Assembly (NCBI GenBank): GCA_038060895.1
Contig: JBBTCT010000035.1
Coordinates: forward strand, 44,891 to 95,109
Source: Planctomycetota bacterium
GTDB lineage: Bacteria; Planctomycetota; MHYJ01; WSZJ01
Direction: 5' to 3'
Length of the DNA stretch: 50,219 nucleotides
Shown here in pieces: positions 1-50,219 of this stretch. Numbering within the stretch: the first letter of the stretch is position 1; the number at the start of each line of letters is the position of its first letter. The notes under the pieces are model-generated. The model ran no database searches. It saw only the letters and a program-made list of their open reading frames with translations, and was not told the origin of the DNA. Made by a program: the position numbers and the translations under genes.

Positions 1-1
1 C

Positions 2-844
2 CGCTCCCCCGCCGTCTTGTGCGTCACGCTGCCCTCCTCGATCACGCCCATTCCATTCCCTCGCTCGCTCACCGCGCCGACCGACGCCTCCGCGCCGCAC
101 GCGCTCCTCCTCGCCTTCGATGGCGACTTCGACTTGCTCTTCGCCAACCAGATTGCCTGGCCTGCGGAACTGCGACGACGCGTGCCGCGCAGCCCCGGGG
201 CGCTTCTGCGCGCCGCCTTCCGCCGCCATCCGCGCGATGCACGGCTCCGCGCGGCGTGCGCGTATCGCCGGATCGACCCTGCGGCCGAGGTCCACCCGAC
301 CGCCGTGATCGAGGGATCGATCATCGGTCCCGGCGCGCGCATCGGCGCCCATTGCACTGTCCGCTTCAGCGTGATCGGCGCCGACGTCCGCCTTCACGAC
401 GGCGCCAAGGTCGAATTCTCCACCGTCGGCCGCGGCTCGTGGCTCATGCATGACCTCGTGCTCTTCCGCTGTCACGTCGAGGACGAGGTCTTCCTCATCC
501 ACGGGCCGTACCAGTTCTCGTGCTTCCACTCCCGAAGCGCCGCCTTCGCGACGATCCTGATGGACTGGCTGCCGCACGGGGGTGCGTTCAAGGTGGTGAC
601 GCCGCGCGGGTTGAGCGAGTATCGGGGGCGGTTTCTCGGATCGGTGTATCGCGAAGGGGCGCGGACGCTGGGCGGGTCGCTGCTCGCGCCCGGGCGGATC
701 GTTCCCGCCAACACTTGGCTCTCGGGAGATCCGGCGCAGGTCCATCGCCGCGTAGACGCGACCCTGCCGCAAAGCGCCCCGGTGCCGCCCGCCGGCGAAC
801 GGCCCGTTCCCGAAGATTCCGGCGCCGGGCGCGGAGACTTCTAA
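2..844 (+). CDS. Left-handed beta-helix (hexapeptide repeat) protein, probably 5'-truncated by the window
   Basis: Hexapeptide pattern IDPAAEVHPTAVIEGSIIGPGARIGAHCTVRFSVIGADVRLHDGAKV; frame is open from the window edge. Confidence 0.7.
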   Translation, partial: RSPAVLCVTLPSSITPIPFPRSLTAPTDASAPHALLLAFDGDFDLLFANQIAWPAELRRRVPRSPGALLRAAFRRHPRDARLRAACAYRRIDPAAEVHPTAVIEGSIIGPGARIGAHCTVRFSVIGADVRLHDGAKVEFSTVGRGSWLMHDLVLFRCHVEDEVFLIHGPYQFSCFHSRSAAFATILMDWLPHGGAFKVVTPRGLSEYRGRFLGSVYREGARTLGGSLLAPGRIVPANTWLSGDPAQVHRRVDATLPQSAPVPPAGERPVPEDSGAGRGDF

Positions 845-870
845 ACCTACCCCTTTTTCGAAGGCAACCC

Positions 871-1497
871 ATGCCCGATGAAACCGCCTGGAACGCTGCC
901 GTGCAGGTCGAAGACTGGGCCGGTGAGCTCCGCGTCAATCTCGTCCGCGGCGCCGCCATCACGGCGTTCTACGGACAGCACCTCCTGAACTACTTCGTAT
1001 TCAAGGACGACCTCGGAGCCAGGTTCCACACGGCCGTCACCGCCGTTACCATCGCCTGGGTCGCCGCCACCGTCGCTCTCCACCTCTGCCTCGGCGCGCG
1101 CTGGCGCCCCGCCTGGCTCCCATACGCCGCCGTCGGCACGGATCTGCTCCTCACCACGCTGCTCCTCATGGCCAGCGACGGCCCGAAGAGCGCTCTTCTC
1201 GTTCTCCTCCCGCTGATCGTCGCCTCCACCGCGGTCCGCCTCAACCTGAACCTCGTCCGCGTCACGCTCCTTTTCGCCGCAATCGCCTACGGCGCCGTCC
1301 TCGTCCATGCCTACGAATACCGCCCCGACTGGGTCGTCCCGCGACGCCAGCAGGTCATCTTCACGCTGGCCCTGGGATGCGCGGGCCTCATCGCCGGGCA
1401 GGCCGTGCGGCGCGCGAAGCGCCTCGCGCGCGATTTCCAGGACCGCATCGAATTTCTCGGCGCCCGCCCCGGCTCGCCGGAAGGAGGCCGGTCATGA
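871..1497 (+). CDS. Multi-pass membrane protein, hypothetical
   Basis: ATG at 871 (MPDETAWNAA); about 6 hydrophobic helices; stop overlaps next start (ATGA). Confidence 0.75.
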   Translation: MPDETAWNAAVQVEDWAGELRVNLVRGAAITAFYGQHLLNYFVFKDDLGARFHTAVTAVTIAWVAATVALHLCLGARWRPAWLPYAAVGTDLLLTTLLLMASDGPKSALLVLLPLIVASTAVRLNLNLVRVTLLFAAIAYGAVLVHAYEYRPDWVVPRRQQVIFTLALGCAGLIAGQAVRRAKRLARDFQDRIEFLGARPGSPEGGRS

Positions 1498-1949
1498 TCA
1501 ACCGGTGCACCACGTGCGGATCCTGGTTCGACCTCCGCAAATTCCCCGCGTGCCCCATCTGCGGCCGCGCCAACGTGCCGATGGCCAGCCCCGCGCCCCA
1601 GTTCCAGCTGCCCCGCTTCAGCGTCGATCACGAAGCGGCGCACGACAAGGACATCGCCGGATGGACGCTCCCCGTCGGCATCCTCCTGGGCCTCGCCGGC
1701 CCGTTCGCGCTCTACAAAGCCTCCGAGGGCATCACGGGCGAGATCGTCGTCGGATTCCTGGTCATGCTGGCCGTCGTGGCCGTGTTCGGCGCCGGCGCCA
1801 GTTCCCAGTCCGAACCCGCCCGCTTCGCCGCCGGGCGCGTCGCCCGGACCGCGCTCATGACCATCGCGATCACCATTGCCGTCGTGGCCGTCATCGGCGT
1901 GGCGATCTTCGTGCTCGCCTTCGTGGCTTGCGCCACGTCGGGATTCTGA
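1494..1949 (+). CDS. Zinc-ribbon (CxxC...CxxC) membrane protein
   Basis: SD AAGGAGG at 1481-1487; CTTC...CPIC followed by about 3 TM helices. Confidence 0.75.
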   Translation: MINRCTTCGSWFDLRKFPACPICGRANVPMASPAPQFQLPRFSVDHEAAHDKDIAGWTLPVGILLGLAGPFALYKASEGITGEIVVGFLVMLAVVAVFGAGASSQSEPARFAAGRVARTALMTIAITIAVVAVIGVAIFVLAFVACATSGF

Positions 1950-1961
1950 GAACGCACCGCC

Positions 1962-4900
1962 TTACTTCGCTTCCTCGTCCCACGGCGCCAGTTTTGCTCG
2001 CGCGACCAGCGCGGCCCACCGTTCGTGGCCGCGAAGGGGAGCGAAGCCCGCTTCCTCCTCGAGCGACTCTACGTCCCGATACCCGCGCCCGGCGGCTTCC
2101 TCGAGCGCCTTCACGGCGTCTTCCACCGCGGCGGCGCGGGCGGGGTCGCCTTCCCGCATCAAAGCAGCATGCGCCGCGTGGGCGCTGGCGATCGTGAGCC
2201 ACGCGTCCGGGTGGCCGTCCAGGAGAGCGGTCGCCCCGCTTGCGGCCCGAAGCGCTTCTTCCCATTTCCCCGACTCGAGCCATCGCTCCGCGCGGCGGAG
2301 CAGGTTGGCCACCCTCGGGTGCCGCTTGTCGTACGAAGCCGAATACGCCTCGGCCTCCGTCCGCGAATCGGACATGCGCTGGTTCTCAAGCGGCGTGAGC
2401 TCGCGCGGCGAAACGCTTATGGCGAACGAGAGGGCGTCCATGGGCAGGTGAACGATCGCCCCGGAGCGGCGGGCGGTGGCGAAGCGGCCATCGAGTGTGA
2501 ATCCGACAGGGCTGGAGAAAGAGCGGGGGAGGGCGGCGATTTCGTCGAGCGTTTCCAGCCGGTAGAAGCGTGCCGTGCCGCCGCCGTCGAGGGCGACGAC
2601 GCCTCCGGCGGGTGAGAGAAGGATGCCGGTCTCCTGGATGAGGGGCCACCGGCCGGAGCGCAAAAGTGCGCCCGACTTCGTGTCCCACGCGCGGACGCTG
2701 GCGTCCATCGCGGTCGTGAGAAACGTTCCGTCCGGGACAAAGGCGCTGCCGATCGTCCATCCGGTATGGCCGACGAAGCGGCCGATTTCACGGAGTTCGG
2801 AAGCGCTGTAAAGGACAACCTGCGCGTTGGGCGAATCGACCATGGCGAGGGTCTGTCCATCGTCGCTGACGGAGAAGAGGTCGTAGGAGCGGCGCGGCAT
2901 CTGGAAGGCGGGCCCGCCCTTTCCCGTGACCACGTTCCAGAGGCGCCCCTGGTTTTCGTGGCTGGCCAGGAGCAGCCAATCGCCGTTCCGGCTCGACCTG
3001 GGAAATGCGACATGATGCTCCCCGCCTTCGTCGGCGTCGAAGAGCCACCCGCGATCCGGGTCGCCGATCCAAAGCACTTTTGCCCCCGGGGTCCATGCGG
3101 CGAAGCGCCGCCCGTCTCCCAGAAATCTGATGTGGGAGAGCTCCCCCGCGAAATCCCACGCCGCGATTTTCTCGCCCGTGCCGTTGTCGTGGACCTCGAG
3201 GCGCCCGTCGCTTCCCTGCACAATCGCGATTAATCCATCCTGCGACGGGAAAGCGCGCGGCTGCGTCGCGTGCCATCGGAACGTCGGGAGGCACGCGCCG
3301 GGCGCGGTGTCCCAGACTATGGCGGCGTGGTCGCGTCCACCTGTAAGCACGCGGCGGCCGTCGGGCGAAAACACCGCGAATTCCACGTTGTACTCGTGGC
3401 CCCGGAAGACGACGGTGTCCGCGCCCGTCTCCACGTCTCGCGACTGCGCAAGAACGCCCTGGAACATCAGGACCTGCTTCCAGTCCCGGTCGAAATAGCG
3501 GTTCTGGAGCCGCCCGCCGTCGAACTTCACGAACGAATGCTCCCGTGACAGGTCCGGGGCCAGGATGTGCAACCCGAGGTCGGAGTGAACGGCGAAACGC
3601 GATCCGTTGGGCTTCAGGATCCCATGGGCATCCCGCGCCGTTTCCTCGCCCGAATCGTTCGGGCCGGGGCGCTTCAACGTGTGGCGGCCGACGATCTCGA
3701 GAGACTCGACGCTCCGCATGATCACGCTTCCGTCTCGACCGCAGGTGAGCAGGCTCTTCGAATCCGCAAGAAACGTCACCGAGTTCAGGCCGGCGGCGTG
3801 GCCTGAGAACTCACGCGGGCGTTTCGGGTCGGCCCGGCTCCAGAGGAGGAAGCGGTCGCTGCAGACGGCGGCCACCCACGCGCCGTCGGGCGAGACTTCG
3901 GCTCTGTGCGAAGTGCCGGGGCCTTCGTAAACGGTCGCGCTTCCGTCAGGTTCCCACACGCGAACGGTGCTGTCGTCCGCGAACGAAATCACGCGGCCGT
4001 CCGGCAGGAAATTGGCGTGGCGGAGGAATCCGCGGTGGCCCTTCAGCACGTGCAGGCACTTGCCGGTCGCCGCATCCCAGAGGCGCGGCGCCACGTCCGC
4101 GGTGCCGGCGGGCTGAAAGGGCTTGATCCGGTCGTCATCCGGGTGCCCCGGGACGGTCAGGATAGTCCGGCCATCGGCGCCCCACTCGGCGCGCGTCAGA
4201 CCGCTTCGGTGTCCCTCCAGCCGCCTGATTTCCGCCCCGGTCGCGACATCCCAGATCCTCGCCGTAAAATCGGCCCCCGCCGTGACAATGAATTTCCCGT
4301 CGGGGCTGAAACACCCGTCAACGACGTTGTGGGCGTGACCGAGGAAACGCCGCCGCTCGACGAGCTGCGAGCAAGCGGTCCAGAGCGCGTTCGTGGAAGA
4401 AGCGCCCGGGGCGCGATGGGCGGCCTCGATGGCGACGAGAAGCGCGGCCGTGGGATTGTCCTCGAGCAGATTCAGCGAGTAGGCGGCCATGCGCTGGCCT
4501 TGCGCGAGCCCCAGCGCCGCCTGCACCTGCTGCTTCGCCCTTCGCGCCTCGTCCGCCTGCGCGACCGCTTCTTCGCGCGCCTGGTGTTCCGCCACGGCGC
4601 GGTTGGAAGCGAGGCGTGCGTAGGTGAGCGAGACGGCGACCCCTGCGACGAGGATGAGGAAAGCGCCCGCGAGCGACAGGGCGAGGGCGCGGTTGCGGCG
4701 TGCGAAGCGCCGCATCTGTTCAAAGGCCGTGTGCCGGTAGAGGGCCATCGGCCGGCCGTCGCGCCATGCGCGGACTTCTTCGGCGAGCGTCCGGGCCGAA
4801 TCCAGCCGGACCGTGCGGTCCTTCGTCATCGCGGCGCGCGCCACGGCGGCGAGTTCGCGCGGGGCCAGTGGCTCAACGGCATCGGCCGGCGGCACGGTCT

Positions 4901-5987
4901 CCTCGAGCACCCTGTGCAGGACCACCATTGAGTTCTCGTCATCGAACGGAGGTGCGCCCGTGAGGAGTTCGTAGAGCATGACGCCGAGCTGGTACACGTC
5001 CGACTTCTCGTCGACCGTGTCGATGTCCCCGCGCGCCTGCTCCGGCGACATGTACGCCGGCGTCCCGATGATGTCGCCGTCCATCGTCAGCCGCGTCGTG
5101 TCCCCCTTCGACGGCGCTTCCCCAGGAGCGCTCGGCGCCCGCCGCGGCGGGGGCGCTTCTTCCTGCCCGCGCATCCGCGCCAGCCCCCAGTCGAGCACCA
5201 CCGTCTCGCCGAAGTCCCCGATCATGATGTTCGAAGGCTTGAGGTCCCGGTTCACGACGCCGCGCGAATGCGCGTACGCCACGGCGTTGCACGCGTCGAT
5301 GAACGCGTCCAGCAACTTCAGCCGCTCCGCCAGCCGCTGCCGCGGCGACATCAGATTTTGGAGCTTGATCCGCTCCAGCCGCTCTTCCATCGTCTCCCCG
5401 CGCACCAGCTTCATCGTGTAGTACGCCGCCCCGCCTTCCTTCGCCCCGATTTCGTACACCGGCACGATGTTCGGGTGCTCGAGCTGGCCGGTGATGCGGG
5501 CTTCCCTCAGGAAGCGCTCCCGGTCCCACGCGAATCCCTGGGCGAAGCGCGGCAGCAGTTCCTTCATCGCCACTTCCCGCCCGACCTCGCGATCGAGCAC
5601 GACGAGGATGCGCCCCATCCCTCCGCGGGCGTGCTCCTTGCGGACCTCGTAGCGCGCGCGCAATTGCCCGGAGTCCGCGGCGGGGCCTCCCGCCCCCGAG
5701 ATCACGGGGCGAGTTCCGTGGGCGCCTTCCGGGTCCAGAATCTGGACCGAGCCCGGCTTCTCCACCCCGCCCAGCAGCACCGACACCCGCGCCGGGTCTT
5801 CTTCCGTCCGGGCCAGCTCCTTCTCAAACGTCGCCCGCTCCCAGGCCGCCGCTTCGTCCCACCTCGCCCCCAGCACCGATGCCGGCGAATCGCCCCGCAC
5901 CCCGGCGCCGGCCGGGATTTTCCATCCACGGGCGCGCGCCAGCGCCAGGATGAGGCGCGCGCGGTCCGGTTGTTCGTTCGAGCTCAC
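1962..5987 (-). CDS. Hanks-type Ser/Thr kinase with hydrophobic segment, WD40 repeats and C-terminal TPR-like helices
   Basis: ARGGMG, VAMK, NRDLKPSN, DWG, GTPAYMSPEQ, DVY motifs; GH...WD repeats. Confidence 0.92.
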   Translation of the reverse strand: MSSNEQPDRARLILALARARGWKIPAGAGVRGDSPASVLGARWDEAAAWERATFEKELARTEEDPARVSVLLGGVEKPGSVQILDPEGAHGTRPVISGAGGPAADSGQLRARYEVRKEHARGGMGRILVVLDREVGREVAMKELLPRFAQGFAWDRERFLREARITGQLEHPNIVPVYEIGAKEGGAAYYTMKLVRGETMEERLERIKLQNLMSPRQRLAERLKLLDAFIDACNAVAYAHSRGVVNRDLKPSNIMIGDFGETVVLDWGLARMRGQEEAPPPRRAPSAPGEAPSKGDTTRLTMDGDIIGTPAYMSPEQARGDIDTVDEKSDVYQLGVMLYELLTGAPPFDDENSMVVLHRVLEETVPPADAVEPLAPRELAAVARAAMTKDRTVRLDSARTLAEEVRAWRDGRPMALYRHTAFEQMRRFARRNRALALSLAGAFLILVAGVAVSLTYARLASNRAVAEHQAREEAVAQADEARRAKQQVQAALGLAQGQRMAAYSLNLLEDNPTAALLVAIEAAHRAPGASSTNALWTACSQLVERRRFLGHAHNVVDGCFSPDGKFIVTAGADFTARIWDVATGAEIRRLEGHRSGLTRAEWGADGRTILTVPGHPDDDRIKPFQPAGTADVAPRLWDAATGKCLHVLKGHRGFLRHANFLPDGRVISFADDSTVRVWEPDGSATVYEGPGTSHRAEVSPDGAWVAAVCSDRFLLWSRADPKRPREFSGHAAGLNSVTFLADSKSLLTCGRDGSVIMRSVESLEIVGRHTLKRPGPNDSGEETARDAHGILKPNGSRFAVHSDLGLHILAPDLSREHSFVKFDGGRLQNRYFDRDWKQVLMFQGVLAQSRDVETGADTVVFRGHEYNVEFAVFSPDGRRVLTGGRDHAAIVWDTAPGACLPTFRWHATQPRAFPSQDGLIAIVQGSDGRLEVHDNGTGEKIAAWDFAGELSHIRFLGDGRRFAAWTPGAKVLWIGDPDRGWLFDADEGGEHHVAFPRSSRNGDWLLLASHENQGRLWNVVTGKGGPAFQMPRRSYDLFSVSDDGQTLAMVDSPNAQVVLYSASELREIGRFVGHTGWTIGSAFVPDGTFLTTAMDASVRAWDTKSGALLRSGRWPLIQETGILLSPAGGVVALDGGGTARFYRLETLDEIAALPRSFSSPVGFTLDGRFATARRSGAIVHLPMDALSFAISVSPRELTPLENQRMSDSRTEAEAYSASYDKRHPRVANLLRRAERWLESGKWEEALRAASGATALLDGHPDAWLTIASAHAAHAALMREGDPARAAAVEDAVKALEEAAGRGYRDVESLEEEAGFAPLRGHERWAALVARAKLAPWDEEAK

Positions 5988-6164
5988 GCGGGGATTGTGC
6001 GGTGGGCTTGGGAACGCCGGAAGGGAATCTGGCGAAGTTCCGGAGGGGAGGCGGCGTGGTCCGCGAACTCCTGGTCGAAGGCGTCGGTCGGGTGTACGGC
6101 GAGAGTCTGACAGGCGCGGCCCGTCGCGCGGATTGAGCCCGGATTTCGATACGATGGAACGACC

Positions 6165-8054
6165 ATGACGGCACCCGCCCCCCGCCTTTCAGCGATCCTC
6201 CCCTCCGGCCGCGCGCCGGTGACGCCTCGCGGGAGGTTGGCGGACGGTGGAGAAATATTGCCCATCGAGGACCTCGTCGAGCCGTGGATCCTCTCGGGGG
6301 CTCGCGGCGCGATTCGCATCACAGGAGGGCCAGGATCAGGGAAGTCGGTCGCGCTGGCGCATCTCAAAGCGGCCCTGGGTCCACAAACGGACGTCGTGAT
6401 CCTCGACGACGCGTGGATGAAGGCCGTTGAAGCGGACGCCCAGCGGTCCCTGGTCATCTTCACTTCGTCGCAGAAGCTCCGGGTCGGGCTTCTCGCTGAA
6501 ATCGAATTGGCCCCCTGGGGGGACGACGACGCAATCGAGTACCTGCTCGCGATGCACCGCGGGCGTTGCACTTCGGTCATGAAGCGCCTGCTGGCGGACG
6601 TCCGGCGCGACGCGATCCTGAAGGGTTCTCCCGAGATTTTCCGGATCGTGCTCGAAGCGCTTGCTGCGTCCGAGTCGATCCCTGATGTCACAGCCGCGCT
6701 GAAGCGGGAGCTTGAAGCGCGGTTTCCGGACGCCGCCACGAAAGAAGAAATCCTCCTGCTGGCGTGGAGTCTGGTCGTGCACTCCGCGGAAATCTCCGGT
6801 CAAGGCTCGGCCTGGAAAATTCCCAACTGGGTGCTTCCGCTGTTGCGACATCGAGCGGTTTGCCTCCTGCTGGCGGCAGAGTTGGTCGTAACGCATCTCG
6901 CCGCGAGGACCGAAATAAGCCCCCTGAGCGAACGGCTTCCCCGGGACCTGATCCAGCCCGTCGCGCTGCTGGCCCGGTCGCAGCCGTCCGTGGTTGCGGC
7001 TCTGCGGGCGACGGCCTGTTCCCCTGGACCTGTGAAGTCCCAACCGAACATCGCGAGTCTTCTCCTCGCCATCGACCCGGATTGGCGCCCGTCCGGACTT
7101 CTCAAACTCAGCGGTGCATTCCTGACCGGGGCCCGGTGGAACGGCCTCAATCTCGGAGGCGCCGAGCTCATCGGCGCCCAGTTGAAAAGTGCCGACCTCT
7201 CGAATGCCGACCTCTCGGCCGCCAACCTCCGCCGGGCCGACTTGACGCGCGCCAATCTCACGGGCGCCAACCTGGCTGCCGCGTCGGCAGGGGAAGCGAT
7301 CTTCGACTTTGCCAACCTGTCGTTCGCGCGGCTCGATGCCGTCGTGATGCGGCACGCCCACCTCCACGGCGCAATTCTCCGGAGCGCTTCCCTCGCCGGT
7401 GCGGCCCTCGTGGAATCGGACTTCGAGGACGCGGACCTCGCGGATGCCAACCTGGCGCGCGCTTCGCTCCGCCGTGCCCGATTTGAAGGCGCCAACCTGC
7501 GCGGCGCCAGCCTTGCCGGTGCGATTGCGCCTGACACCATCTTCAACACGGCCCGCCTCGCCGGCGCGCTGTTCCATCGCGCCCAGCTCCAGCGGTGCGA
7601 CTTCGAGGGAGTCGAACTCCAGGCGCCGGATTTCTCCAGCGCCGACCTGACCGGGGCCTTCTTCACCGACTCGACGCTTCCGCGCGCGCAGTTCCGCGGC
7701 GCCATTCTTGCCGAGGCCGGACTGGCCGGCATCGAGTGGGAACGCGCTGACCTGCGCGAAGTGGATTTCAAGAATGCATCGTTTCACCTTGGATCCTCGC
7801 GAAGCGGCCTGGTGAATTCGCCGCTCGCCAGCGAAGGCACGCGCACGGGCTTCTACACGGACGACTCCGCCGAGCAGGATTTCAAGGCGCCGGAGGAAAT
7901 CCGAAAGGCAAACCTGCGCGGAGCGGATCTGCGCCTGGCGAAGGTCCTGGAGACGGATTGGTACCTCGTGGATCTGCGCGACGCCTTCTACTCGCCCGAA
8001 CAGGGCGAGCATTTCAAGCGGTGCCGGGCCATTCTCGCGGATCGGGCGAAGTAG
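6165..8054 (+). CDS. P-loop (NACHT-like) domain fused to pentapeptide repeats
   Basis: Walker A GGPGSGKS, Walker B-like VVILDD; long A(D/N)Lxx repeat tract in the C-terminal half. Confidence 0.85.
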   Translation: MTAPAPRLSAILPSGRAPVTPRGRLADGGEILPIEDLVEPWILSGARGAIRITGGPGSGKSVALAHLKAALGPQTDVVILDDAWMKAVEADAQRSLVIFTSSQKLRVGLLAEIELAPWGDDDAIEYLLAMHRGRCTSVMKRLLADVRRDAILKGSPEIFRIVLEALAASESIPDVTAALKRELEARFPDAATKEEILLLAWSLVVHSAEISGQGSAWKIPNWVLPLLRHRAVCLLLAAELVVTHLAARTEISPLSERLPRDLIQPVALLARSQPSVVAALRATACSPGPVKSQPNIASLLLAIDPDWRPSGLLKLSGAFLTGARWNGLNLGGAELIGAQLKSADLSNADLSAANLRRADLTRANLTGANLAAASAGEAIFDFANLSFARLDAVVMRHAHLHGAILRSASLAGAALVESDFEDADLADANLARASLRRARFEGANLRGASLAGAIAPDTIFNTARLAGALFHRAQLQRCDFEGVELQAPDFSSADLTGAFFTDSTLPRAQFRGAILAEAGLAGIEWERADLREVDFKNASFHLGSSRSGLVNSPLASEGTRTGFYTDDSAEQDFKAPEEIRKANLRGADLRLAKVLETDWYLVDLRDAFYSPEQGEHFKRCRAILADRAK

Positions 8055-8066
8055 GCGGCCCCGGAT

Positions 8067-9602
8067 TCATACCGTGGCCGGTTCGAGCGGCGGAATCCCC
8101 GCGTTGCGGCATGCCTCGCGCATGGGTTCAAGCCGCCGCCTCCAGGACCTCTGGAGGTTCAGTTCCAGGACGATCGCCGACCCGGCCTTCCAAGTCGATT
8201 TCGCCTCCTCGAGACGCCCGAGCGCGAGCTGGCAGAGCGCGAAGTCGCACAGGTTGAGGCCCTCGGCCTGGCGGTTTCCGACCTCGCGGTGGATCGCCAG
8301 CACTTCCGCGTAGAGCCGTTCCGCTTCCGCGGCGCGCCCCGTGCGCAGCCAGAAACCGGCGATGTTGCCGAGCGATACGCCTTCGGACACGCGGTCGCGG
8401 ATCTCACGCTGGATCGCCAGGGCCGCCTCGAAGTTCCGTCCCGCATCACCAAGCCGGCCGCTCTCCTCGTAGAGGATCGCGATGTTGCCGAGAAGCGTGG
8501 CCTCGCCGGCCCGGTTACCGATTTCGCGGAGGATCTCCAGCGACTGCTGATAACCGGCTTCCGCTTCCGCGAGGCGGCCCGTCTGCTGGTGAAGGATCGC
8601 CCGGTTTCCGACAACGATGCCGAAATAGCGCCGGTCGCCGGTTTCGCGGTGGATCGCGAGCGCCTCCTCGAAGATCGCCTCGGCGAGCTCGACGCGGCCC
8701 GTTTCCCGGTAGATCGTGCCCAGGGTGCCGAGCGCGACGCCCTCGAAGCGGCGATTGCCGACTTCCCGATGAATCGCCAGGGCCCGCGCGCAGACGACCT
8801 CGGCTTCTGCCTTGCGCCCCGTGTCGTTGTACAGGAGGGCCACGTTGCCCAGCGTGATCCCCTCCGAACGGCGGTTTCCGTTCGCGCGGTGAACGGCGAG
8901 CGACTCCTCGAAAGTGGACTCCGCAAGCGCGGTTCGCCCGGTTTCGCGGAGCAGGTTTGCGAGGTTTCCAAGAGTCGCGCCGTGGGTGCGGTCGTCGCCG
9001 CACTCGAGGTGAATCGAGAGAGCCTCCCGGAAGCCCTTCTCCGCCTCCACCCGGCGCGCCGTCATGTTGTAGAGGCTCGCAAGGCTGCCCATCACCAGCC
9101 CCTCGAGCCGCCGGTGCCCCGCGGCACGCAGCATCGCAAGCGCTTCCTCGAACATCTCCTCCGCCAGCGCGTGTCGCCCCGTCTGGAACGCCACGTGCGC
9201 CGCCCGCCGCACCGCTTCGCCCCGGCCGGCCCCGTTTTCCAGCGCAGCCTCCGCACGCCAGAGCCGGATGGCGTCATCGATGGCAAAGGTCCGTTCCGCA
9301 TGCCCCGCCGCCCGCCGCAGGTACAGCCGCTGTGAAGCGACGTCGCCCGTGAGCCGCGCGTGATCCGACAGCTCCCGTGCGAACGTGTCTCCCGGGAGCG
9401 AGCGGTCCTCGAGATCGCTCTTTGCCTCCAGCGCCCCTTGCTCCGGCGGGCGTCCGCCCGCGACCTGCTCGATCAGCGCGAAGGCCAGCGCATGGAGCCT
9501 CGCCCGGTCGCCCGGGAGCTGGAGCTGGTAGGCCGCGTCGCGCAGCAGCGCGTGACGAAACAGGTACGCGCACTCTGCGAAAGCGGGGGGACGCTGCGCC
9601 AA
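8067..9602 (-). CDS. Stand-alone FRH-motif TPR protein, copy 1
   Basis: YLFRHALLRDAAYQLQLPGDRARLH then ~40-aa TPR repeats (GNRRxEGxxLGNLA); start uncertain, in-frame TTG at 9602 just after the upstream stop. Confidence 0.85.
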   Translation of the reverse strand: MAQRPPAFAECAYLFRHALLRDAAYQLQLPGDRARLHALAFALIEQVAGGRPPEQGALEAKSDLEDRSLPGDTFARELSDHARLTGDVASQRLYLRRAAGHAERTFAIDDAIRLWRAEAALENGAGRGEAVRRAAHVAFQTGRHALAEEMFEEALAMLRAAGHRRLEGLVMGSLASLYNMTARRVEAEKGFREALSIHLECGDDRTHGATLGNLANLLRETGRTALAESTFEESLAVHRANGNRRSEGITLGNVALLYNDTGRKAEAEVVCARALAIHREVGNRRFEGVALGTLGTIYRETGRVELAEAIFEEALAIHRETGDRRYFGIVVGNRAILHQQTGRLAEAEAGYQQSLEILREIGNRAGEATLLGNIAILYEESGRLGDAGRNFEAALAIQREIRDRVSEGVSLGNIAGFWLRTGRAAEAERLYAEVLAIHREVGNRQAEGLNLCDFALCQLALGRLEEAKSTWKAGSAIVLELNLQRSWRRRLEPMREACRNAGIPPLEPATV

Positions 9603-9606
9603 CGCT

Positions 9607-11127
9607 CTATCGCCCGGGCGCGCCGGCCAGCAACTGGTTGAGCGCCTCGCGGACAAGCTCCGGGCCGAACGGTTTCTGGAGGAAGCGAACCCCGGGACGG
9701 TTCAGGATGTCGGGCCCGAGGTCGTCCTTGGCGTAACCGGACATGAAGAGCACGGGCAGCAACGGGTCGCGCTGCCAGAGGCGTTCGGCGAGTTCACGGC
9801 CTCCCATGACGGGCATGACCAGGTCCGTGACGAGCGCGTTCGCGGCACGCGCGGACTCTTCGAGCGCCTGCAGCGCCAGCTTCCCGTCCGGCGCTTCCAG
9901 CACGTCGTACCCGGCTTCGCGGAGCGTGGCGGTGACGATGCGGCGGACTGAAGACTCGTCTTCGGCCACGAGGACGAGGGGGCGCCCTGTGGGTGGGCGC
10001 GTGATCGAAGTGCCGGGAGGGTCGATGGCCGCGGGGCTGGATTCGCGGGCCGCGGGAAACAGGAGCGAGAAAATGGAGCCCTTTCCCGGCACGCTCTCCG
10101 CCGTGATGTGTCCGCCGTTCTGCTTCAGGATTCCGTAGCAGGTGGCGAGACCAAGCCCGGCGCCGTTCCCGATTGTTTTCGTGGTGAAGAACGGTTCGAA
10201 GAGATGCTCGAGGACTTCGGGGGGCATGCCGGTCCCGGTGTCCGAGAGGACCACGCGCACGAACTCCCCGGCCTGGGTCGCGCGCTCCGTCCGGATCGTG
10301 AGGGTTCCGCCTGCCGGCATTGCGTCGCGTGCGTTCGTGGCAAGATGGAGAAGCACGTCTTCGAATTGCGCGGGGTCGATCCAGAGCGAGGGAAGTTCAG
10401 CGGCCATTTCCGTGCGAAGCAGGACGCCGTTGCTCAGGGTCCCCGCAAGCCGGTCGCGCATCTTCTCAAGCAGGACGTTGGCGTTCACCGCCTGCGGCCG
10501 CGCGCTCTGCTTTCGCGCGAACCCCAGCAGCGCCCGCACCAGTCCCGCCGCGCGTGTCGCCGATTCCCGGATCGGGTCCAGATCCTGGCGGGCTTCCGGG
10601 ATCCGCCTCCCGAGCCCGTCGGCATACCCCAGGATCACCGTCAGCATGTTGTTCAGCTCGTGCGCCACTCCGCCCGCCAGCCGCCCGACGCTCTCAAATT
10701 TATCGGCTTCCTGCGCCTTCGCTTCGAGCCGCTTCAGCTCCGTGATGTCCTCCACCATCGCCTGCCACCCGCGACGTCCGTCCAGCGCGATCGGCTCCAG
10801 GCTCAGCCGGGCGAGGTAGTGGGAACCGTCTTTGCGCTTGAAGAGCACCTCGTGCTGTCGGAGGAAACCCTGGCTTCGCGCGAGGGCCAGCGCGCGGTCG
10901 CGGTCGTCGTTCGAGGCGTACAGCGCGGCGACGTTGCCGATTTTCTGGATGTCCTCCCGCGTGTATCCGCCGGGCCGCATCATCGCTTCGTTGTAGGCGA
11001 GAAGCGTCCCGCGCTCGTCCGCGACCCCCAGCCCGACGGGGGAGTTCTCAAAGAGCGTCCGGTACCGGGCTTCGCTCTCGCGAAGCGCGCGTTCCGCGGC
11101 GGATTCGGGATCTCCTGATGCGGTCAT
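9607..11127 (-). CDS. PAS-domain hybrid sensor histidine kinase/response regulator (CckA-like architecture)
   Basis: PAS, H-box AHELNN, NARDAM, DTGTGM, FEPFFTTK, GAGLGL, receiver VAEDE...TDLVMP...KPF. Confidence 0.93.
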   Translation of the reverse strand: MTASGDPESAAERALRESEARYRTLFENSPVGLGVADERGTLLAYNEAMMRPGGYTREDIQKIGNVAALYASNDDRDRALALARSQGFLRQHEVLFKRKDGSHYLARLSLEPIALDGRRGWQAMVEDITELKRLEAKAQEADKFESVGRLAGGVAHELNNMLTVILGYADGLGRRIPEARQDLDPIRESATRAAGLVRALLGFARKQSARPQAVNANVLLEKMRDRLAGTLSNGVLLRTEMAAELPSLWIDPAQFEDVLLHLATNARDAMPAGGTLTIRTERATQAGEFVRVVLSDTGTGMPPEVLEHLFEPFFTTKTIGNGAGLGLATCYGILKQNGGHITAESVPGKGSIFSLLFPAARESSPAAIDPPGTSITRPPTGRPLVLVAEDESSVRRIVTATLREAGYDVLEAPDGKLALQALEESARAANALVTDLVMPVMGGRELAERLWQRDPLLPVLFMSGYAKDDLGPDILNRPGVRFLQKPFGPELVREALNQLLAGAPGR

Positions 11128-11246
11128 GCGCGGGGGATCATGTTCATGGGCGTGATGTTATCTGCGCGAGGGGCGAGGTAACAAGCAAGGCCGACATGCC
11201 AGGGCGGGTGAGTTCAGGCGGCCTCAAATGCCGCCGAAATCGGCGT

Positions 11247-13013
11247 TCATTCGGGTGCCCGATCGAGCGGCGGTACGCCTGCCCGCCGGCAGATTTCGAG
11301 CATATCTTCGGAAATGCGCTTCACCGTCCGGGTGTCCGCCAGGTCGATGAGCCGCGTGGCTCCCTCGTTCCACGCAACGCGCGCTTCGTCGATTCTCCCC
11401 CGGTCCGCAAGGAGGCACGCCAGTCGAAGCTGCGTCAGGCCCGCGTCACGCAGGTTCTGCACCTCCCCGTGGATCCGGTAGGCTTCGCGGTACATCGATT
11501 CCGCCGCCTCCGGCCGCTTCGTGAAAACGAAAACTTCCGCCAGTCCCATGAGGTCCATTCCCTCGTGCCGCCGATTGTGTGTTTCGCGGTGAAGCGCGAG
11601 GGCGTGCCCGTAGGAGGTCTCGGCGCTCGCGTAGCGTCCGGTGTCGCGGTAGAGGCCGGCGAGGTTGCCCAGCGCCATTCCCTCCCGCCGGCGGTCTCCC
11701 AGGGGGCGCAGGATGTCGAGGGCCTGCCCGTACAAGGACTCCGCTTCTTCGAGCTGGCCGGCATCACGGAGGAGGTTCGCGAGGTTGACGAGGGTGAGTC
11801 CCTCGGAAGCGCGGTTGCCCGTTTCACGGTGGATGGCGAGAGCTTCACGCTGGGTCCGTGCCGCGGCCTCGGCGCGGCCCGATCCGCGGTAAACGTTGGC
11901 GAGGTTTCCAAGCATGATTCCCTCGTATGTCCGGGCGCCGGTTTCGCGGAGGATCGCCAGCGCCTTCTCGTAGAGGTTTTCCGCCTCGAGGAGGCGACCG
12001 GTGTCCGTGTTGAGGCTGGCGAGGTAGCCCAGCACGAGGCCTTCCCCGCGGCGTTCCCCGACCGCGCGATGAACCACCATCGCCTGCTCGTAGAGCTGCC
12101 GGGCCGCTTCGACTTCCCCCCGGTCCGCGAGGAGGTTTCCGATGTTTGCGAGCGTCGATCCCTCGTTCCGGCGGTCGCCGGATTCTCGCTCCAGGACGAG
12201 CGCGGCCCGCAGCGTGTCTTCCGCCAGCTTCGCGCGCGCCGTTCCCCGGTAGACGTGCGCCAGGCCTGCCAGCGCCACGCCCTCCCTGCCCCGGTCGCCG
12301 GAACGGCGCACGATGGAGAGCGCTTCATTGTGAAGTTCCTCCGCGCGTTCCATGCGCCCCGTGTGAAGGAAGACGGCTCCCAGGTTCATCACCGCCATTC
12401 CCAGGGCGCGAGCGTCGTCCGAGTCACGCAGCAGAACCAGCGCTTCCTCGAGCAGGCGCTCCGCCTCCGGAAGCCGCCCTAGGTTCTTGAACACCATTCC
12501 CAGGTCCACGGTCGCGATCGCCGTCAGCCGGGGATGGTGGCAGGTCCGAAGCGCGTCGACGGCGCTTTCGAGAAGCTCCCGGGCCGCATCCGTCCGTCCT
12601 GCGCGGTTCGCCGACACGCCGGCCCGGCGAAGCGCTTCACCCCGCTCCAGTCCGCTCGACTCGGCTGCGTGGCGGCGCCACAGTCGTTCGGACACGTCGC
12701 CGCGGTCATTCCGGTCGGCGTTCGCGGCCGCCCTGCGGCGGTACCAACCTGCCAGCGCGCGGTCCTCGCTCGATGAAGACAGCGCCGCATGCTCGGAGAG
12801 TTCCTCCGCAACAGCATCCGCCGGGTGAGGCGTCAGGGACTGAGCCCCGGGCGCGTCGATGGCGCCCGGCTCCGGCGCGCGTCCGCCGCACATCCGCTCG
12901 ATTGCCGCGAAAGCGAGCCCGTGGAGCCGCGCGCGGTCGCCGGGAAGCTGAAGCTGATAGGCAGCGTCGCGCAGGAGCACGTGCCTGAAGAGGTACGCCG
13001 TTTCAGCGCCCAG
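11247..13013 (-). CDS. Stand-alone FRH-motif TPR protein, copy 2 (probable CTG start)
   Basis: CTG-GGC-GCT-GAA-ACG-GCG-TAC-CTC-TTC-AGG-CAC aligns to MNAETSYLFRH of copy 4; SD AGGAGG upstream; TPR repeats. Confidence 0.85.
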   Translation of the reverse strand: MGAETAYLFRHVLLRDAAYQLQLPGDRARLHGLAFAAIERMCGGRAPEPGAIDAPGAQSLTPHPADAVAEELSEHAALSSSSEDRALAGWYRRRAAANADRNDRGDVSERLWRRHAAESSGLERGEALRRAGVSANRAGRTDAARELLESAVDALRTCHHPRLTAIATVDLGMVFKNLGRLPEAERLLEEALVLLRDSDDARALGMAVMNLGAVFLHTGRMERAEELHNEALSIVRRSGDRGREGVALAGLAHVYRGTARAKLAEDTLRAALVLERESGDRRNEGSTLANIGNLLADRGEVEAARQLYEQAMVVHRAVGERRGEGLVLGYLASLNTDTGRLLEAENLYEKALAILRETGARTYEGIMLGNLANVYRGSGRAEAAARTQREALAIHRETGNRASEGLTLVNLANLLRDAGQLEEAESLYGQALDILRPLGDRRREGMALGNLAGLYRDTGRYASAETSYGHALALHRETHNRRHEGMDLMGLAEVFVFTKRPEAAESMYREAYRIHGEVQNLRDAGLTQLRLACLLADRGRIDEARVAWNEGATRLIDLADTRTVKRISEDMLEICRRAGVPPLDRAPE

Positions 13014-13218
13014 ATTCTGTCCCCTCCTGTTCGGGCTCCGTTCCGAGCCGGTCCCAGAACCAGACGGCGACTACGCCGGTAGACTTGTCGCATGAGTGGC
13101 TGATCGAGACGAGCTGGCGCGGATCGAGACGGTTGGCGAAGAGCATCGCCTGACCGAACAGCGTCTGCCAGGATTCCGTCGTGGATTCAAAATGCCTGAA
13201 CTTCAGCAGCGGTTTCAT
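13003..13218 (-). CDS. Small hypothetical protein (71 aa)
   Basis: Protein-like composition (SWQTLFGQAMLFANRL...VSISHS...VVAVWFW); stop overlaps the start of the next gene. Confidence 0.6.
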   Translation of the reverse strand: MKPLLKFRHFESTTESWQTLFGQAMLFANRLDPRQLVSISHSCDKSTGVVAVWFWDRLGTEPEQEGTESGR

Positions 13219-13374
13219 CGTTGCGGAACCTCCAATCGGTTTCGGCCAGCGTGGCGGTCAGGAATCCTATCCGGTGCGCAGGGACGTTTGCACGAGCCGG
13301 TATTTCTCGCGGTTGCGAAACCACCGGCAATCATGGAAGCTGCGCGGCCTGCCACCCCAACCGGAGTTCTCCCC

Positions 13375-14898
13375 ATGCCTCGTCTGCTCCTGGCCGTTCT
13401 GTTCGCCATCCTCGCAGTCCCCGTCCTCGCGCAGGACGCCTCTCAGCCGACGGGGAAGCGCGACCTGCTGATCGTGATCGACTGCTCGGGAAGCATGATG
13501 GGGGAGACCCCGGACGGGGTCGTGAAGCTCGATGCGGCCAAGAAAGTCCTCGGAAACCTGATCGAGAAGCTGTCTCCTGATCTGAATGCGGGCCTGCTCG
13601 CGTACGGCCACCGCGTGCTGGCGTCCGACCCCGGCACCTGCGCGGACATCGAGCTCGTCGTCCCCGTGGTCGCCACAGACAAGGCCCTGCTGGCAGGCAA
13701 AGTCCGCGCGCTCAAGGGAATGGGCCGGACGCCTATCGCCGCTTCGCTGACAAAGGCGGGCGAAATCCTCAAGGCTCTCGGGACCGACCGCGAGAAGTCG
13801 CTGATCTTCGTCACCGACGGCCTCGAGACCTGCGGCGGCGACCCGAAGGCCGCGGCAGCGGCGCTTCAGGCCCTCGGCATCAAGCTCGACTTCGTCGTCA
13901 TCGGCTTCGACCTCGCCGACTCGGAGGCGAAGGCCATCGCGGCGATTGCGGAAGCGGGAAAAGGGAAGTACATCGACGCGAAGAATGCGAAGGATCTGGA
14001 GGACGCTTTCAAGAAGGCGCACGAAGCGGTCGTGGTCAAGGCGCCAGAGGTGGGGAAGGGCGAGATCCTCGGCGCGGCGGGGCCGGGCGCTATCCAGATG
14101 GTCGGGCGCAAGGAAGGGGAGTTCCCGGTCGCGTCGGTGCTGGTTGCGAAACGGACGGACGAGGTGAAGGACCTGCCGCGCGGCGACGCGCACGGGCTCG
14201 TCTTCGCCGATTTCTTCGGCCTCGGGGTTCGAATCCGCGAAGTCGCGGACGGTTCCCCGGCGAAGAAGGCGGGGATCGAACCGGGCGACCTCGTCGTGCG
14301 CGCCGACGACGTCGCGATCACGTTCGCGAAACAGCTCACGGAGTTCCTTGCCGCGCCCGCCACCGCCGAGGACGCCGCGAAGCCCTGGCGCCTCAAAGTC
14401 GCCCGCTTCCCGCTAGCCACCGAAATTCTCAACCCGTGGATCGAGATCGACTGCCCGAAGCAGGAGGTCAATTCCGGCGACTACTACATCTTTCTTTCCG
14501 GCAGCAAGGGCTCCAACGACACCGGCATCGACGGCATCGACGCAAACGTCCTCAAGGCCACCGGAAGCTGGCTCTCGCCGTTGCGCTGGGCGATGCGCGT
14601 CGAGCCGAAGATGACCGTCGAAGTCCCGCTCAACACCGGCTTCCGATTCGTCGCCGGCCAGACGAAACACGAGGTCGAGGACGAAGTCCGCATCGTCGAC
14701 GACGTGCGCGGCGTCGAGATCCTGCGGTTTTCGGCCGCCTCACTCGGCAAGCTCGAGTGGGAGGACGCGCCCACCGTGATTTCGCTTCCGCCCGGCACGT
14801 ACACGATGGAGTGGCGGAGGCGCGAAGGGAAGACGTGGTTCGAGATCACGAAGGGGTACGCGTTTGACGGGAACAAACTGGTCGACGTGAAATTCTGA
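13375..14898 (+). CDS. Secreted VWA-domain protein with PDZ domain
   Basis: Signal peptide MPRLLLAVLFAILAVPVLA; MIDAS DCSGS, TPIA, VTDGLETCGGDP; PDZ GVRIREVADGSPAKKAGIEPGD. Confidence 0.88.
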   Translation: MPRLLLAVLFAILAVPVLAQDASQPTGKRDLLIVIDCSGSMMGETPDGVVKLDAAKKVLGNLIEKLSPDLNAGLLAYGHRVLASDPGTCADIELVVPVVATDKALLAGKVRALKGMGRTPIAASLTKAGEILKALGTDREKSLIFVTDGLETCGGDPKAAAAALQALGIKLDFVVIGFDLADSEAKAIAAIAEAGKGKYIDAKNAKDLEDAFKKAHEAVVVKAPEVGKGEILGAAGPGAIQMVGRKEGEFPVASVLVAKRTDEVKDLPRGDAHGLVFADFFGLGVRIREVADGSPAKKAGIEPGDLVVRADDVAITFAKQLTEFLAAPATAEDAAKPWRLKVARFPLATEILNPWIEIDCPKQEVNSGDYYIFLSGSKGSNDTGIDGIDANVLKATGSWLSPLRWAMRVEPKMTVEVPLNTGFRFVAGQTKHEVEDEVRIVDDVRGVEILRFSAASLGKLEWEDAPTVISLPPGTYTMEWRRREGKTWFEITKGYAFDGNKLVDVKF

Positions 14899-14905
14899 GA
14901 GTGGG

Positions 14906-14932
14906 GCGGTGGCTCCGGGGGCCGGCCACCGC
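14906..14932. terminator. GC hairpin just after the VWA gene (terminator or REP-like)
   Basis: GCGGTGGC...GCCACCGC 8-bp stem, no U tract. Confidence 0.4.
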
Positions 14933-15080
14933 TACCTCGCCCAGACGGCATCCCGGTTGACGGCGGCCAGGTTATTCTTGAGCCCTCTGAGCGTGAAATG
15001 ACGCCTGGATTCCTGGCGAATCGACCCCCCCGCGGCACTCTACCGGAAGACTTCGCCCGCGCGTCGCCTATCATTCCCGC

Positions 15081-16757
15081 GTGAACTCGGAATCGGCGTA
15101 CCTGTTTCGTCACGCCCTGCTGCGCGACGCCGCGTATCAGCTCCAGCTTCCCGGCGACCGCGCACGGCTGCACGCGCTGGCGTTCGGGCTGACCGAGGAT
15201 CTCCTCGGCGGCCGCGCCCCGGAACTGCCGCCGCTCGGCACGCCCCGGCAGGAGCGCTTCGAAACCCATCCGGCGGACGGCGTTGCCTTCGAGCTCGCGG
15301 AGCACGCGCGGTTGGCGATGGAAGGCGGCGCGGACGATCCACGCGCCCGATTGCCGGAGGCGCGGCGGCTCTACCTGCGGCGCGCCGCGGAATTCGCCCG
15401 GTCGAATTATCGCTTCGACTCTGCCGCGCAAGCCTGGCAGCTCCTGGCCGAACTCGTGACGGGCATCCAGAAAGGCGAAGCGCTTCGGCAGGCGGCGGAA
15501 GCAGCGAGCTTTCGAGGCCGGCCCGGGGCGGCCGCGCCGCTGTTCGAAAGCGCCCTTGTGCTGTTCCGCGAGTCGGGCGACCGGCGGCTCGAGGCCCTTG
15601 CTCTCACGAACATCGCGGGAATTCACCGGGCGGCAGGGCGCGTCGAGCCGGCGGAAAAAACGTTCGCGGAAGCGCTGGCCGTGCTGCGCACGCTGGGCGA
15701 CCGACAGCTGGAGGCCATGGTGCTGGGAGACCTCGCGACGCTCTTCGAGGACACCGGCCGGCTTGAAGACGCCGAGCGGACGATGGCGGCCGCGCTCGCC
15801 GTGCACCAGGAAGCCGGCGACGCAACCCGCGAGGGCATCGCCCTGGGCAACCTTGGTGTCGTCTACACCAAGCGAGGCCGCCTCGCCGACTCCGAGCGCG
15901 TCCTCCGCAAGTCCCTCGAAATCCACCGCGCCCTCGGCAACCGCCGCCAGGAAGGCATCACCCTCGGGCACCTCGCCTTCCTCATCCTGGAGTCGGGCCG
16001 CTTCCGCGAGGCCGCCGGGCTTTTTCATCTCACCCTCGCGATCCACCGGGAAGTCGGCAACCGCCGCGGCGAGGGCGACGTCCTCACAAACCTCGCTGAC
16101 ATCGAGCGTGCCGAGAGGCGCCCGCTTCAGGCGGAGGAGCTGTTCGTGAAGTCCCTCGCGATCCACCGCGATGTCGGCAACCGGCGCTCCGAGGGCCGCG
16201 TTTTCGGCAATCTCGGTCTCGTCTACGACGACCTGGGGCGGGAAGAGGACGCTGAGCGCGCCTACGAAGCGGCGCTTGCAATCCACCGCGAAGTGGGCAA
16301 CCGGCGCTCCGAGGGCATCACGCTGGGCAACCTGGCCAGCTTACGCGATTCGCAGGACCGGGACGCGGAGGCCGAGCGCCTCTGGCTTGAAGCGCTGGCG
16401 CTTCACCGTGCCGTAGGCAATCGCCGCTCCGAGTCCACGTCGCTCACGGGCCTTGCGCTCCTGAACGCGAAGACCGGCCGGGAGGAGGCCGCGGCGACGC
16501 TGATGGAGCAGGCGCTCGTCATCGACCGGACGCTCGTCAACCCCGCGCAGACCGGGACCCACCTCTGCCAGCTCGCGCGCGTCCTCGTCGTCACGCGGCG
16601 TGAGAAGGCGAAGCGGGCGTGGGAAGAGGGGATGGGCATCCTGAGGGAGGCGAAGAAGGAGAACGAAATCAGCAGCCAGGTGAGGCAGATGCGGGATCAC
16701 TGCGCGGCGAAGGGGGTGCCGGGTATTGGGGATCCGTCTCCGGCCCCGGGACCCTGA
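15081..16757 (+). CDS. Stand-alone FRH-motif TPR protein, copy 3
   Basis: GTG start, MNSESAYLFRHALLRDAAYQLQLPGDRARLH, TPR repeats; TATCAT 6 nt upstream. Confidence 0.88.
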   Translation: MNSESAYLFRHALLRDAAYQLQLPGDRARLHALAFGLTEDLLGGRAPELPPLGTPRQERFETHPADGVAFELAEHARLAMEGGADDPRARLPEARRLYLRRAAEFARSNYRFDSAAQAWQLLAELVTGIQKGEALRQAAEAASFRGRPGAAAPLFESALVLFRESGDRRLEALALTNIAGIHRAAGRVEPAEKTFAEALAVLRTLGDRQLEAMVLGDLATLFEDTGRLEDAERTMAAALAVHQEAGDATREGIALGNLGVVYTKRGRLADSERVLRKSLEIHRALGNRRQEGITLGHLAFLILESGRFREAAGLFHLTLAIHREVGNRRGEGDVLTNLADIERAERRPLQAEELFVKSLAIHRDVGNRRSEGRVFGNLGLVYDDLGREEDAERAYEAALAIHREVGNRRSEGITLGNLASLRDSQDRDAEAERLWLEALALHRAVGNRRSESTSLTGLALLNAKTGREEAAATLMEQALVIDRTLVNPAQTGTHLCQLARVLVVTRREKAKRAWEEGMGILREAKKENEISSQVRQMRDHCAAKGVPGIGDPSPAPGP

Positions 16758-16826
16758 AGATCTGCGGGCTCAGGCTGCGTCGGCCCGCGAAAGAACTCCC
16801 GATCACAAACCATCACCCGGACGACG

Positions 16827-18344
16827 TCATCGGCGTCCCGCCTCGAACAAGTCCGCCCCTGCCGCTTCGCACGCCTTCTTCATCGATGCACGCTTCGCGT
16901 CGAGATCCAGCGTGTCGCCCAGTTCGCGCAGGATCGCCGCGCCGGCGAGCCACTCGCCCCGCGCTTCGTCCGCGAGGCCGCGTTGGAGCAGCAGGAGCGC
17001 GTGGTCGCAGCGGTGCGTGCCCTCAAATCCACGGTTGCCGACCGCCCGGTGGATCGAGAACGCCTCCTGGAACATCCGCTCCGACTCTTCGTGCCTGCCG
17101 GCCGCTGAGAGCAGGCCCCCGAGATTGCCCAGGAGGATCCCCTCGGACCGGCGGTTGGCGACCTCGCGGTGAAGAGCCAGCGCTTGCCGCATGAAATTCT
17201 CCGCTTCAACCAGGTTTCCAGTCTGTTGGTGCAGCTGGCCGATGTTGCCCAGCGCGACGCCTTCGGAGCGCCGGTTGCCGATATCGCGGTGGATGGAGAG
17301 AGATTCATGGAAGAGCCGTGCGGCGTCTTCGGGACGGCCGGTTCTGGCAAGCTGGTTGCCGAGATTGCCGGCGATCAGGGCGAAGGCCCGCCGGTCCCCG
17401 ACGTCGCGGGTGATTTCGAGCGCACGGCGGTAGTCCCGCTCGGCCTCTTCCGCCCGCCCCGTGTCGGCGTAGAGCGCCGCCCGGTTTGCGAGGTGGTTTC
17501 CCTCCGTGCGGAGGTCGCCGTGCGCGCGGGCGTGCCGAATCGCCTCGTCGTAGCGGCGCTCCGCGACGTCGAAGTGGCCGAGATTGTGGTCGAGGTTCGC
17601 GCGGTTTCCAGTGACGATCGCGACGCGACGCTCGTCGGCGCACGCTCGCAGCAGCGCCAGCGCTTTTTCGAACGCCGTTTCTGCTTCGGCCATGCGGCCG
17701 AGGTCCTTGAGGAGAAGCGCCCGCCCGGCGAGCGCGCCGCCCTCGGCGTGGGGGTCGTTCATTTCGCAAAAGATCTCGAGCGTGCGGTCGTAGCAGCGCC
17801 GGGCGCGCTCGACCGAGCCGGTTTCGCGATGAAGGGTCGCGAGGCTGTGGGTCGCCATGCCTTCGCCGCGGCGGTTGTTCGCCCGGAGGTGGAGGACGAG
17901 CGCGCGACGATAGAGGAGGTCCGCCTGTTTCCAGCGCCCGGCGACGTGCGCGACGTCCCCCGCGCGTCGAAGGGCTTCGGCCCGCTCGCTTCCCGCTGTA
18001 ACTTCCGCTAGGCGCCGCCACAGCCCTTCAGCGGCGGCGTTCTGGAAAATCGTCTCCGCGAATTCCGCCCCGCGTCCCAGGTAGCGGCGCTGCACTTCCA
18101 GCCGCCCGGACAGCCGCGCGTGCTCCGCAAGCTCCCCCGCGAACCGGTCGGACGGATGCGCTTCCGGCCGGCGTCCGTCCATGGCGGCCAGCGGCGGAGG
18201 CTCAGGGGCCGCGCCGCCGCAGACGGATTCGATTGCCGTCACGGCCAGGTCATGCAGTCGCGCGCGGTTGCCGGGAAGCTGAAGCTGGTAGGCCGCATCG
18301 CGTAGAAGCGCGTGACGGAATAAGTAAGAGGTCTCCGCGTTCAT
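16827..18344 (-). CDS. Stand-alone FRH-motif TPR protein, copy 4
   Basis: MNAETSYLFRHALLRDAAYQLQLPGNRARLH, TPR repeats. Confidence 0.88.
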   Translation of the reverse strand: MNAETSYLFRHALLRDAAYQLQLPGNRARLHDLAVTAIESVCGGAAPEPPPLAAMDGRRPEAHPSDRFAGELAEHARLSGRLEVQRRYLGRGAEFAETIFQNAAAEGLWRRLAEVTAGSERAEALRRAGDVAHVAGRWKQADLLYRRALVLHLRANNRRGEGMATHSLATLHRETGSVERARRCYDRTLEIFCEMNDPHAEGGALAGRALLLKDLGRMAEAETAFEKALALLRACADERRVAIVTGNRANLDHNLGHFDVAERRYDEAIRHARAHGDLRTEGNHLANRAALYADTGRAEEAERDYRRALEITRDVGDRRAFALIAGNLGNQLARTGRPEDAARLFHESLSIHRDIGNRRSEGVALGNIGQLHQQTGNLVEAENFMRQALALHREVANRRSEGILLGNLGGLLSAAGRHEESERMFQEAFSIHRAVGNRGFEGTHRCDHALLLLQRGLADEARGEWLAGAAILRELGDTLDLDAKRASMKKACEAAGADLFEAGRR

Positions 18345-18345
18345 C

Positions 18346-18373
18346 GGGAGTGGGGAGTGTTGAGTGTGGAGAG
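18346..18373. repeat. Degenerate heptamer tandem repeat
   Basis: GGGAGTG GGGAGTG TTGAGTG TGGAGAG. Confidence 0.55.
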
Positions 18374-18376
18374 CCG

Positions 18377-19405
18377 CTACTTCCGCTCTTTCATCTCTGC
18401 GAGGAGCTCGTCCACCGCTTCATCCATCGCCTTGTCGCGCACCCCGATGAATCGGATCACTCCCTTCGCATCCAGCACATAGATCGTGGGCCAGCCGCGC
18501 ACGCCCCACTTCGTGGCGATCGGACCGTTGATCGATCCGCCGTCGAACATGACCGGCCACGTGAGCTTCTCGCGCTTCGCCGCGTCCGCCCACTTCTCCG
18601 GCGTCTCGTCGCTGTTGATGCCCAGCAGAGTGAACTTCTCGTCCTTCAGGCGCTTCACGAGCGACCGCTCGTGCGGATACATGCCTTTGCACGGGCCTCA
18701 CCAGTCGCCGAAGAAGTCGACGACGACGACGCGCCCCGCGAAGTCGGAGAGTTTCATCGCGCGGCCCTCGGGCGAAAGGCCGATGATCTCCGGCGCCGGC
18801 TTGCCGATCTGGAGTTCGTCCGGGTTGTGAACGTTCAGGTGCGCGTCGGCGAGCGCGGCGTAGGTCGTATAGCCCTGCTTGAGTTTGCCGAAGTCCTTCG
18901 CCAGGGCCTCGAAGAGCGGCTTTGCTTCGTCCGCTCCGCCGGCCTTCTTCACGCGAATGGCGTTCGCGAGCCCGGCCGCCGCACGGACCGCGTCGGGCCG
19001 GTCGGCCGCCATCAGCGCCGCCAGAAGCTCCGCGTGCTTTTCCTTCCGGAAGACGTAGTGCCATTCGGCAACCCGGGCGAGATCCTCAGCCTTCGGATAC
19101 TCCTTCAGGATCGCGTCCGCAAGCGCCGCCGCGGCGTCCTCCATGGATCCTTTGTCGTCCTTCACCCACCACGTGTTCTGCAGAAGCCAGAGCTTTGCCT
19201 TGAGGCTCACGACCGTTCCCGCGTGCTTCTTCGCCAACTCCTCGAATCCGGGCCGCAGCTCGGCGTAATTCTCTTTCCGTGGCTTCGCGGACGACTCGAA
19301 GCGCTTCTCGAGGTCCGCGAGGTCCTTCGCGGGATCGGCGCCGGCCTTCGAAGCGAAAACGAGAACGAGCGCCGCCGCGAAATACCGTCCCTGGAATTGC
19401 TTCAT
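18377..19405 (-). CDS. Exported TlpA/ResA-like thiol-disulfide oxidoreductase, selenoprotein (WUGPC)
   Basis: SD AAGGAG, signal peptide; VVVVDFFGDW-TGA(18698-18700)-GPC continues in frame into MYPHERSLV...GWPTIYVLDAKGVIR. Confidence 0.9.
18656..18673 (-). promoter_or_regulatory. Candidate bacterial SECIS hairpin
   Basis: CACGAGC-GGUC-GCUCGUG, loop 31 nt 3' of the UGA. Confidence 0.7.
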
Positions 19406-19448
19406 GGAAGTCTCCTTTCGGGAATCGGATCCTACCCTGCGCGGCGGT

Positions 19449-22400
19449 CTACCTCTTCGGAACTCCGCACTCCCGGATGACCGCACCCGCCCCCTCGCTC
19501 AGCACCAGCACCGAGAACCTGTCCACGTAGTCCAGCTCGTTCGTGCTCAGGCTCGTGTAATCGAACGCGCCGCGCAGGTCTGTGGACCCATCCTTGTAGA
19601 ACTTCACCTCGCCGTCCTTCATCCGCGCGTAGACCTTGATGTAGGTCCTGGGAAGCGGCTTGCCGGATCCCTGCTGCGCGACGCGGAGCTGGCCGTAGTT
19701 CTCCACCACGCTGACGAGCAGCTCGTGCGCGTAGCACGCCTGCGATTTGCGCTTCCCGTCGGCGACGAGCTCGACGATCACGTTCGAGCCGTGGAACTCC
19801 TTCGGCAGGTCGAAGACAAACGTGTTCTTCCCGGCCGGCACGCGAACTTCGTCCGTGCGGTTCGGCTTGATGAACGCGAATTGGCCGGATTGCTGCTGGA
19901 CGAAGGGCTGCCTTGAGAAGAGCAGCTCGATGTCCATGCGGTAGTAGTGAGCGGTGAGGACGGCGAGGTTCTGGACGTTGAGCGTGACGGTTTTCCGCTC
20001 GACGGTGAAATCGAAGTCGGGCTCGCTTGCGGCGAGGCTGGCCTGGCGCTGGTCGCGGTCTTTTTCGTCCACGACCCTGGCGCCGGCTCCCGCAATCTCG
20101 TCGATCTGGGCGAGGGCGTTGCGGAAGAGATTCCGCCAGCGATCGACGGGGTGGTCCTTGTGGCGCTGGGCGAGATCGCGGGCGTCGGAGGGCTTCTCGC
20201 GGCAGAAATCGGCGTAGACCTTGAGGTAATCGTACTGCAACCCTTCGACTCGCTTCGCCCGCTCAGGCCGGAGCTGGAGTTCGTCGAACGTGGCCAGCGC
20301 TTCATCGACGCGGTCCTGCAGGAGCAGGTAGTAGGTCACGGCAAGAATGTCCTGCTCTGTCAGCGGCGCGCGGTACCGGAGAAGCGTCATGAGCCGCACG
20401 TGCTGTTCGGCGAAACGGTTGTTGAGGATTGTGCGGCGGGCGCCGAGTTTCTGCGCGCGCGCATTCACGAGCGGCGCGTACTCCAGGTGCTGGTAGCGGC
20501 GGCGCTCGACGGGCTCGATCGTGACGGGCGTGCTCTTCAGCCAGAGCCCGCACTGGTCGAGCCAGCCGTCCTGGTGGAGCAGGAACTCGCGGAGGCTCGG
20601 GAGATCGTTGTGGTGGATCGCGTAGGACCAGAGCGTGGAGTCGTAGATGTGGCGGCGGGCGAGGAGCACGAGGCACTTCTCGTAGAAGCCGCGGTCCTTC
20701 ATGCGCCACGCGATGAGGCCAAGGTCGGCGCGGTCGGCGTTATGGTCCTCGATCCACTTGAGGACGTCTTTCTCGTCGCCGTGCTGGCTGACCCAGGCCC
20801 ATGAAGACTTGTCGACCTGGCTCAACTCGCGCACGACTTTCATGCGCACCGGCTCCGCGCTGGCGATGAGCTTCTCGTCCTTGGCTACGTGGACGGGGAA
20901 GTGGGGAAACGATCCGGGGTGCGGCCCCTTCGACTCGCTTCGCTCGCTGGGGGCCGGGAAGTAAAAGGAGTACTCGATGGACTCGGTGTTGTAGCTCGAC
21001 AGTTCGACGTGGCGTCCCTTCGTCACGAAGCCGTTGCGGACCGGGATCGCGCCGGTCGGAATCTGCAGTAGCAGGTCGAGTTTCTGGCTGGTGGAGGTGG
21101 GGTTGGTGAGGACGACCTGGCAGGTATAGACGACGTTCACGAGGAACTCGCCGGTGACGTACTTGTCTACCTGTTCGCCGTTCTCTTCGCGAGTGCGGTC
21201 GTCGTCGCGGAAGTAGTTCTGCGAGACGAGGATCGGGACCCGTTCCGCCGACGGTTCCACCGGTTTGATCTCCTTGTGGAACGCCACGGCAGCCGCCTTG
21301 CCCGTCAGTTTCATCCGGGCGCCTTCGAACGTCACTGACGGCTTGCCGGTTTCGAACGGAAGGTCGAGCACCGACAGCGCGAACATCATCTCGGTAAAGT
21401 TGCGGCTCGCGTACGCGAGGTTCGGGGACAGGAACGGCCCCTGCCGGCGGTGCGCCGCGTAGTCGCGCCAGAACGGGTTGACCGTGACGAGCTCTGCTCG
21501 CTGCTGCTCGATCGGCAGGTGCCAGTAATTGTTCTCCGCCCACTCCTGCGTCTTGTCGAGCTTCTGGTAGAACTGCCGCATCCTGCCGCGCGCCCGGGCA
21601 TCCTTCTCGCCGCGGCCGCCGTCGTCGTCGAAGTCGCCGCTCTCCGAGTCCGGCGCCATTTCCGCGAGGCACTCCTCCGCTTCGTCGCGCGGAGCGGACT
21701 TCGACTTCTTCAGCATCTCCTTTCCGGCGGACGCCCGGCGGCCCGCCGGCTTCGGCGCGGCCATCGACGCCGGCGGCGCAGGGGCCATCCTGCCCATGGG
21801 CCCCCGGATCCCGTCGTCGAGCTTCGACAGCGCCGCTCCCTCCATGAGCATCGCCTGCCTGGCGATCCCCAGCAGATCGCCGGCCTCGAGCGCGCTTCCC
21901 ACGATCGCCGAGCCGAACAGGTGGTTGGCCCTCTCGATGTCCCGGGGAAGGAGGTCGTTCAGGTCGCGGGCATGACGCGCGACCGGGTCGCCTTCGTCGT
22001 CGAAGCGCTGGGCCAGGAGGATGCGCTCCACGATGTTGAGGCGGGAGAATGCCCACGGCTTCCGGAACGCGGAGAGGTCGTTTTCGATGAGCCAGTGGTC
22101 GAGAAACGTCTTGTCCAGCTTGTGCTTCAAATATGGCTGCACCACGCGCTTGAACCACTCCGGGTCCTTCTTCGCGATGAAAAAGCCCAGCTCGTGGCAC
22201 GCAAACTCGCTGTACTTCGCGCCCTTCTCTTCCTCGGCCATCCGCGGCCAACGGAGGACGAAGTCGAATTTCGCGAGCTCGGCGTTGCCGGAGAGCGTGG
22301 CGAAGAGCCGGTACACCCGGGCCAGCGTGTCGTACACCTCGGTCTTCGACGTCGTGATGTCGGCGATCTCGAGCGGCTGGCCTGCGGAGAGAACCGTGAC

Positions 22401-25400
22401 CTGCTTCTTTTCGGAGAAGTGCTTCTCAGCATCGAGCGCGAACTTCAGCCGAAGATCCTCGTGCTCCGTCGTGACTTCAGGGAGGAGCACGTCGCGGCAA
22501 ACCGTGTTCAGCGGGTCGATTGCGACGACACGGATCGTGTTCGCGTGCTTCACCGCGTCCCGCGGGATCGTCACCACCCCCTTCGCGTCCGGCTTGAGAT
22601 TCAGCAGCACGGCCGCCGGGTTCGCCAGGAAATCGAGGTTCGCAAACTGCCCCGTTTCCTGAGCCGCCTCTTCCGGCTCCGGCGCCATCGCCATAATCGA
22701 CGCCATCACAGGCTGCCCCGACGCCCCGAACATCCCTCCGGCCGCCGCTTCCTGCGTCGCCGTCTCCGTCGCCCGGATCGCCCAGGGGTTCAAAAGCAGC
22801 CCCGGACGCGTCAGCATGTTCCCCGCGAACTTCGCCGCCTGCCGGCGCTCGAGGATGTAGCGATACTCGTCGCCGATGTCCCGCCCCGAAACGTAATGCG
22901 ATGGCGCCTTCGAGAGCTCGGCTGCCCGGGCGCCCGGGACGGGGACGCGCCCCAGCGTGTCGAACGCTGCGAAGGCAGGGACGAAGCGCGTGCCGAAAAC
23001 GTGGACGCGCGTCTTCTCATTCGCGTTGCCGACCGCGACGCGAAGGTCCCCCTTGCCGGGCGTCACTTCCACTTGAAGCGGCCGCGGGTTGCGCCGCTCC
23101 AGGTGGCGTTTCTCGCCCACGACCCAGCCGCAGCGATCCTCGCCCGGCGTGACGCGCACCGCGATCGAGACCGAATCCCGTTTGAGCGTGAGGAGGTAGT
23201 CCCCCGCGGGGAGTCCGGCAACCTCGAGGTACCCGTCCTTGCGGCTGAGGGCTTTGAAGTGATCGCGCACGAACGTCGGCCCGAGCTGTTCGAGAAGGCA
23301 GGCGTCGCTTCGCTGGACGTTCGTTTCCGCCGGGGCGCTCTTCCCGAACGCGTCCGGGAATGCCACGCCACAGAGCGGCGCGACGTCCATGAGAGGGATG
23401 CGGAACGGTTCCTTCGCGCGGACATGGATGGCTCCGGCAAGCCGGCAGCGGTCGCGGGGAAGAGTCCAGGATTCCGACACGCCCGCCGGCGTGGACACGG
23501 TGAGTGCCGTGATGTCGCGCAGGTGTCCGAGCTCGATGCGGCCGTTCGTGTCGGTCTGAAGAGTCGTGTGAAGCACGGCGCAGAGGTCGCGGTGCTGGAG
23601 CTGGACGTTGAGTGTCGTGCCCGACTTGGGTTCACCGGATTTCCCCGCATGCGTCACGACGAAACCCGCCGCCGTGCGCGCGAGGTGGACGTCCTCGATC
23701 GTCGCTTCCGCATCGATCCCGTTGAGCGAGACGCTCGTGCTGTCGGCCATGTCCTGCTTCTGGTTCAACGAGAGGTTCTGAACCTTGCCCACCAGGGAAA
23801 TCTCCAGCGATGCGAGACCTTCCGGCACCTGGAACGTGTGGGCGGATTCGCTGTCCTCGAACAGGGTGAAGCCCCGCACCTCCTGCCGCGAGCTCACCCC
23901 GTCGCGGTCGGCGGACTGGATGAGGAGCATCGGTTCTTCGAGGAGCGACAGCGCCACCGGGATGCCGTTGACCTGGAGCGACGCGCGCACCACGACCTGC
24001 GCCTCCTTCTTTTTGATCAGGCTCTCCCGGTCCACGTACAGCCCCGCGACCAGCCGGTAATTCTCTCCCTGGTGATCGAACTGCTCGAGGGTCGTGAGAT
24101 TCCCATGCCGAAGCAGGAACGACTGCCGGCCGGGATTCGCGCTGAAGGGAACATGGATCTCCCCGTCCCCTTCAGGCCTGTACTCGCGCCCGCCGAGCCA
24201 GATCGAGGCATCCTTGAGAACTTCGCGATCCTCATTCACAACCGTGAACACATGCCCCGCCGAGCCGGCCCGCTCCAGGAACCGCATCCGGCCCTTGCGC
24301 ACCAGCGCCCGCGAGCTGATACCGCCGCCGATGAACTCCACGATGTAGACGCCGGGATTCGCGAGCCCCGGGAATTTGAAGGTCCTTCGCACGCAGCGGA
24401 TCGGCGGCTCCGTGTACTTGTGCGCCTGCTCTTCCCCCGCAACCAGGCCGTCCAGGTCGATGCTCGTGTCCACGTCGCGGCCGTTCGCGAGGAAGTAGTT
24501 GAGTGCGTTGATCTCGAATACTTTCACCGTGAGCGAAGGCACGTTCTTGACGTCCACTTCGAGCGTCACGGCGTCCTTCGCCTTGAACCAGGCCCGGTTC
24601 GTCTTCGCGAACCCGATCTCCACGCGGTCATTCAGCGCGTGGCAGTACGCCGGGCTGTTGATCATCGCGGTCCACTGCGCCTTGTCCCCTTCGCCCAGGA
24701 GCAGTTTCGTCGATGCGAAGACCGAACGGAGCCACGGCTCGTGGATCCAGGCCTCGAACGCCTTGAAATCCTTCGCGCCCGCAAAGAAGTGCGCGAGGTA
24801 GTCCGTTACCAGCTCCTCGTCCGTTCCGACCGCCGTCTGCAGAGTGACCGTGCAAAAGTCCTCTCCCAACCCGAAAGGCTCTTCGTCCCGCTTGAACCCC
24901 TTCAGATAGTCCGGGTTCGCATACGTCACCTGGCGCGGCAGTTTCAGGTATTCCACGAAGCGCGCCTTGTCCCGCACCCCCACCCGGCGGTCGTGGTCGA
25001 GCCGGTGATACAGCACGTGCGCCTTGAGCGCGTTGAACTTCGGCGCGAGCCCCTTTACGAACTCCCACAACCGCTCCAGCAGCGCCTCCCGCTCCTTCCC
25101 GTCGTTTACCCAGTCCGCGTCCGGTCCCGGGTGCAGCTTCATGAGACGCGCATTCACGTAGTTGTCGTCCGTCATGAGCGCCGGCACGAGCTTGGCCAGC
25201 CGCTCCAGCTGGTCCTCGAGCATCAGACTGTGGATCGGGATCGCCCCGAACCCGCCCGTGTTCTTTCTGTCGTTCAGCTCGGCGGCGACCATTTCCGGCA
25301 GCCGCGCGTAGTCCGGCCGCGCGAGCCGCTGGAGGAGGCTGCGCAGCCGGTGGCCGTCGCGCGGCTCGTCGGCCAGCCATTCGATCGCGGCATCGGTGAA

Positions 25401-25808
25401 CCCGGAGAGATCGGAGCTGTTGCTGTTCGCATAGCCGTGGCGCTTGATTTCGTCGCGGCTCACGAATTTCGGGTCGAGCGCCGAAGGGTACTTCGACTGC
25501 CTGCCCTCGACGACGCGCTCGTGATTGAAGTGCAGCACGAGGTGATAGCGCAGGTACTCCAGCGTCGCTTTCGGATCCTTGTCGTACCGCAGCAAGTGGA
25601 GCCGGTTGCGGATTTCCCGGAACAGCTGCGTCTCCCCGTGGCGCTTGTTCCACTCGGCGAGGAGCGCATCAACTTCCTTCAGGTTTCCGGCCTGCTCCTG
25701 CACCAGGCTGGCGTGGAAGAAGTGCTCTTCGGTGCCGGGGATGAGCTGCTCAAGGGCCTTCGTCCGGTCCTTGGCGAGTGCGAAGTGTTCGAGCTGGTGA
25801 GTGTCCAT
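19449..25808 (-). CDS. Giant (2119 aa) hypothetical protein; helical N-terminus then beta-rich, macroglobulin-like domains
   Basis: Uninterrupted ORF with coding-like composition, SD GGAG; fold assignment is inference. Confidence 0.85.
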   Translation of the reverse strand: MDTHQLEHFALAKDRTKALEQLIPGTEEHFFHASLVQEQAGNLKEVDALLAEWNKRHGETQLFREIRNRLHLLRYDKDPKATLEYLRYHLVLHFNHERVVEGRQSKYPSALDPKFVSRDEIKRHGYANSNSSDLSGFTDAAIEWLADEPRDGHRLRSLLQRLARPDYARLPEMVAAELNDRKNTGGFGAIPIHSLMLEDQLERLAKLVPALMTDDNYVNARLMKLHPGPDADWVNDGKEREALLERLWEFVKGLAPKFNALKAHVLYHRLDHDRRVGVRDKARFVEYLKLPRQVTYANPDYLKGFKRDEEPFGLGEDFCTVTLQTAVGTDEELVTDYLAHFFAGAKDFKAFEAWIHEPWLRSVFASTKLLLGEGDKAQWTAMINSPAYCHALNDRVEIGFAKTNRAWFKAKDAVTLEVDVKNVPSLTVKVFEINALNYFLANGRDVDTSIDLDGLVAGEEQAHKYTEPPIRCVRRTFKFPGLANPGVYIVEFIGGGISSRALVRKGRMRFLERAGSAGHVFTVVNEDREVLKDASIWLGGREYRPEGDGEIHVPFSANPGRQSFLLRHGNLTTLEQFDHQGENYRLVAGLYVDRESLIKKKEAQVVVRASLQVNGIPVALSLLEEPMLLIQSADRDGVSSRQEVRGFTLFEDSESAHTFQVPEGLASLEISLVGKVQNLSLNQKQDMADSTSVSLNGIDAEATIEDVHLARTAAGFVVTHAGKSGEPKSGTTLNVQLQHRDLCAVLHTTLQTDTNGRIELGHLRDITALTVSTPAGVSESWTLPRDRCRLAGAIHVRAKEPFRIPLMDVAPLCGVAFPDAFGKSAPAETNVQRSDACLLEQLGPTFVRDHFKALSRKDGYLEVAGLPAGDYLLTLKRDSVSIAVRVTPGEDRCGWVVGEKRHLERRNPRPLQVEVTPGKGDLRVAVGNANEKTRVHVFGTRFVPAFAAFDTLGRVPVPGARAAELSKAPSHYVSGRDIGDEYRYILERRQAAKFAGNMLTRPGLLLNPWAIRATETATQEAAAGGMFGASGQPVMASIMAMAPEPEEAAQETGQFANLDFLANPAAVLLNLKPDAKGVVTIPRDAVKHANTIRVVAIDPLNTVCRDVLLPEVTTEHEDLRLKFALDAEKHFSEKKQVTVLSAGQPLEIADITTSKTEVYDTLARVYRLFATLSGNAELAKFDFVLRWPRMAEEEKGAKYSEFACHELGFFIAKKDPEWFKRVVQPYLKHKLDKTFLDHWLIENDLSAFRKPWAFSRLNIVERILLAQRFDDEGDPVARHARDLNDLLPRDIERANHLFGSAIVGSALEAGDLLGIARQAMLMEGAALSKLDDGIRGPMGRMAPAPPASMAAPKPAGRRASAGKEMLKKSKSAPRDEAEECLAEMAPDSESGDFDDDGGRGEKDARARGRMRQFYQKLDKTQEWAENNYWHLPIEQQRAELVTVNPFWRDYAAHRRQGPFLSPNLAYASRNFTEMMFALSVLDLPFETGKPSVTFEGARMKLTGKAAAVAFHKEIKPVEPSAERVPILVSQNYFRDDDRTREENGEQVDKYVTGEFLVNVVYTCQVVLTNPTSTSQKLDLLLQIPTGAIPVRNGFVTKGRHVELSSYNTESIEYSFYFPAPSERSESKGPHPGSFPHFPVHVAKDEKLIASAEPVRMKVVRELSQVDKSSWAWVSQHGDEKDVLKWIEDHNADRADLGLIAWRMKDRGFYEKCLVLLARRHIYDSTLWSYAIHHNDLPSLREFLLHQDGWLDQCGLWLKSTPVTIEPVERRRYQHLEYAPLVNARAQKLGARRTILNNRFAEQHVRLMTLLRYRAPLTEQDILAVTYYLLLQDRVDEALATFDELQLRPERAKRVEGLQYDYLKVYADFCREKPSDARDLAQRHKDHPVDRWRNLFRNALAQIDEIAGAGARVVDEKDRDQRQASLAASEPDFDFTVERKTVTLNVQNLAVLTAHYYRMDIELLFSRQPFVQQQSGQFAFIKPNRTDEVRVPAGKNTFVFDLPKEFHGSNVIVELVADGKRKSQACYAHELLVSVVENYGQLRVAQQGSGKPLPRTYIKVYARMKDGEVKFYKDGSTDLRGAFDYTSLSTNELDYVDRFSVLVLSEGAGAVIRECGVPKR
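20241..20269. repeat. REP-like repeat inside CDS, copy A
   Basis: CCCTTCGACTCGCTTCGCCCGCTCAGGCC; read on the minus strand as RPERAKRVEG. Confidence 0.7.
20926..20955. repeat. REP-like repeat inside CDS, copy B
   Basis: CCCTTCGACTCGCTTCGCTCGCTGGGGGCC; 22 of the first 23 nt match copy A; read as PSERSESKG. Confidence 0.7.
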
Positions 25809-25989
25809 GGGTTTCTCCGGTGGGGCGGCAAGGGTAGCACCCCGCAGGATTTTTCCCGCGCTCTGGAAGTCGGCCTCGGCGTTAACAGAGCACTCCCATC
25901 AAACGGGGGCACGCCCTCCCATATCTTTGACGCCAGTTTCCCCGCCGTGTAGGGTCCCGCCTCTTCACCTTCATTTCTCGAGGACCTTC

Positions 25990-26640
25990 ATGCCGACTCT
26001 CTCCCCGCGCGACCTCGTCGAACGCCTTTCCTGGCGCTACGCCACCAAGAAGTTCGACGCCACGAAGAAAATTCCCGCCGACGTCTGGGCGGCCCTCGAG
26101 CAGTCCCTGCTTCTCTCCCCGTCCTCCTTCGGCCTCCAGCCCTGGGCCTTCATCGTCGTCAACGACCGCGCCACGCGTGAAAAACTCGTCGCCGCTTCAT
26201 GGAACCAGCCCCAGATTCTCGCCGCCTCTCACCTCGTCGTCTTCGCCATCCGCAAAAACCTCAAGGCCGCCGATGCCGAGAAGCTGATCGACCGCATTGT
26301 CGAGGTGCGAAAAGTGCCACGCGAGTCGCTTGAGGGCCTCAAGGGGATGATGACCGGCTTCCTCGGCAACCCGCCCGCGGGCTTCAAGATCGACGACTGG
26401 TCCGCGCGCCAGGTCTACATCGCCCTGGGGACCTTCCTGACCAGCTGCGCGGCCGTCGGCATCGACGCGTGCCCCATGGAAGGAATCCAGCCGGCCGACT
26501 ACGACCGCATCCTCGGACTCGGCAAACAGGGGCTCGCTGCCGTCTGCGTCGCGACCGCCGGTTACCGGGCAGACGACGACGGCTACGCGAAGCTCCCCAA
26601 GGTGCGCTATCCGGCGGAGCAGATCATTCAGCGCGTCTGA
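25990..26640 (+). CDS. NAD(P)H-dependent nitroreductase, NfsB-like
   Basis: WRYATKKFD, LSPSSFGLQPW, NQPQ, GIDACPMEG, PKVR. Confidence 0.92.
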   Translation: MPTLSPRDLVERLSWRYATKKFDATKKIPADVWAALEQSLLLSPSSFGLQPWAFIVVNDRATREKLVAASWNQPQILAASHLVVFAIRKNLKAADAEKLIDRIVEVRKVPRESLEGLKGMMTGFLGNPPAGFKIDDWSARQVYIALGTFLTSCAAVGIDACPMEGIQPADYDRILGLGKQGLAAVCVATAGYRADDDGYAKLPKVRYPAEQIIQRV

Positions 26641-27502
26641 GGCGGCCTGCCCACTCACGCCATTCCTTTTCCGCTTCCTCCATCTTGCCGTCCAGCACCG
26701 CGGACAGCGCGTCCCAGCCCTTCGGGTCCTTCTCGACCCCGTCCCTGATCTTCTCGTAGAACTCCTCGAGCTTTCCCTTCTCCTGCAGCCACATGCAGAG
26801 GTATCGCGCCTGCGCGTACCGCAGCCCCGAGCCGTCGCCGTAGAACGAAGCCCCCGTGAACTCCAGGAGTTTCTTCCACGAGATGATAGATCCGTCTTTA
26901 AGGGCGCTCTGGAGGATCGGAAGGCGCCAGTTGACGAGCCCTTTGATCTTGCCGTCCTCGGTCGTGCACTGCTCGAAGAGCGACGCGAGGCCTTCGTTGA
27001 ACCACGTCGGCACTTTCGGAAAGTCGATCTCCATGAGCGCGTGCGTCATTTCGTGCACCAGCGTCCCGCTCCCCGTCCCGATGTTCATGACGAGGGATTT
27101 GCGTGAAGGGAGGTAGAAGCCGTACTTGGAGGTCGGGTGGTCGCCCATGAACTTCACGCAGAACGCGTCGTACTTGTCGTGGTTCGGGAGGAGATAGACG
27201 GCAAAGAGGACGTCGGGCTCCTTGTCGAAGAACTGCTTGTGAAGCGCCGTCCGGGAGCGCTCGACGGTGCCGGCGCAGCGTTCCATTTCCGCGGCTTCCA
27301 GGTGGCCGGCGATCAGGAACGGCCCGGCGCGCTTGAAGTCCGCGTCGGCGCCGATGTGCTCCTCCATCGTCGCCCGGAGAGTCTTCTCCTTCTCTTTGTC
27401 GGCCTCCGGCTCCTTCACCGGTCCGTCTTCAGCCCGGCCGGGGGAACAGGCGACGAGACAGGCCAAGGCCAGGAGTGAGGCGACGAGCGTTGTCTTGAGC
27501 AT
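26624..27502 (-). CDS. Exported zinc metallopeptidase-like protein (gluzincin, DUF1570/MA-like)
   Basis: Signal or lipoprotein N-terminus MLKTTLVASLLALACLVAC; HEMTH...PTWFNEGLA. Confidence 0.82.
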   Translation of the reverse strand: MLKTTLVASLLALACLVACSPGRAEDGPVKEPEADKEKEKTLRATMEEHIGADADFKRAGPFLIAGHLEAAEMERCAGTVERSRTALHKQFFDKEPDVLFAVYLLPNHDKYDAFCVKFMGDHPTSKYGFYLPSRKSLVMNIGTGSGTLVHEMTHALMEIDFPKVPTWFNEGLASLFEQCTTEDGKIKGLVNWRLPILQSALKDGSIISWKKLLEFTGASFYGDGSGLRYAQARYLCMWLQEKGKLEEFYEKIRDGVEKDPKGWDALSAVLDGKMEEAEKEWREWAGRLRRAE

Positions 27503-27572
27503 GGCAGCAATCCTACCCGGGGAATCGTGGGTCATGGGGCCAGTCTGGATCGGGCGCCGGATGGTCTTTTTA

Positions 27573-27706
27573 TTTTTTTGCGGGGGCGAGAAGGGATTTC
27601 TGTGGGTCGGGCGGAGTCGGCCCGAATGACGGCGGCCGTCCAATTTCCGGAGTCCGGGCCGGCGCATCCTGACTCACAGAAATCCCTTCTCGCTCCCGCA
27701 AAAAAA
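27573..27706. repeat. Long inverted repeat with 39-bp arms (MITE-like element or structured RNA)
   Basis: 27573-27611 pairs with 27668-27706; 3 mismatches, all G-U on the + strand; inner 9-bp stem. Confidence 0.8.
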
Positions 27707-27735
27707 AGCAGGCGGCCGCGTTCGCGACCGCCTGC
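27700..27735 (-). terminator. Rho-independent terminator of the SelN-like gene
   Basis: GCAGGCGGTCGCGAACGCGGCCGCCTGC followed by T8 on the minus strand, about 20 nt after the stop. Confidence 0.85.
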
Positions 27736-27753
27736 CTCCGGGTCCCGCTTGAA

Positions 27754-28761
27754 CTAGTCCTTCTTGACGACGCCTACTTCCATCCGTCCGTTCCCTGCGC
27801 TGGCGTTCTTGGACTTCGACTTCAACCCTTCGTACTCGGTTTCGAGCTCGACGAGCTTCGTCTTGATTTCACGACGAAGCTTCTCGCCGGCCAGGTTCCA
27901 CTGCTTCTTCAGCCGAAGAGCTTCCGCACTGATTTCGTTCATCCGCTGGCTATCGAGCGAAGTCTGTGTGTGCTTGGGCACGTTTCCGATCCCCTCGCCG
28001 GGCATGGCCTTTTCGCCGTAACGGCCGAAGAAGTGATCGCCGAAGCCGCGGCCCTGGACGAGCTCTTCGACGCTGAACTGGGTCCAGGAGTCGAGGATGT
28101 GTGCGCGGACGTACTTCTGGTCCATCGACGTGCAATGGTTCGTGGTCTTCGTCAGGCGTGAATCGATCGTGCGCTGCAGCATGCCCTTCTTCACCTCGTC
28201 CTTGATCTTCTCGTTCCCGGCGATCGGCGCGAGTTCCTTCCAGACCCAGTTCAGTTCCGCCGCGAGATCCTGCGGCGTCTGGTATCCGGCCATGACATCG
28301 AGGAGCTTGCCGTCAGGTGTGAAGACGCAGATCTGGGTGTTGTGCTCGCCGTCGCCCGTGGCGCAGAAGCCGGCCTTGTCGGTGATTTCGTGAGCAAAGG
28401 AACCGCCGCACGTCGTCTCACCTTCGATGTTTTTCCAGGCGCAGACGAATTTCTCGTTCACCGTCTTGGCGACCATCTTGTCTTTGAGGACGCCCGTCCT
28501 CATCGCGTGAGCGGCGCTTCAGGTGAGCCCATCAAGCTCGCCGAGCATGCGGTAGACCATGACGAGCTTTCCTTCCTTGCGCGCCTTGGGGAAGGCGTCC
28601 TCGTACGACCGGTGGAAGACGATATCGCCGACCTTCACGAACGGTGTGACGGCGGCAATGGTCTGATTTTGATCCGTCTGCGTGTCGGGATCGTCGGCCC
28701 AGACGCAGGTGCCGGCGGCGAGCGTGAGGGCTCCCGCGATGGCGAGGATCGAGGCTTTCAT
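27754..28761 (-). CDS. Exported thioredoxin-fold selenoprotein resembling the selenoprotein N catalytic region
   Basis: SD GAGGAG, signal peptide; EDAFPKARKEGKLVMVYRMLGELDGLT-TGA(28519-28521)-SAAHAMRTGVL continues in frame into ORF 27754..28503. Confidence 0.82.
28485..28502 (-). promoter_or_regulatory. Candidate bacterial SECIS hairpin
   Basis: UGAGGAC-GGGC-GUCCUCA, loop 23 nt 3' of the UGA. Confidence 0.7.
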
Positions 28762-28846
28762 GGCGTGCTCCTCTGGAGAAGGGTTTGTGGGACCCGGGTG
28801 ACGTGGAGGAGGGATCTGCAAGCTGTGTGCCGAAGTGCGCAATACT

Positions 28847-28871
28847 TAAGTTGTTTCCATGTAACAACTTA
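28847..28871. promoter_or_regulatory. Perfect palindrome in AT-rich upstream region (operator or recombinase-type site)
   Basis: TAAGTTGTT-N7-AACAACTTA. Confidence 0.55.
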
Positions 28872-28993
28872 TGAAATCGACAGTGTGTAAAAACCCTGTT
28901 TTTGTAAATCGAATTGTCAAATACAGCGTGTTTCGTGCGCGCATGCACGGGTTGGAAAGGAAGTTTGCGCTAGATCGGGCTAGTTCACACGAT

Positions 28994-29461
28994 TCAGATC
29001 TTTGCGTCCGGATCAACCCCAAATTCCGCAGCCCAGCGCCGCGCCTCTTCATTTGATATCTTCGGCTTCTCTATTCCCTCCACCCGCTCCGGGTCGATCT
29101 GCTTCAGAAACTGCACCACGCTCGCCTGTTTCGCGCGAAGCGCCCTGGTGCGTCCTCCCAGCTCCCGGTCGTTCGTGACCACGCAGACTTCGTTCGGCCG
29201 GCCGCTCCTGCGCACCCACTCGACGATCGCGTCGTCCGCCGTTCCTGTGCGAACGTAAACGACCTCCATCTTCCCGCGTCCCTGCACCTCGTCGGTAAGC
29301 CCGGGAGGCGCCTTGGAAGCGTCAAAAAAGACCACGACGGAGTCCTTCAGGCGTCGGCATCGCGTGAGGAGGTCCTCGCGGCGCGCCTCGATGTCCATTT
29401 CCTCCGCGCCATCGACGCGGCCGGCGAACATGACGTTGTAGCCGTCGATCGCCCAGATCAT
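28994..29461 (-). CDS. NYN-domain (YacP-like) ribonuclease
   Basis: MIWAIDGYNV, VFFDA, TADDAI, VVTNDREL; ATGA overlap with pyrC. Confidence 0.85.
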   Translation of the reverse strand: MIWAIDGYNVMFAGRVDGAEEMDIEARREDLLTRCRRLKDSVVVFFDASKAPPGLTDEVQGRGKMEVVYVRTGTADDAIVEWVRRSGRPNEVCVVTNDRELGGRTRALRAKQASVVQFLKQIDPERVEGIEKPKISNEEARRWAAEFGVDPDAKI

Positions 29462-30741
29462 CGGGCTTCCCGGCAAGGCAGCAGCTTCCCCCCGACCAGT
29501 ACCGCCTCCGGCCGCCCCCTCAGCTTCCATCCGTCGAACGGGCAATTGCGCGAGCGGGACTTGAAGGCGGCCGCGTCCACCGTCCACGTCTTCCTCGGGT
29601 CGAAGATCGTGACGTCGGCGTCGGCTCCCGGCGCGAGCGTTCCCTTGGCGAGCCGAAGGATCCGCGCTGGATTGATCGACATGGTTTCGATCGCCTTCGA
29701 CAGCGTGATATGCCCCGGCTCGACGAGAAACGTCATCACCAGGCCCAGCGTCGTCTCGAGGCCGATGACCCCGAACGGCGCTTCGTTGAACTCGAGCTCC
29801 TTCTCTTCCGTCGCATGCGGCGCGTGGTCGCAGGCAATCACGTCGATCGTCCCGTCGCGCAGGCCCTCGATCATCGCCTGTACGTCCGGTCCCTCGCGAA
29901 GCGGCGGGTTCATCTTGTAGACGGAGTCGTACGAACGCACGCGGTCGTCGGTGAGCGTGAAGTGGTGCGGCGTGACCTCGGCCGTGACCCGCACGCCCGC
30001 CGCTTTCCCCGCCCGCACCTGCGCCGCGCTCCCGCGCGTCGAGATGTGTGCCGCGTGGAGGTGCCCGCCGGTCATCTTCGCGAGGATGACGTCCCGCGCG
30101 ATCATCGATTCCTCGGCCGCCGCCGGAATCCCCTCCAGCCCGAGTTCCATCGAGACTTTCCCTTCGTGCATGCAGCCGCAGCCGAACAGGTTCGGGTCCT
30201 CGGAGTGCTGGATGACGCACCGGTCGAACATCGCCGAGTACTCCAGCGCCAGGCGCATCAGCGCCGCGTTGTGGATCGGCGTCCCGTCGTCGCTGAACGC
30301 CACCGCGCCGCCGCGGAACATCTGCCCGATCTCCGCCAGCTCCTCGCCCTTGCGCCCCTTCGACACCGCTCCGATCGGATAGACGTTGGCCAGCCCGGCA
30401 CGGCGCCCCTGCAGGATCGTGAACTCGACCTGCGCTTCCGAGTCGCACGCCGGCTCGGTGTTCGGCATCGCCGCCACGCTCGTGAAACCGCCGGCGATCG
30501 CCGCCGCGCTGCCGGAAGCAATTGTCTCCTCTTCTTCCTTCCCCGGCTCGCGCAGGTGGACGTGCATGTCGATCAGCCCCGGGCACACGACGAGCCCGCG
30601 CGCGTCGAAGGTCTCCGCGGCCTTCGGCGCCTTCTCCCCGACCGAGACGATCTTCCCGTCGCGCACGAACACGTTGGCGATGCCGTCCACGCCGCAGGCG
30701 GGATCGACAACGTGCCCTCCCTTGATCAGCAGCGTCGTCAC
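29458..30741 (-). CDS. pyrC: Dihydroorotase
   Basis: DMHVHLREPG, MPNT, KMNPPLR, DHAPH. Confidence 0.95.
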   Translation of the reverse strand: MTTLLIKGGHVVDPACGVDGIANVFVRDGKIVSVGEKAPKAAETFDARGLVVCPGLIDMHVHLREPGKEEEETIASGSAAAIAGGFTSVAAMPNTEPACDSEAQVEFTILQGRRAGLANVYPIGAVSKGRKGEELAEIGQMFRGGAVAFSDDGTPIHNAALMRLALEYSAMFDRCVIQHSEDPNLFGCGCMHEGKVSMELGLEGIPAAAEESMIARDVILAKMTGGHLHAAHISTRGSAAQVRAGKAAGVRVTAEVTPHHFTLTDDRVRSYDSVYKMNPPLREGPDVQAMIEGLRDGTIDVIACDHAPHATEEKELEFNEAPFGVIGLETTLGLVMTFLVEPGHITLSKAIETMSINPARILRLAKGTLAPGADADVTIFDPRKTWTVDAAAFKSRSRNCPFDGWKLRGRPEAVLVGGKLLPCREAR

Positions 30742-31739
30742 GCTTTTCCCTCCGTCGAGAAGGGCGCGAACCCGGCCGCGCGGTGGAGCACCGCCATCCG
30801 GACCGCGAGGCCATTCGAAACCTGGTCCAGGATGACGCTTCGCGGCCCGTCCGCCACCTCCGGCGTGATCTCAACGCCCCGGTTGAGCGGACCCGGGTGC
30901 ATGACGAGAATGTCCTTCTTCGCCGTATGCAGCCGGGCGGCATTGAGGCCGAAGAGCCTCGCGTACTCGCGGATCGAGGGAAACATCGGCGGCCCCTTGA
31001 TGCGCTCGTGCTGGATCCGCAGCATGTTGACGACGTCGAGGGAGGGAAGCAGGGCGTCGAGGTCGTAGCTGATTTTGACGCCGAAATCGCGCAGCTCGTC
31101 GGGGATGAGCGTAGCCGGCCCGCAGACCCAGACCTCGGCTCCTAGCTTCGTGAGAGCCCACACGTTCGAGCGCGCGACGCGCGAGTGCAGGATGTCGCCC
31201 ACGATCGCAACGCGCAGCCCTTCGATCTTCCCCTTGTGCTGCAGGATCGTGTCGGCGTCCAGCAGCCCCTGGGTCGGGTGCTCGTGCGCCCCGTCCCCCG
31301 CGTTGACCACCGCGGACTTCACCTGCCGCGTGAGCAGCTCCGGCGCGCCCGAGGAAGGGTGGCGCACCACGAGCACGTCGATTGCCATCGCTTCGATGTT
31401 GAGCGCCGTGTCGACCAGCGTCTCGCCCTTCGAGAGCGAGGACGACCCCGCTGCGAAGTCGAGCGTGTCGGCGCCGAGGCGCCGGGCAGCGAGGTTGAAT
31501 GAGACCTTCGTGCGCGTCGAAGGCTCCACGAACATCGTGACGACGAGGCGGCCCTTGAGAAGCGCTGACTTGCGGGAGTTGGAGGTCGCGAGTTCCCGGT
31601 AGGCCGCCGCCTGCTTGAGAAGAAGGCGGATTTCGTCCGCGGAGAGCTCCTGGAGGCCCAGTAAGTGGCGCGACGACCAGGCAGGTGAGGAAGAGGCGGC
31701 CGGTTTCGATGCGGGGGTCGTCGCTCGGGTGCGGGGCAT
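30738..31739 (-). CDS. pyrB: Aspartate carbamoyltransferase catalytic subunit
   Basis: EPSTRT, HEHPTQGLLD, GDILHSRV, MHPGPLNRG. Confidence 0.95.
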   Translation of the reverse strand: MPRTRATTPASKPAASSSPAWSSRHLLGLQELSADEIRLLLKQAAAYRELATSNSRKSALLKGRLVVTMFVEPSTRTKVSFNLAARRLGADTLDFAAGSSSLSKGETLVDTALNIEAMAIDVLVVRHPSSGAPELLTRQVKSAVVNAGDGAHEHPTQGLLDADTILQHKGKIEGLRVAIVGDILHSRVARSNVWALTKLGAEVWVCGPATLIPDELRDFGVKISYDLDALLPSLDVVNMLRIQHERIKGPPMFPSIREYARLFGLNAARLHTAKKDILVMHPGPLNRGVEITPEVADGPRSVILDQVSNGLAVRMAVLHRAAGFAPFSTEGKA

Positions 31740-31752
31740 CGAGTCGCGAAGG

Positions 31753-32757
31753 TTACGCGAGCGGGGACGCGCGGTCAATCTGAACGATCGCCCTGATGTG
31801 TTCCGGCCTGAAAGGGCCCGGTCTCGCGTCGGCGGGACAGGGGAGCCCGAGCGCGCCCAGCACTGATTGACGCAGTGCGTCAAGTCCCTCGCCCGTCGCC
31901 CCCGAAACCGCTAGCGCTCCCGGGATCACCCGCCCAAGGTCGCTCTTCCCTGAGAGCCGCAGTTCCGCCCTCCCCGCAGGCGGCGCCGGCGCCGCCGGGT
32001 CCTCCAGCCAGACCACGAGGTCCGCGGCCTCCGCTGCTTCCCGCGCCCGGGCCTCCGCTTCGCCGTCGATGCCGGCAAGCCCCGCCGTGTCCACCAGCCG
32101 CACCGGATAGCCCTCGAAGTCGGCAATCGCTTCCACCGGGTCGCGCGTCGTTCCGGCCTGCGGGTGGACGAGGGCGCGGTCCCGGCCGCAGAGCGCGTTC
32201 AGGAGCGTGGACTTGCCGGCGTTGGGGGGGCCGGCGATCGCGATCGTGCGCGGGAACGCCAGCGCTGCTCCGGCGGCGGCCCGGGCGAGAAGCGCGCGCA
32301 GGCGGGCCGGATCCCGGGATTCGATCTCGCGGGTGAGCGCCCCGTCTGCCGCGGCCGCCAGGAACATGGCGGCGGGAAGCGTCGCGGCGCGGGGGAGAAG
32401 GGCCGCGGCGTCGGCCTCGATCGAACCCGGCGGCGCGACCGCGAATTCTGTCCGGATGCCGGCGCGTCGAAGCGCGCGCAACACCGCCGCCGTCGCGGCG
32501 GCGCCTCCATGGAGGCCGATCTCCAGACGGCCTCCGGCACGCCAGGCCAGCGCTTCGTCCAGCCGGCGCCCGTCTTCCACGAGCCATCCCCGCGCAATTT
32601 CGCCCTCGGCCGGCGCGCCGCGCCCGCCCAGAAGGCGCACCAGCACCGCTTCCGCTCCCCTGAGCGCGATCACCGCAATCCCGCCCTCACCGGGCGACGT
32701 GAGGAGGCGCGCTACCGCGGGACGCGGTTCGCCGCCGGGTCGTGTGGCTGGGTGCAT
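31753..32757 (-). CDS. Short MnmE/TrmE-like GTPase
   Basis: TSPGEGGIAVI, LHGG, GPPNAGKS, GTTRD, DTAG; reduced helical domain, no C-terminal FCxGK; start uncertain. Confidence 0.78.
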   Translation of the reverse strand: MHPATRPGGEPRPAVARLLTSPGEGGIAVIALRGAEAVLVRLLGGRGAPAEGEIARGWLVEDGRRLDEALAWRAGGRLEIGLHGGAAATAAVLRALRRAGIRTEFAVAPPGSIEADAAALLPRAATLPAAMFLAAAADGALTREIESRDPARLRALLARAAAGAALAFPRTIAIAGPPNAGKSTLLNALCGRDRALVHPQAGTTRDPVEAIADFEGYPVRLVDTAGLAGIDGEAEARAREAAEAADLVVWLEDPAAPAPPAGRAELRLSGKSDLGRVIPGALAVSGATGEGLDALRQSVLGALGLPCPADARPGPFRPEHIRAIVQIDRASPLA

Positions 32758-34214
32758 GTCGCGAATTTCAGGTACGTCGCGAAAACGAAATCCGGATCGC
32801 GCGTTTCGGAGTGGCAGGTCCGGCACAGTCCGTCGGTCATTCGCGGAAACTTCGCGCCGCCGGGATGTTTCGCGACCGGCGTGTGGCAGCTCTCGCACTG
32901 CACGCCGCGGAAGGGCGCGGTGTCCTCGATCCGCCGCGTTCCTCCCGGCTGAAGAAAACCCGACACGTGGCACGACACGCACTCCGGGTCCTGCGCCCCG
33001 CCGTCGGGGTCCGCGACCAGCGAATCCCAGGCGTGGGAGTGAATCGTCGATTTCCAGTTCGCGAGCTGCTCCTTGTGGCAGGCTCCGCACGCCTCCGCCC
33101 CCACATATTGCGGCGCTTTCGGATCGTCCGGCGCCGCAGCCAGCGCCGCGCCCCTCGACCACGCCTTGTACTCCTCGATCCGCTTCAGCACCTCCGGGTC
33201 GCCCAACTGGCTGGAGGAGAGGCGCCTCGACTTGAACTCCACCAGGCTGCACTTCGCTGCGGCCATCGCTTCTTCTTCCAGCCGCGTCCCCGCGCGCACT
33301 GCCGCCTCGTAGCGGTCCATCTTGTACCAGTTCGGCGCATCGCGCTTCAGGTACAGCTCCGCCGTCATGAATTCCGTCCCTCTAGCAGGCGGCTTGGTGA
33401 GGATCGTCCGGGACACGGATGAAGCGCCCCTCACGCGAAACATGCCGTCCCCGTCGATGACGATTCGCGGCGGCCCGTCCGTTTCCGCGAGGCGCTTCAT
33501 GAGCGCGTCGTCAAAGCGGTGGCAGCAGGCCAGCAGCACGTCGACCTTCCCCGCCGCCGCAAGTGCCGCGTCCAGCGCGGCGATCGGCTCCGTGACGCTG
33601 GCGCCCTCGATGCCGGTGACCGCGCGGGGACCGAAGAGATTGACCGCGACGAAGCGATACCCGGCGATTTCCCACGCGATGTACGGGACCGTTTTGACGG
33701 CCGGGTCGGCGAAACGGACGTTGGTTGCGATCGGCACGAACCCGCGCGTCTCAAACAACACCGACGCGGCAGCGGGTCCCACGAGGAAGTCGAGGTCTCC
33801 CAGCGCAACCGCTTCCGGGCGCGCCACCTTCAGGAAATCGGCCATCAGCTCCGACTTCTTCACCGTCTGCCCGGTCATCGCCCCGCGCCGCTTTGCATCG
33901 GCGCTGATCAGCGTGTCCCCCGCGTCGATCGCGGCGACGTTCGGCGACTTCGCGCGGGCTTCCTTGATTGCGGCCGCCACACGGGCGATGCCGCCGATCT
34001 TTTCCCCGTGTCAGCCGCACGGGAATATCTCGGCCATGAGCCGTCCCGAGATCACGAGCGTCACGTGGTCGCGCTTCGCAGCCAGCTCCTGCATGAGCTT
34101 CGGGTGCGCCTTCACCGTCTCTCCTTCGTCCTCCGCGCGGAACGCGAAGTAGCCTCCGATCCCCAGCCCGGCGAGGGCGAGAACGGCCACGGAGATCAAA
34201 AGGGGGCGGCGCAT
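32712..34214 (-). CDS. UshA/5'-nucleotidase-like (CGU) selenoprotein fused to a tetraheme cytochrome c
   Basis: N-terminal TM/signal; AEIFPCG-TGA(34011-34013)-HGEKIGGIARVA, IDAGD; CGACH, CVSCH, CESCH, CRTCH. Confidence 0.88.
33970..33994 (-). promoter_or_regulatory. Candidate bacterial SECIS hairpin
   Basis: GCGGC-AU-CGCC-CGUGU-GGCG-GCCGC, loop 27 nt 3' of the UGA. Confidence 0.55.
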
Positions 34215-34318
34215 CAGCGGCATGGTAAACGGAGTTCGGCGGGAAGGGCATCTCTCCTCGTAGCACATCCGGTAGCATGGAGCTACAAGGCGCTCTCTGT
34301 GGATGGGGCTAACACGCC

Positions 34319-35101
34319 ATGCGCGTCGCCTTCGGATTGGCACTCGTAGGGACGGGGATCGTGGTGGGCGTCGCAACCACGCTGTCCGTTCTGCGGACCG
34401 TCGAGGACAGTCGTCCGCCGTCAGCTGCATCGAGTCCCGAGATCATTCCCCCGATGGCCAAGGTTCCATGTTCTGCAATCGTCTCCTTTGATAATGGTGG
34501 TAAAGGAACACCAGCCAGACTTCTTCGCACTCCCGACTTACCCCTACCATTTACTTCAGCGGAAGTTCTCGGGGGTCTGGAAGAAGCAATCCGTCGAGGG
34601 CGAGATGGACCGGAATGGGACGTGCGACCGGATCGTCGCGGGTTGGGCAAATTCCTGAATGGGGATGACTTGAAGCAGGTTTCTGCAATTCTCGAGGATG
34701 AGGACCTCAGGATCCAGGCGGTGCTGGAGAACTACGTTGCCAGCCATCCGGAGCCCGGAACGGAGAACCTGCCCATGACCTGCTGCGATTCTCTACGGAT
34801 TGTGATTGGAACTTCAGCCATCGGCGCAGGCGTTTCTGGACTTGCGGACCTTCCGTCCGAGGTGGCCGAAGCCGTTCGCGAGGGAAAGCTGTCGATCGGG
34901 GAAGCGCTCGGATTGGAAGCTCCCCTCGCCATGCTCGCCGAGTCCCTGCATCGCGCTCGCAGTGAGACGTATCGCAAGGTCGAAAACAAGATCTCTGAAA
35001 AGGGTGCCGCCCGTTTCAGAAAGTGGCTTCCCGAGGGAATTTTCATCGGTTCCCGCTGCGCACTCGATCTCGGCAGGGCACCCAGTCCACCTCGCCGCTA
35101 G
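34319..35101 (+). CDS. Hypothetical membrane-anchored protein
   Basis: N-terminal hydrophobic helix; fills the gap; visibly lower GC than neighbours. Confidence 0.6.
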   Translation: MRVAFGLALVGTGIVVGVATTLSVLRTVEDSRPPSAASSPEIIPPMAKVPCSAIVSFDNGGKGTPARLLRTPDLPLPFTSAEVLGGLEEAIRRGRDGPEWDVRPDRRGLGKFLNGDDLKQVSAILEDEDLRIQAVLENYVASHPEPGTENLPMTCCDSLRIVIGTSAIGAGVSGLADLPSEVAEAVREGKLSIGEALGLEAPLAMLAESLHRARSETYRKVENKISEKGAARFRKWLPEGIFIGSRCALDLGRAPSPPRR

Positions 35102-35862
35102 GCCTTATTCCTTTCCGCCGCCCGCCACGCGTGCAGCAGGCCGGCCAGCGTCAGCTCCGGAACGACCTCGTGAATCTCGGGAAGGTGCGGCGCCAGCAGG
35201 GGCGCGTCGCCTCCCGTGGCCAGGACGCGCGCGCTTCCGCCGACCGCATCGGAGAGTTGGCGGATGATGTGGCGCGCGGCGCCGACGGTGCCGTGGAAGA
35301 GGCCGACGGACATCGCGTGCCCGGTCGAGCGGCCGACAGGGTCGGCGCAGGGCGCGGGGTCGACGAGCGGAAGCTGGGCGCACTTTTCGTGAAGCGCTGC
35401 GGCCTGGATGTGCAGGCCGGGACCGATCGATCCGCCGAGGAACTCGCCCTTCGCACTCACGGCGTCGATCACGATGGCGGTGCCGAAGGAGGCGACGACC
35501 GTCGCGCCGCGCGTCCGGCGGTGAGCTTCCCAGGCGTTGATCAGCCGGTCGATTCCGACCTTTGCGGGTTGCTGGACGCGCGCCCGGATCGGGATCGCGA
35601 AGTCACGTCCTGCGCGTTTCGGCTCTATCCGGAAGACCTTCTTCACGAACGACGCCAGCGACGCGTCGATCTTCGGGCGGACCGACGCCATCAGCACGAG
35701 CTCGACGCTGGAGACGACCTTGGACCCCTTCAGGCGCTTCCAGAGGGAGAGAATCTCCTCGATGCGGGAGGTGGGGATGCGCTCCTTGAAGAGGAAGCGG
35801 TCTTCGTCGTCGAAGAACCCGAAGTCGATGTTGGTGTTGCCGATATCGGCGCAGATGATCAT
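35098..35862 (-). CDS. coaX: Type III pantothenate kinase
   Basis: DIGNTN, KVGIDR, SFGTA, GGSIGPG, ATGGDA. Confidence 0.93.
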   Translation of the reverse strand: MIICADIGNTNIDFGFFDDEDRFLFKERIPTSRIEEILSLWKRLKGSKVVSSVELVLMASVRPKIDASLASFVKKVFRIEPKRAGRDFAIPIRARVQQPAKVGIDRLINAWEAHRRTRGATVVASFGTAIVIDAVSAKGEFLGGSIGPGLHIQAAALHEKCAQLPLVDPAPCADPVGRSTGHAMSVGLFHGTVGAARHIIRQLSDAVGGSARVLATGGDAPLLAPHLPEIHEVVPELTLAGLLHAWRAAERNKA

Positions 35863-35927
35863 GAGGAGTGATCCATCGTACGGCAGGCGGCGAGCGCTGC
35901 CACGGGGAAGCCGAGTCGCCGCTCGCG

Positions 35928-36827
35928 CTACTTCTCCGCGACTTTGAACACCATCTCGATCGGACGCCCTGCGCGCTCGACGGTGATCGTGACCGACCCC
36001 TTCTTTTCGAATTCCGCGCTCGATGTCATTTTCTTGATGTCGTCAACGCTCGTCAGGGCCTGCCCCTCGACCGACCTGACGACGTCCCCTTTCTGGAAGC
36101 CCCGCTCTGCGGCAAAGGAACCAGGCGTCAGGTCATCCAGGACGAGTCCTGCAATCTCTCCGCCCTCGCTGGCGAAGGGGCGCAGCGTCACTTGCCCGAG
36201 AAGCGAGTCGAAGTTTTTCCCCGCGAACTCAAATTCGCGCGGGTCAACTTCCCAGTCAATGCGCTTGTCCGTCTCCCCGGTCTTCTTCGTCTTGAATTCG
36301 CCGGGGCTCGACGGGTCCTTCGGCCCCTTGGGGACTCTCGGGGTCGCGCCCTTCATCGTCAGCGCCGCGCGCTTGGTGAAGATTTCGAGGTCTTTGCCGC
36401 CGTCGTCGAACACGACGCTGGCTGACCGGATTTCCTTCACGCGCGCTCCCAGCACCGAATCGCCTTCCTTGACCTTCTGCTGTTCGCCGCCCGAGAGAAT
36501 GTTGATGAACGCCATCGATTTTTTCCGTTCGGCCGTCTTCATCACGCCGGCGACCTCGATTTTCGTCTCCAGGCCGCTGGGCCCGGCGGTCGCCTTGACC
36601 GTTACGTCCCCCAGCCGCGCCGCCCACATCGGTGCGAACTTTCCGCGGTCAACGGGGCCTTCGATCTTCGCAGGCGCGCGTTCCCATTTCTTCACCAGCC
36701 CCGCATACCCGCTCGCTGGCTTGTGAGGGGGAAAGAGGATGTACACGAACGCGAACAGGAAGATCCCGAAGGCCGCAATGAAGTTGAGGCCCCAGGTGAG
36801 GTTTGTTGCGATGGCGATGCGTTTCAT
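35928..36827 (-). CDS. GspC-like type II secretion protein with C-terminal PDZ
   Basis: N-terminal TM, HR-like segment KVKEGDSVLGARVKEI, PDZ GFQKGDVVRSVEG...ITVERAG. Confidence 0.75.
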   Translation of the reverse strand: MKRIAIATNLTWGLNFIAAFGIFLFAFVYILFPPHKPASGYAGLVKKWERAPAKIEGPVDRGKFAPMWAARLGDVTVKATAGPSGLETKIEVAGVMKTAERKKSMAFINILSGGEQQKVKEGDSVLGARVKEIRSASVVFDDGGKDLEIFTKRAALTMKGATPRVPKGPKDPSSPGEFKTKKTGETDKRIDWEVDPREFEFAGKNFDSLLGQVTLRPFASEGGEIAGLVLDDLTPGSFAAERGFQKGDVVRSVEGQALTSVDDIKKMTSSAEFEKKGSVTITVERAGRPIEMVFKVAEK

Positions 36828-37261
36828 TTGTCGAAGCGAGCGATCTTAAGCTGAGTCGAGGCGTTGCCATAGCTGAACGTGGCGGTGCTGGGGGCGAGAC
36901 CAGTGAGGAGGGTGTTCCCGAAACGATCGCCGAGGCGGACGAGCGATTGGCCAGCGGGGCTGTCGACAACTGCCCAGCAGTTCGAAGGGTTGGGAGAGAT
37001 GGTGGTGCCCGCGAGGAAAAAGTCGGGGCGAGGAATCTTTTCGATGATGCAAGACGGGCCGCCCAGGGGCGTCGTCCAGATCGAACTGACGTTCGGCGGA
37101 GGCGGAGGGGGCGGAAGAGGGCGCGTGCCCGGGTCCCTGTACGCGAGCCGCGACTTTGCCTGGGGAAACGCCAGGAACGCGAGTCCGTACACAAACGCTA
37201 CGGCCGCGACCAACCCCGCCGCCGCAACGCACGCACTTCTCATCGCCGCAATCCGCTTCAT
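36824..37261 (-). CDS. Small membrane-anchored protein (GspC/PilP-like)
   Basis: TM helix, poly-Pro linker, short beta domain; ATGA overlaps on both sides. Confidence 0.65.
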   Translation of the reverse strand: MKRIAAMRSACVAAAGLVAAVAFVYGLAFLAFPQAKSRLAYRDPGTRPLPPPPPPPNVSSIWTTPLGGPSCIIEKIPRPDFFLAGTTISPNPSNCWAVVDSPAGQSLVRLGDRFGNTLLTGLAPSTATFSYGNASTQLKIARFDK

Positions 37262-38376
37262 GACGTCCTCCCGATCCTGAGATCCGTGTCCCCGGCCATC
37301 TTCGCCGTTCCCGTGCCGATGCCTTTCATCTCGAGCTTCAGCTCTTCCGGGTGGTCCGACGCGCCCAGTGCTTCGTCCGAGGAGATCACCCCGGCATCGA
37401 CGAGTCCCTTGAGGCTCTGGTTGAAGGTCTGGGTCCCGAAGTAGCCGCCGGCGGTGAGGGCCTTGGGGATTTCGGCGAAGCGGCCCTTGGCGAGCAGGTC
37501 GTGCAGCGTGGGCGTCCGGACGAGAATCTCCGCAGCGGGCACGCGCCCGCGGCCGTCGGCGCGGGGAAGGAGGCGCTGCGAGATGATGCCCTCGAGCTGC
37601 ATCGCGAGCTGGTTGCGGATGAATTCGTGCTGGTGGGGCGGGAAGAAGTTGAGGATGCGCTCGACGGTCTGCGCGGCGTTGCGAGTATGGAGCGTCGTGA
37701 GCACGAGGTGGCCGGTTTCGGCGGCATGGAGTGCCGCTTCAATCGTTTCGCGGTCGCGCAGCTCGCCGATCATGATGACGTCCGGCGACTGCCGCACGAC
37801 GGCTCGCAGCGCGGCTTCGTACGTCAGCGTGTCGATCCCGAGTTCACGCTGCTCGACGAGCGATTTTCCGTCGATGAACACGTACTCGATCGGGTCCTCG
37901 ATCGTCACGACGTGCTTCGGCGCCGTCGCAACGATGTGACCGATCATCGCCGCCAGAGTCGTCGATTTCCCCGACCCGGTCGTCCCCGTGACCAGAACGA
38001 TCCCGCGCGACAGCCCCGCAAGCTTTTCCAGCGCCTTCAGCGGCAACCCCAGCGAATCAAGCGCCGGGATCACCTTGTTCACGCGCCTGAACACCATCCC
38101 GAGCGCGCCGCGCTGACGGAACGCGTTGCACCGGAACCGCCCGACTCCCGCGATCTCGCACGCGGTGTCCGCTTCGCCCCGCTCCGCGAACGCTGCCTGC
38201 GTCCGGGACGATGCGATTTCCTTGAGCAGGGCTTCGGCGAATTCGGAGGTGACGGCGGGGAGGGTAAGCGCCTTGAGTTTTCCTGACACGCGCAGCATCG
38301 GCGGGGCCCCGACCTTGACGAACAGGTCGGACGATTCCTCGCGGACGGCGATCTCGAAAAGCTCTCGGCTGGTCAT
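37258..38376 (-). CDS. PilT/PilU-family type IV pilus ATPase
   Basis: GTTGSGKST, TIEDPIE, PDVIMIGELRD, AETGHLVLTTLH; lacks the AIRNLIRE motif, so PilU-like. Confidence 0.92.
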   Translation of the reverse strand: MTSRELFEIAVREESSDLFVKVGAPPMLRVSGKLKALTLPAVTSEFAEALLKEIASSRTQAAFAERGEADTACEIAGVGRFRCNAFRQRGALGMVFRRVNKVIPALDSLGLPLKALEKLAGLSRGIVLVTGTTGSGKSTTLAAMIGHIVATAPKHVVTIEDPIEYVFIDGKSLVEQRELGIDTLTYEAALRAVVRQSPDVIMIGELRDRETIEAALHAAETGHLVLTTLHTRNAAQTVERILNFFPPHQHEFIRNQLAMQLEGIISQRLLPRADGRGRVPAAEILVRTPTLHDLLAKGRFAEIPKALTAGGYFGTQTFNQSLKGLVDAGVISSDEALGASDHPEELKLEMKGIGTGTAKMAGDTDLRIGRTS

Positions 38377-38463
38377 GGATCTCCCTGGGGCGTGCCGACA
38401 CCGGTGGCGGACGGCCGGACATGAATTGAACGACGGGCGGCGCCAGGAGTTGGGTGAGGCCGA

Positions 38464-39636
38464 CTACCGCCGCTTCCGCGCCTTCGCCCTCGCAGCCGGC
38501 TTCCGATGCTTCGGCGCCGGGCGCCGCCGGGCCGTCGCGCGGGGCTTCTTCGGCGCGGCAGGCACGACCACCGCCGGTTTGAGAGCTTCGGCGGAAATGG
38601 CGGGCTTCATCAGCTGCGGAAGCTTCACGGGAATCTCCGAGGTCTTGCCGAGGCGTTCGAGCTCCTTGAACAGCCGGGCCGTCAGCTCCTTGAGGCCCTT
38701 GCCGGTCGCGGCGGAGATCGGCAGCACGTCGTTGCGGGTGGCCTTCTTCAGTTCCGCGAGTCCCTTTTCCCAGCCGGGGAGGTCCGTCTTGTTTCCCGCG
38801 ACGACTTCCGGCTTCGAGGCGAGTTCCTTCGAGTACCGCTCGAGTTCCTTGCGGATGATGCGGTAGGCCTCGGCGGGGCGCGGGCCTGAGAGCGGCGCGA
38901 GATCGACGATGTGGACGATGACGCGGGTGCGCTCGACGTGCTTGAGGAATTTGGTGCCGAGGCCGACGCCTTCGTGCGCCCCTTCGATCAGCCCGGGGAG
39001 GTCCGCCATCACGAACGACCGGTAGCCGCTTCCGCTCACGATCCCCGGCTGGGGGATGAGCGTCGTGAACGGATAGTCCGCGATTTTCGGGCGCGCGTCC
39101 GAGACGTGGGCGAGGAGGGTTGACTTCCCGGCGTTCGGCAGCCCCACGAGCCCGACGTCCGCGATCAGCTTCAGCTCCAGCTCCACCCAGCGCTGCTCGC
39201 CCTTCTGCCCGTCCTCGTACTGGAACGGGATCTGGTTCGTCGGCCCCGCAAACGTCTTGTTGCCGCGCCCGCCCTTGCCGCCCTGGCAGATCACGACGCG
39301 CTCTTCGGCCCGCACCATGTCCTTCAGCACGACCCCGGAGTCGCGATCCCTCACGATGGTTCCGACCGGCACCAGGACCTCGCGATCCTTGCCGTACTTG
39401 CCGTAACAGTTGGAGCCGTGCCCCTTCTGCCCGTTCTGCGCCCTGACGTGGACCTCATGTGTCAGGTGATAGAGCGTGTTCATCCCTGCCTTGGCGACCA
39501 GGACGATGTCGCCACCGCGCCCGCCGTCGCCGCCGTCAGGCCCGCCTTTGGGCATGAACTTCTCGTGCAGGAAGGAGACGCAGCCGACACCGCCGTCGCC
39601 GGCCTTGAGGAAGAGGTGCAGCTGGTCGCGAAACAT
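38464..39636 (-). CDS. obgE: GTPase ObgE/CgtA
   Basis: GGPDGGDGGRGG, GLPNAGKS, YPFTT, DLPG, NKTD. Confidence 0.96.
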   Translation of the reverse strand: MFRDQLHLFLKAGDGGVGCVSFLHEKFMPKGGPDGGDGGRGGDIVLVAKAGMNTLYHLTHEVHVRAQNGQKGHGSNCYGKYGKDREVLVPVGTIVRDRDSGVVLKDMVRAEERVVICQGGKGGRGNKTFAGPTNQIPFQYEDGQKGEQRWVELELKLIADVGLVGLPNAGKSTLLAHVSDARPKIADYPFTTLIPQPGIVSGSGYRSFVMADLPGLIEGAHEGVGLGTKFLKHVERTRVIVHIVDLAPLSGPRPAEAYRIIRKELERYSKELASKPEVVAGNKTDLPGWEKGLAELKKATRNDVLPISAATGKGLKELTARLFKELERLGKTSEIPVKLPQLMKPAISAEALKPAVVVPAAPKKPRATARRRPAPKHRKPAARAKARKRR

Positions 39637-39657
39637 CCGGCGAGCTCCAGACGAAGC

Positions 39658-39707
39658 GACCCCGCGGAACCGCGGGGTCGAAGGTTCAAGGTCGAAGGTC
39701 GAAGGTT
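39658..39707. repeat. 10-bp palindrome plus heptamer array between rplU and obgE
   Basis: GACCCCGCGG-AA-CCGCGGGGTC; GGTCGAA GGTTCAA GGTCGAA GGTCGAA GGTT. Confidence 0.75.
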
Positions 39708-40021
39708 TAGACGACGATGTCCTTCACGCGCACCAGCGTTTGCGTCTGCCGGTGACCGAGCTTGCGGCGGTAGTTGTCGGTGCGGTCGAACTTCGTGAAG
39801 CGCACCTTCTTGCCTTTCTGGTCGCGGATGATCTCGAGCACGACCTTGGCGCCCTTGACCGTCGGGGTGCCGACCTTGACGTCGGCGCCGTTGGCGGTGA
39901 AGAGGACGTCGGTGACGTCCATCGTGGTGCCGGGCTTGCTGTCGGGGATGCTGTCGACGGCGAAGGTCTCGCCTTTTTCGGCGCGGAACTGGTGATTTCC
40001 GAGGCGGACGATGGCGTACAT
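39707..40021 (-). CDS. rplU: 50S ribosomal protein L21
   Basis: MYAIVRLGNHQFRA...GTPTVKGAKV...GHRQ; SD GGAG. Confidence 0.95.
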   Translation of the reverse strand: MYAIVRLGNHQFRAEKGETFAVDSIPDSKPGTTMDVTDVLFTANGADVKVGTPTVKGAKVVLEIIRDQKGKKVRFTKFDRTDNYRRKLGHRQTQTLVRVKDIVV

Positions 40022-40054
40022 GGCTGGTTTCTCCGGGGGAACTTTGGGGCGAGG

Positions 40055-40082
40055 AGTATAGCGGAGGGGGGAGGGAAGGCAA
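40055..40082 (-). promoter_or_regulatory. Sigma70-like promoter of rplU
   Basis: TTGCCT-N16-TATACT. Confidence 0.6.
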
Positions 40083-40155
40083 GCGGAGATCGTGGGGTGG
40101 GGGTGGGTGGTGATTGAGCGGGTTTTCGAAATGGGAAGTCAGGCGTGGCCAGCAT

Positions 40156-40373
40156 GGAACCGGCAACTTCAATTTCAACTTCAAGTTTCAATTTTCAAGC
40201 AAACAGCAACTTCAAACAGACAACTTTAAAGACCCTGTGACTGCGAGAGGTCTTCGACAGGGCAATTTGGTTTTCGCCAAAGAACACGACACTCGCCCGC
40301 CGCGCCCGTTGAATTTGCATTCTTGTAGTTCGCCGTTTGCTTGAAAGTTCGTCGTTTTGAAGTTGTCGGTTCC
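40156..40373. repeat. AT-rich 218-bp element with nested inverted repeats
   Basis: Terminal 17-bp IR (16/17) at 40156-40172 and 40357-40373; inner perfect 12-bp IR at 40193-40204 and 40335-40346; TTCAA tandem units. Confidence 0.7.
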
Positions 40374-40475
40374 GCGGCGCCCCGGCGCCGCGGCTCCCCA
40401 TTGGCGTCACGCAGCGCTCTCGCTATCCTGTGGGGTCCCGGCGCAACGTCGCCCCCCCTTTCATCAGAGGTCCGT

Positions 40476-43400
40476 TTGCCTCATCCCATCTCCGCCGAAG
40501 TTCGCACGATCACCGTCCTCGCGGGCGAGGTCCTGATCGGCACACGGCCGGAGGTGGAACCCACCCCGCTCGCGCCGCCCGGGCTCGCTTCCCGGCTCAA
40601 GGAGATCATCGAAGCGGCCGGCGGCCGGCTGGAGCTCGGGCCGACGCCGGATTTCGCGGCGGTGTTCGGGACGGCGCACACGAACGACGAGGACCCGGTC
40701 CGCGCGGTGCGTGCGGCGCTGGCGATCCAGCGGGAGGCGGCGAGCCTGTCGGCGGTGGTCCGCGGGCCGCTGGCGTTCCGGATCGGGGTGCACACCGGGG
40801 AGATCCCGTGGTCCGGGCCCGGCGCGGGCCGCACCGAGGGCCTGCGCGAATCGCTGAGCGTCGCGAGGCTCCTGGCGCATGCCGCGCACGCCGGCGCCGT
40901 GCTCGTCAGCGAAGGCATCATGCGCGCCGCAGCAGCCCGCTTCCGCTTCAAGCCGTCCCCCGCGGGCGAGGGGACGGCGTACGAAGCCGTCGGGGAGGTC
41001 GAGACTCGAAGGGAGCCCCGCGAGGAACTGGCGACGACGACGGTGGGTCGCGAGGCGGAGCTGGCGCGGCTGATGGAGGCGTTCGATGCGAAGGCGGGGG
41101 AATTCGTGTTGATCGAGGGGGACGCGGGGGTCGGGAAGAGCCGCCTGCTCTACGAATTTCACCGGCGGCTGATCGAGCGCAACGTTCCCGTGCTCGTGGC
41201 ATTCGGGCGGGCATACGAAGGTCCGCCGATTCCGCTGAGCGCGATCGGCGACCTCGTGCGGCACGCGGCCGGCGTCACGGGGCTCGAGCCCGGCGACGGC
41301 GAACGGCTCGCGGCGTGGTTCTCGGAGCAACTCGAAGAGTCGATTCCCGACGCGATCGACCGCGAAAACTGCTCTCACCTCATCACGCTCTCCCTCGGCC
41401 TCGCGCTTCCCCCGACTCGCGTCGCGCAGATCGAGCCGGGCCGCGTCCGCAGCGAAACCCACTACGCATGGCTGCGGTGGCTGCGCGCCCTCGTCGCGCG
41501 CCAGGCGGTCGTCCTGTGCCTCGAGGATCTTCACTGGGCCGACGACGGCACCCTCGCTCTGCTCGAATCCCTCGCCGCCGGCATCTCCGGCGAGCGCGTC
41601 ACCATCGTCGGCACCCGCCGCCCCGCCGCGAAGACTCCCCGCGGTTGCACGCGCGTCCGCCTCGAAGAACTGCCGCGCGAAGCGACCGCAAAGCTCGCGG
41701 AGGAAATTTTCCACGGCCCCGTCTCCGACGAGCTCGCCGAGTTCCTCTTCCAGCAGTCCGGCGGCCATCCTTATTTTTACGAGGAACTTTCCCGCTACCT
41801 CGTCGAGGCCGGGCTCGTCAGCGGAACTCCCCTCCAACTCGTTTCCCGGCCCCGGAAACTTCCCGACGGCCTCCACGGCCTGCTCGTCGCGCGTATCGAC
41901 TCGATGGGTCACGACGATCGCGAAGTCCTCAAGGCCGCCAGCGTCTTCGGCCGCTTCTTCTGGTCCGGGCTCCTCGAGCAGGCGGTGTACGGGAAAGTTG
42001 AGAAGGGCCTCGAGCGGGCTCGGCGGCGGCAGATCGTCGTGCCGCGCGCGCGGTCGCTGATCCCGGGGGACCACGAATACGCCTTCCGTCACGACCTCCT
42101 GCGGGACGCGGCCTACTCGCTGCTGACCGCCCGCGAGAAATCGCGGCTGCACCGCGTCGTCGCCGACCTCCTTGAACCGCACATCGCCAGCGGCGGGCGC
42201 CGCATCCGCGCGCTCGTCGCCGTGCACCGCGAGGCCGCCGGAAAAAAGGAGGAGCCCGCGCGACTCTGGCTGGAAGCCGCCGAGGAGGCGCTTCGCGAAT
42301 CCGCCTATTCCGAAGCGCTCTCGCATGCGCGCGACGCACAGAGGCTCGGGCGCGGCCCCGCGGCGCGCCTGGTGGCCGCGCGCGCTCTCGTCCGGCTCGC
42401 GCGGCTGGACGACGCGCTGATCGAGGCGACGGCCGTTGCAGGATCGCCGGATGCGTCGGCGGAAGAATCGGCAAGCGCACGGCTGCTGGAAGGAGAGATC
42501 CACGGCCGCCGGGGGGACCGCGAGGCGTTCCTCGCCATCGTGGAAAAGGTGGCGGCGGCGAACCCGCCGGGGTTCGTGCTGCCGGAAGCGCTGATGCAGA
42601 AGGCGCGCGTGCTGTGGGGGATGAGCCGGAACGAAGAAGCGCTGAAATGCGTCGAGGAGGTCCGCGCGCGGACGAAGGCACTGGCGACCGCGGCCAACGA
42701 ACGTCAGGTGGCGAAACTGACGGCGGACTCGTGGGGAATCGAGGGAAACGTCCGCTGGAAGCAGAGGCGCTGGCCCGAGGCCGCCGCGGCCTACGACCGC
42801 GTCCTGGAAATCGCCACTCGACTGGGCGATCGCCTGGCCACCGCTTCCGTCTTCAACAGCGTCGGCGCGCTCCACCGGGACCAGGGGAAGGATACTGAAG
42901 CGCGGGCGGCGTTCGAGCGGGCTCTGGGGATCCTCCGCGAAATCGGCGACCGCATCGGGATTGCCTCCGCGCTCGGGAATCTGGGGCTCGTCTATCGCGA
43001 ATCGGGCGATCTGCAGGCGTCGGCAACAGCCCAGCGCGAGTCGCTCGCCATCTTCCGCCAGACGGGCGACCTGCATGCGGTCGCCCGCGGCCTGAAGGCG
43101 CTGTCGGACGCCCTGCTGGACGGGGGAGAGCTCGCGGCGGCGCTCGGGCACCTGGACGAAGCGCTGGAACTCGCGCGGCGAATCGGTGACCGCTCAGCCG
43201 AGATGCTTGCGCTTCGCAATCTTGGCCAGGTGCACGCCGTGCTTGGCGATGAGGCGCGCGCGCTCGATGAGCTGACGCAGGCCTTTGAGATGGCCCGCGC
43301 CGAGGGGAACCCGTTCAACATGGCCTTCATCCAGACGCGTCTCGGCGAACTTCACGCGGACGCCGGCTTTCCTGAAAAAGCAGCGGCCGCTCTGGACACG

Positions 43401-43826
43401 GCCATCCGCGTTGCGTCCGAACGCACTCTCGACGACGTCCTGACCCTCGCGCTTCTCGCCCGTGCGCGCCTGCAGGCTTCGACCCGTGGCGTCGAAGCCG
43501 CGGCGGATGCGCGGCGCGCTCTCGAGATCTCCGTGCGCAAGAGGAACGAAGGACACGAGGCTTCGGTGCGCGCCGTGCTCGCCCGGATCGCGGCCGCTTC
43601 GGGGGATTCCGGCCAGGCGCACGACTTCCTCGGGAAGGCGCACGACATGGCCGGCCGTTGCGTCGTTTTCCAGGAGCGCCTGCGGTTCCTGGCCGATCTC
43701 TCGGCCGCCCACGCGGCGATGGGCGAGGTGGACGAAGCGCGTCAAGCGGCGGGGGAGGGGGAGCGACTGGCGCGCGGGCATGGCGCGGTCAGGTTTGCCG
43801 AACGCTTCGTCGCCCCGGGAAAGTAG
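40476..43826 (+). CDS. Degenerate class III cyclase + STAND/AAA ATPase + TPR protein
   Basis: DPVRAVRAAL, RIGVHTGE; VGREAEL, GDAGVGKS, LEDLHWAD, GGHPYF, YAFRHDLLRDAAY, TPRs; TTG start at 40476 after GAGGT (start uncertain). Confidence 0.9.
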   Translation: MPHPISAEVRTITVLAGEVLIGTRPEVEPTPLAPPGLASRLKEIIEAAGGRLELGPTPDFAAVFGTAHTNDEDPVRAVRAALAIQREAASLSAVVRGPLAFRIGVHTGEIPWSGPGAGRTEGLRESLSVARLLAHAAHAGAVLVSEGIMRAAAARFRFKPSPAGEGTAYEAVGEVETRREPREELATTTVGREAELARLMEAFDAKAGEFVLIEGDAGVGKSRLLYEFHRRLIERNVPVLVAFGRAYEGPPIPLSAIGDLVRHAAGVTGLEPGDGERLAAWFSEQLEESIPDAIDRENCSHLITLSLGLALPPTRVAQIEPGRVRSETHYAWLRWLRALVARQAVVLCLEDLHWADDGTLALLESLAAGISGERVTIVGTRRPAAKTPRGCTRVRLEELPREATAKLAEEIFHGPVSDELAEFLFQQSGGHPYFYEELSRYLVEAGLVSGTPLQLVSRPRKLPDGLHGLLVARIDSMGHDDREVLKAASVFGRFFWSGLLEQAVYGKVEKGLERARRRQIVVPRARSLIPGDHEYAFRHDLLRDAAYSLLTAREKSRLHRVVADLLEPHIASGGRRIRALVAVHREAAGKKEEPARLWLEAAEEALRESAYSEALSHARDAQRLGRGPAARLVAARALVRLARLDDALIEATAVAGSPDASAEESASARLLEGEIHGRRGDREAFLAIVEKVAAANPPGFVLPEALMQKARVLWGMSRNEEALKCVEEVRARTKALATAANERQVAKLTADSWGIEGNVRWKQRRWPEAAAAYDRVLEIATRLGDRLATASVFNSVGALHRDQGKDTEARAAFERALGILREIGDRIGIASALGNLGLVYRESGDLQASATAQRESLAIFRQTGDLHAVARGLKALSDALLDGGELAAALGHLDEALELARRIGDRSAEMLALRNLGQVHAVLGDEARALDELTQAFEMARAEGNPFNMAFIQTRLGELHADAGFPEKAAAALDTAIRVASERTLDDVLTLALLARARLQASTRGVEAAADARRALEISVRKRNEGHEASVRAVLARIAAASGDSGQAHDFLGKAHDMAGRCVVFQERLRFLADLSAAHAAMGEVDEARQAAGEGERLARGHGAVRFAERFVAPGK

Positions 43827-43862
43827 TTTCCCCTCCCGCGCGTCGCGATTAGGATCGGGCCG

Positions 43863-44306
43863 ATGAAGATGACCGCTTTTCTTTCGCCTGAACGCATCGT
43901 CGATCTCAAGTCGCCCGACCGGAACGGCGCCCTGCGCGAGCTCTGCCTGGCCATCGCGACGTCGAAAAACATCGGGGACCCGAAAGCCTTCCAGAAGGCG
44001 ATTCTCGATCGCGAAGCGATTCTCTCGACGGGAATCGGGCTCGGGCTGGCGATGCCGCATGCGAAGGTCGCGAGCGTAAAAGACTTCACCCTCGCCATCG
44101 GCCGCTCGAAGTCCGGGATCGAATGGGAATCCCTGGACGGCGCCCCGGTTCACATCGCGGTCATGATCGGCGCCAACGACAAGCAGGCCGCCGAATACAC
44201 GAAAGTTCTCGCGGCGATCGTCACGCGCATGAAGGACGAGTCGGTGCGCAAGCGGTTGCTCGCCGCCGCGAAGCCGGAAGACGCGATGAAGGTCCTGACG
44301 GAGTAG
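43863..44306 (+). CDS. PTS IIA component (Fru/Ntr type)
   Basis: REAILSTGIGLGLAMPHA with phospho-His, WESLDGAPV. Confidence 0.92.
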   Translation: MKMTAFLSPERIVDLKSPDRNGALRELCLAIATSKNIGDPKAFQKAILDREAILSTGIGLGLAMPHAKVASVKDFTLAIGRSKSGIEWESLDGAPVHIAVMIGANDKQAAEYTKVLAAIVTRMKDESVRKRLLAAAKPEDAMKVLTE

Positions 44307-45245
44307 CTACCGCCCCTTCAGCCACGCCGCGAACCGCTGCAGCCCCTTCTCGATCGGCACGCATGGGCGGTACCCCAGCAGCCGCTTCGCCTTCGACACG
44401 TCGGCCCACGTCGCGGGGACGTCTCCGGGCTGCTCGGGAAAATTCTGCCGCTCGGCCTTTCGGCCCAGCGCCTTCTCGAGAAGTTCGACCAGCTCGCGCA
44501 GTTCGACCGTGCGCGATTCGCCGAGGTTGACGATCTCGAAGCGGCCCTCCCACTCGGAAGCGGCGGCGACGCCCTGCACGATGTCGTCGATGTAGGTGTA
44601 GTCGCGGCGCGACTTGCCGTCGCCGTAGAACGGGATCGGCTTGCCGGCGAGCATGAGGCGTGCGAACTTGTGGATCGCCATGTCGGGCCGCTGGCGCGGG
44701 CCGTAGACGGTGAAGAAGCGCAGCGCGATGCAGGGGAGTCCGTAGAGGCCCGCGTAATTCGAACAATAGAGCTCGCCGGCGCGTTTCGTGACCCCGTATG
44801 GCGACGCCTGTTCCATCACCGGGTCCGTCTCGCGGAACGGCACCTTGAGCGACGCGCCGTAGACGCTCGAGCTGGACGCGAACACGAATCGCTTCACGCC
44901 GAACTTACGAGCGAGTTCCAGCAGCACGAGCGTTCCGCCGCAGTTGACGCTTTCGTACAGATGCGGGTCCGCGAGGCTGGGCCGAACTCCCGCGCGCGCG
45001 GCGAGGTGAACGATCGTCTCCGGGCGGTGCTTGCGGATGAACTTCTCCATCTTGACGGCATCGCGAATGTCCGCTTCCAGCAGCGGCACCGCTTTCTTAA
45101 GAGCCGCAAAATTGGCCCGCTTCAGCGCCGGGTCGTAGTAGTCGTTGAACTCGTCAATCGCGCAGCACGCGCGCTTCCTGGTGAAGACGAGGTGGTCCAG
45201 CAGGTGCGAACCGATGAATCCCGCGCCGCCCGTAACCAGGATCAT
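44307..45245 (-). CDS. NAD-dependent nucleotide-sugar epimerase (UDP-glucuronate 4-epimerase-like)
   Basis: ILVTGGAGFIGS, HLAARAGVR, ASSSSVYG, YGVTK, RFFTVYGPRQRPDMA. Confidence 0.92.
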   Translation of the reverse strand: MILVTGGAGFIGSHLLDHLVFTRKRACCAIDEFNDYYDPALKRANFAALKKAVPLLEADIRDAVKMEKFIRKHRPETIVHLAARAGVRPSLADPHLYESVNCGGTLVLLELARKFGVKRFVFASSSSVYGASLKVPFRETDPVMEQASPYGVTKRAGELYCSNYAGLYGLPCIALRFFTVYGPRQRPDMAIHKFARLMLAGKPIPFYGDGKSRRDYTYIDDIVQGVAAASEWEGRFEIVNLGESRTVELRELVELLEKALGRKAERQNFPEQPGDVPATWADVSKAKRLLGYRPCVPIEKGLQRFAAWLKGR

Positions 45246-46378
45246 TTTGCTTCCCGGAGGAATTTCATGATTTCGTCCGCCGTCGTGTCCAGGGCGCCCG
45301 GTCGGCCCAGCCTTGCGCGCATCTCGTCGAAATCCGCTTCGCCTTTCGCGCGTTCCGCCGGCTCCAGCCACTTTTTCGCGGCATCCGCCGCCGCGCGAGG
45401 CCTGGCCCGCGGCCCGTACAGTTCGGGAACGATCGTGCGGCCCGCCACGATGTTCGGCAACGAATAGTGCTCGCGGCCGCGGGTGAAGACGTGGGCGAGC
45501 AGAAGAGTCGTGAGCGCCATGTCGTAGACGACGACGAGGGGCGTGCCGATGACCGCGCATTCGAGCGTCGCGGTCCCGCTGGCGACGAGCGCGACGTCGG
45601 AGGCGCGGAATGCCTCCACGGTGCGGTTTGCGACGGGGTTGAGGGCGAGCCCCGTCGATTTCCCGTACGGCGCCACCATTTCGGGCGTAATGCGCGGCGC
45701 GAGGCCTGTGACGAAGCGCGCACCCGGGACTTCCGCGGCGAGGAGCTTCGCGGTCTCGGCAAGAATCGGATAGTTGTAGCGGAACTCCTTGCGTCGCGAG
45801 CCGGGGAACAGGCCGAAGAGCGGCCCGTCGGGCGGGATCCCGAGCGAGGCGCGCGGAGCCGCGCGGTCCGTCGATTTCGCGAGCTGGTCGAGGATCGGGT
45901 GCCCTACGTGCACTGCGTCGACGCCGCGCTCGCGGTACCACTCCTGCTCGAAACCGAACAGGCACAGCATCCGGTCCACCGAGCGCTTCACGATCTTGAC
46001 CCGCCCCTGCCGCCAGACCCACATCTGCGGGCTGATGAAGTAGATGACGCGAATCCCGAGCTTCTTCGCCGCGTCGGCGAGGCGGAGGTTGAACTCCGGA
46101 AAGTCGGTGAGGATCAGCGCGTCCGGCTTTTCCTCGGCCAGCAGCTTTTTCGTGCGGCCGAAGAGCTTCCAGAAGTACCCGAGAACCCCGACCACTTCGA
46201 CGATCCCGACCGCGGCCTGCGCCGTGATGTCCTCGATGATCTCGACGCCAGCCTCGCGCATCTTTGCGCCGCCAAGTCCCTTGAGTTTGAGGGAAGGGTC
46301 GCGCGCGAGGAGGGCCTGCGCGAGCCCGGCGGTGTGAAGGTCACCCGAGGCTTCGCCGGCGACGAAGAAGAGTTTCAT
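45242..46378 (-). CDS. lpxB: Lipid-A-disaccharide synthase
   Basis: VAGEASGD, DFPEFN, SPQMWVWR, VGHP, PGSR, ASGTATLE. Confidence 0.95.
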   Translation of the reverse strand: MKLFFVAGEASGDLHTAGLAQALLARDPSLKLKGLGGAKMREAGVEIIEDITAQAAVGIVEVVGVLGYFWKLFGRTKKLLAEEKPDALILTDFPEFNLRLADAAKKLGIRVIYFISPQMWVWRQGRVKIVKRSVDRMLCLFGFEQEWYRERGVDAVHVGHPILDQLAKSTDRAAPRASLGIPPDGPLFGLFPGSRRKEFRYNYPILAETAKLLAAEVPGARFVTGLAPRITPEMVAPYGKSTGLALNPVANRTVEAFRASDVALVASGTATLECAVIGTPLVVVYDMALTTLLLAHVFTRGREHYSLPNIVAGRTIVPELYGPRARPRAAADAAKKWLEPAERAKGEADFDEMRARLGRPGALDTTADEIMKFLREAK

Positions 46379-46429
46379 TCGGGGATGAGTTTCGACTGCG
46401 GGACTGGCCGTGTCCAGCGGCCACAGGGA

Positions 46430-47419
46430 TTACCTGCTGAACGCCGCAACGGCGTCGATCACGCGATGCGCGACCTGCACGGCGCGCAACCCGTCTTCCC
46501 CGGTCACGGCCGCCGGCTTCCGCGCTTTCACCGCTTCCACGAACGCGGCGTCCTCGAGCGCGAGCGGCTCTCCCGCGGGAACCACCGGCGTTTCGGTCGA
46601 GAGCAAGTCACCGTAGAGCAGCTCCTTCAGGTTCGGGACCTTCGCGGGGTCAACCTTCGACACGTCGAACCCGCCTTTCAGTTTCGCCGATTTCGATACG
46701 CGGCTCACCTTGCGGCCGCGCAGGTCGATCTCCACGAACCCGTCTTCGCTGAAGGTCCTGAAGCGGCGTCCGGGTTCGGGGGAGACGCGTGAAGCCACGA
46801 TATTCGCGACGAAGCCGTCCTCAAATGTCAGCCGTGCATTGACCAGGTCGTTCGTCGGCGAGAGCACCTTCGTCCCGGCCGCGTTCACGTGCGCCAGCGG
46901 CGCCGTCGCGAGCGACAGGACGAGGTCGATGTCGTGAATCATGAGGTCGAGCACCACGTCGATGTCGATCGAGCGGAACGGGTAGGGGCTGACGCGCTCG
47001 GCGTTGACGAAGCGCGGTCTGCCCATGAGCGGGCGGGCGACGAGCCAGGCGGGGTTAAAACGCTCGATATGGCCGACCTGCAGGAGGGTCTTTGCCTTGG
47101 CGGCGAGCGCGACGAGCTGTTCACACTCCGCGACCGTCCCCGCCAGGGGTTTCTCCACCAGACATGGGATTCCCGCCTCCAGGAAAAACGCCGCGACCTC
47201 GCGGTGGTACAGCGTGGGCGTCGCGACGATCACTCCGTCGACTTTTCCGCGCAGCTCGCGCCAATCCGAAAAGGCCGGTACGCCGTGCTTCGACGCAATC
47301 TCCTCCGCCCGCGGCCGGCTCGCGTCGCAAACCGCGGCCAGGGTGGCGCCGGGAAGCGACGCGCAGACGCGCGCGTGCTCCTTCCCGAGACTTCCGACGC
47401 CGATGACGCCGAGCTTCAC
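46430..47419 (-). CDS. Gfo/Idh/MocA oxidoreductase, GnnA-like
   Basis: GVGSLG, VEKP, VGHIERFNP, DLMIHDID; lies between lpxA and lpxB. Confidence 0.88.
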   Translation of the reverse strand: MKLGVIGVGSLGKEHARVCASLPGATLAAVCDASRPRAEEIASKHGVPAFSDWRELRGKVDGVIVATPTLYHREVAAFFLEAGIPCLVEKPLAGTVAECEQLVALAAKAKTLLQVGHIERFNPAWLVARPLMGRPRFVNAERVSPYPFRSIDIDVVLDLMIHDIDLVLSLATAPLAHVNAAGTKVLSPTNDLVNARLTFEDGFVANIVASRVSPEPGRRFRTFSEDGFVEIDLRGRKVSRVSKSAKLKGGFDVSKVDPAKVPNLKELLYGDLLSTETPVVPAGEPLALEDAAFVEAVKARKPAAVTGEDGLRAVQVAHRVIDAVAAFSR

Positions 47420-47423
47420 CCCG

Positions 47424-48281
47424 TTACGTCGGCGCCGAAGGAGACGCCGCTGCGCTCGCGGGAGGCGCTACGGGAGCCCTGCGAAGTGCCTCGCGTGCCC
47501 GTCCCTGCCGGCCGCGCTCGACCGCCCGGAGGAACGAGATCAGCTTCTGCACCTCGGGGTACTGCGGGCGCCGCTTTTCCAGGATCTCCATCGCCTGTGT
47601 CTTGGTGAACCCGCTGCGGTAGATGAGCTTGTACGCCTCCTTCAGGGCTTCGATCGCTTCCTTCGTCAGCCCCTTGCGCTTCAGCCCCACGGTATTCACG
47701 CACTTCACGCGCGACGGATGCCCCTCGACCGTCATGTACGGCGGAACATCGTGTACGACGCGCGTCAGGCCGCCCACGAAGGACCGTTCGCCGATCGTCG
47801 AGAAGTGGTGCACGGCGGCGAGCCCGCCGAAGTTCGCCTCGCGTTCGACCTTCGTGTGCCCGCCGAGCTGCACGCCGTTGGCCATGATGATCCCGTCTTC
47901 CAGCACGCAGTCGTGCGCGATGTGACAGTAGGCCATGATCATGTTGCTCGAGCCGACGATCGTGGACCTGTCGCCCTTCATCGTCCCGCAGTTGATCGTG
48001 ACGTACTCGCGGAAGAGGTTCTTGTTGCCGATCTTGACGAAGACTTCCTCGTCCTTGTAGCCGAGGTCCTGCGGCGCGGTGCCGAAGACGCAGAACGGAT
48101 AGACCTGGTTCTGTTCGCCGAGTTCCGTCGTCCCCTGCAGGACGACATTGTTGTGCAGGCGCGTGCCGCGCCCGATCTTCACCTTCGGGCCGATGATGCA
48201 GAAGGGCCCGATTTCGACGTCATCCGCGATTTTTGCTTCGGGATGAACAAGTGCACTGCCATGGACTCTGGTCCCGCCCAT
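47424..48281 (-). CDS. lpxA: Acyl-ACP--UDP-N-acetylglucosamine acyltransferase
   Basis: Hexapeptide repeats, PQDLGY, REYVTINCGT, HIAHDC, DVPPY; SD GGAGG. Confidence 0.95.
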   Translation of the reverse strand: MGGTRVHGSALVHPEAKIADDVEIGPFCIIGPKVKIGRGTRLHNNVVLQGTTELGEQNQVYPFCVFGTAPQDLGYKDEEVFVKIGNKNLFREYVTINCGTMKGDRSTIVGSSNMIMAYCHIAHDCVLEDGIIMANGVQLGGHTKVEREANFGGLAAVHHFSTIGERSFVGGLTRVVHDVPPYMTVEGHPSRVKCVNTVGLKRKGLTKEAIEALKEAYKLIYRSGFTKTQAMEILEKRRPQYPEVQKLISFLRAVERGRQGRAREALRRAPVAPPASAAASPSAPT

Positions 48282-48443
48282 CAAGGGGCGCCTCCAAGGT
48301 GACGCCCGCAAGGGGCGCAGTGCGCCGAATGGTCGGCGCGCCGAGCAGGCCGCAAAGTTGCGGCCCGGTCTCTGCCTTGATACTTCCCCCCGAACCAGGT
48401 TCGGAGGAGACGGAAATCTAAGGGCGGCCGTCGATTAATGCAA

Positions 48444-48587
48444 GGGGGTAGTTGGTAGCCGGTAGTGGGTAGGGACCGAGGCCGACGGGGCGGATGTGGT
48501 GCGCGACCAAACTTGAGGCTAACAGCGCGCTGGTGGACCAGAGCGGGGCCCTAAGGGGAGCGTTGCTACCTGGTGCCAACTACCCCC
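48444..48587. repeat. 144-bp element with 12-bp terminal IR and GGTAGNN heptamers
   Basis: GGGGGTAGTTGG (48444-48455) and CCAACTACCCCC (48576-48587); GGTAGTT GGTAGCC GGTAGTG GGTAGGG. Confidence 0.7.
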
Positions 48588-48595
48588 CCCTGCCC

Positions 48596-49897
48596 CTACT
48601 CCTCATTCTCCACGATCATGAACTTCATCTGCGCCTCGGACACCATCTGCCCGTCCACGGAACACTTCGTGTAGACGTGCGCCGTCCTGGCCTTGATCTT
48701 CAGGGCCTCCGCCTCAATCCGGAGCTGGTCGCCCGGGACCACGGTCTTGCGGAGCTTGCACTGGTCTATCGAGAGCAGTACCGCCAGCTTCTGCTGGTTT
48801 TCCGCCTTGCGCATGAGGAGGGCGCCCGCGAGCTGCGCCATAGCTTCGATCTGCAGCACGCCCGGCATGATTGGCTGGCCGGGAAAGTGTCCCTGGAAGA
48901 ACGGTTCGTTGAAAGTCACGTTCTTGATGCCGACCGCGCGCCGGTAGCTGTCCAGCTCGATCACCTTGTCGATGAGCAGAAACGGGTACCGGTGCGGCAG
49001 AATCTTCAGGATCTCGCGCACGTCGAGCATCGTGCCGGAGGACTTCTTCGGCGCCGGAGCGAGCCCTTCCATCTGCCGCATGATTTCCTGCACCAGCTTG
49101 TGATTGATCGCGTGGCCGGAGCGGACGGCAATGACGTGCGCCTTCAGGTACGACCCCGCCAGGTACAGGTCCCCGACGATGTCGAGGATCTTGTGGCGGA
49201 CCATTTCGTCGGGGAAGCGCAGCGTGTTGTCGCGGACTCCCGCCTTGTCAACGATCAGGGTGTTCTGGGTCGTGCAGCCCTTCCCGAACCCCTGCTTGAG
49301 CAACTCCTCGACCTCGGTCGAGAGGCACCAGGTCCGCGCCGGGGCGATTTCCCGGACGAAGCTGTCGGGAGTGACGGCGACGGTGTAGTGCTGCGCGTGA
49401 AACGGCAGATTCTCGTGGTTGAGCGTGTAGGAAATGGTCAGGCCTTCGTTCGAAGGAAGGGCGACGATGCTCTGCTCGCCCTCACGGATCGTGATCGGTT
49501 CCTTGAGCGCGTAGTAGCCCTTCGGCTTGTCCTGGTCCACGATTCCCGCCGAAGTGAGGGCGTCGCAGAACGGGGCGCTGGAGCCGTCGCCGCCAGGCAC
49601 TTCGATGCCGTTGATCTCGACTTCGAGATTGTCGATGGAGAGGCCTCCCGCGGCGGCGAGGAGGTGTTCGACGGTTTCGATTTCTGCGCCGTCGAGCGCG
49701 ACCGAGGTGCGGCGCGGCTTGATCGTGGCGGTCGAGGCGTTCGCGGGGATGCGGGGACGGCCCGGGAGATCCACGCGCGTGAAGCTGACGCCCGAATCGA
49801 CGGGCGCCGGGAGCATGCGGACGCGGGTCCTCATGCCTGAAAAGAGCCCGATTCCCTCGAGCTCAGCCGGGCGGCTGATCGTTCTCTGGAGTCTCAC
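48596..49897 (-). CDS. lpxC-fabZ: Bifunctional LpxC deacetylase / FabZ dehydratase
   Basis: LQRTI, TVEHLLA, DGSS, RHKILD; LPHRYPFLLID, FQGHFPGQPIMPGVLQIEAMAQ; GTG start with SD GAGGAGG. Confidence 0.95.
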   Translation of the reverse strand: MRLQRTISRPAELEGIGLFSGMRTRVRMLPAPVDSGVSFTRVDLPGRPRIPANASTATIKPRRTSVALDGAEIETVEHLLAAAGGLSIDNLEVEINGIEVPGGDGSSAPFCDALTSAGIVDQDKPKGYYALKEPITIREGEQSIVALPSNEGLTISYTLNHENLPFHAQHYTVAVTPDSFVREIAPARTWCLSTEVEELLKQGFGKGCTTQNTLIVDKAGVRDNTLRFPDEMVRHKILDIVGDLYLAGSYLKAHVIAVRSGHAINHKLVQEIMRQMEGLAPAPKKSSGTMLDVREILKILPHRYPFLLIDKVIELDSYRRAVGIKNVTFNEPFFQGHFPGQPIMPGVLQIEAMAQLAGALLMRKAENQQKLAVLLSIDQCKLRKTVVPGDQLRIEAEALKIKARTAHVYTKCSVDGQMVSEAQMKFMIVENEE

Positions 49898-50113
49898 CTT
49901 TCCTCCTCTGGCTTCCGCCCCCCACCGGGCGCGGCGTACCGGGACTGATTCCCGGGCGACAAAAAATCGTCCGGGACCGGGACAGTGCTCTTGGAGGCCA
50001 TCGGCTGCAGGTCCGCGCGGTCTCCTCGCTTCTCCACATCGTGGAGCCGGGAGCCGGGCAGGCGACGCCACGCGGCGCCTTGACCCGCAAGCACCTGTCG
50101 TACGACGGGAGGG

Positions 50114-50142
50114 ATGCTATGTAAGAGAGGCTGGCAAGTCAA
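50114..50142 (-). promoter_or_regulatory. Sigma70-like promoter of the lpx operon
   Basis: TTGACT-N17-TAGCAT. Confidence 0.65.
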
Positions 50143-50165
50143 GGGTGGCCAGGACTGCGCGGAGG

Positions 50166-50219
50166 GAGCGGGCGAGCGGGCGAGCGGGCGAGCGGGCGAG
50201 CGGGCGAGCGGGCGAGCGG
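50166..50219. repeat. Perfect 8-mer tandem repeat (GAGCGGGC)n running off the window end
   Basis: 6.75 units visible. Confidence 0.9.

Follow-up and report, generated by a model that had tools for sequence, protein, structure and literature searches.

Tetratricopeptide repeat proteins of a planctomycete genome as probable sensor subunits of a naturally split STAND switch with a single cyclase hub

STAND (NLR-like) switches are assumed to hold sensor and NTPase in one chain, an arrangement that couples ligand binding to release of the ADP clamp. In plant NRC-type networks, many diversifying sensor NLRs feed few conserved signaling units, and the CC-NB and LRR fragments of Rx complement each other in trans; an NLR cut between NB-ARC and repeats can work as two polypeptides. 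Plant sensors and helpers are, however, complete NLRs each, and the Rx split is artificial, whereas the split described below is natural, falls inside the winged-helix domain (WHD) and leaves sensors with no NTPase. In PH0952, residues 374-376 form the tip of the WHD wing hairpin, the ADP phosphates are bound by H382 directly behind it, and autoinhibition runs through contacts of the arm and sensor with the NBD (PMC6468293). MalT- and PH0952-type STANDs have the NOD-arm-TPR logic in common with our proteins, with a wing hairpin followed by a phosphate-binding His; they are single polypeptides with one sensor each, and a PDB sequence search showed TPR-repeat relatedness only. Bacterial antiviral STANDs (Avs) carry repeat sensors, some of them split into adjacent genes (PMC13581612), and multi-gene NTPase conflict systems recruit separate proteins to a core NTPase through adaptor domains (PMC8195603); in both, the modular links sit at the effector end or connect neighboring genes, unlike the split described here. 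Literature searches, supplementary files aside, found no description of the sensor family or of a STAND with one hub and many sensors.

Full-length cyclase-AAA_16-TPR STANDs have the same order of parts, namely cyclase, NBD-HD-WHD (YxFRHxLLRDAAY), arm and TPR. One such unsplit paralogue (1161 aa) lies at 40341..43826 on the plus strand of the window, by which we mean the whole 50,219-nucleotide stretch of DNA analyzed; it is context, outside the split pair, and the internal motif that had been placed at 42078-42116 is indeed within it. The sixteen full-length paralogues of the genome, with their similar motif, are possible alternative partners of the short proteins, which counts against the split reading. 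Unlike these full-length STANDs, the polypeptide described here is cut inside the WHD wing hairpin, and its N-terminal half, which bears two cyclase domains, is encoded only once, whereas its C-terminal half occurs in 19-85 diverged copies, many with their own promoter-like box. We conclude that four genes in the window probably encode sensors of a STAND (NLR-like) switch that is naturally divided between two polypeptides, with many trans-acting sensors serving one cyclase hub, because the gene boundaries are complementary, both halves are conserved and co-occur, an unsplit relative exists and the predicted complex passes its controls.

All four open reading frames were found in the window where the preliminary description had placed them. 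Copy 1 (8067..9602, minus strand) encodes 511 aa from TTG 9602, with the WHD-tail motif at the N-terminus ahead of the arm and TPR array; the TTG lies 4 nt past the stop of a PAS-HisKA-HATPase-REC gene (9607-11127), with copy 1 downstream. Copy 2 (11247..13013, minus strand) encodes 588 aa if CTG 13013 is its start. The only codon in register there is this CTG, with a Shine-Dalgarno-like AGGAGG (13023..13028, minus strand) 9 nt upstream; the earliest canonical start, GTG 12980, falls within the motif and would cut it, and this lack of a canonical start ahead of the motif was counted against the split reading. Copy 3 (15081..16757, plus strand; 558 aa) starts with GTG, 6 nt downstream of TATCAT, a −10-like hexamer of the leaderless promoter type (15069..15074, plus strand). 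Copy 4 (16827..18344, minus strand; 505 aa) starts with ATG, and its N-terminal signature (residues 1-40, MNAETSYLFRHALLRDAAYQLQLPGNRARLH...; 18225..18344, minus strand), the predicted hub contact, matches WHD strand S8 together with the His and the helix that closes the WHD. The start register said to be shared by three genes holds for copies 3 and 4 (GTG and ATG), which both begin M-N-x-E-x-x-Y-L-F-R-H, and for copy 2 by CTG only; copy 1 starts six codons earlier than the others rather than five. In-frame stops occur 25-45 codons upstream of the motif.

RNA-library contigs with 100% identity fall inside all four genes (in copy 1 at 8714-8914 and 8951-9115), and one starts exactly at 15081, the GTG of copy 3; this evidence is weak, the contigs being of low depth and from one sample, with DNA carry-over possible and uncovered parts uninformative. 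One of them contains a single low-confidence joint, from 8191 to 10881, with a side of 21 letters, too weak to interpret; no other joint linking copies was seen in the contigs examined.

As first described, the genes encode TPR proteins devoid of an NTPase: Pfam assigned TPR families only to all four, and none matched an NTPase family at E<=0.01. TPR_12 scored 129.8-179.7 bits in the four proteins (cut-off 30.1), and TPR_MalT exceeded 45 bits, passing its Pfam cut-off, in three (37.3 bits in copy 3). Of the features that define a STAND NTPase, the P-loop domain is thus absent from the window proteins and the WHD wing strand with the His motif is present, as a WHD tail only. The reported divergence behind a nearly identical opening was also borne out, with an overall identity of 42-44% and near identity over the first 35 or so residues, and the listed synonymous differences are visible in the sequences. 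The family is far larger than the four members implied earlier, with about 60 copies in the 5.4-Mb genome, 49 of them intact. A six-frame regex scan of the genome returned 66 motif sites, which is far above chance expectation; 60 are N-terminal and continue into QLQLPG-like residues, and 6 are internal. The opening peptide of all copies, xAExxYLFRHALLRDAAYQLQLPGDRARLH, is the end of a STAND WHD, from its final strand through the His that contacts ADP to its final helix.

A search for a STAND gene that stops shortly ahead of this motif had been proposed, and a conserved one exists. The candidate hub (G000:C15:117791-120196, minus strand), a single-copy gene of 802 aa on another contig and outside the window, combines two predicted class III cyclase domains, a P-loop NBD (AAA_16), a helical domain and a partial WHD that stops after the first strand of the wing hairpin (...EGVLIPAD...). 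Its C-terminus reads '...LLESQREGVLIPADGPQTAAAKS*', and the next gene encodes an ECF sigma-PDZ protein; 3' of the hub gene there is no remnant of a TPR. All 42 clusters of full-length hub orthologues (773-808 aa, Guanylate_cyc and AAA_16 only, 60-100% identical over the queried NTPase part) terminate at ...EGV[LIM][IV]P... and a brief tail of variable sequence, and hub open frames in the genomes searched span 791-940 aa; the next match after the orthologues, at 34% identity, is a 1330-aa unsplit protein with 'YIFKHALLRDAAYEMQL'. Guanylate_cyc was detected in two stretches (62.1 bits; Pfam cut-off 21.9), and by the motifs that we take to mark active cyclases, domain 1 appears to keep the two metal Asp and domain 2 the Asn/Arg (GDAVNTSARL). 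The hub sequence contains GEPGLGKT, and residues 440-441 were read as P-loop. The NTPases put forward earlier as partners, 40476-43826 and 6165-8054, are neither of them this hub: the former already contains a motif and a TPR array, and the latter carries a pentapeptide-repeat sensor of its own. A kinase with a cNMP-binding domain lies beside the hub in its own genus; the query used found no clear orthologue of it in a second family. A sensor lies two genes from the hub in G000 and G002; the shorter loci L011-L013 and the surroundings of the hub in G248 showed none. One hub per about 50 sensors also raises a question of stoichiometry for the split switch.

In an alignment of the junction, 'sLlPGDxxYxFRH' of the full-length proteins corresponds to 'GVLIPADG...*' of the hub and 'M-N-A-E-x-x-Y-L-F-R-H' of the sensors, and YLFRH aligns with the internal motif of P0153 and of 11 full-length paralogues from the same genome. 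The two halves map onto contiguous, non-overlapping parts of both an unsplit profile and an unsplit protein. On the profile, NCBIfam TIGR03903 (TOMM system kinase/cyclase fusion protein; 1267 positions), hub residues 307-779 cover positions 382-814 and sensor residues 4-239 cover 828-1053, with the sensor motif at 828-866; it served solely as a ruler for the split point, the hub (66.5 bits) and the sensor (24.5 bits) both scoring below its cut-off of 705.75 bits. The protein is from G069, where a hub-like part (41% identity) and the motif share one 1110-aa frame ('...ERVILPEAMRGAAGAEAAYLFRHALMRDAAYHLHLP...'), and that genome has one motif match and no free sensors.

Across a survey of 401 genomes of the phylum, 21 contained both halves, one sensors only, none the hub only and 379 neither (hub in 21, signature in 22), a count that amounts in effect to two lineages plus one unsplit genome, kin not being independent. 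Signature matches number 20-85 per genome in the hub's own genus, and in the second family four near-complete genomes have 19-44 such matches and one hub match each. G006 (85% complete) has 42 sensor matches and no hub match, which speaks against a split pair. G023 was considered as a second independent split and rejected, its 862-aa frame containing the motif and running to the contig end; other weak matches there are internal to frames of 1200-1337 aa. When 1.84 billion representatives were searched with an N-terminal profile, a check suggested at the outset, the best 150 matches were almost all at protein N-termini (121 starting at residues 1-8, 28 at residues 9-75 and one spurious). The top profile match, P0229, was discarded as a repetitive low-complexity protein summing 16 weak matches. 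The search returned 575 representative clusters at E<=1e-10, and the start register is kept across 108 homologue clusters from many metagenomes, with Tyr at index 6 in 64. For uncultured Planctomycetota, the reading would give a functional handle on the large group of proteins annotated as 'tetratricopeptide repeat protein' that the 575 clusters represent.

The short proteins might instead regulate the sixteen full-length cyclase-AAA_16-TPR STANDs or act as their decoys, competing or heteromerizing through the WHD tail. The genome does supply the targets, with internal YxFRHALLRDAAYSLL... in each and one of them in the window, yet these proteins offer no vacancy, because their own strand and His are already present. 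The QLQLPG-type signature of the sensors also differs from the internal SLLP-type, and no sensor N-terminus matched within proteins of 885-2525 aa at E<=0.001, which is weak evidence. Moreover, full-length AAA_16-TPR proteins are common in genomes of the order and class that lack the short family, whereas the short family tracks the truncated hub. We therefore consider a regulatory or decoy role unlikely.

For the split switch, an interaction of the halves was also predicted. The multimer prediction proposed in the preliminary description was run against the hub, with copy 4 as first row of the partner chain, and gave ipSAE values of 0.69, 0.67 and 0.69, versus 0.00 for the best of three controls. 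In a calibration whose set-up differed from our run, which used its own alignments and a riding ADP, 58 of 80 solved complexes attained this ipSAE mark, as did 2 of 110 mismatched pairs. Partner pLDDT was at least 84, and contact agreement between runs at least 94%. Sensor residues 3-22 and 27-41 are predicted to contact hub residues 747-769, 787-792 and 440-441, with the sensor YLFRH strand pairing with the terminal GVLIPA strand of the hub (787-792) beside the P-loop and with Y7 and F9 touching 789-790. Halves of a split gene, however, tend to pass such a test because they resemble full-length STAND structures. A search for charges that covary between the two partners was dropped: Q occupies sensor position 20 in 47 of 49 G000 copies, and E/D in 8 of 8 copies of a G248 cluster, and there was no clean charge pattern because hub residue 760 varies (N/R/K) within near orthologues.

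The proteins could also be independent TPR scaffolds or adaptors, with a WHD origin that is purely historical and an N-terminal peptide serving as a docking tag (for a chaperone, a protease or localization) or for self-association. Pfam and NCBIfam detect TPR repeats alone, and the monomer model of copy 4 (pLDDT 94.6) is a complete solenoid with a poorly placed N-terminus, the most conserved residues 1-20 reaching only 64-65. Foldseek placed this model nearest to the peptide-binding LGN/Pins TPRs (E 6e-11), also the best match of the TPR part of the full-length paralogue in a PDB sequence search that returned TPR proteins only and no solved close NOD; LGN/Pins proteins are eukaryotic polarity scaffolds with no STAND context, and the likeness is limited to repeat type. 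Most sensor genes are, in addition, scattered and unlinked to the hub gene, which weighs against a split pair. A scaffold role leaves unexplained why a conserved NTPase should stop precisely at the complementary point in these genomes and not in any other genome searched, and it accounts neither for the unsplit form nor for the predicted strand pairing next to the P-loop. Such a role seems to us quite unlikely.

Under a split switch, the sensor would begin at the turn of the hub's wing hairpin and supply the second strand (YLF) with the Arg-His, which touches the ADP phosphate in solved STANDs, together with the last WHD helix (ALLRDAAYQL), an arm and a TPR solenoid of LGN type whose surface positions are hypervariable. 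Docking onto the hub by strand complementation would complete the ADP clamp. A ligand on the sensor TPR might then release the clamp, as in MalT- or PH0952-type STANDs, upon which the hub would swap its nucleotide and its tandem cyclase domains produce a cyclic nucleotide; the cNMP-binding-domain kinase beside the hub in its own genus would be a plausible reader of this signal. Many sensors could in this way share a common output while the sensor set turns over fast. The N-terminal profile, the truncated hub, the dN/dS and the predicted complex support the original proposal of latch-plus-sensor modules that act in trans on a sensor-less STAND NTPase. The chances appear about even that the system is a split NLR-like receptor whose 20-85 fast-diversifying TPR sensors deliver in trans the final WHD strand, the His that latches ADP and the arm to one cyclase hub, possibly for recognition of non-self (phage, prey or kin). 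If so, the latch would be deliverable in trans, a single output enzyme could serve dozens of receptors, and sensor repertoires would evolve by gene birth and death with the dangerous signaling part left unduplicated. The coupling mechanism would also become testable with separable parts, and the system could be a template for modular synthetic sensors.

Selection on the motif was assessed in the 49 intact genomic copies (417-588 aa). Over 32 codons from the Tyr, pS was 0.54 and pN 0.11; the resulting dN/dS of about 0.13 denotes purifying selection, and all six Arg codons are used for the motif Arg, so that the early impression of a conserved peptide rather than conserved DNA proved correct. 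Entropy was 0.27 bits in the motif versus 2.01 bits in the TPR region. The start codon lies 6, 7 or 9 codons before the Tyr in 55 of the 60 copies, TANNNT occurs at −12 to −15 in 24 of the 49 intact copies versus 0.56% of 5000 random positions, and in tandem arrays stop and start overlap by 4 nt.

These features bear on a further possibility, that the copies are silent or exchangeable cassettes recombined at the DNA level onto one expressed NTPase gene, in the manner of shufflons or pilin variation. Such a system would fit the numerous copies, uniform at the 5' end and variable thereafter, that are present in both orientations and often in arrays, as well as a recent tandem duplication in G248. 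The constant region is, however, kept as peptide and not as DNA (77% nucleotide identity with pS 0.54), and because the hub reading frame stops short of the motif, the hub gene and the cassettes have no homologous DNA in common. A start codon of its own is present in most copies and a −10-like promoter box in many, and contigs showed no joints between copies bar the low-confidence one in an RNA contig; exchange of this kind is very improbable. That the genes are decaying, functionless remnants of truncated STAND genes is scarcely credible: six of the 60 copies, at 31-170 aa, are only short fragments and a few have no in-register start, but 49 are intact, the register is conserved across the 108 homologue clusters, the motif is under strong purifying selection, the family occurs in two divergent lineages, and the decayed NTPase DNA named beforehand as evidence against functional modules was found upstream of no short copy in the frames examined.

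For the split switch, the individual sensors appear to change quickly. No match above 55% identity to any of the four window copies was found in seven other genomes of the genus, and individual sensors may therefore be dispensable, a point against the split reading. The nearest relative, G002, shares no other window gene at the locus of the kinase orthologue. Identity among sensor paralogues and positional orthologues does not exceed 56%, so synonymous sites in the TPR part are saturated. At a syntenic locus the sensor retains 48% identity, while its neighbors keep 65-93%. The sensor repeats recur about every 40 residues, and an Asn in their helix A is conserved.

The NTPase-less TPR proteins that open with the YLFRH signature (hereafter sensors) are almost certainly real, selected genes of one family, and they probably act in trans on a truncated, single-copy cyclase-NTPase encoded outside the window (the hub). 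This split-receptor proposal is based on complementary protein boundaries, conservation and co-occurrence of the two parts, an unsplit relative, and a structural model that passed its controls.

The four sensor genes of the window occur as the preliminary description had placed them: copy 1 at 8067–9602 (−), copy 2 at 11247–13013 (−), copy 3 at 15081–16757 (+), and copy 4 at 16827–18344 (−). Overall identity among their proteins is 42–44%, although the first ~35 residues scarcely differ, and all contain TPR families only in Pfam, with no NTPase domain. Copies 3 (GTG start) and 4 (ATG start) share the N-terminus M-N-x-E-x-x-Y-L-F-R-H-A-L-L-R-D-A-A-Y-Q-L-Q-L-P-G. Copy 2 has only a CTG in that start register, preceded by AGGAGG 9 nt before it; with translation from GTG 12980, the first canonical start, the motif would be truncated. 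Copy 1 opens with TTG 4 nt past the stop of an upstream PAS-HisKA-HATPase-REC gene, and it does begin earlier than the other copies, by six codons rather than the five first counted. The internal motif copy at 42078–42116 was also found in the full-length cyclase-AAA_16-TPR gene 40341–43826 (+). Metatranscriptome contigs (three runs, one sample) lay inside all four sensor genes with zero differing letters, one starting exactly at 15081, the start of copy 3; because depth was low and DNA carry-over is possible, we regard them as a weak sign of transcription.

A six-frame motif scan of the genome holding the window (G000; 5,418,064 bases, 47 contigs, 86.5% complete) extended this observation greatly, returning 66 sites. 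Sixty have QLQLPG-like residues after the motif and an in-frame stop 7–100 codons upstream, rarely farther, a family about fifteen times the four members initially reported; the other six are internal, with 517–583 codons upstream and SLLP-like residues after the motif. In 55 of the 60, the Tyr is preceded by a start codon at a distance of 6, 7, or 9 codons (38 at −6, 14 at −7, and 3 at −9; two are CTG), and none was present at those positions in five, window copy 1 among them. There are 49 intact copies (417–588 aa) and six fragments (31–170 aa), many copies standing in arrays with a 4-nt stop/start overlap (e.g., contig 6, 16014–17426, 17423–19186, and 19183–20616). A TANNNT hexamer begins 12–15 nt ahead of the start codon in 24 of the 49 intact copies vs. 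0.56% of 5000 random positions, as in TATCAT at 15069–15074 (+) ahead of copy 3, a spacing with the geometry of leaderless transcripts. Some sensor genes form a subgroup in which a shared leader rich in C/T (CAYACTCAAYACTCCCCACTCCCG-ATG) takes the place of this −10-like box (window 18344–18372; G000:C5:117369, C5:111841, and C24:139972).

The missing half was located with an HMM built from the N-terminal parts of six full-length paralogues, which found 16 full-length ORFs in G000 and one that stops at the end of the model. The latter is the 802-aa hub (G000:C15:117791–120196, −), with two Guanylate_cyc stretches and AAA_16; its C-terminus reads ...LLESQREGVLIPADGPQTAAAKS*, no TPR remnant follows the stop, and the next gene encodes an ECF sigma-PDZ protein. 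The core of the earlier interpretation, trans action on a sensor-less STAND NTPase, is supported, with a different partner: one of the genes suggested before, 6165–8054 (+), is convergent with copy 1 and encodes 629 aa that combine a P-loop at the N-terminus (weak AAA_16 match, E 0.006) with a repeat sensor of their own, a long pentapeptide-repeat region. Homologues of the hub formed 44 clusters, 60–100% identical over the queried NTPase part and 52–90% over the whole protein (alignment A3). All 42 full-length clusters (773–808 aa, Guanylate_cyc and AAA_16 only) end in ...EGV[LIM][IV]P... and a short variable tail; identity then falls to 34% in the next match, an unsplit protein of 1330 aa carrying a motif similar to that of the sensors, YIFKHALLRDAAYEMQL.

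The two boundaries are complementary. In the junction alignment full-length proteins read sLlPGDxxYxFRH, the hub stops after GVLIPAD/E, and sensors start M-N-A-E-x-x-Y-L-F-R-H, which places the cut at the turn of the winged-helix domain (WHD) wing hairpin. Aligned to NCBIfam profile TIGR03903, which is unsplit, the hub spans positions 382–814 and the sensor 828–1053; because both scores fell under the cut-off, the profile served as a ruler only. The wing hairpin tip of the solved PH0952 structure is described as residues 374–376, with His382 just after it binding the ADP phosphates (PMC6468293); by these positions and the cut site, what falls to the sensors is strand S8 with the His, followed by the last WHD helix, the arm, and the TPR array.

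Hub and sensors also occur together. Among 41 relatives searched, a hub orthologue (72–87% identity) was found in G000 and six of the seven other genomes of its genus, and had no match in the other 33 relatives; the sensor signature gave 20–85 matches in each of the eight genomes of the genus, and elsewhere the sole matches were weak ones in two genomes (1 and 3), internal to long frames. One genome of the genus, G006 (85% complete), has sensors without a hub match. Across 401 genomes sampled evenly from the phylum, 21 contain the hub and 22 the signature; 21 contain both, one (G006) the signature alone, and 379 neither. The positives come from the window's own family, from a second family that lies outside the window's class (17 genomes), and from G069; since kin are not independent, the counts represent about two lineages plus one. 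The second-family hub is 59–67% identical (frames 791–913 aa), and four near-complete genomes there have one hub match each and 19–44 sensor matches in frames of at most 839 aa. In G069 a hub-like part (41% identity) runs directly into the motif within a single 1110-aa frame (...ERVILPEAMRGAAGAEAAYLFRHALMRDAAYHLHLP...; Guanylate_cyc, AAA_16, and TPR_12 in Pfam), and this genome contains no other signature match.

In the sensor monomer model the TPR solenoid is confident (mean pLDDT 94.6), and residues 1–20, the most conserved, are the least confident (pLDDT 64–65). Prediction of hub residues 400–802 (alignment A3) with ADP against sensor residues 1–230 (alignment A4) gave ipSAE values of 0.69, 0.67, and 0.69, the best of three controls reaching 0.00, with partner pLDDT of at least 84 and contact agreement between runs of at least 94%. 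The ipSAE mark is passed by 58 of 80 solved complexes and 2 of 110 mismatched pairs, a calibration from which this run departs in its own alignments and riding ADP. Sensor residues 3–22 and 27–41 are predicted to contact hub residues 747–769 (a WHD helix), 787–792 (the GVLIPA strand, with sensor Y7 and F9 against 789–790), and 440–441, which we read as the P-loop from the GEPGLGKT motif. The model supports hub-sensor binding, with the proviso that the two parts of a split gene can score well simply because they resemble full-length STAND structures.

Across the 32 codons from the Tyr onward (1176 pairs), pS was 0.54 and pN 0.11 (ratio ~0.13), and all six Arg codons are used for the motif Arg, so that the sensor N-terminus is conserved as peptide, not as DNA. 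Column entropy is 0.27 bits over motif residues 7–31 and 2.01 bits in the TPR region, where structural repeat positions are conserved and those between them highly variable. Within G000, identity to the closest paralogue is 48% in the median and never above 56%, and the seven other genomes of the genus held no closer match for the window copies (best 46, 51, 52, and 55%). A kinase gene neighboring a window sensor has an orthologue in only one of these seven, G002 (66% identity), at a locus with no other window gene in common. At the hub locus, syntenic between G000 and G002, identities are 92% for DUF1800, 90% for DUF1501, 84% for the divergent kinase, 86% for the hub, 93% for enolase, 65% for ECF sigma-PDZ, and 48% for the positional sensor, 32 of whose first 40 residues are identical. 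In the second family, locus L021 (G248:C2:733000–745000) holds eight tandem sensor genes on one strand with a recent duplication of a two-gene unit; motif position 20 is Glu or Asp in all eight vs. Gln in 47 of the 49 G000 copies. The pattern combines an N-terminal plug that stays constant, a receptor body that changes quickly, and the birth and death of genes; synonymous sites are saturated.

Searching with the N-terminal 110 residues of copy 4 returned 108 clusters (277–884 aa; Tyr index 6 in 64 and 7 in 9) containing TPR families only, except P0029 (798 aa), which has an added APH-type kinase domain. Where named, their source is Planctomycetota-labeled MAGs, annotated merely as "tetratricopeptide repeat protein." A profile of sensor residues 1–55 (alignment A2), run against 1.84 billion representatives, matched 1837 proteins at E ≤ 0.001, of which 575 also passed E ≤ 1e-10. 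Among the best 150, 121 match from residues 1–8 and 28 from residues 9–75, one is a spurious repeat protein, and no real match is longer than 798 aa; the lack of a match to the sensor N-terminus among longer proteins is weak evidence.

Among known systems, full-length cyclase-AAA_16-TPR STANDs and MalT/PH0952 come closest; the logic is most like that of plant sensor/helper NLR networks and of Rx fragments made to complement one another artificially in trans. We found no description of one hub with many trans sensors in the full-text literature searched. The methods passage of a 2026 bacterial STAND survey mentions split proteins only as adjacent genes (PMC13581612), and a paper on Planctomycetota kinase-TPR expansion does not deal with this family (PMC11032199).

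We propose that a sensor would complete the hub WHD by strand addition, bringing its His to the bound ADP, and that a ligand in the TPR groove would shift the arm and free the WHD, in line with the account given for MalT and PH0952 (PMC6468293). By fold, the sensor is most similar to the peptide-binding TPRs of LGN/Pins. Nucleotide exchange and assembly would follow, and the tandem cyclase domains would make cyclic nucleotide. Compared with class III motifs, the first domain appears to keep the metal Asp residues and the second the Asn/Arg pair, which would form one pseudo-heterodimeric active site. Divergent from the hub gene, L001:8365–9747 (+; G000:C15) encodes a 460-aa protein that joins a Ser/Thr kinase to a cyclic-nucleotide-binding domain and could plausibly read the hub's signal in the window's genus (84% identity in G002; also in locus L011, judged by C-terminal peptide). 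The second-family hub has no such kinase gene beside it, and this query found no clear orthologue in that family. There, the gene 3′ of the hub (L022:4556–5443, −, in G248) codes for an MbnB/TglH/ChrH-like RiPP-modifying enzyme, and the gene 5′ of the hub for a DUF58 protein; the hub neighborhood is thus not conserved between the two families.

Two further frames in G000 were recorded. One (C20, from offset 50408; L009) is 519 aa, has an NTPase region, keeps the motif LLFRHDLLREAAESSL, and ends ~50 residues later without a TPR array, a truncation of the opposite kind. The other (C22, from offset 125212) is 664 aa; its NOD is STAND-like, its motif, YKLRHPAMRDAVMS, is divergent, and a helix-turn-helix-like C-terminal tail stands in place of TPRs. 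Within the window, 1962–5987 (−) encodes a Ser/Thr kinase of 1341 aa that has numerous WD40 repeats besides a transmembrane-like segment, as is typical of a genome with such signaling-rich gene content. The 2119-aa ORF at 19449–25808 (−), to which no family was assigned, has a homologue with a near-identical C-terminus directly 3′ of the hub gene in another MAG (L012).

Follow-up and report, generated by a model that had tools for sequence, protein, structure and literature searches.

Do the open reading frames at 28519..28842 and 27754..28503 on the minus strand of the window, a stretch of 50,219 nucleotides from contig JBBTCT010000035.1 of a Planctomycetota bacterium (assembly GCA_038060895.1), belong to two genes parted by a stop codon, or to a single gene in which an internal TGA is read as selenocysteine (Sec)? 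The preliminary description had proposed the latter, with a product resembling animal selenoprotein N (SelN). Direct reading of the sequence confirmed that both frames are in register, and that the TGA is followed by five sense codons (S-A-A-H-A) before the ATG of the second frame at 28503. Between the ATG at 28761 and the TAG at 27756-27754, the sole internal stop is the TGA at 28521-28519, which is codon 81. The whole gene (27754..28761, minus strand) comprises 335 codons plus the TAG stop, and its translation with the TGA taken as Sec (U) yields a protein of 335 residues with U at position 81. A Shine-Dalgarno-like GAGGAG, assigned by reading the sequence, is found 6 nt upstream of the ATG (28768..28773, minus strand). 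The gene has its own intrinsic terminator, as had been described, at 27700..27735 (minus strand), with a GC-rich stem of 12-13 bp, a GAAC loop and a U8 tract. This element was absent from the consensus terminator scan and was seen on direct folding of 27735-27700 (-40.7 kcal/mol, z -4.3), with none of 200 shuffles folding as well.

Conservation of the TGA was assessed by a six-frame search with the read-through product over 401 genomes of the phylum, which matched 75 genomes and yielded 125 match rows. An in-frame TGA was present in 115 rows (one in 114 rows, two in a single row) and absent from ten, six of which correspond to a Cys family with the motif S-C-A-N-S-R-F-F-R, three to DUF255 proteins with CHWC, and one to another thioredoxin-like protein. 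The 30 best loci were picked by protein similarity alone; the column was established for these 30, and the TGA lies at the identical column in every one. Alignment was performed on 29 of them, one being left out for masked bases. All 29 carry TGA at the Sec column, their identity to the window's protein spans 22-90%, and invariant residues (G74, U81, A83, R88, N141, Q143, G151, G159 and E169) flank the TGA on both sides. Homologues that align on either side of the codon support the view that one gene had been hidden as two reading frames.

As public gene calls end at the TGA, a profile limited to residues 43-115, which truncated calls match poorly, was searched against a library of 1.84 billion representative proteins, yielding 1386 proteins at E ≤ 1e-3. 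Among the 150 of these 1386 matches that were listed, the Sec column held Cys in 145, Trp in two, Ser in one, Ala in one and a gap in one, the two Trp arising because some gene callers applied a code with TGA as Trp. At the nucleotide level, the codon in this column is TGC or TGT in six Cys-form loci. Homologues with TGA and homologues with Cys at the column, both of which the preliminary description had suggested looking for, were thus found. It had also allowed for reads that fail to support the TGA, and contigs from other runs were found to keep the sequence across the codon. An RNA library (an aquifer metatranscriptome) yielded a 315-nt contig, which may derive from contaminating DNA; it matches 28326-28640 without differences and bridges the TGA and the hairpin described below. 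For 27738-28665, an independent DNA study supplied a 928-nt contig with 52 differences, and those listed all fall outside 28397-28718 (the list omits 14).

The capacity for Sec insertion was evaluated in the host assembly, which has 47 contigs and is 86.5% complete. A tRNA-Sec was detected at 71.7 bits, in agreement with ARAGORN and with anticodon TCA, along with selB (310.7 bits), selA (541 bits) and selD (364 bits), the machinery being entirely above curated cut-offs. Hence, the lack of selA, selB, selC and selD that the preliminary description had named as a possible objection does not apply, as all four are present. The selD gene of this genome carries an in-frame TGA of its own. Elsewhere in the host genome, TGA is an ordinary stop: within the window, it terminates 17 of 34 long, high-GC3 reading frames, including both neighbouring genes.

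Bacterial SECIS elements are stem-loops situated shortly downstream of the UGA with a G in the apical loop, as set out in the bSECISearch literature. A hairpin of this type, UGAGGAC-GGGC-GUCCUCA, is found at 28485..28502 (minus strand), where it overlaps codons M86-K92. The 7-bp stem (U-GAGGAC/GUCCUC-A) and the GGGC loop reported earlier were confirmed, the stem starting 17 nt and the loop 23 nt past the UGA. In all 30 loci, a hairpin starts 17-19 nt past the UGA, with loops GGGC, CGUGAC, GGU or GUU. Most loci follow the consensus GAGRRC-CGUGAC-GYYCUC and those of the window's genus GAGGAC-GGNC-GUCCUC; three loci have the unrelated stem CGCUACG-GGU-CGUAGCG in the same place, and one has GAGGGGA-GUU-UCCCUUC. 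Pairing in the majority register amounts to 86.7% of cells, a value attained by none of 500 shuffles, and falls to 26-68% when the partner is slid by one to three columns. One stem pair is G-C in 19 sequences and A-U in seven. The hairpin also occurs, equally spaced from the UGA, in three paralogues of the host genome itself, among which one has a compensatory GCGAAC/GUUCGC stem.

The invariant Arg88 has its codon within the 5' arm; 27 of 30 loci use AGA or AGG there, compared with 12.4% AGR elsewhere in those reading frames, and the Arg at the same column of the Cys forms is encoded by CGC or CGT in six of six. The hairpin region of the Cys forms is devoid of the fold, with a mean minimum free energy of -5.0 versus -10.2 kcal/mol in the TGA forms (Mann-Whitney p 1.5e-4). 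Because related sequences are not independent, these shuffle and codon statistics overstate the support. The hairpin is persuasive solely through comparison with other loci, since shuffles of the whole 101-nt region of the window fold equally well (z 0.10). Resampling of synonymous codons reached ≤0.05 in just 10 of 30 loci (mean z -1.35), and an Rfam scan of 28400-28600 returned chance-level matches (E ≥ 0.64) and no SECIS family. On sequence comparison, the hairpin behaves like a SECIS that has been kept through compensatory changes and through an unusual AGR codon for Arg88. As it overlaps conserved codons, RNA pairing appears to govern codon choice and even paired amino-acid changes. A DNA pattern composed of UGA, S-A codons, a spacer and a hairpin was also scanned over one genome per species, which returned at least 119 stretches; all 119 matches listed proved to be family members by protein profile (E ≤ 2.9e-22), although these loci carry no independent evidence on the hairpin because the pattern requires it.

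The encoded protein starts with a predicted Sec-type signal peptide at residues 1-22 (28696..28761, minus strand; MKASILAIAGALTLAAGTCVWA, then DD), with the cleavage site judged by eye. A 12-residue N-terminal segment with a mean Kyte-Doolittle hydropathy of at least 1.6 is present in 29 of 29 homologues, whose starts were chosen partly by such segments. These features are consistent with the earlier assignment as an exported protein, and we infer that the protein is probably exported. The AF2 model (mean pLDDT 81) contains a thioredoxin-like domain at residues 41-181 (28219..28641, minus strand), with the active residue heading a helix after the second strand, so that Sec81 is at the N-terminus of helix 82-89. 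According to this model, the product is a thioredoxin fold of the Thioredoxin_7/DsbH type, and the TGA would divide that fold, its first half and the signal peptide being encoded upstream and the remainder downstream. A C-terminal helical region spans residues 188-322 (27796..28200, minus strand); in the model, helices at 188-234 lead into a linker of low confidence (241-261), after which residues 263-322 form a long helical hairpin. A fold search with this region returned generic helical-hairpin matches only. The coiled-coil C-terminus that had been proposed stands within the window's genus, where the tail is helical and coiled-coil-like, but it is not a feature of the family, as the tail aligns within the genus only.

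The local motif of the family is G-x-L-x-G-x-[T/L]-U-S-A-[G/A]-[H/Q/N]-x-x-R. Among the 29 aligned members, the residue preceding Sec is Thr in 21, Leu in seven and Ala in one, and the third position after Sec is Gly in 17, Ala in ten and Asn in two, so that the CxxC pair is absent. No second conserved Cys was found, the best other Cys column being occupied in 15 of 29 sequences. In the alignment to the structure 3ira, U81 falls opposite the leading Cys of the CHWC motif.

Judged by the TGA column, the Cys homologues, the hairpin and the Sec machinery, all of which back the selenoprotein reading put forward earlier, the TGA very probably is a selenocysteine codon. We estimate a probability of about 0.85 that the two reading frames form a single gene for an exported 335-residue thioredoxin-fold selenoprotein with Sec inserted at UGA-81. 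The database homologues of near length could be taken to indicate a real stop instead, be it between two genes, within a nonsense-broken gene or through an assembly error: in a 5.8-billion-protein collection, 20 of 20 begin after the TGA, have 241-253 residues and cover the C-terminal 53-74% of the query. A real stop is nonetheless at odds with a TGA column kept in 30 of 30 loci across 22-90% identity, with the family membership of all 119 pattern-selected loci among the matches listed, and with the unaltered sequence in contigs from other runs. In addition, neither half is a complete fold in the AF2 model, and a stop would cut the signal peptide off from most of the domain. This explanation is extremely improbable, and hardly better placed is read-through of the UGA by a residue other than Sec, namely Trp, Cys or Gly, through near-cognate suppression or a reassigned code. 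The two Trp among the 150 representatives listed would fit such decoding, whereas the use of TGA as a stop in half of the long reading frames of the window (17/34), the full Sec machinery in the genome, and Cys as the counterpart residue in homologues contradict it; moreover, the hairpin accompanies TGA only and is absent from the Cys forms. Sec insertion at codon 81 is the reading retained here, and the gene is very likely a real and ordinary-looking, yet uncatalogued, selenoprotein gene.

The closest detectable relatives are Thioredox_DsbH/DUF255 (PF03190; 3ira), Thioredoxin_7 (PF13899) and DsbD-gamma-like domains (3f9u and 1vrs). In these comparisons, the protein studied here differs by having Sec in place of the first Cys, by lacking the second Cys of the CxxC motif, by showing N-x-Q at the usual cis-Pro loop, and by its own C-terminal helical extension. 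Pfam matches were under the gathering score, with 17.2 bits for Thioredox_DsbH and 12.7 bits for Thioredoxin_7 versus 27. Among the 29 members, weak matches were obtained to Thioredox_DsbH (seven), Thioredoxin_7 (three) and Thioredoxin_2 (one), none of them at the cut-off. An unnamed Cys family of 400-550 residues, with the motif L-G-x-L-x-D-x-x-S-C-A-N-S-R-F-F-R, has a homologous thioredoxin-domain N-terminal half. Similarity to this family is significant both locally (E 1e-15 to 1e-16) and within the 1.84-billion-protein library (E ~1e-10), and it extends to Cys at the Sec column and Arg at +7. The family differs in having Cys for Sec, no hairpin, Arg encoded by CGY, greater length and another C-terminus. 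Ten of ten of its representatives that were looked up are unnamed or "hypothetical", and a Pfam scan of 12 of its proteins found no named family, save for one DUF255 match. Protein Atlas searches with two natural Cys homologues led to unnamed clusters only, the nearest being in Myxococcota, Acidobacteriota and Planctomycetota, and its Thioredoxin_7-type clusters, which scored below 0.8, serve as leads only.

Catalogued selenoprotein families were also inspected. The NCBIfam families VPGUxxT (NF041382/NF041383) and Trx7/PDZ (NF041199) are thioredoxin-like by name and gave weak matches to the N-terminal region. The match to NF041199 reached 11.8 bits against a cut-off of 300, and across the 29 members NF041383 alone was hit, in two of 29, with a best E of 0.0044 and a curated cut-off of 275 bits. 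NCBIfam release 20 should include the 2025 models of Haft and Tolstoy. Table 1 of a review from May 2026 (PMC13188914) gives motifs for 119 selenoprotein families of prokaryotes, among which there is no DUF255-like, SelN-like or U-S-A family. The motifs of the NCBIfam planctomycete-type families in that table, VPGU and CxxU, differ from T-U-S-A, and the families common to prokaryotes and eukaryotes are given as SelD, GPX, deiodinase-like, SELENOW-like and MsrA (PMC13188914). On the grounds of that table, NCBIfam release 20 and the truncated public annotations, the family looks to be absent from current catalogues.

For the function, we envisage the following scheme. UGA-81 would be recoded as Sec by the SelA, SelB, SelD and tRNA-Sec of the host in a SelB-dependent manner, directed by the SECIS hairpin within the coding sequence 17 nt downstream. 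Removal of the signal peptide would then leave a mature Thioredoxin_7/DsbH-type domain with a helical C-terminus. Sec81, capping the N-terminus of the active-site helix, would stand in for the nucleophile of CxxC, its first Cys, with Ala or Gly in place of the second (T-U-S-A-A-H), making the protein a putative extracytoplasmic single-selenol oxidoreductase. Its selenolate would attack an oxidised substrate, such as a disulfide, a sulfenic acid or a peroxide, and the ensuing selenenylsulfide or selenenic acid would be resolved by an external thiol or a partner protein, in the manner of thioredoxin-fold proteins of the monothiol (CxxS) type. The site would be shaped by the invariant Arg88, Asn141 and Gln143, the latter two flanking the usual cis-Pro position. 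Such a single-selenol redox cycle, with regeneration of Sec81 by an external thiol, is speculative because there is no conserved second Cys. In terms of mode of action only, AGR2 and AGR3 offer a comparison as single-Cys thioredoxin folds, although they are proteins of the eukaryotic endoplasmic reticulum (ER) with Cys rather than Sec, and no sequence-level match to them was found.

The active site also bears on two further interpretations. One is selenol peroxidase chemistry like that of glutathione peroxidase (GPx), in which peroxide would oxidise Sec81 to a selenenic acid stabilised by Asn141 and Gln143. The active site of GPx is a tetrad of Sec, Gln, Trp and Asn, and a single Sec lacking a conserved resolving Cys, together with invariant Asn and Gln residues that appear to adjoin the active-site loop in the alignment, would suit this chemistry. 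No GPx or peroxiredoxin match emerged from Pfam, PDB-sequence or fold searches, however, and we deem this interpretation unlikely. The other is the kinship to SelN, by which the protein would be a bacterial representative, or a direct homologue, of the SelN catalytic domain, with homologous Sec positions in the two. This is a tentative proposal, somewhat better placed than the peroxidase chemistry and still on the doubtful side. The residue-by-residue likeness to the active-site region of animal SelN noted in the preliminary description serves as a lead only. Fold matches include eukaryotic ER proteins of similar fold type (AGR2/AGR3, ERp18 and UAS domains), and one paralogue from the same genome has a Cys adjoining Sec (G-C-U-A-A-G). 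According to the consulted part of a 2026 review, SelN is held by a type II membrane anchor, carries an EF-hand and has Sec in an SCUG motif of a thioredoxin-like C-terminal region on the lumenal side of the ER; a pathogenic variant, p.Arg466Gln, lies four residues past Sec462. Within the limits of that excerpt, both proteins are thioredoxin-like and extracytoplasmic or lumenal with Sec in the active-site motif, and the bacterial Cys family has an Arg at +4 (S-C-A-N-S-R), the same spacing as from Sec462 to the residue affected in p.Arg466Gln.

These likenesses are set against T-U-S-A here versus SCUG in SelN, and a cleavable-looking signal peptide here versus a type II anchor in SelN, as far as the consulted part of the 2026 review goes. 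Pfam searches with E up to 1 revealed no EF-hand or other SelN-type domain in the bacterial protein, and the ten looked-up representatives among the 150 listed, all unnamed or "hypothetical", likewise tell against the kinship. Beyond the active site, a good part of the pattern (V-L-S-D and N-E-x-F-V) is shared with DUF255 (3ira) and a Thermus thioredoxin (2lst) on alignment, so it may mark a broader group of folds instead of SelN in particular. Furthermore, SelN employs the eukaryotic Sec-insertion system, whereas the present gene would employ one of the bacterial SelB/SECIS type. Bacterial SelN-like proteins were searched for in the literature, and nothing relevant was found in what was covered. 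Sequence searches of the PDB likewise brought up no SELENON chain. That the T-U-S-A family and its Cys relatives are prokaryotic counterparts of the SelN catalytic thioredoxin-like domain is consequently possible but not the outcome we would expect.

Apart from the SelN question, the genomic surroundings and the spread of the family were examined. No operon partner is conserved across the family within ~1.5 kb, so the neighbourhood gives no pointer to a substrate. Within the genus, a gene for a Peptidase_MA-like lipoprotein comes next in four of four loci, and in one subfamily a gene for an ECF sigma factor comes next in five loci, four of them with an anti-sigma gene as well. The host genome has four matches to the read-through product. 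Among the matches listed from the pattern scan, 80 loci were titled, of which 37 were assigned to Planctomycetota, 22 to Obscuribacterales/Melainabacteria, 11 to other cyanobacterial names, two to Armatimonadota, two to "Proteobacteria" and one to Akkermansiaceae, with five unlabelled; these are labels of metagenome-assembled genomes, some of which may be mis-binned. The literature searched held nothing on selenocysteine in Melainabacteria. Overall, this looks like a large bacterial family with several members per genome in Planctomycetota, which is also found in Obscuribacterales/Melainabacteria.

Annotation pipelines have apparently missed a large and recurrent selenoprotein family, as reflected by near-length database homologues that all start after the TGA. 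Given the several members per planctomycete genome and the presence in Obscuribacterales/Melainabacteria, the selenoproteomes of these groups are probably underestimated. The active site is unusual in that a lone Sec would replace the CxxC pair in an exported protein. If the link to SelN were true, the active site of SelN would have arisen in bacteria, and its substrate chemistry could be approached in bacteria and with simple recombinant proteins, which would open a bacterial route to a protein of human disease with unresolved biochemistry.

The window's own genome, G000, holds three paralogues of the window selenoprotein gene (27754–28761, minus strand), and in all three the hairpin keeps the same distance from the in-frame TGA. 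One lies on contig C6, where its TGA is at position 797 of locus L060. The other two form a tandem pair on contig C33, with their TGAs at positions 1183 and 2010 of locus L061, and one of this pair carries a compensatory stem, GCGAAC/GUUCGC. In the C6 copy, a cysteine directly adjoins the selenocysteine within the motif G-C-U-A-A-G. As an additional in-frame TGA is found immediately behind the signal peptide (E-A-D-C-U-T-K), this protein may contain two selenocysteine residues. The selD gene of the same genome (locus L018, contig C2:48628–49548) likewise has one in-frame TGA, and its product is therefore probably itself a selenoprotein. Among the 150 representatives listed of the 1386 profile matches, two (P0023 and P0035) have tryptophan at the selenocysteine column, so a TGA=Trp code was applied to this codon in some public gene calls.

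Family members recovered by the DNA pattern scan (TGA plus hairpin; at least 119 members) included three, L108, L122 and L127, from metagenome-assembled genomes labelled as the photosynthetic cyanobacteria Planktothrix and Oculatellaceae. These may represent mis-binned Obscuribacterales DNA or a genuinely wider range of the family.

Directly downstream of the window selenoprotein gene is a probable lipoprotein gene (26624–27535, minus strand) with an HExxH motif, whose product matched Peptidase_MA_2 only weakly (29 bits versus a cut-off of 32.4). Such a gene follows the selenoprotein gene in all four loci of the genus. Upstream, on the same strand, genes for a YacP-like NYN domain protein (28994–29500) and a dihydroorotase-like amidohydrolase (29458–30741) overlap by 43 bases (29458–29500); a 649-residue ORF spanning 28994–30943 was rejected as an artefact of high G+C content. 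Elsewhere in the window, positions 19449–25808 (minus strand) hold an ORF that is very long, at 2119 residues, and has a GC3 of 0.88. In one subfamily, an ECF-type sigma factor gene comes after the selenoprotein gene at five loci (L025–L028 and L034), accompanied in four of them by a putative anti-sigma gene, with both domain types judged by eye. These neighbours hint at envelope-stress regulation in that subfamily.

Within the hairpin, a switch of one stem pair from G-C to A-U (alignment A3, columns 31 and 40, corresponding to codons +8 and +12 after selenocysteine) is matched by paired amino-acid substitutions, with R-A-V-T-L in one form and R-T-V-T-F in the other. The protein sequence seems to be constrained by RNA pairing.
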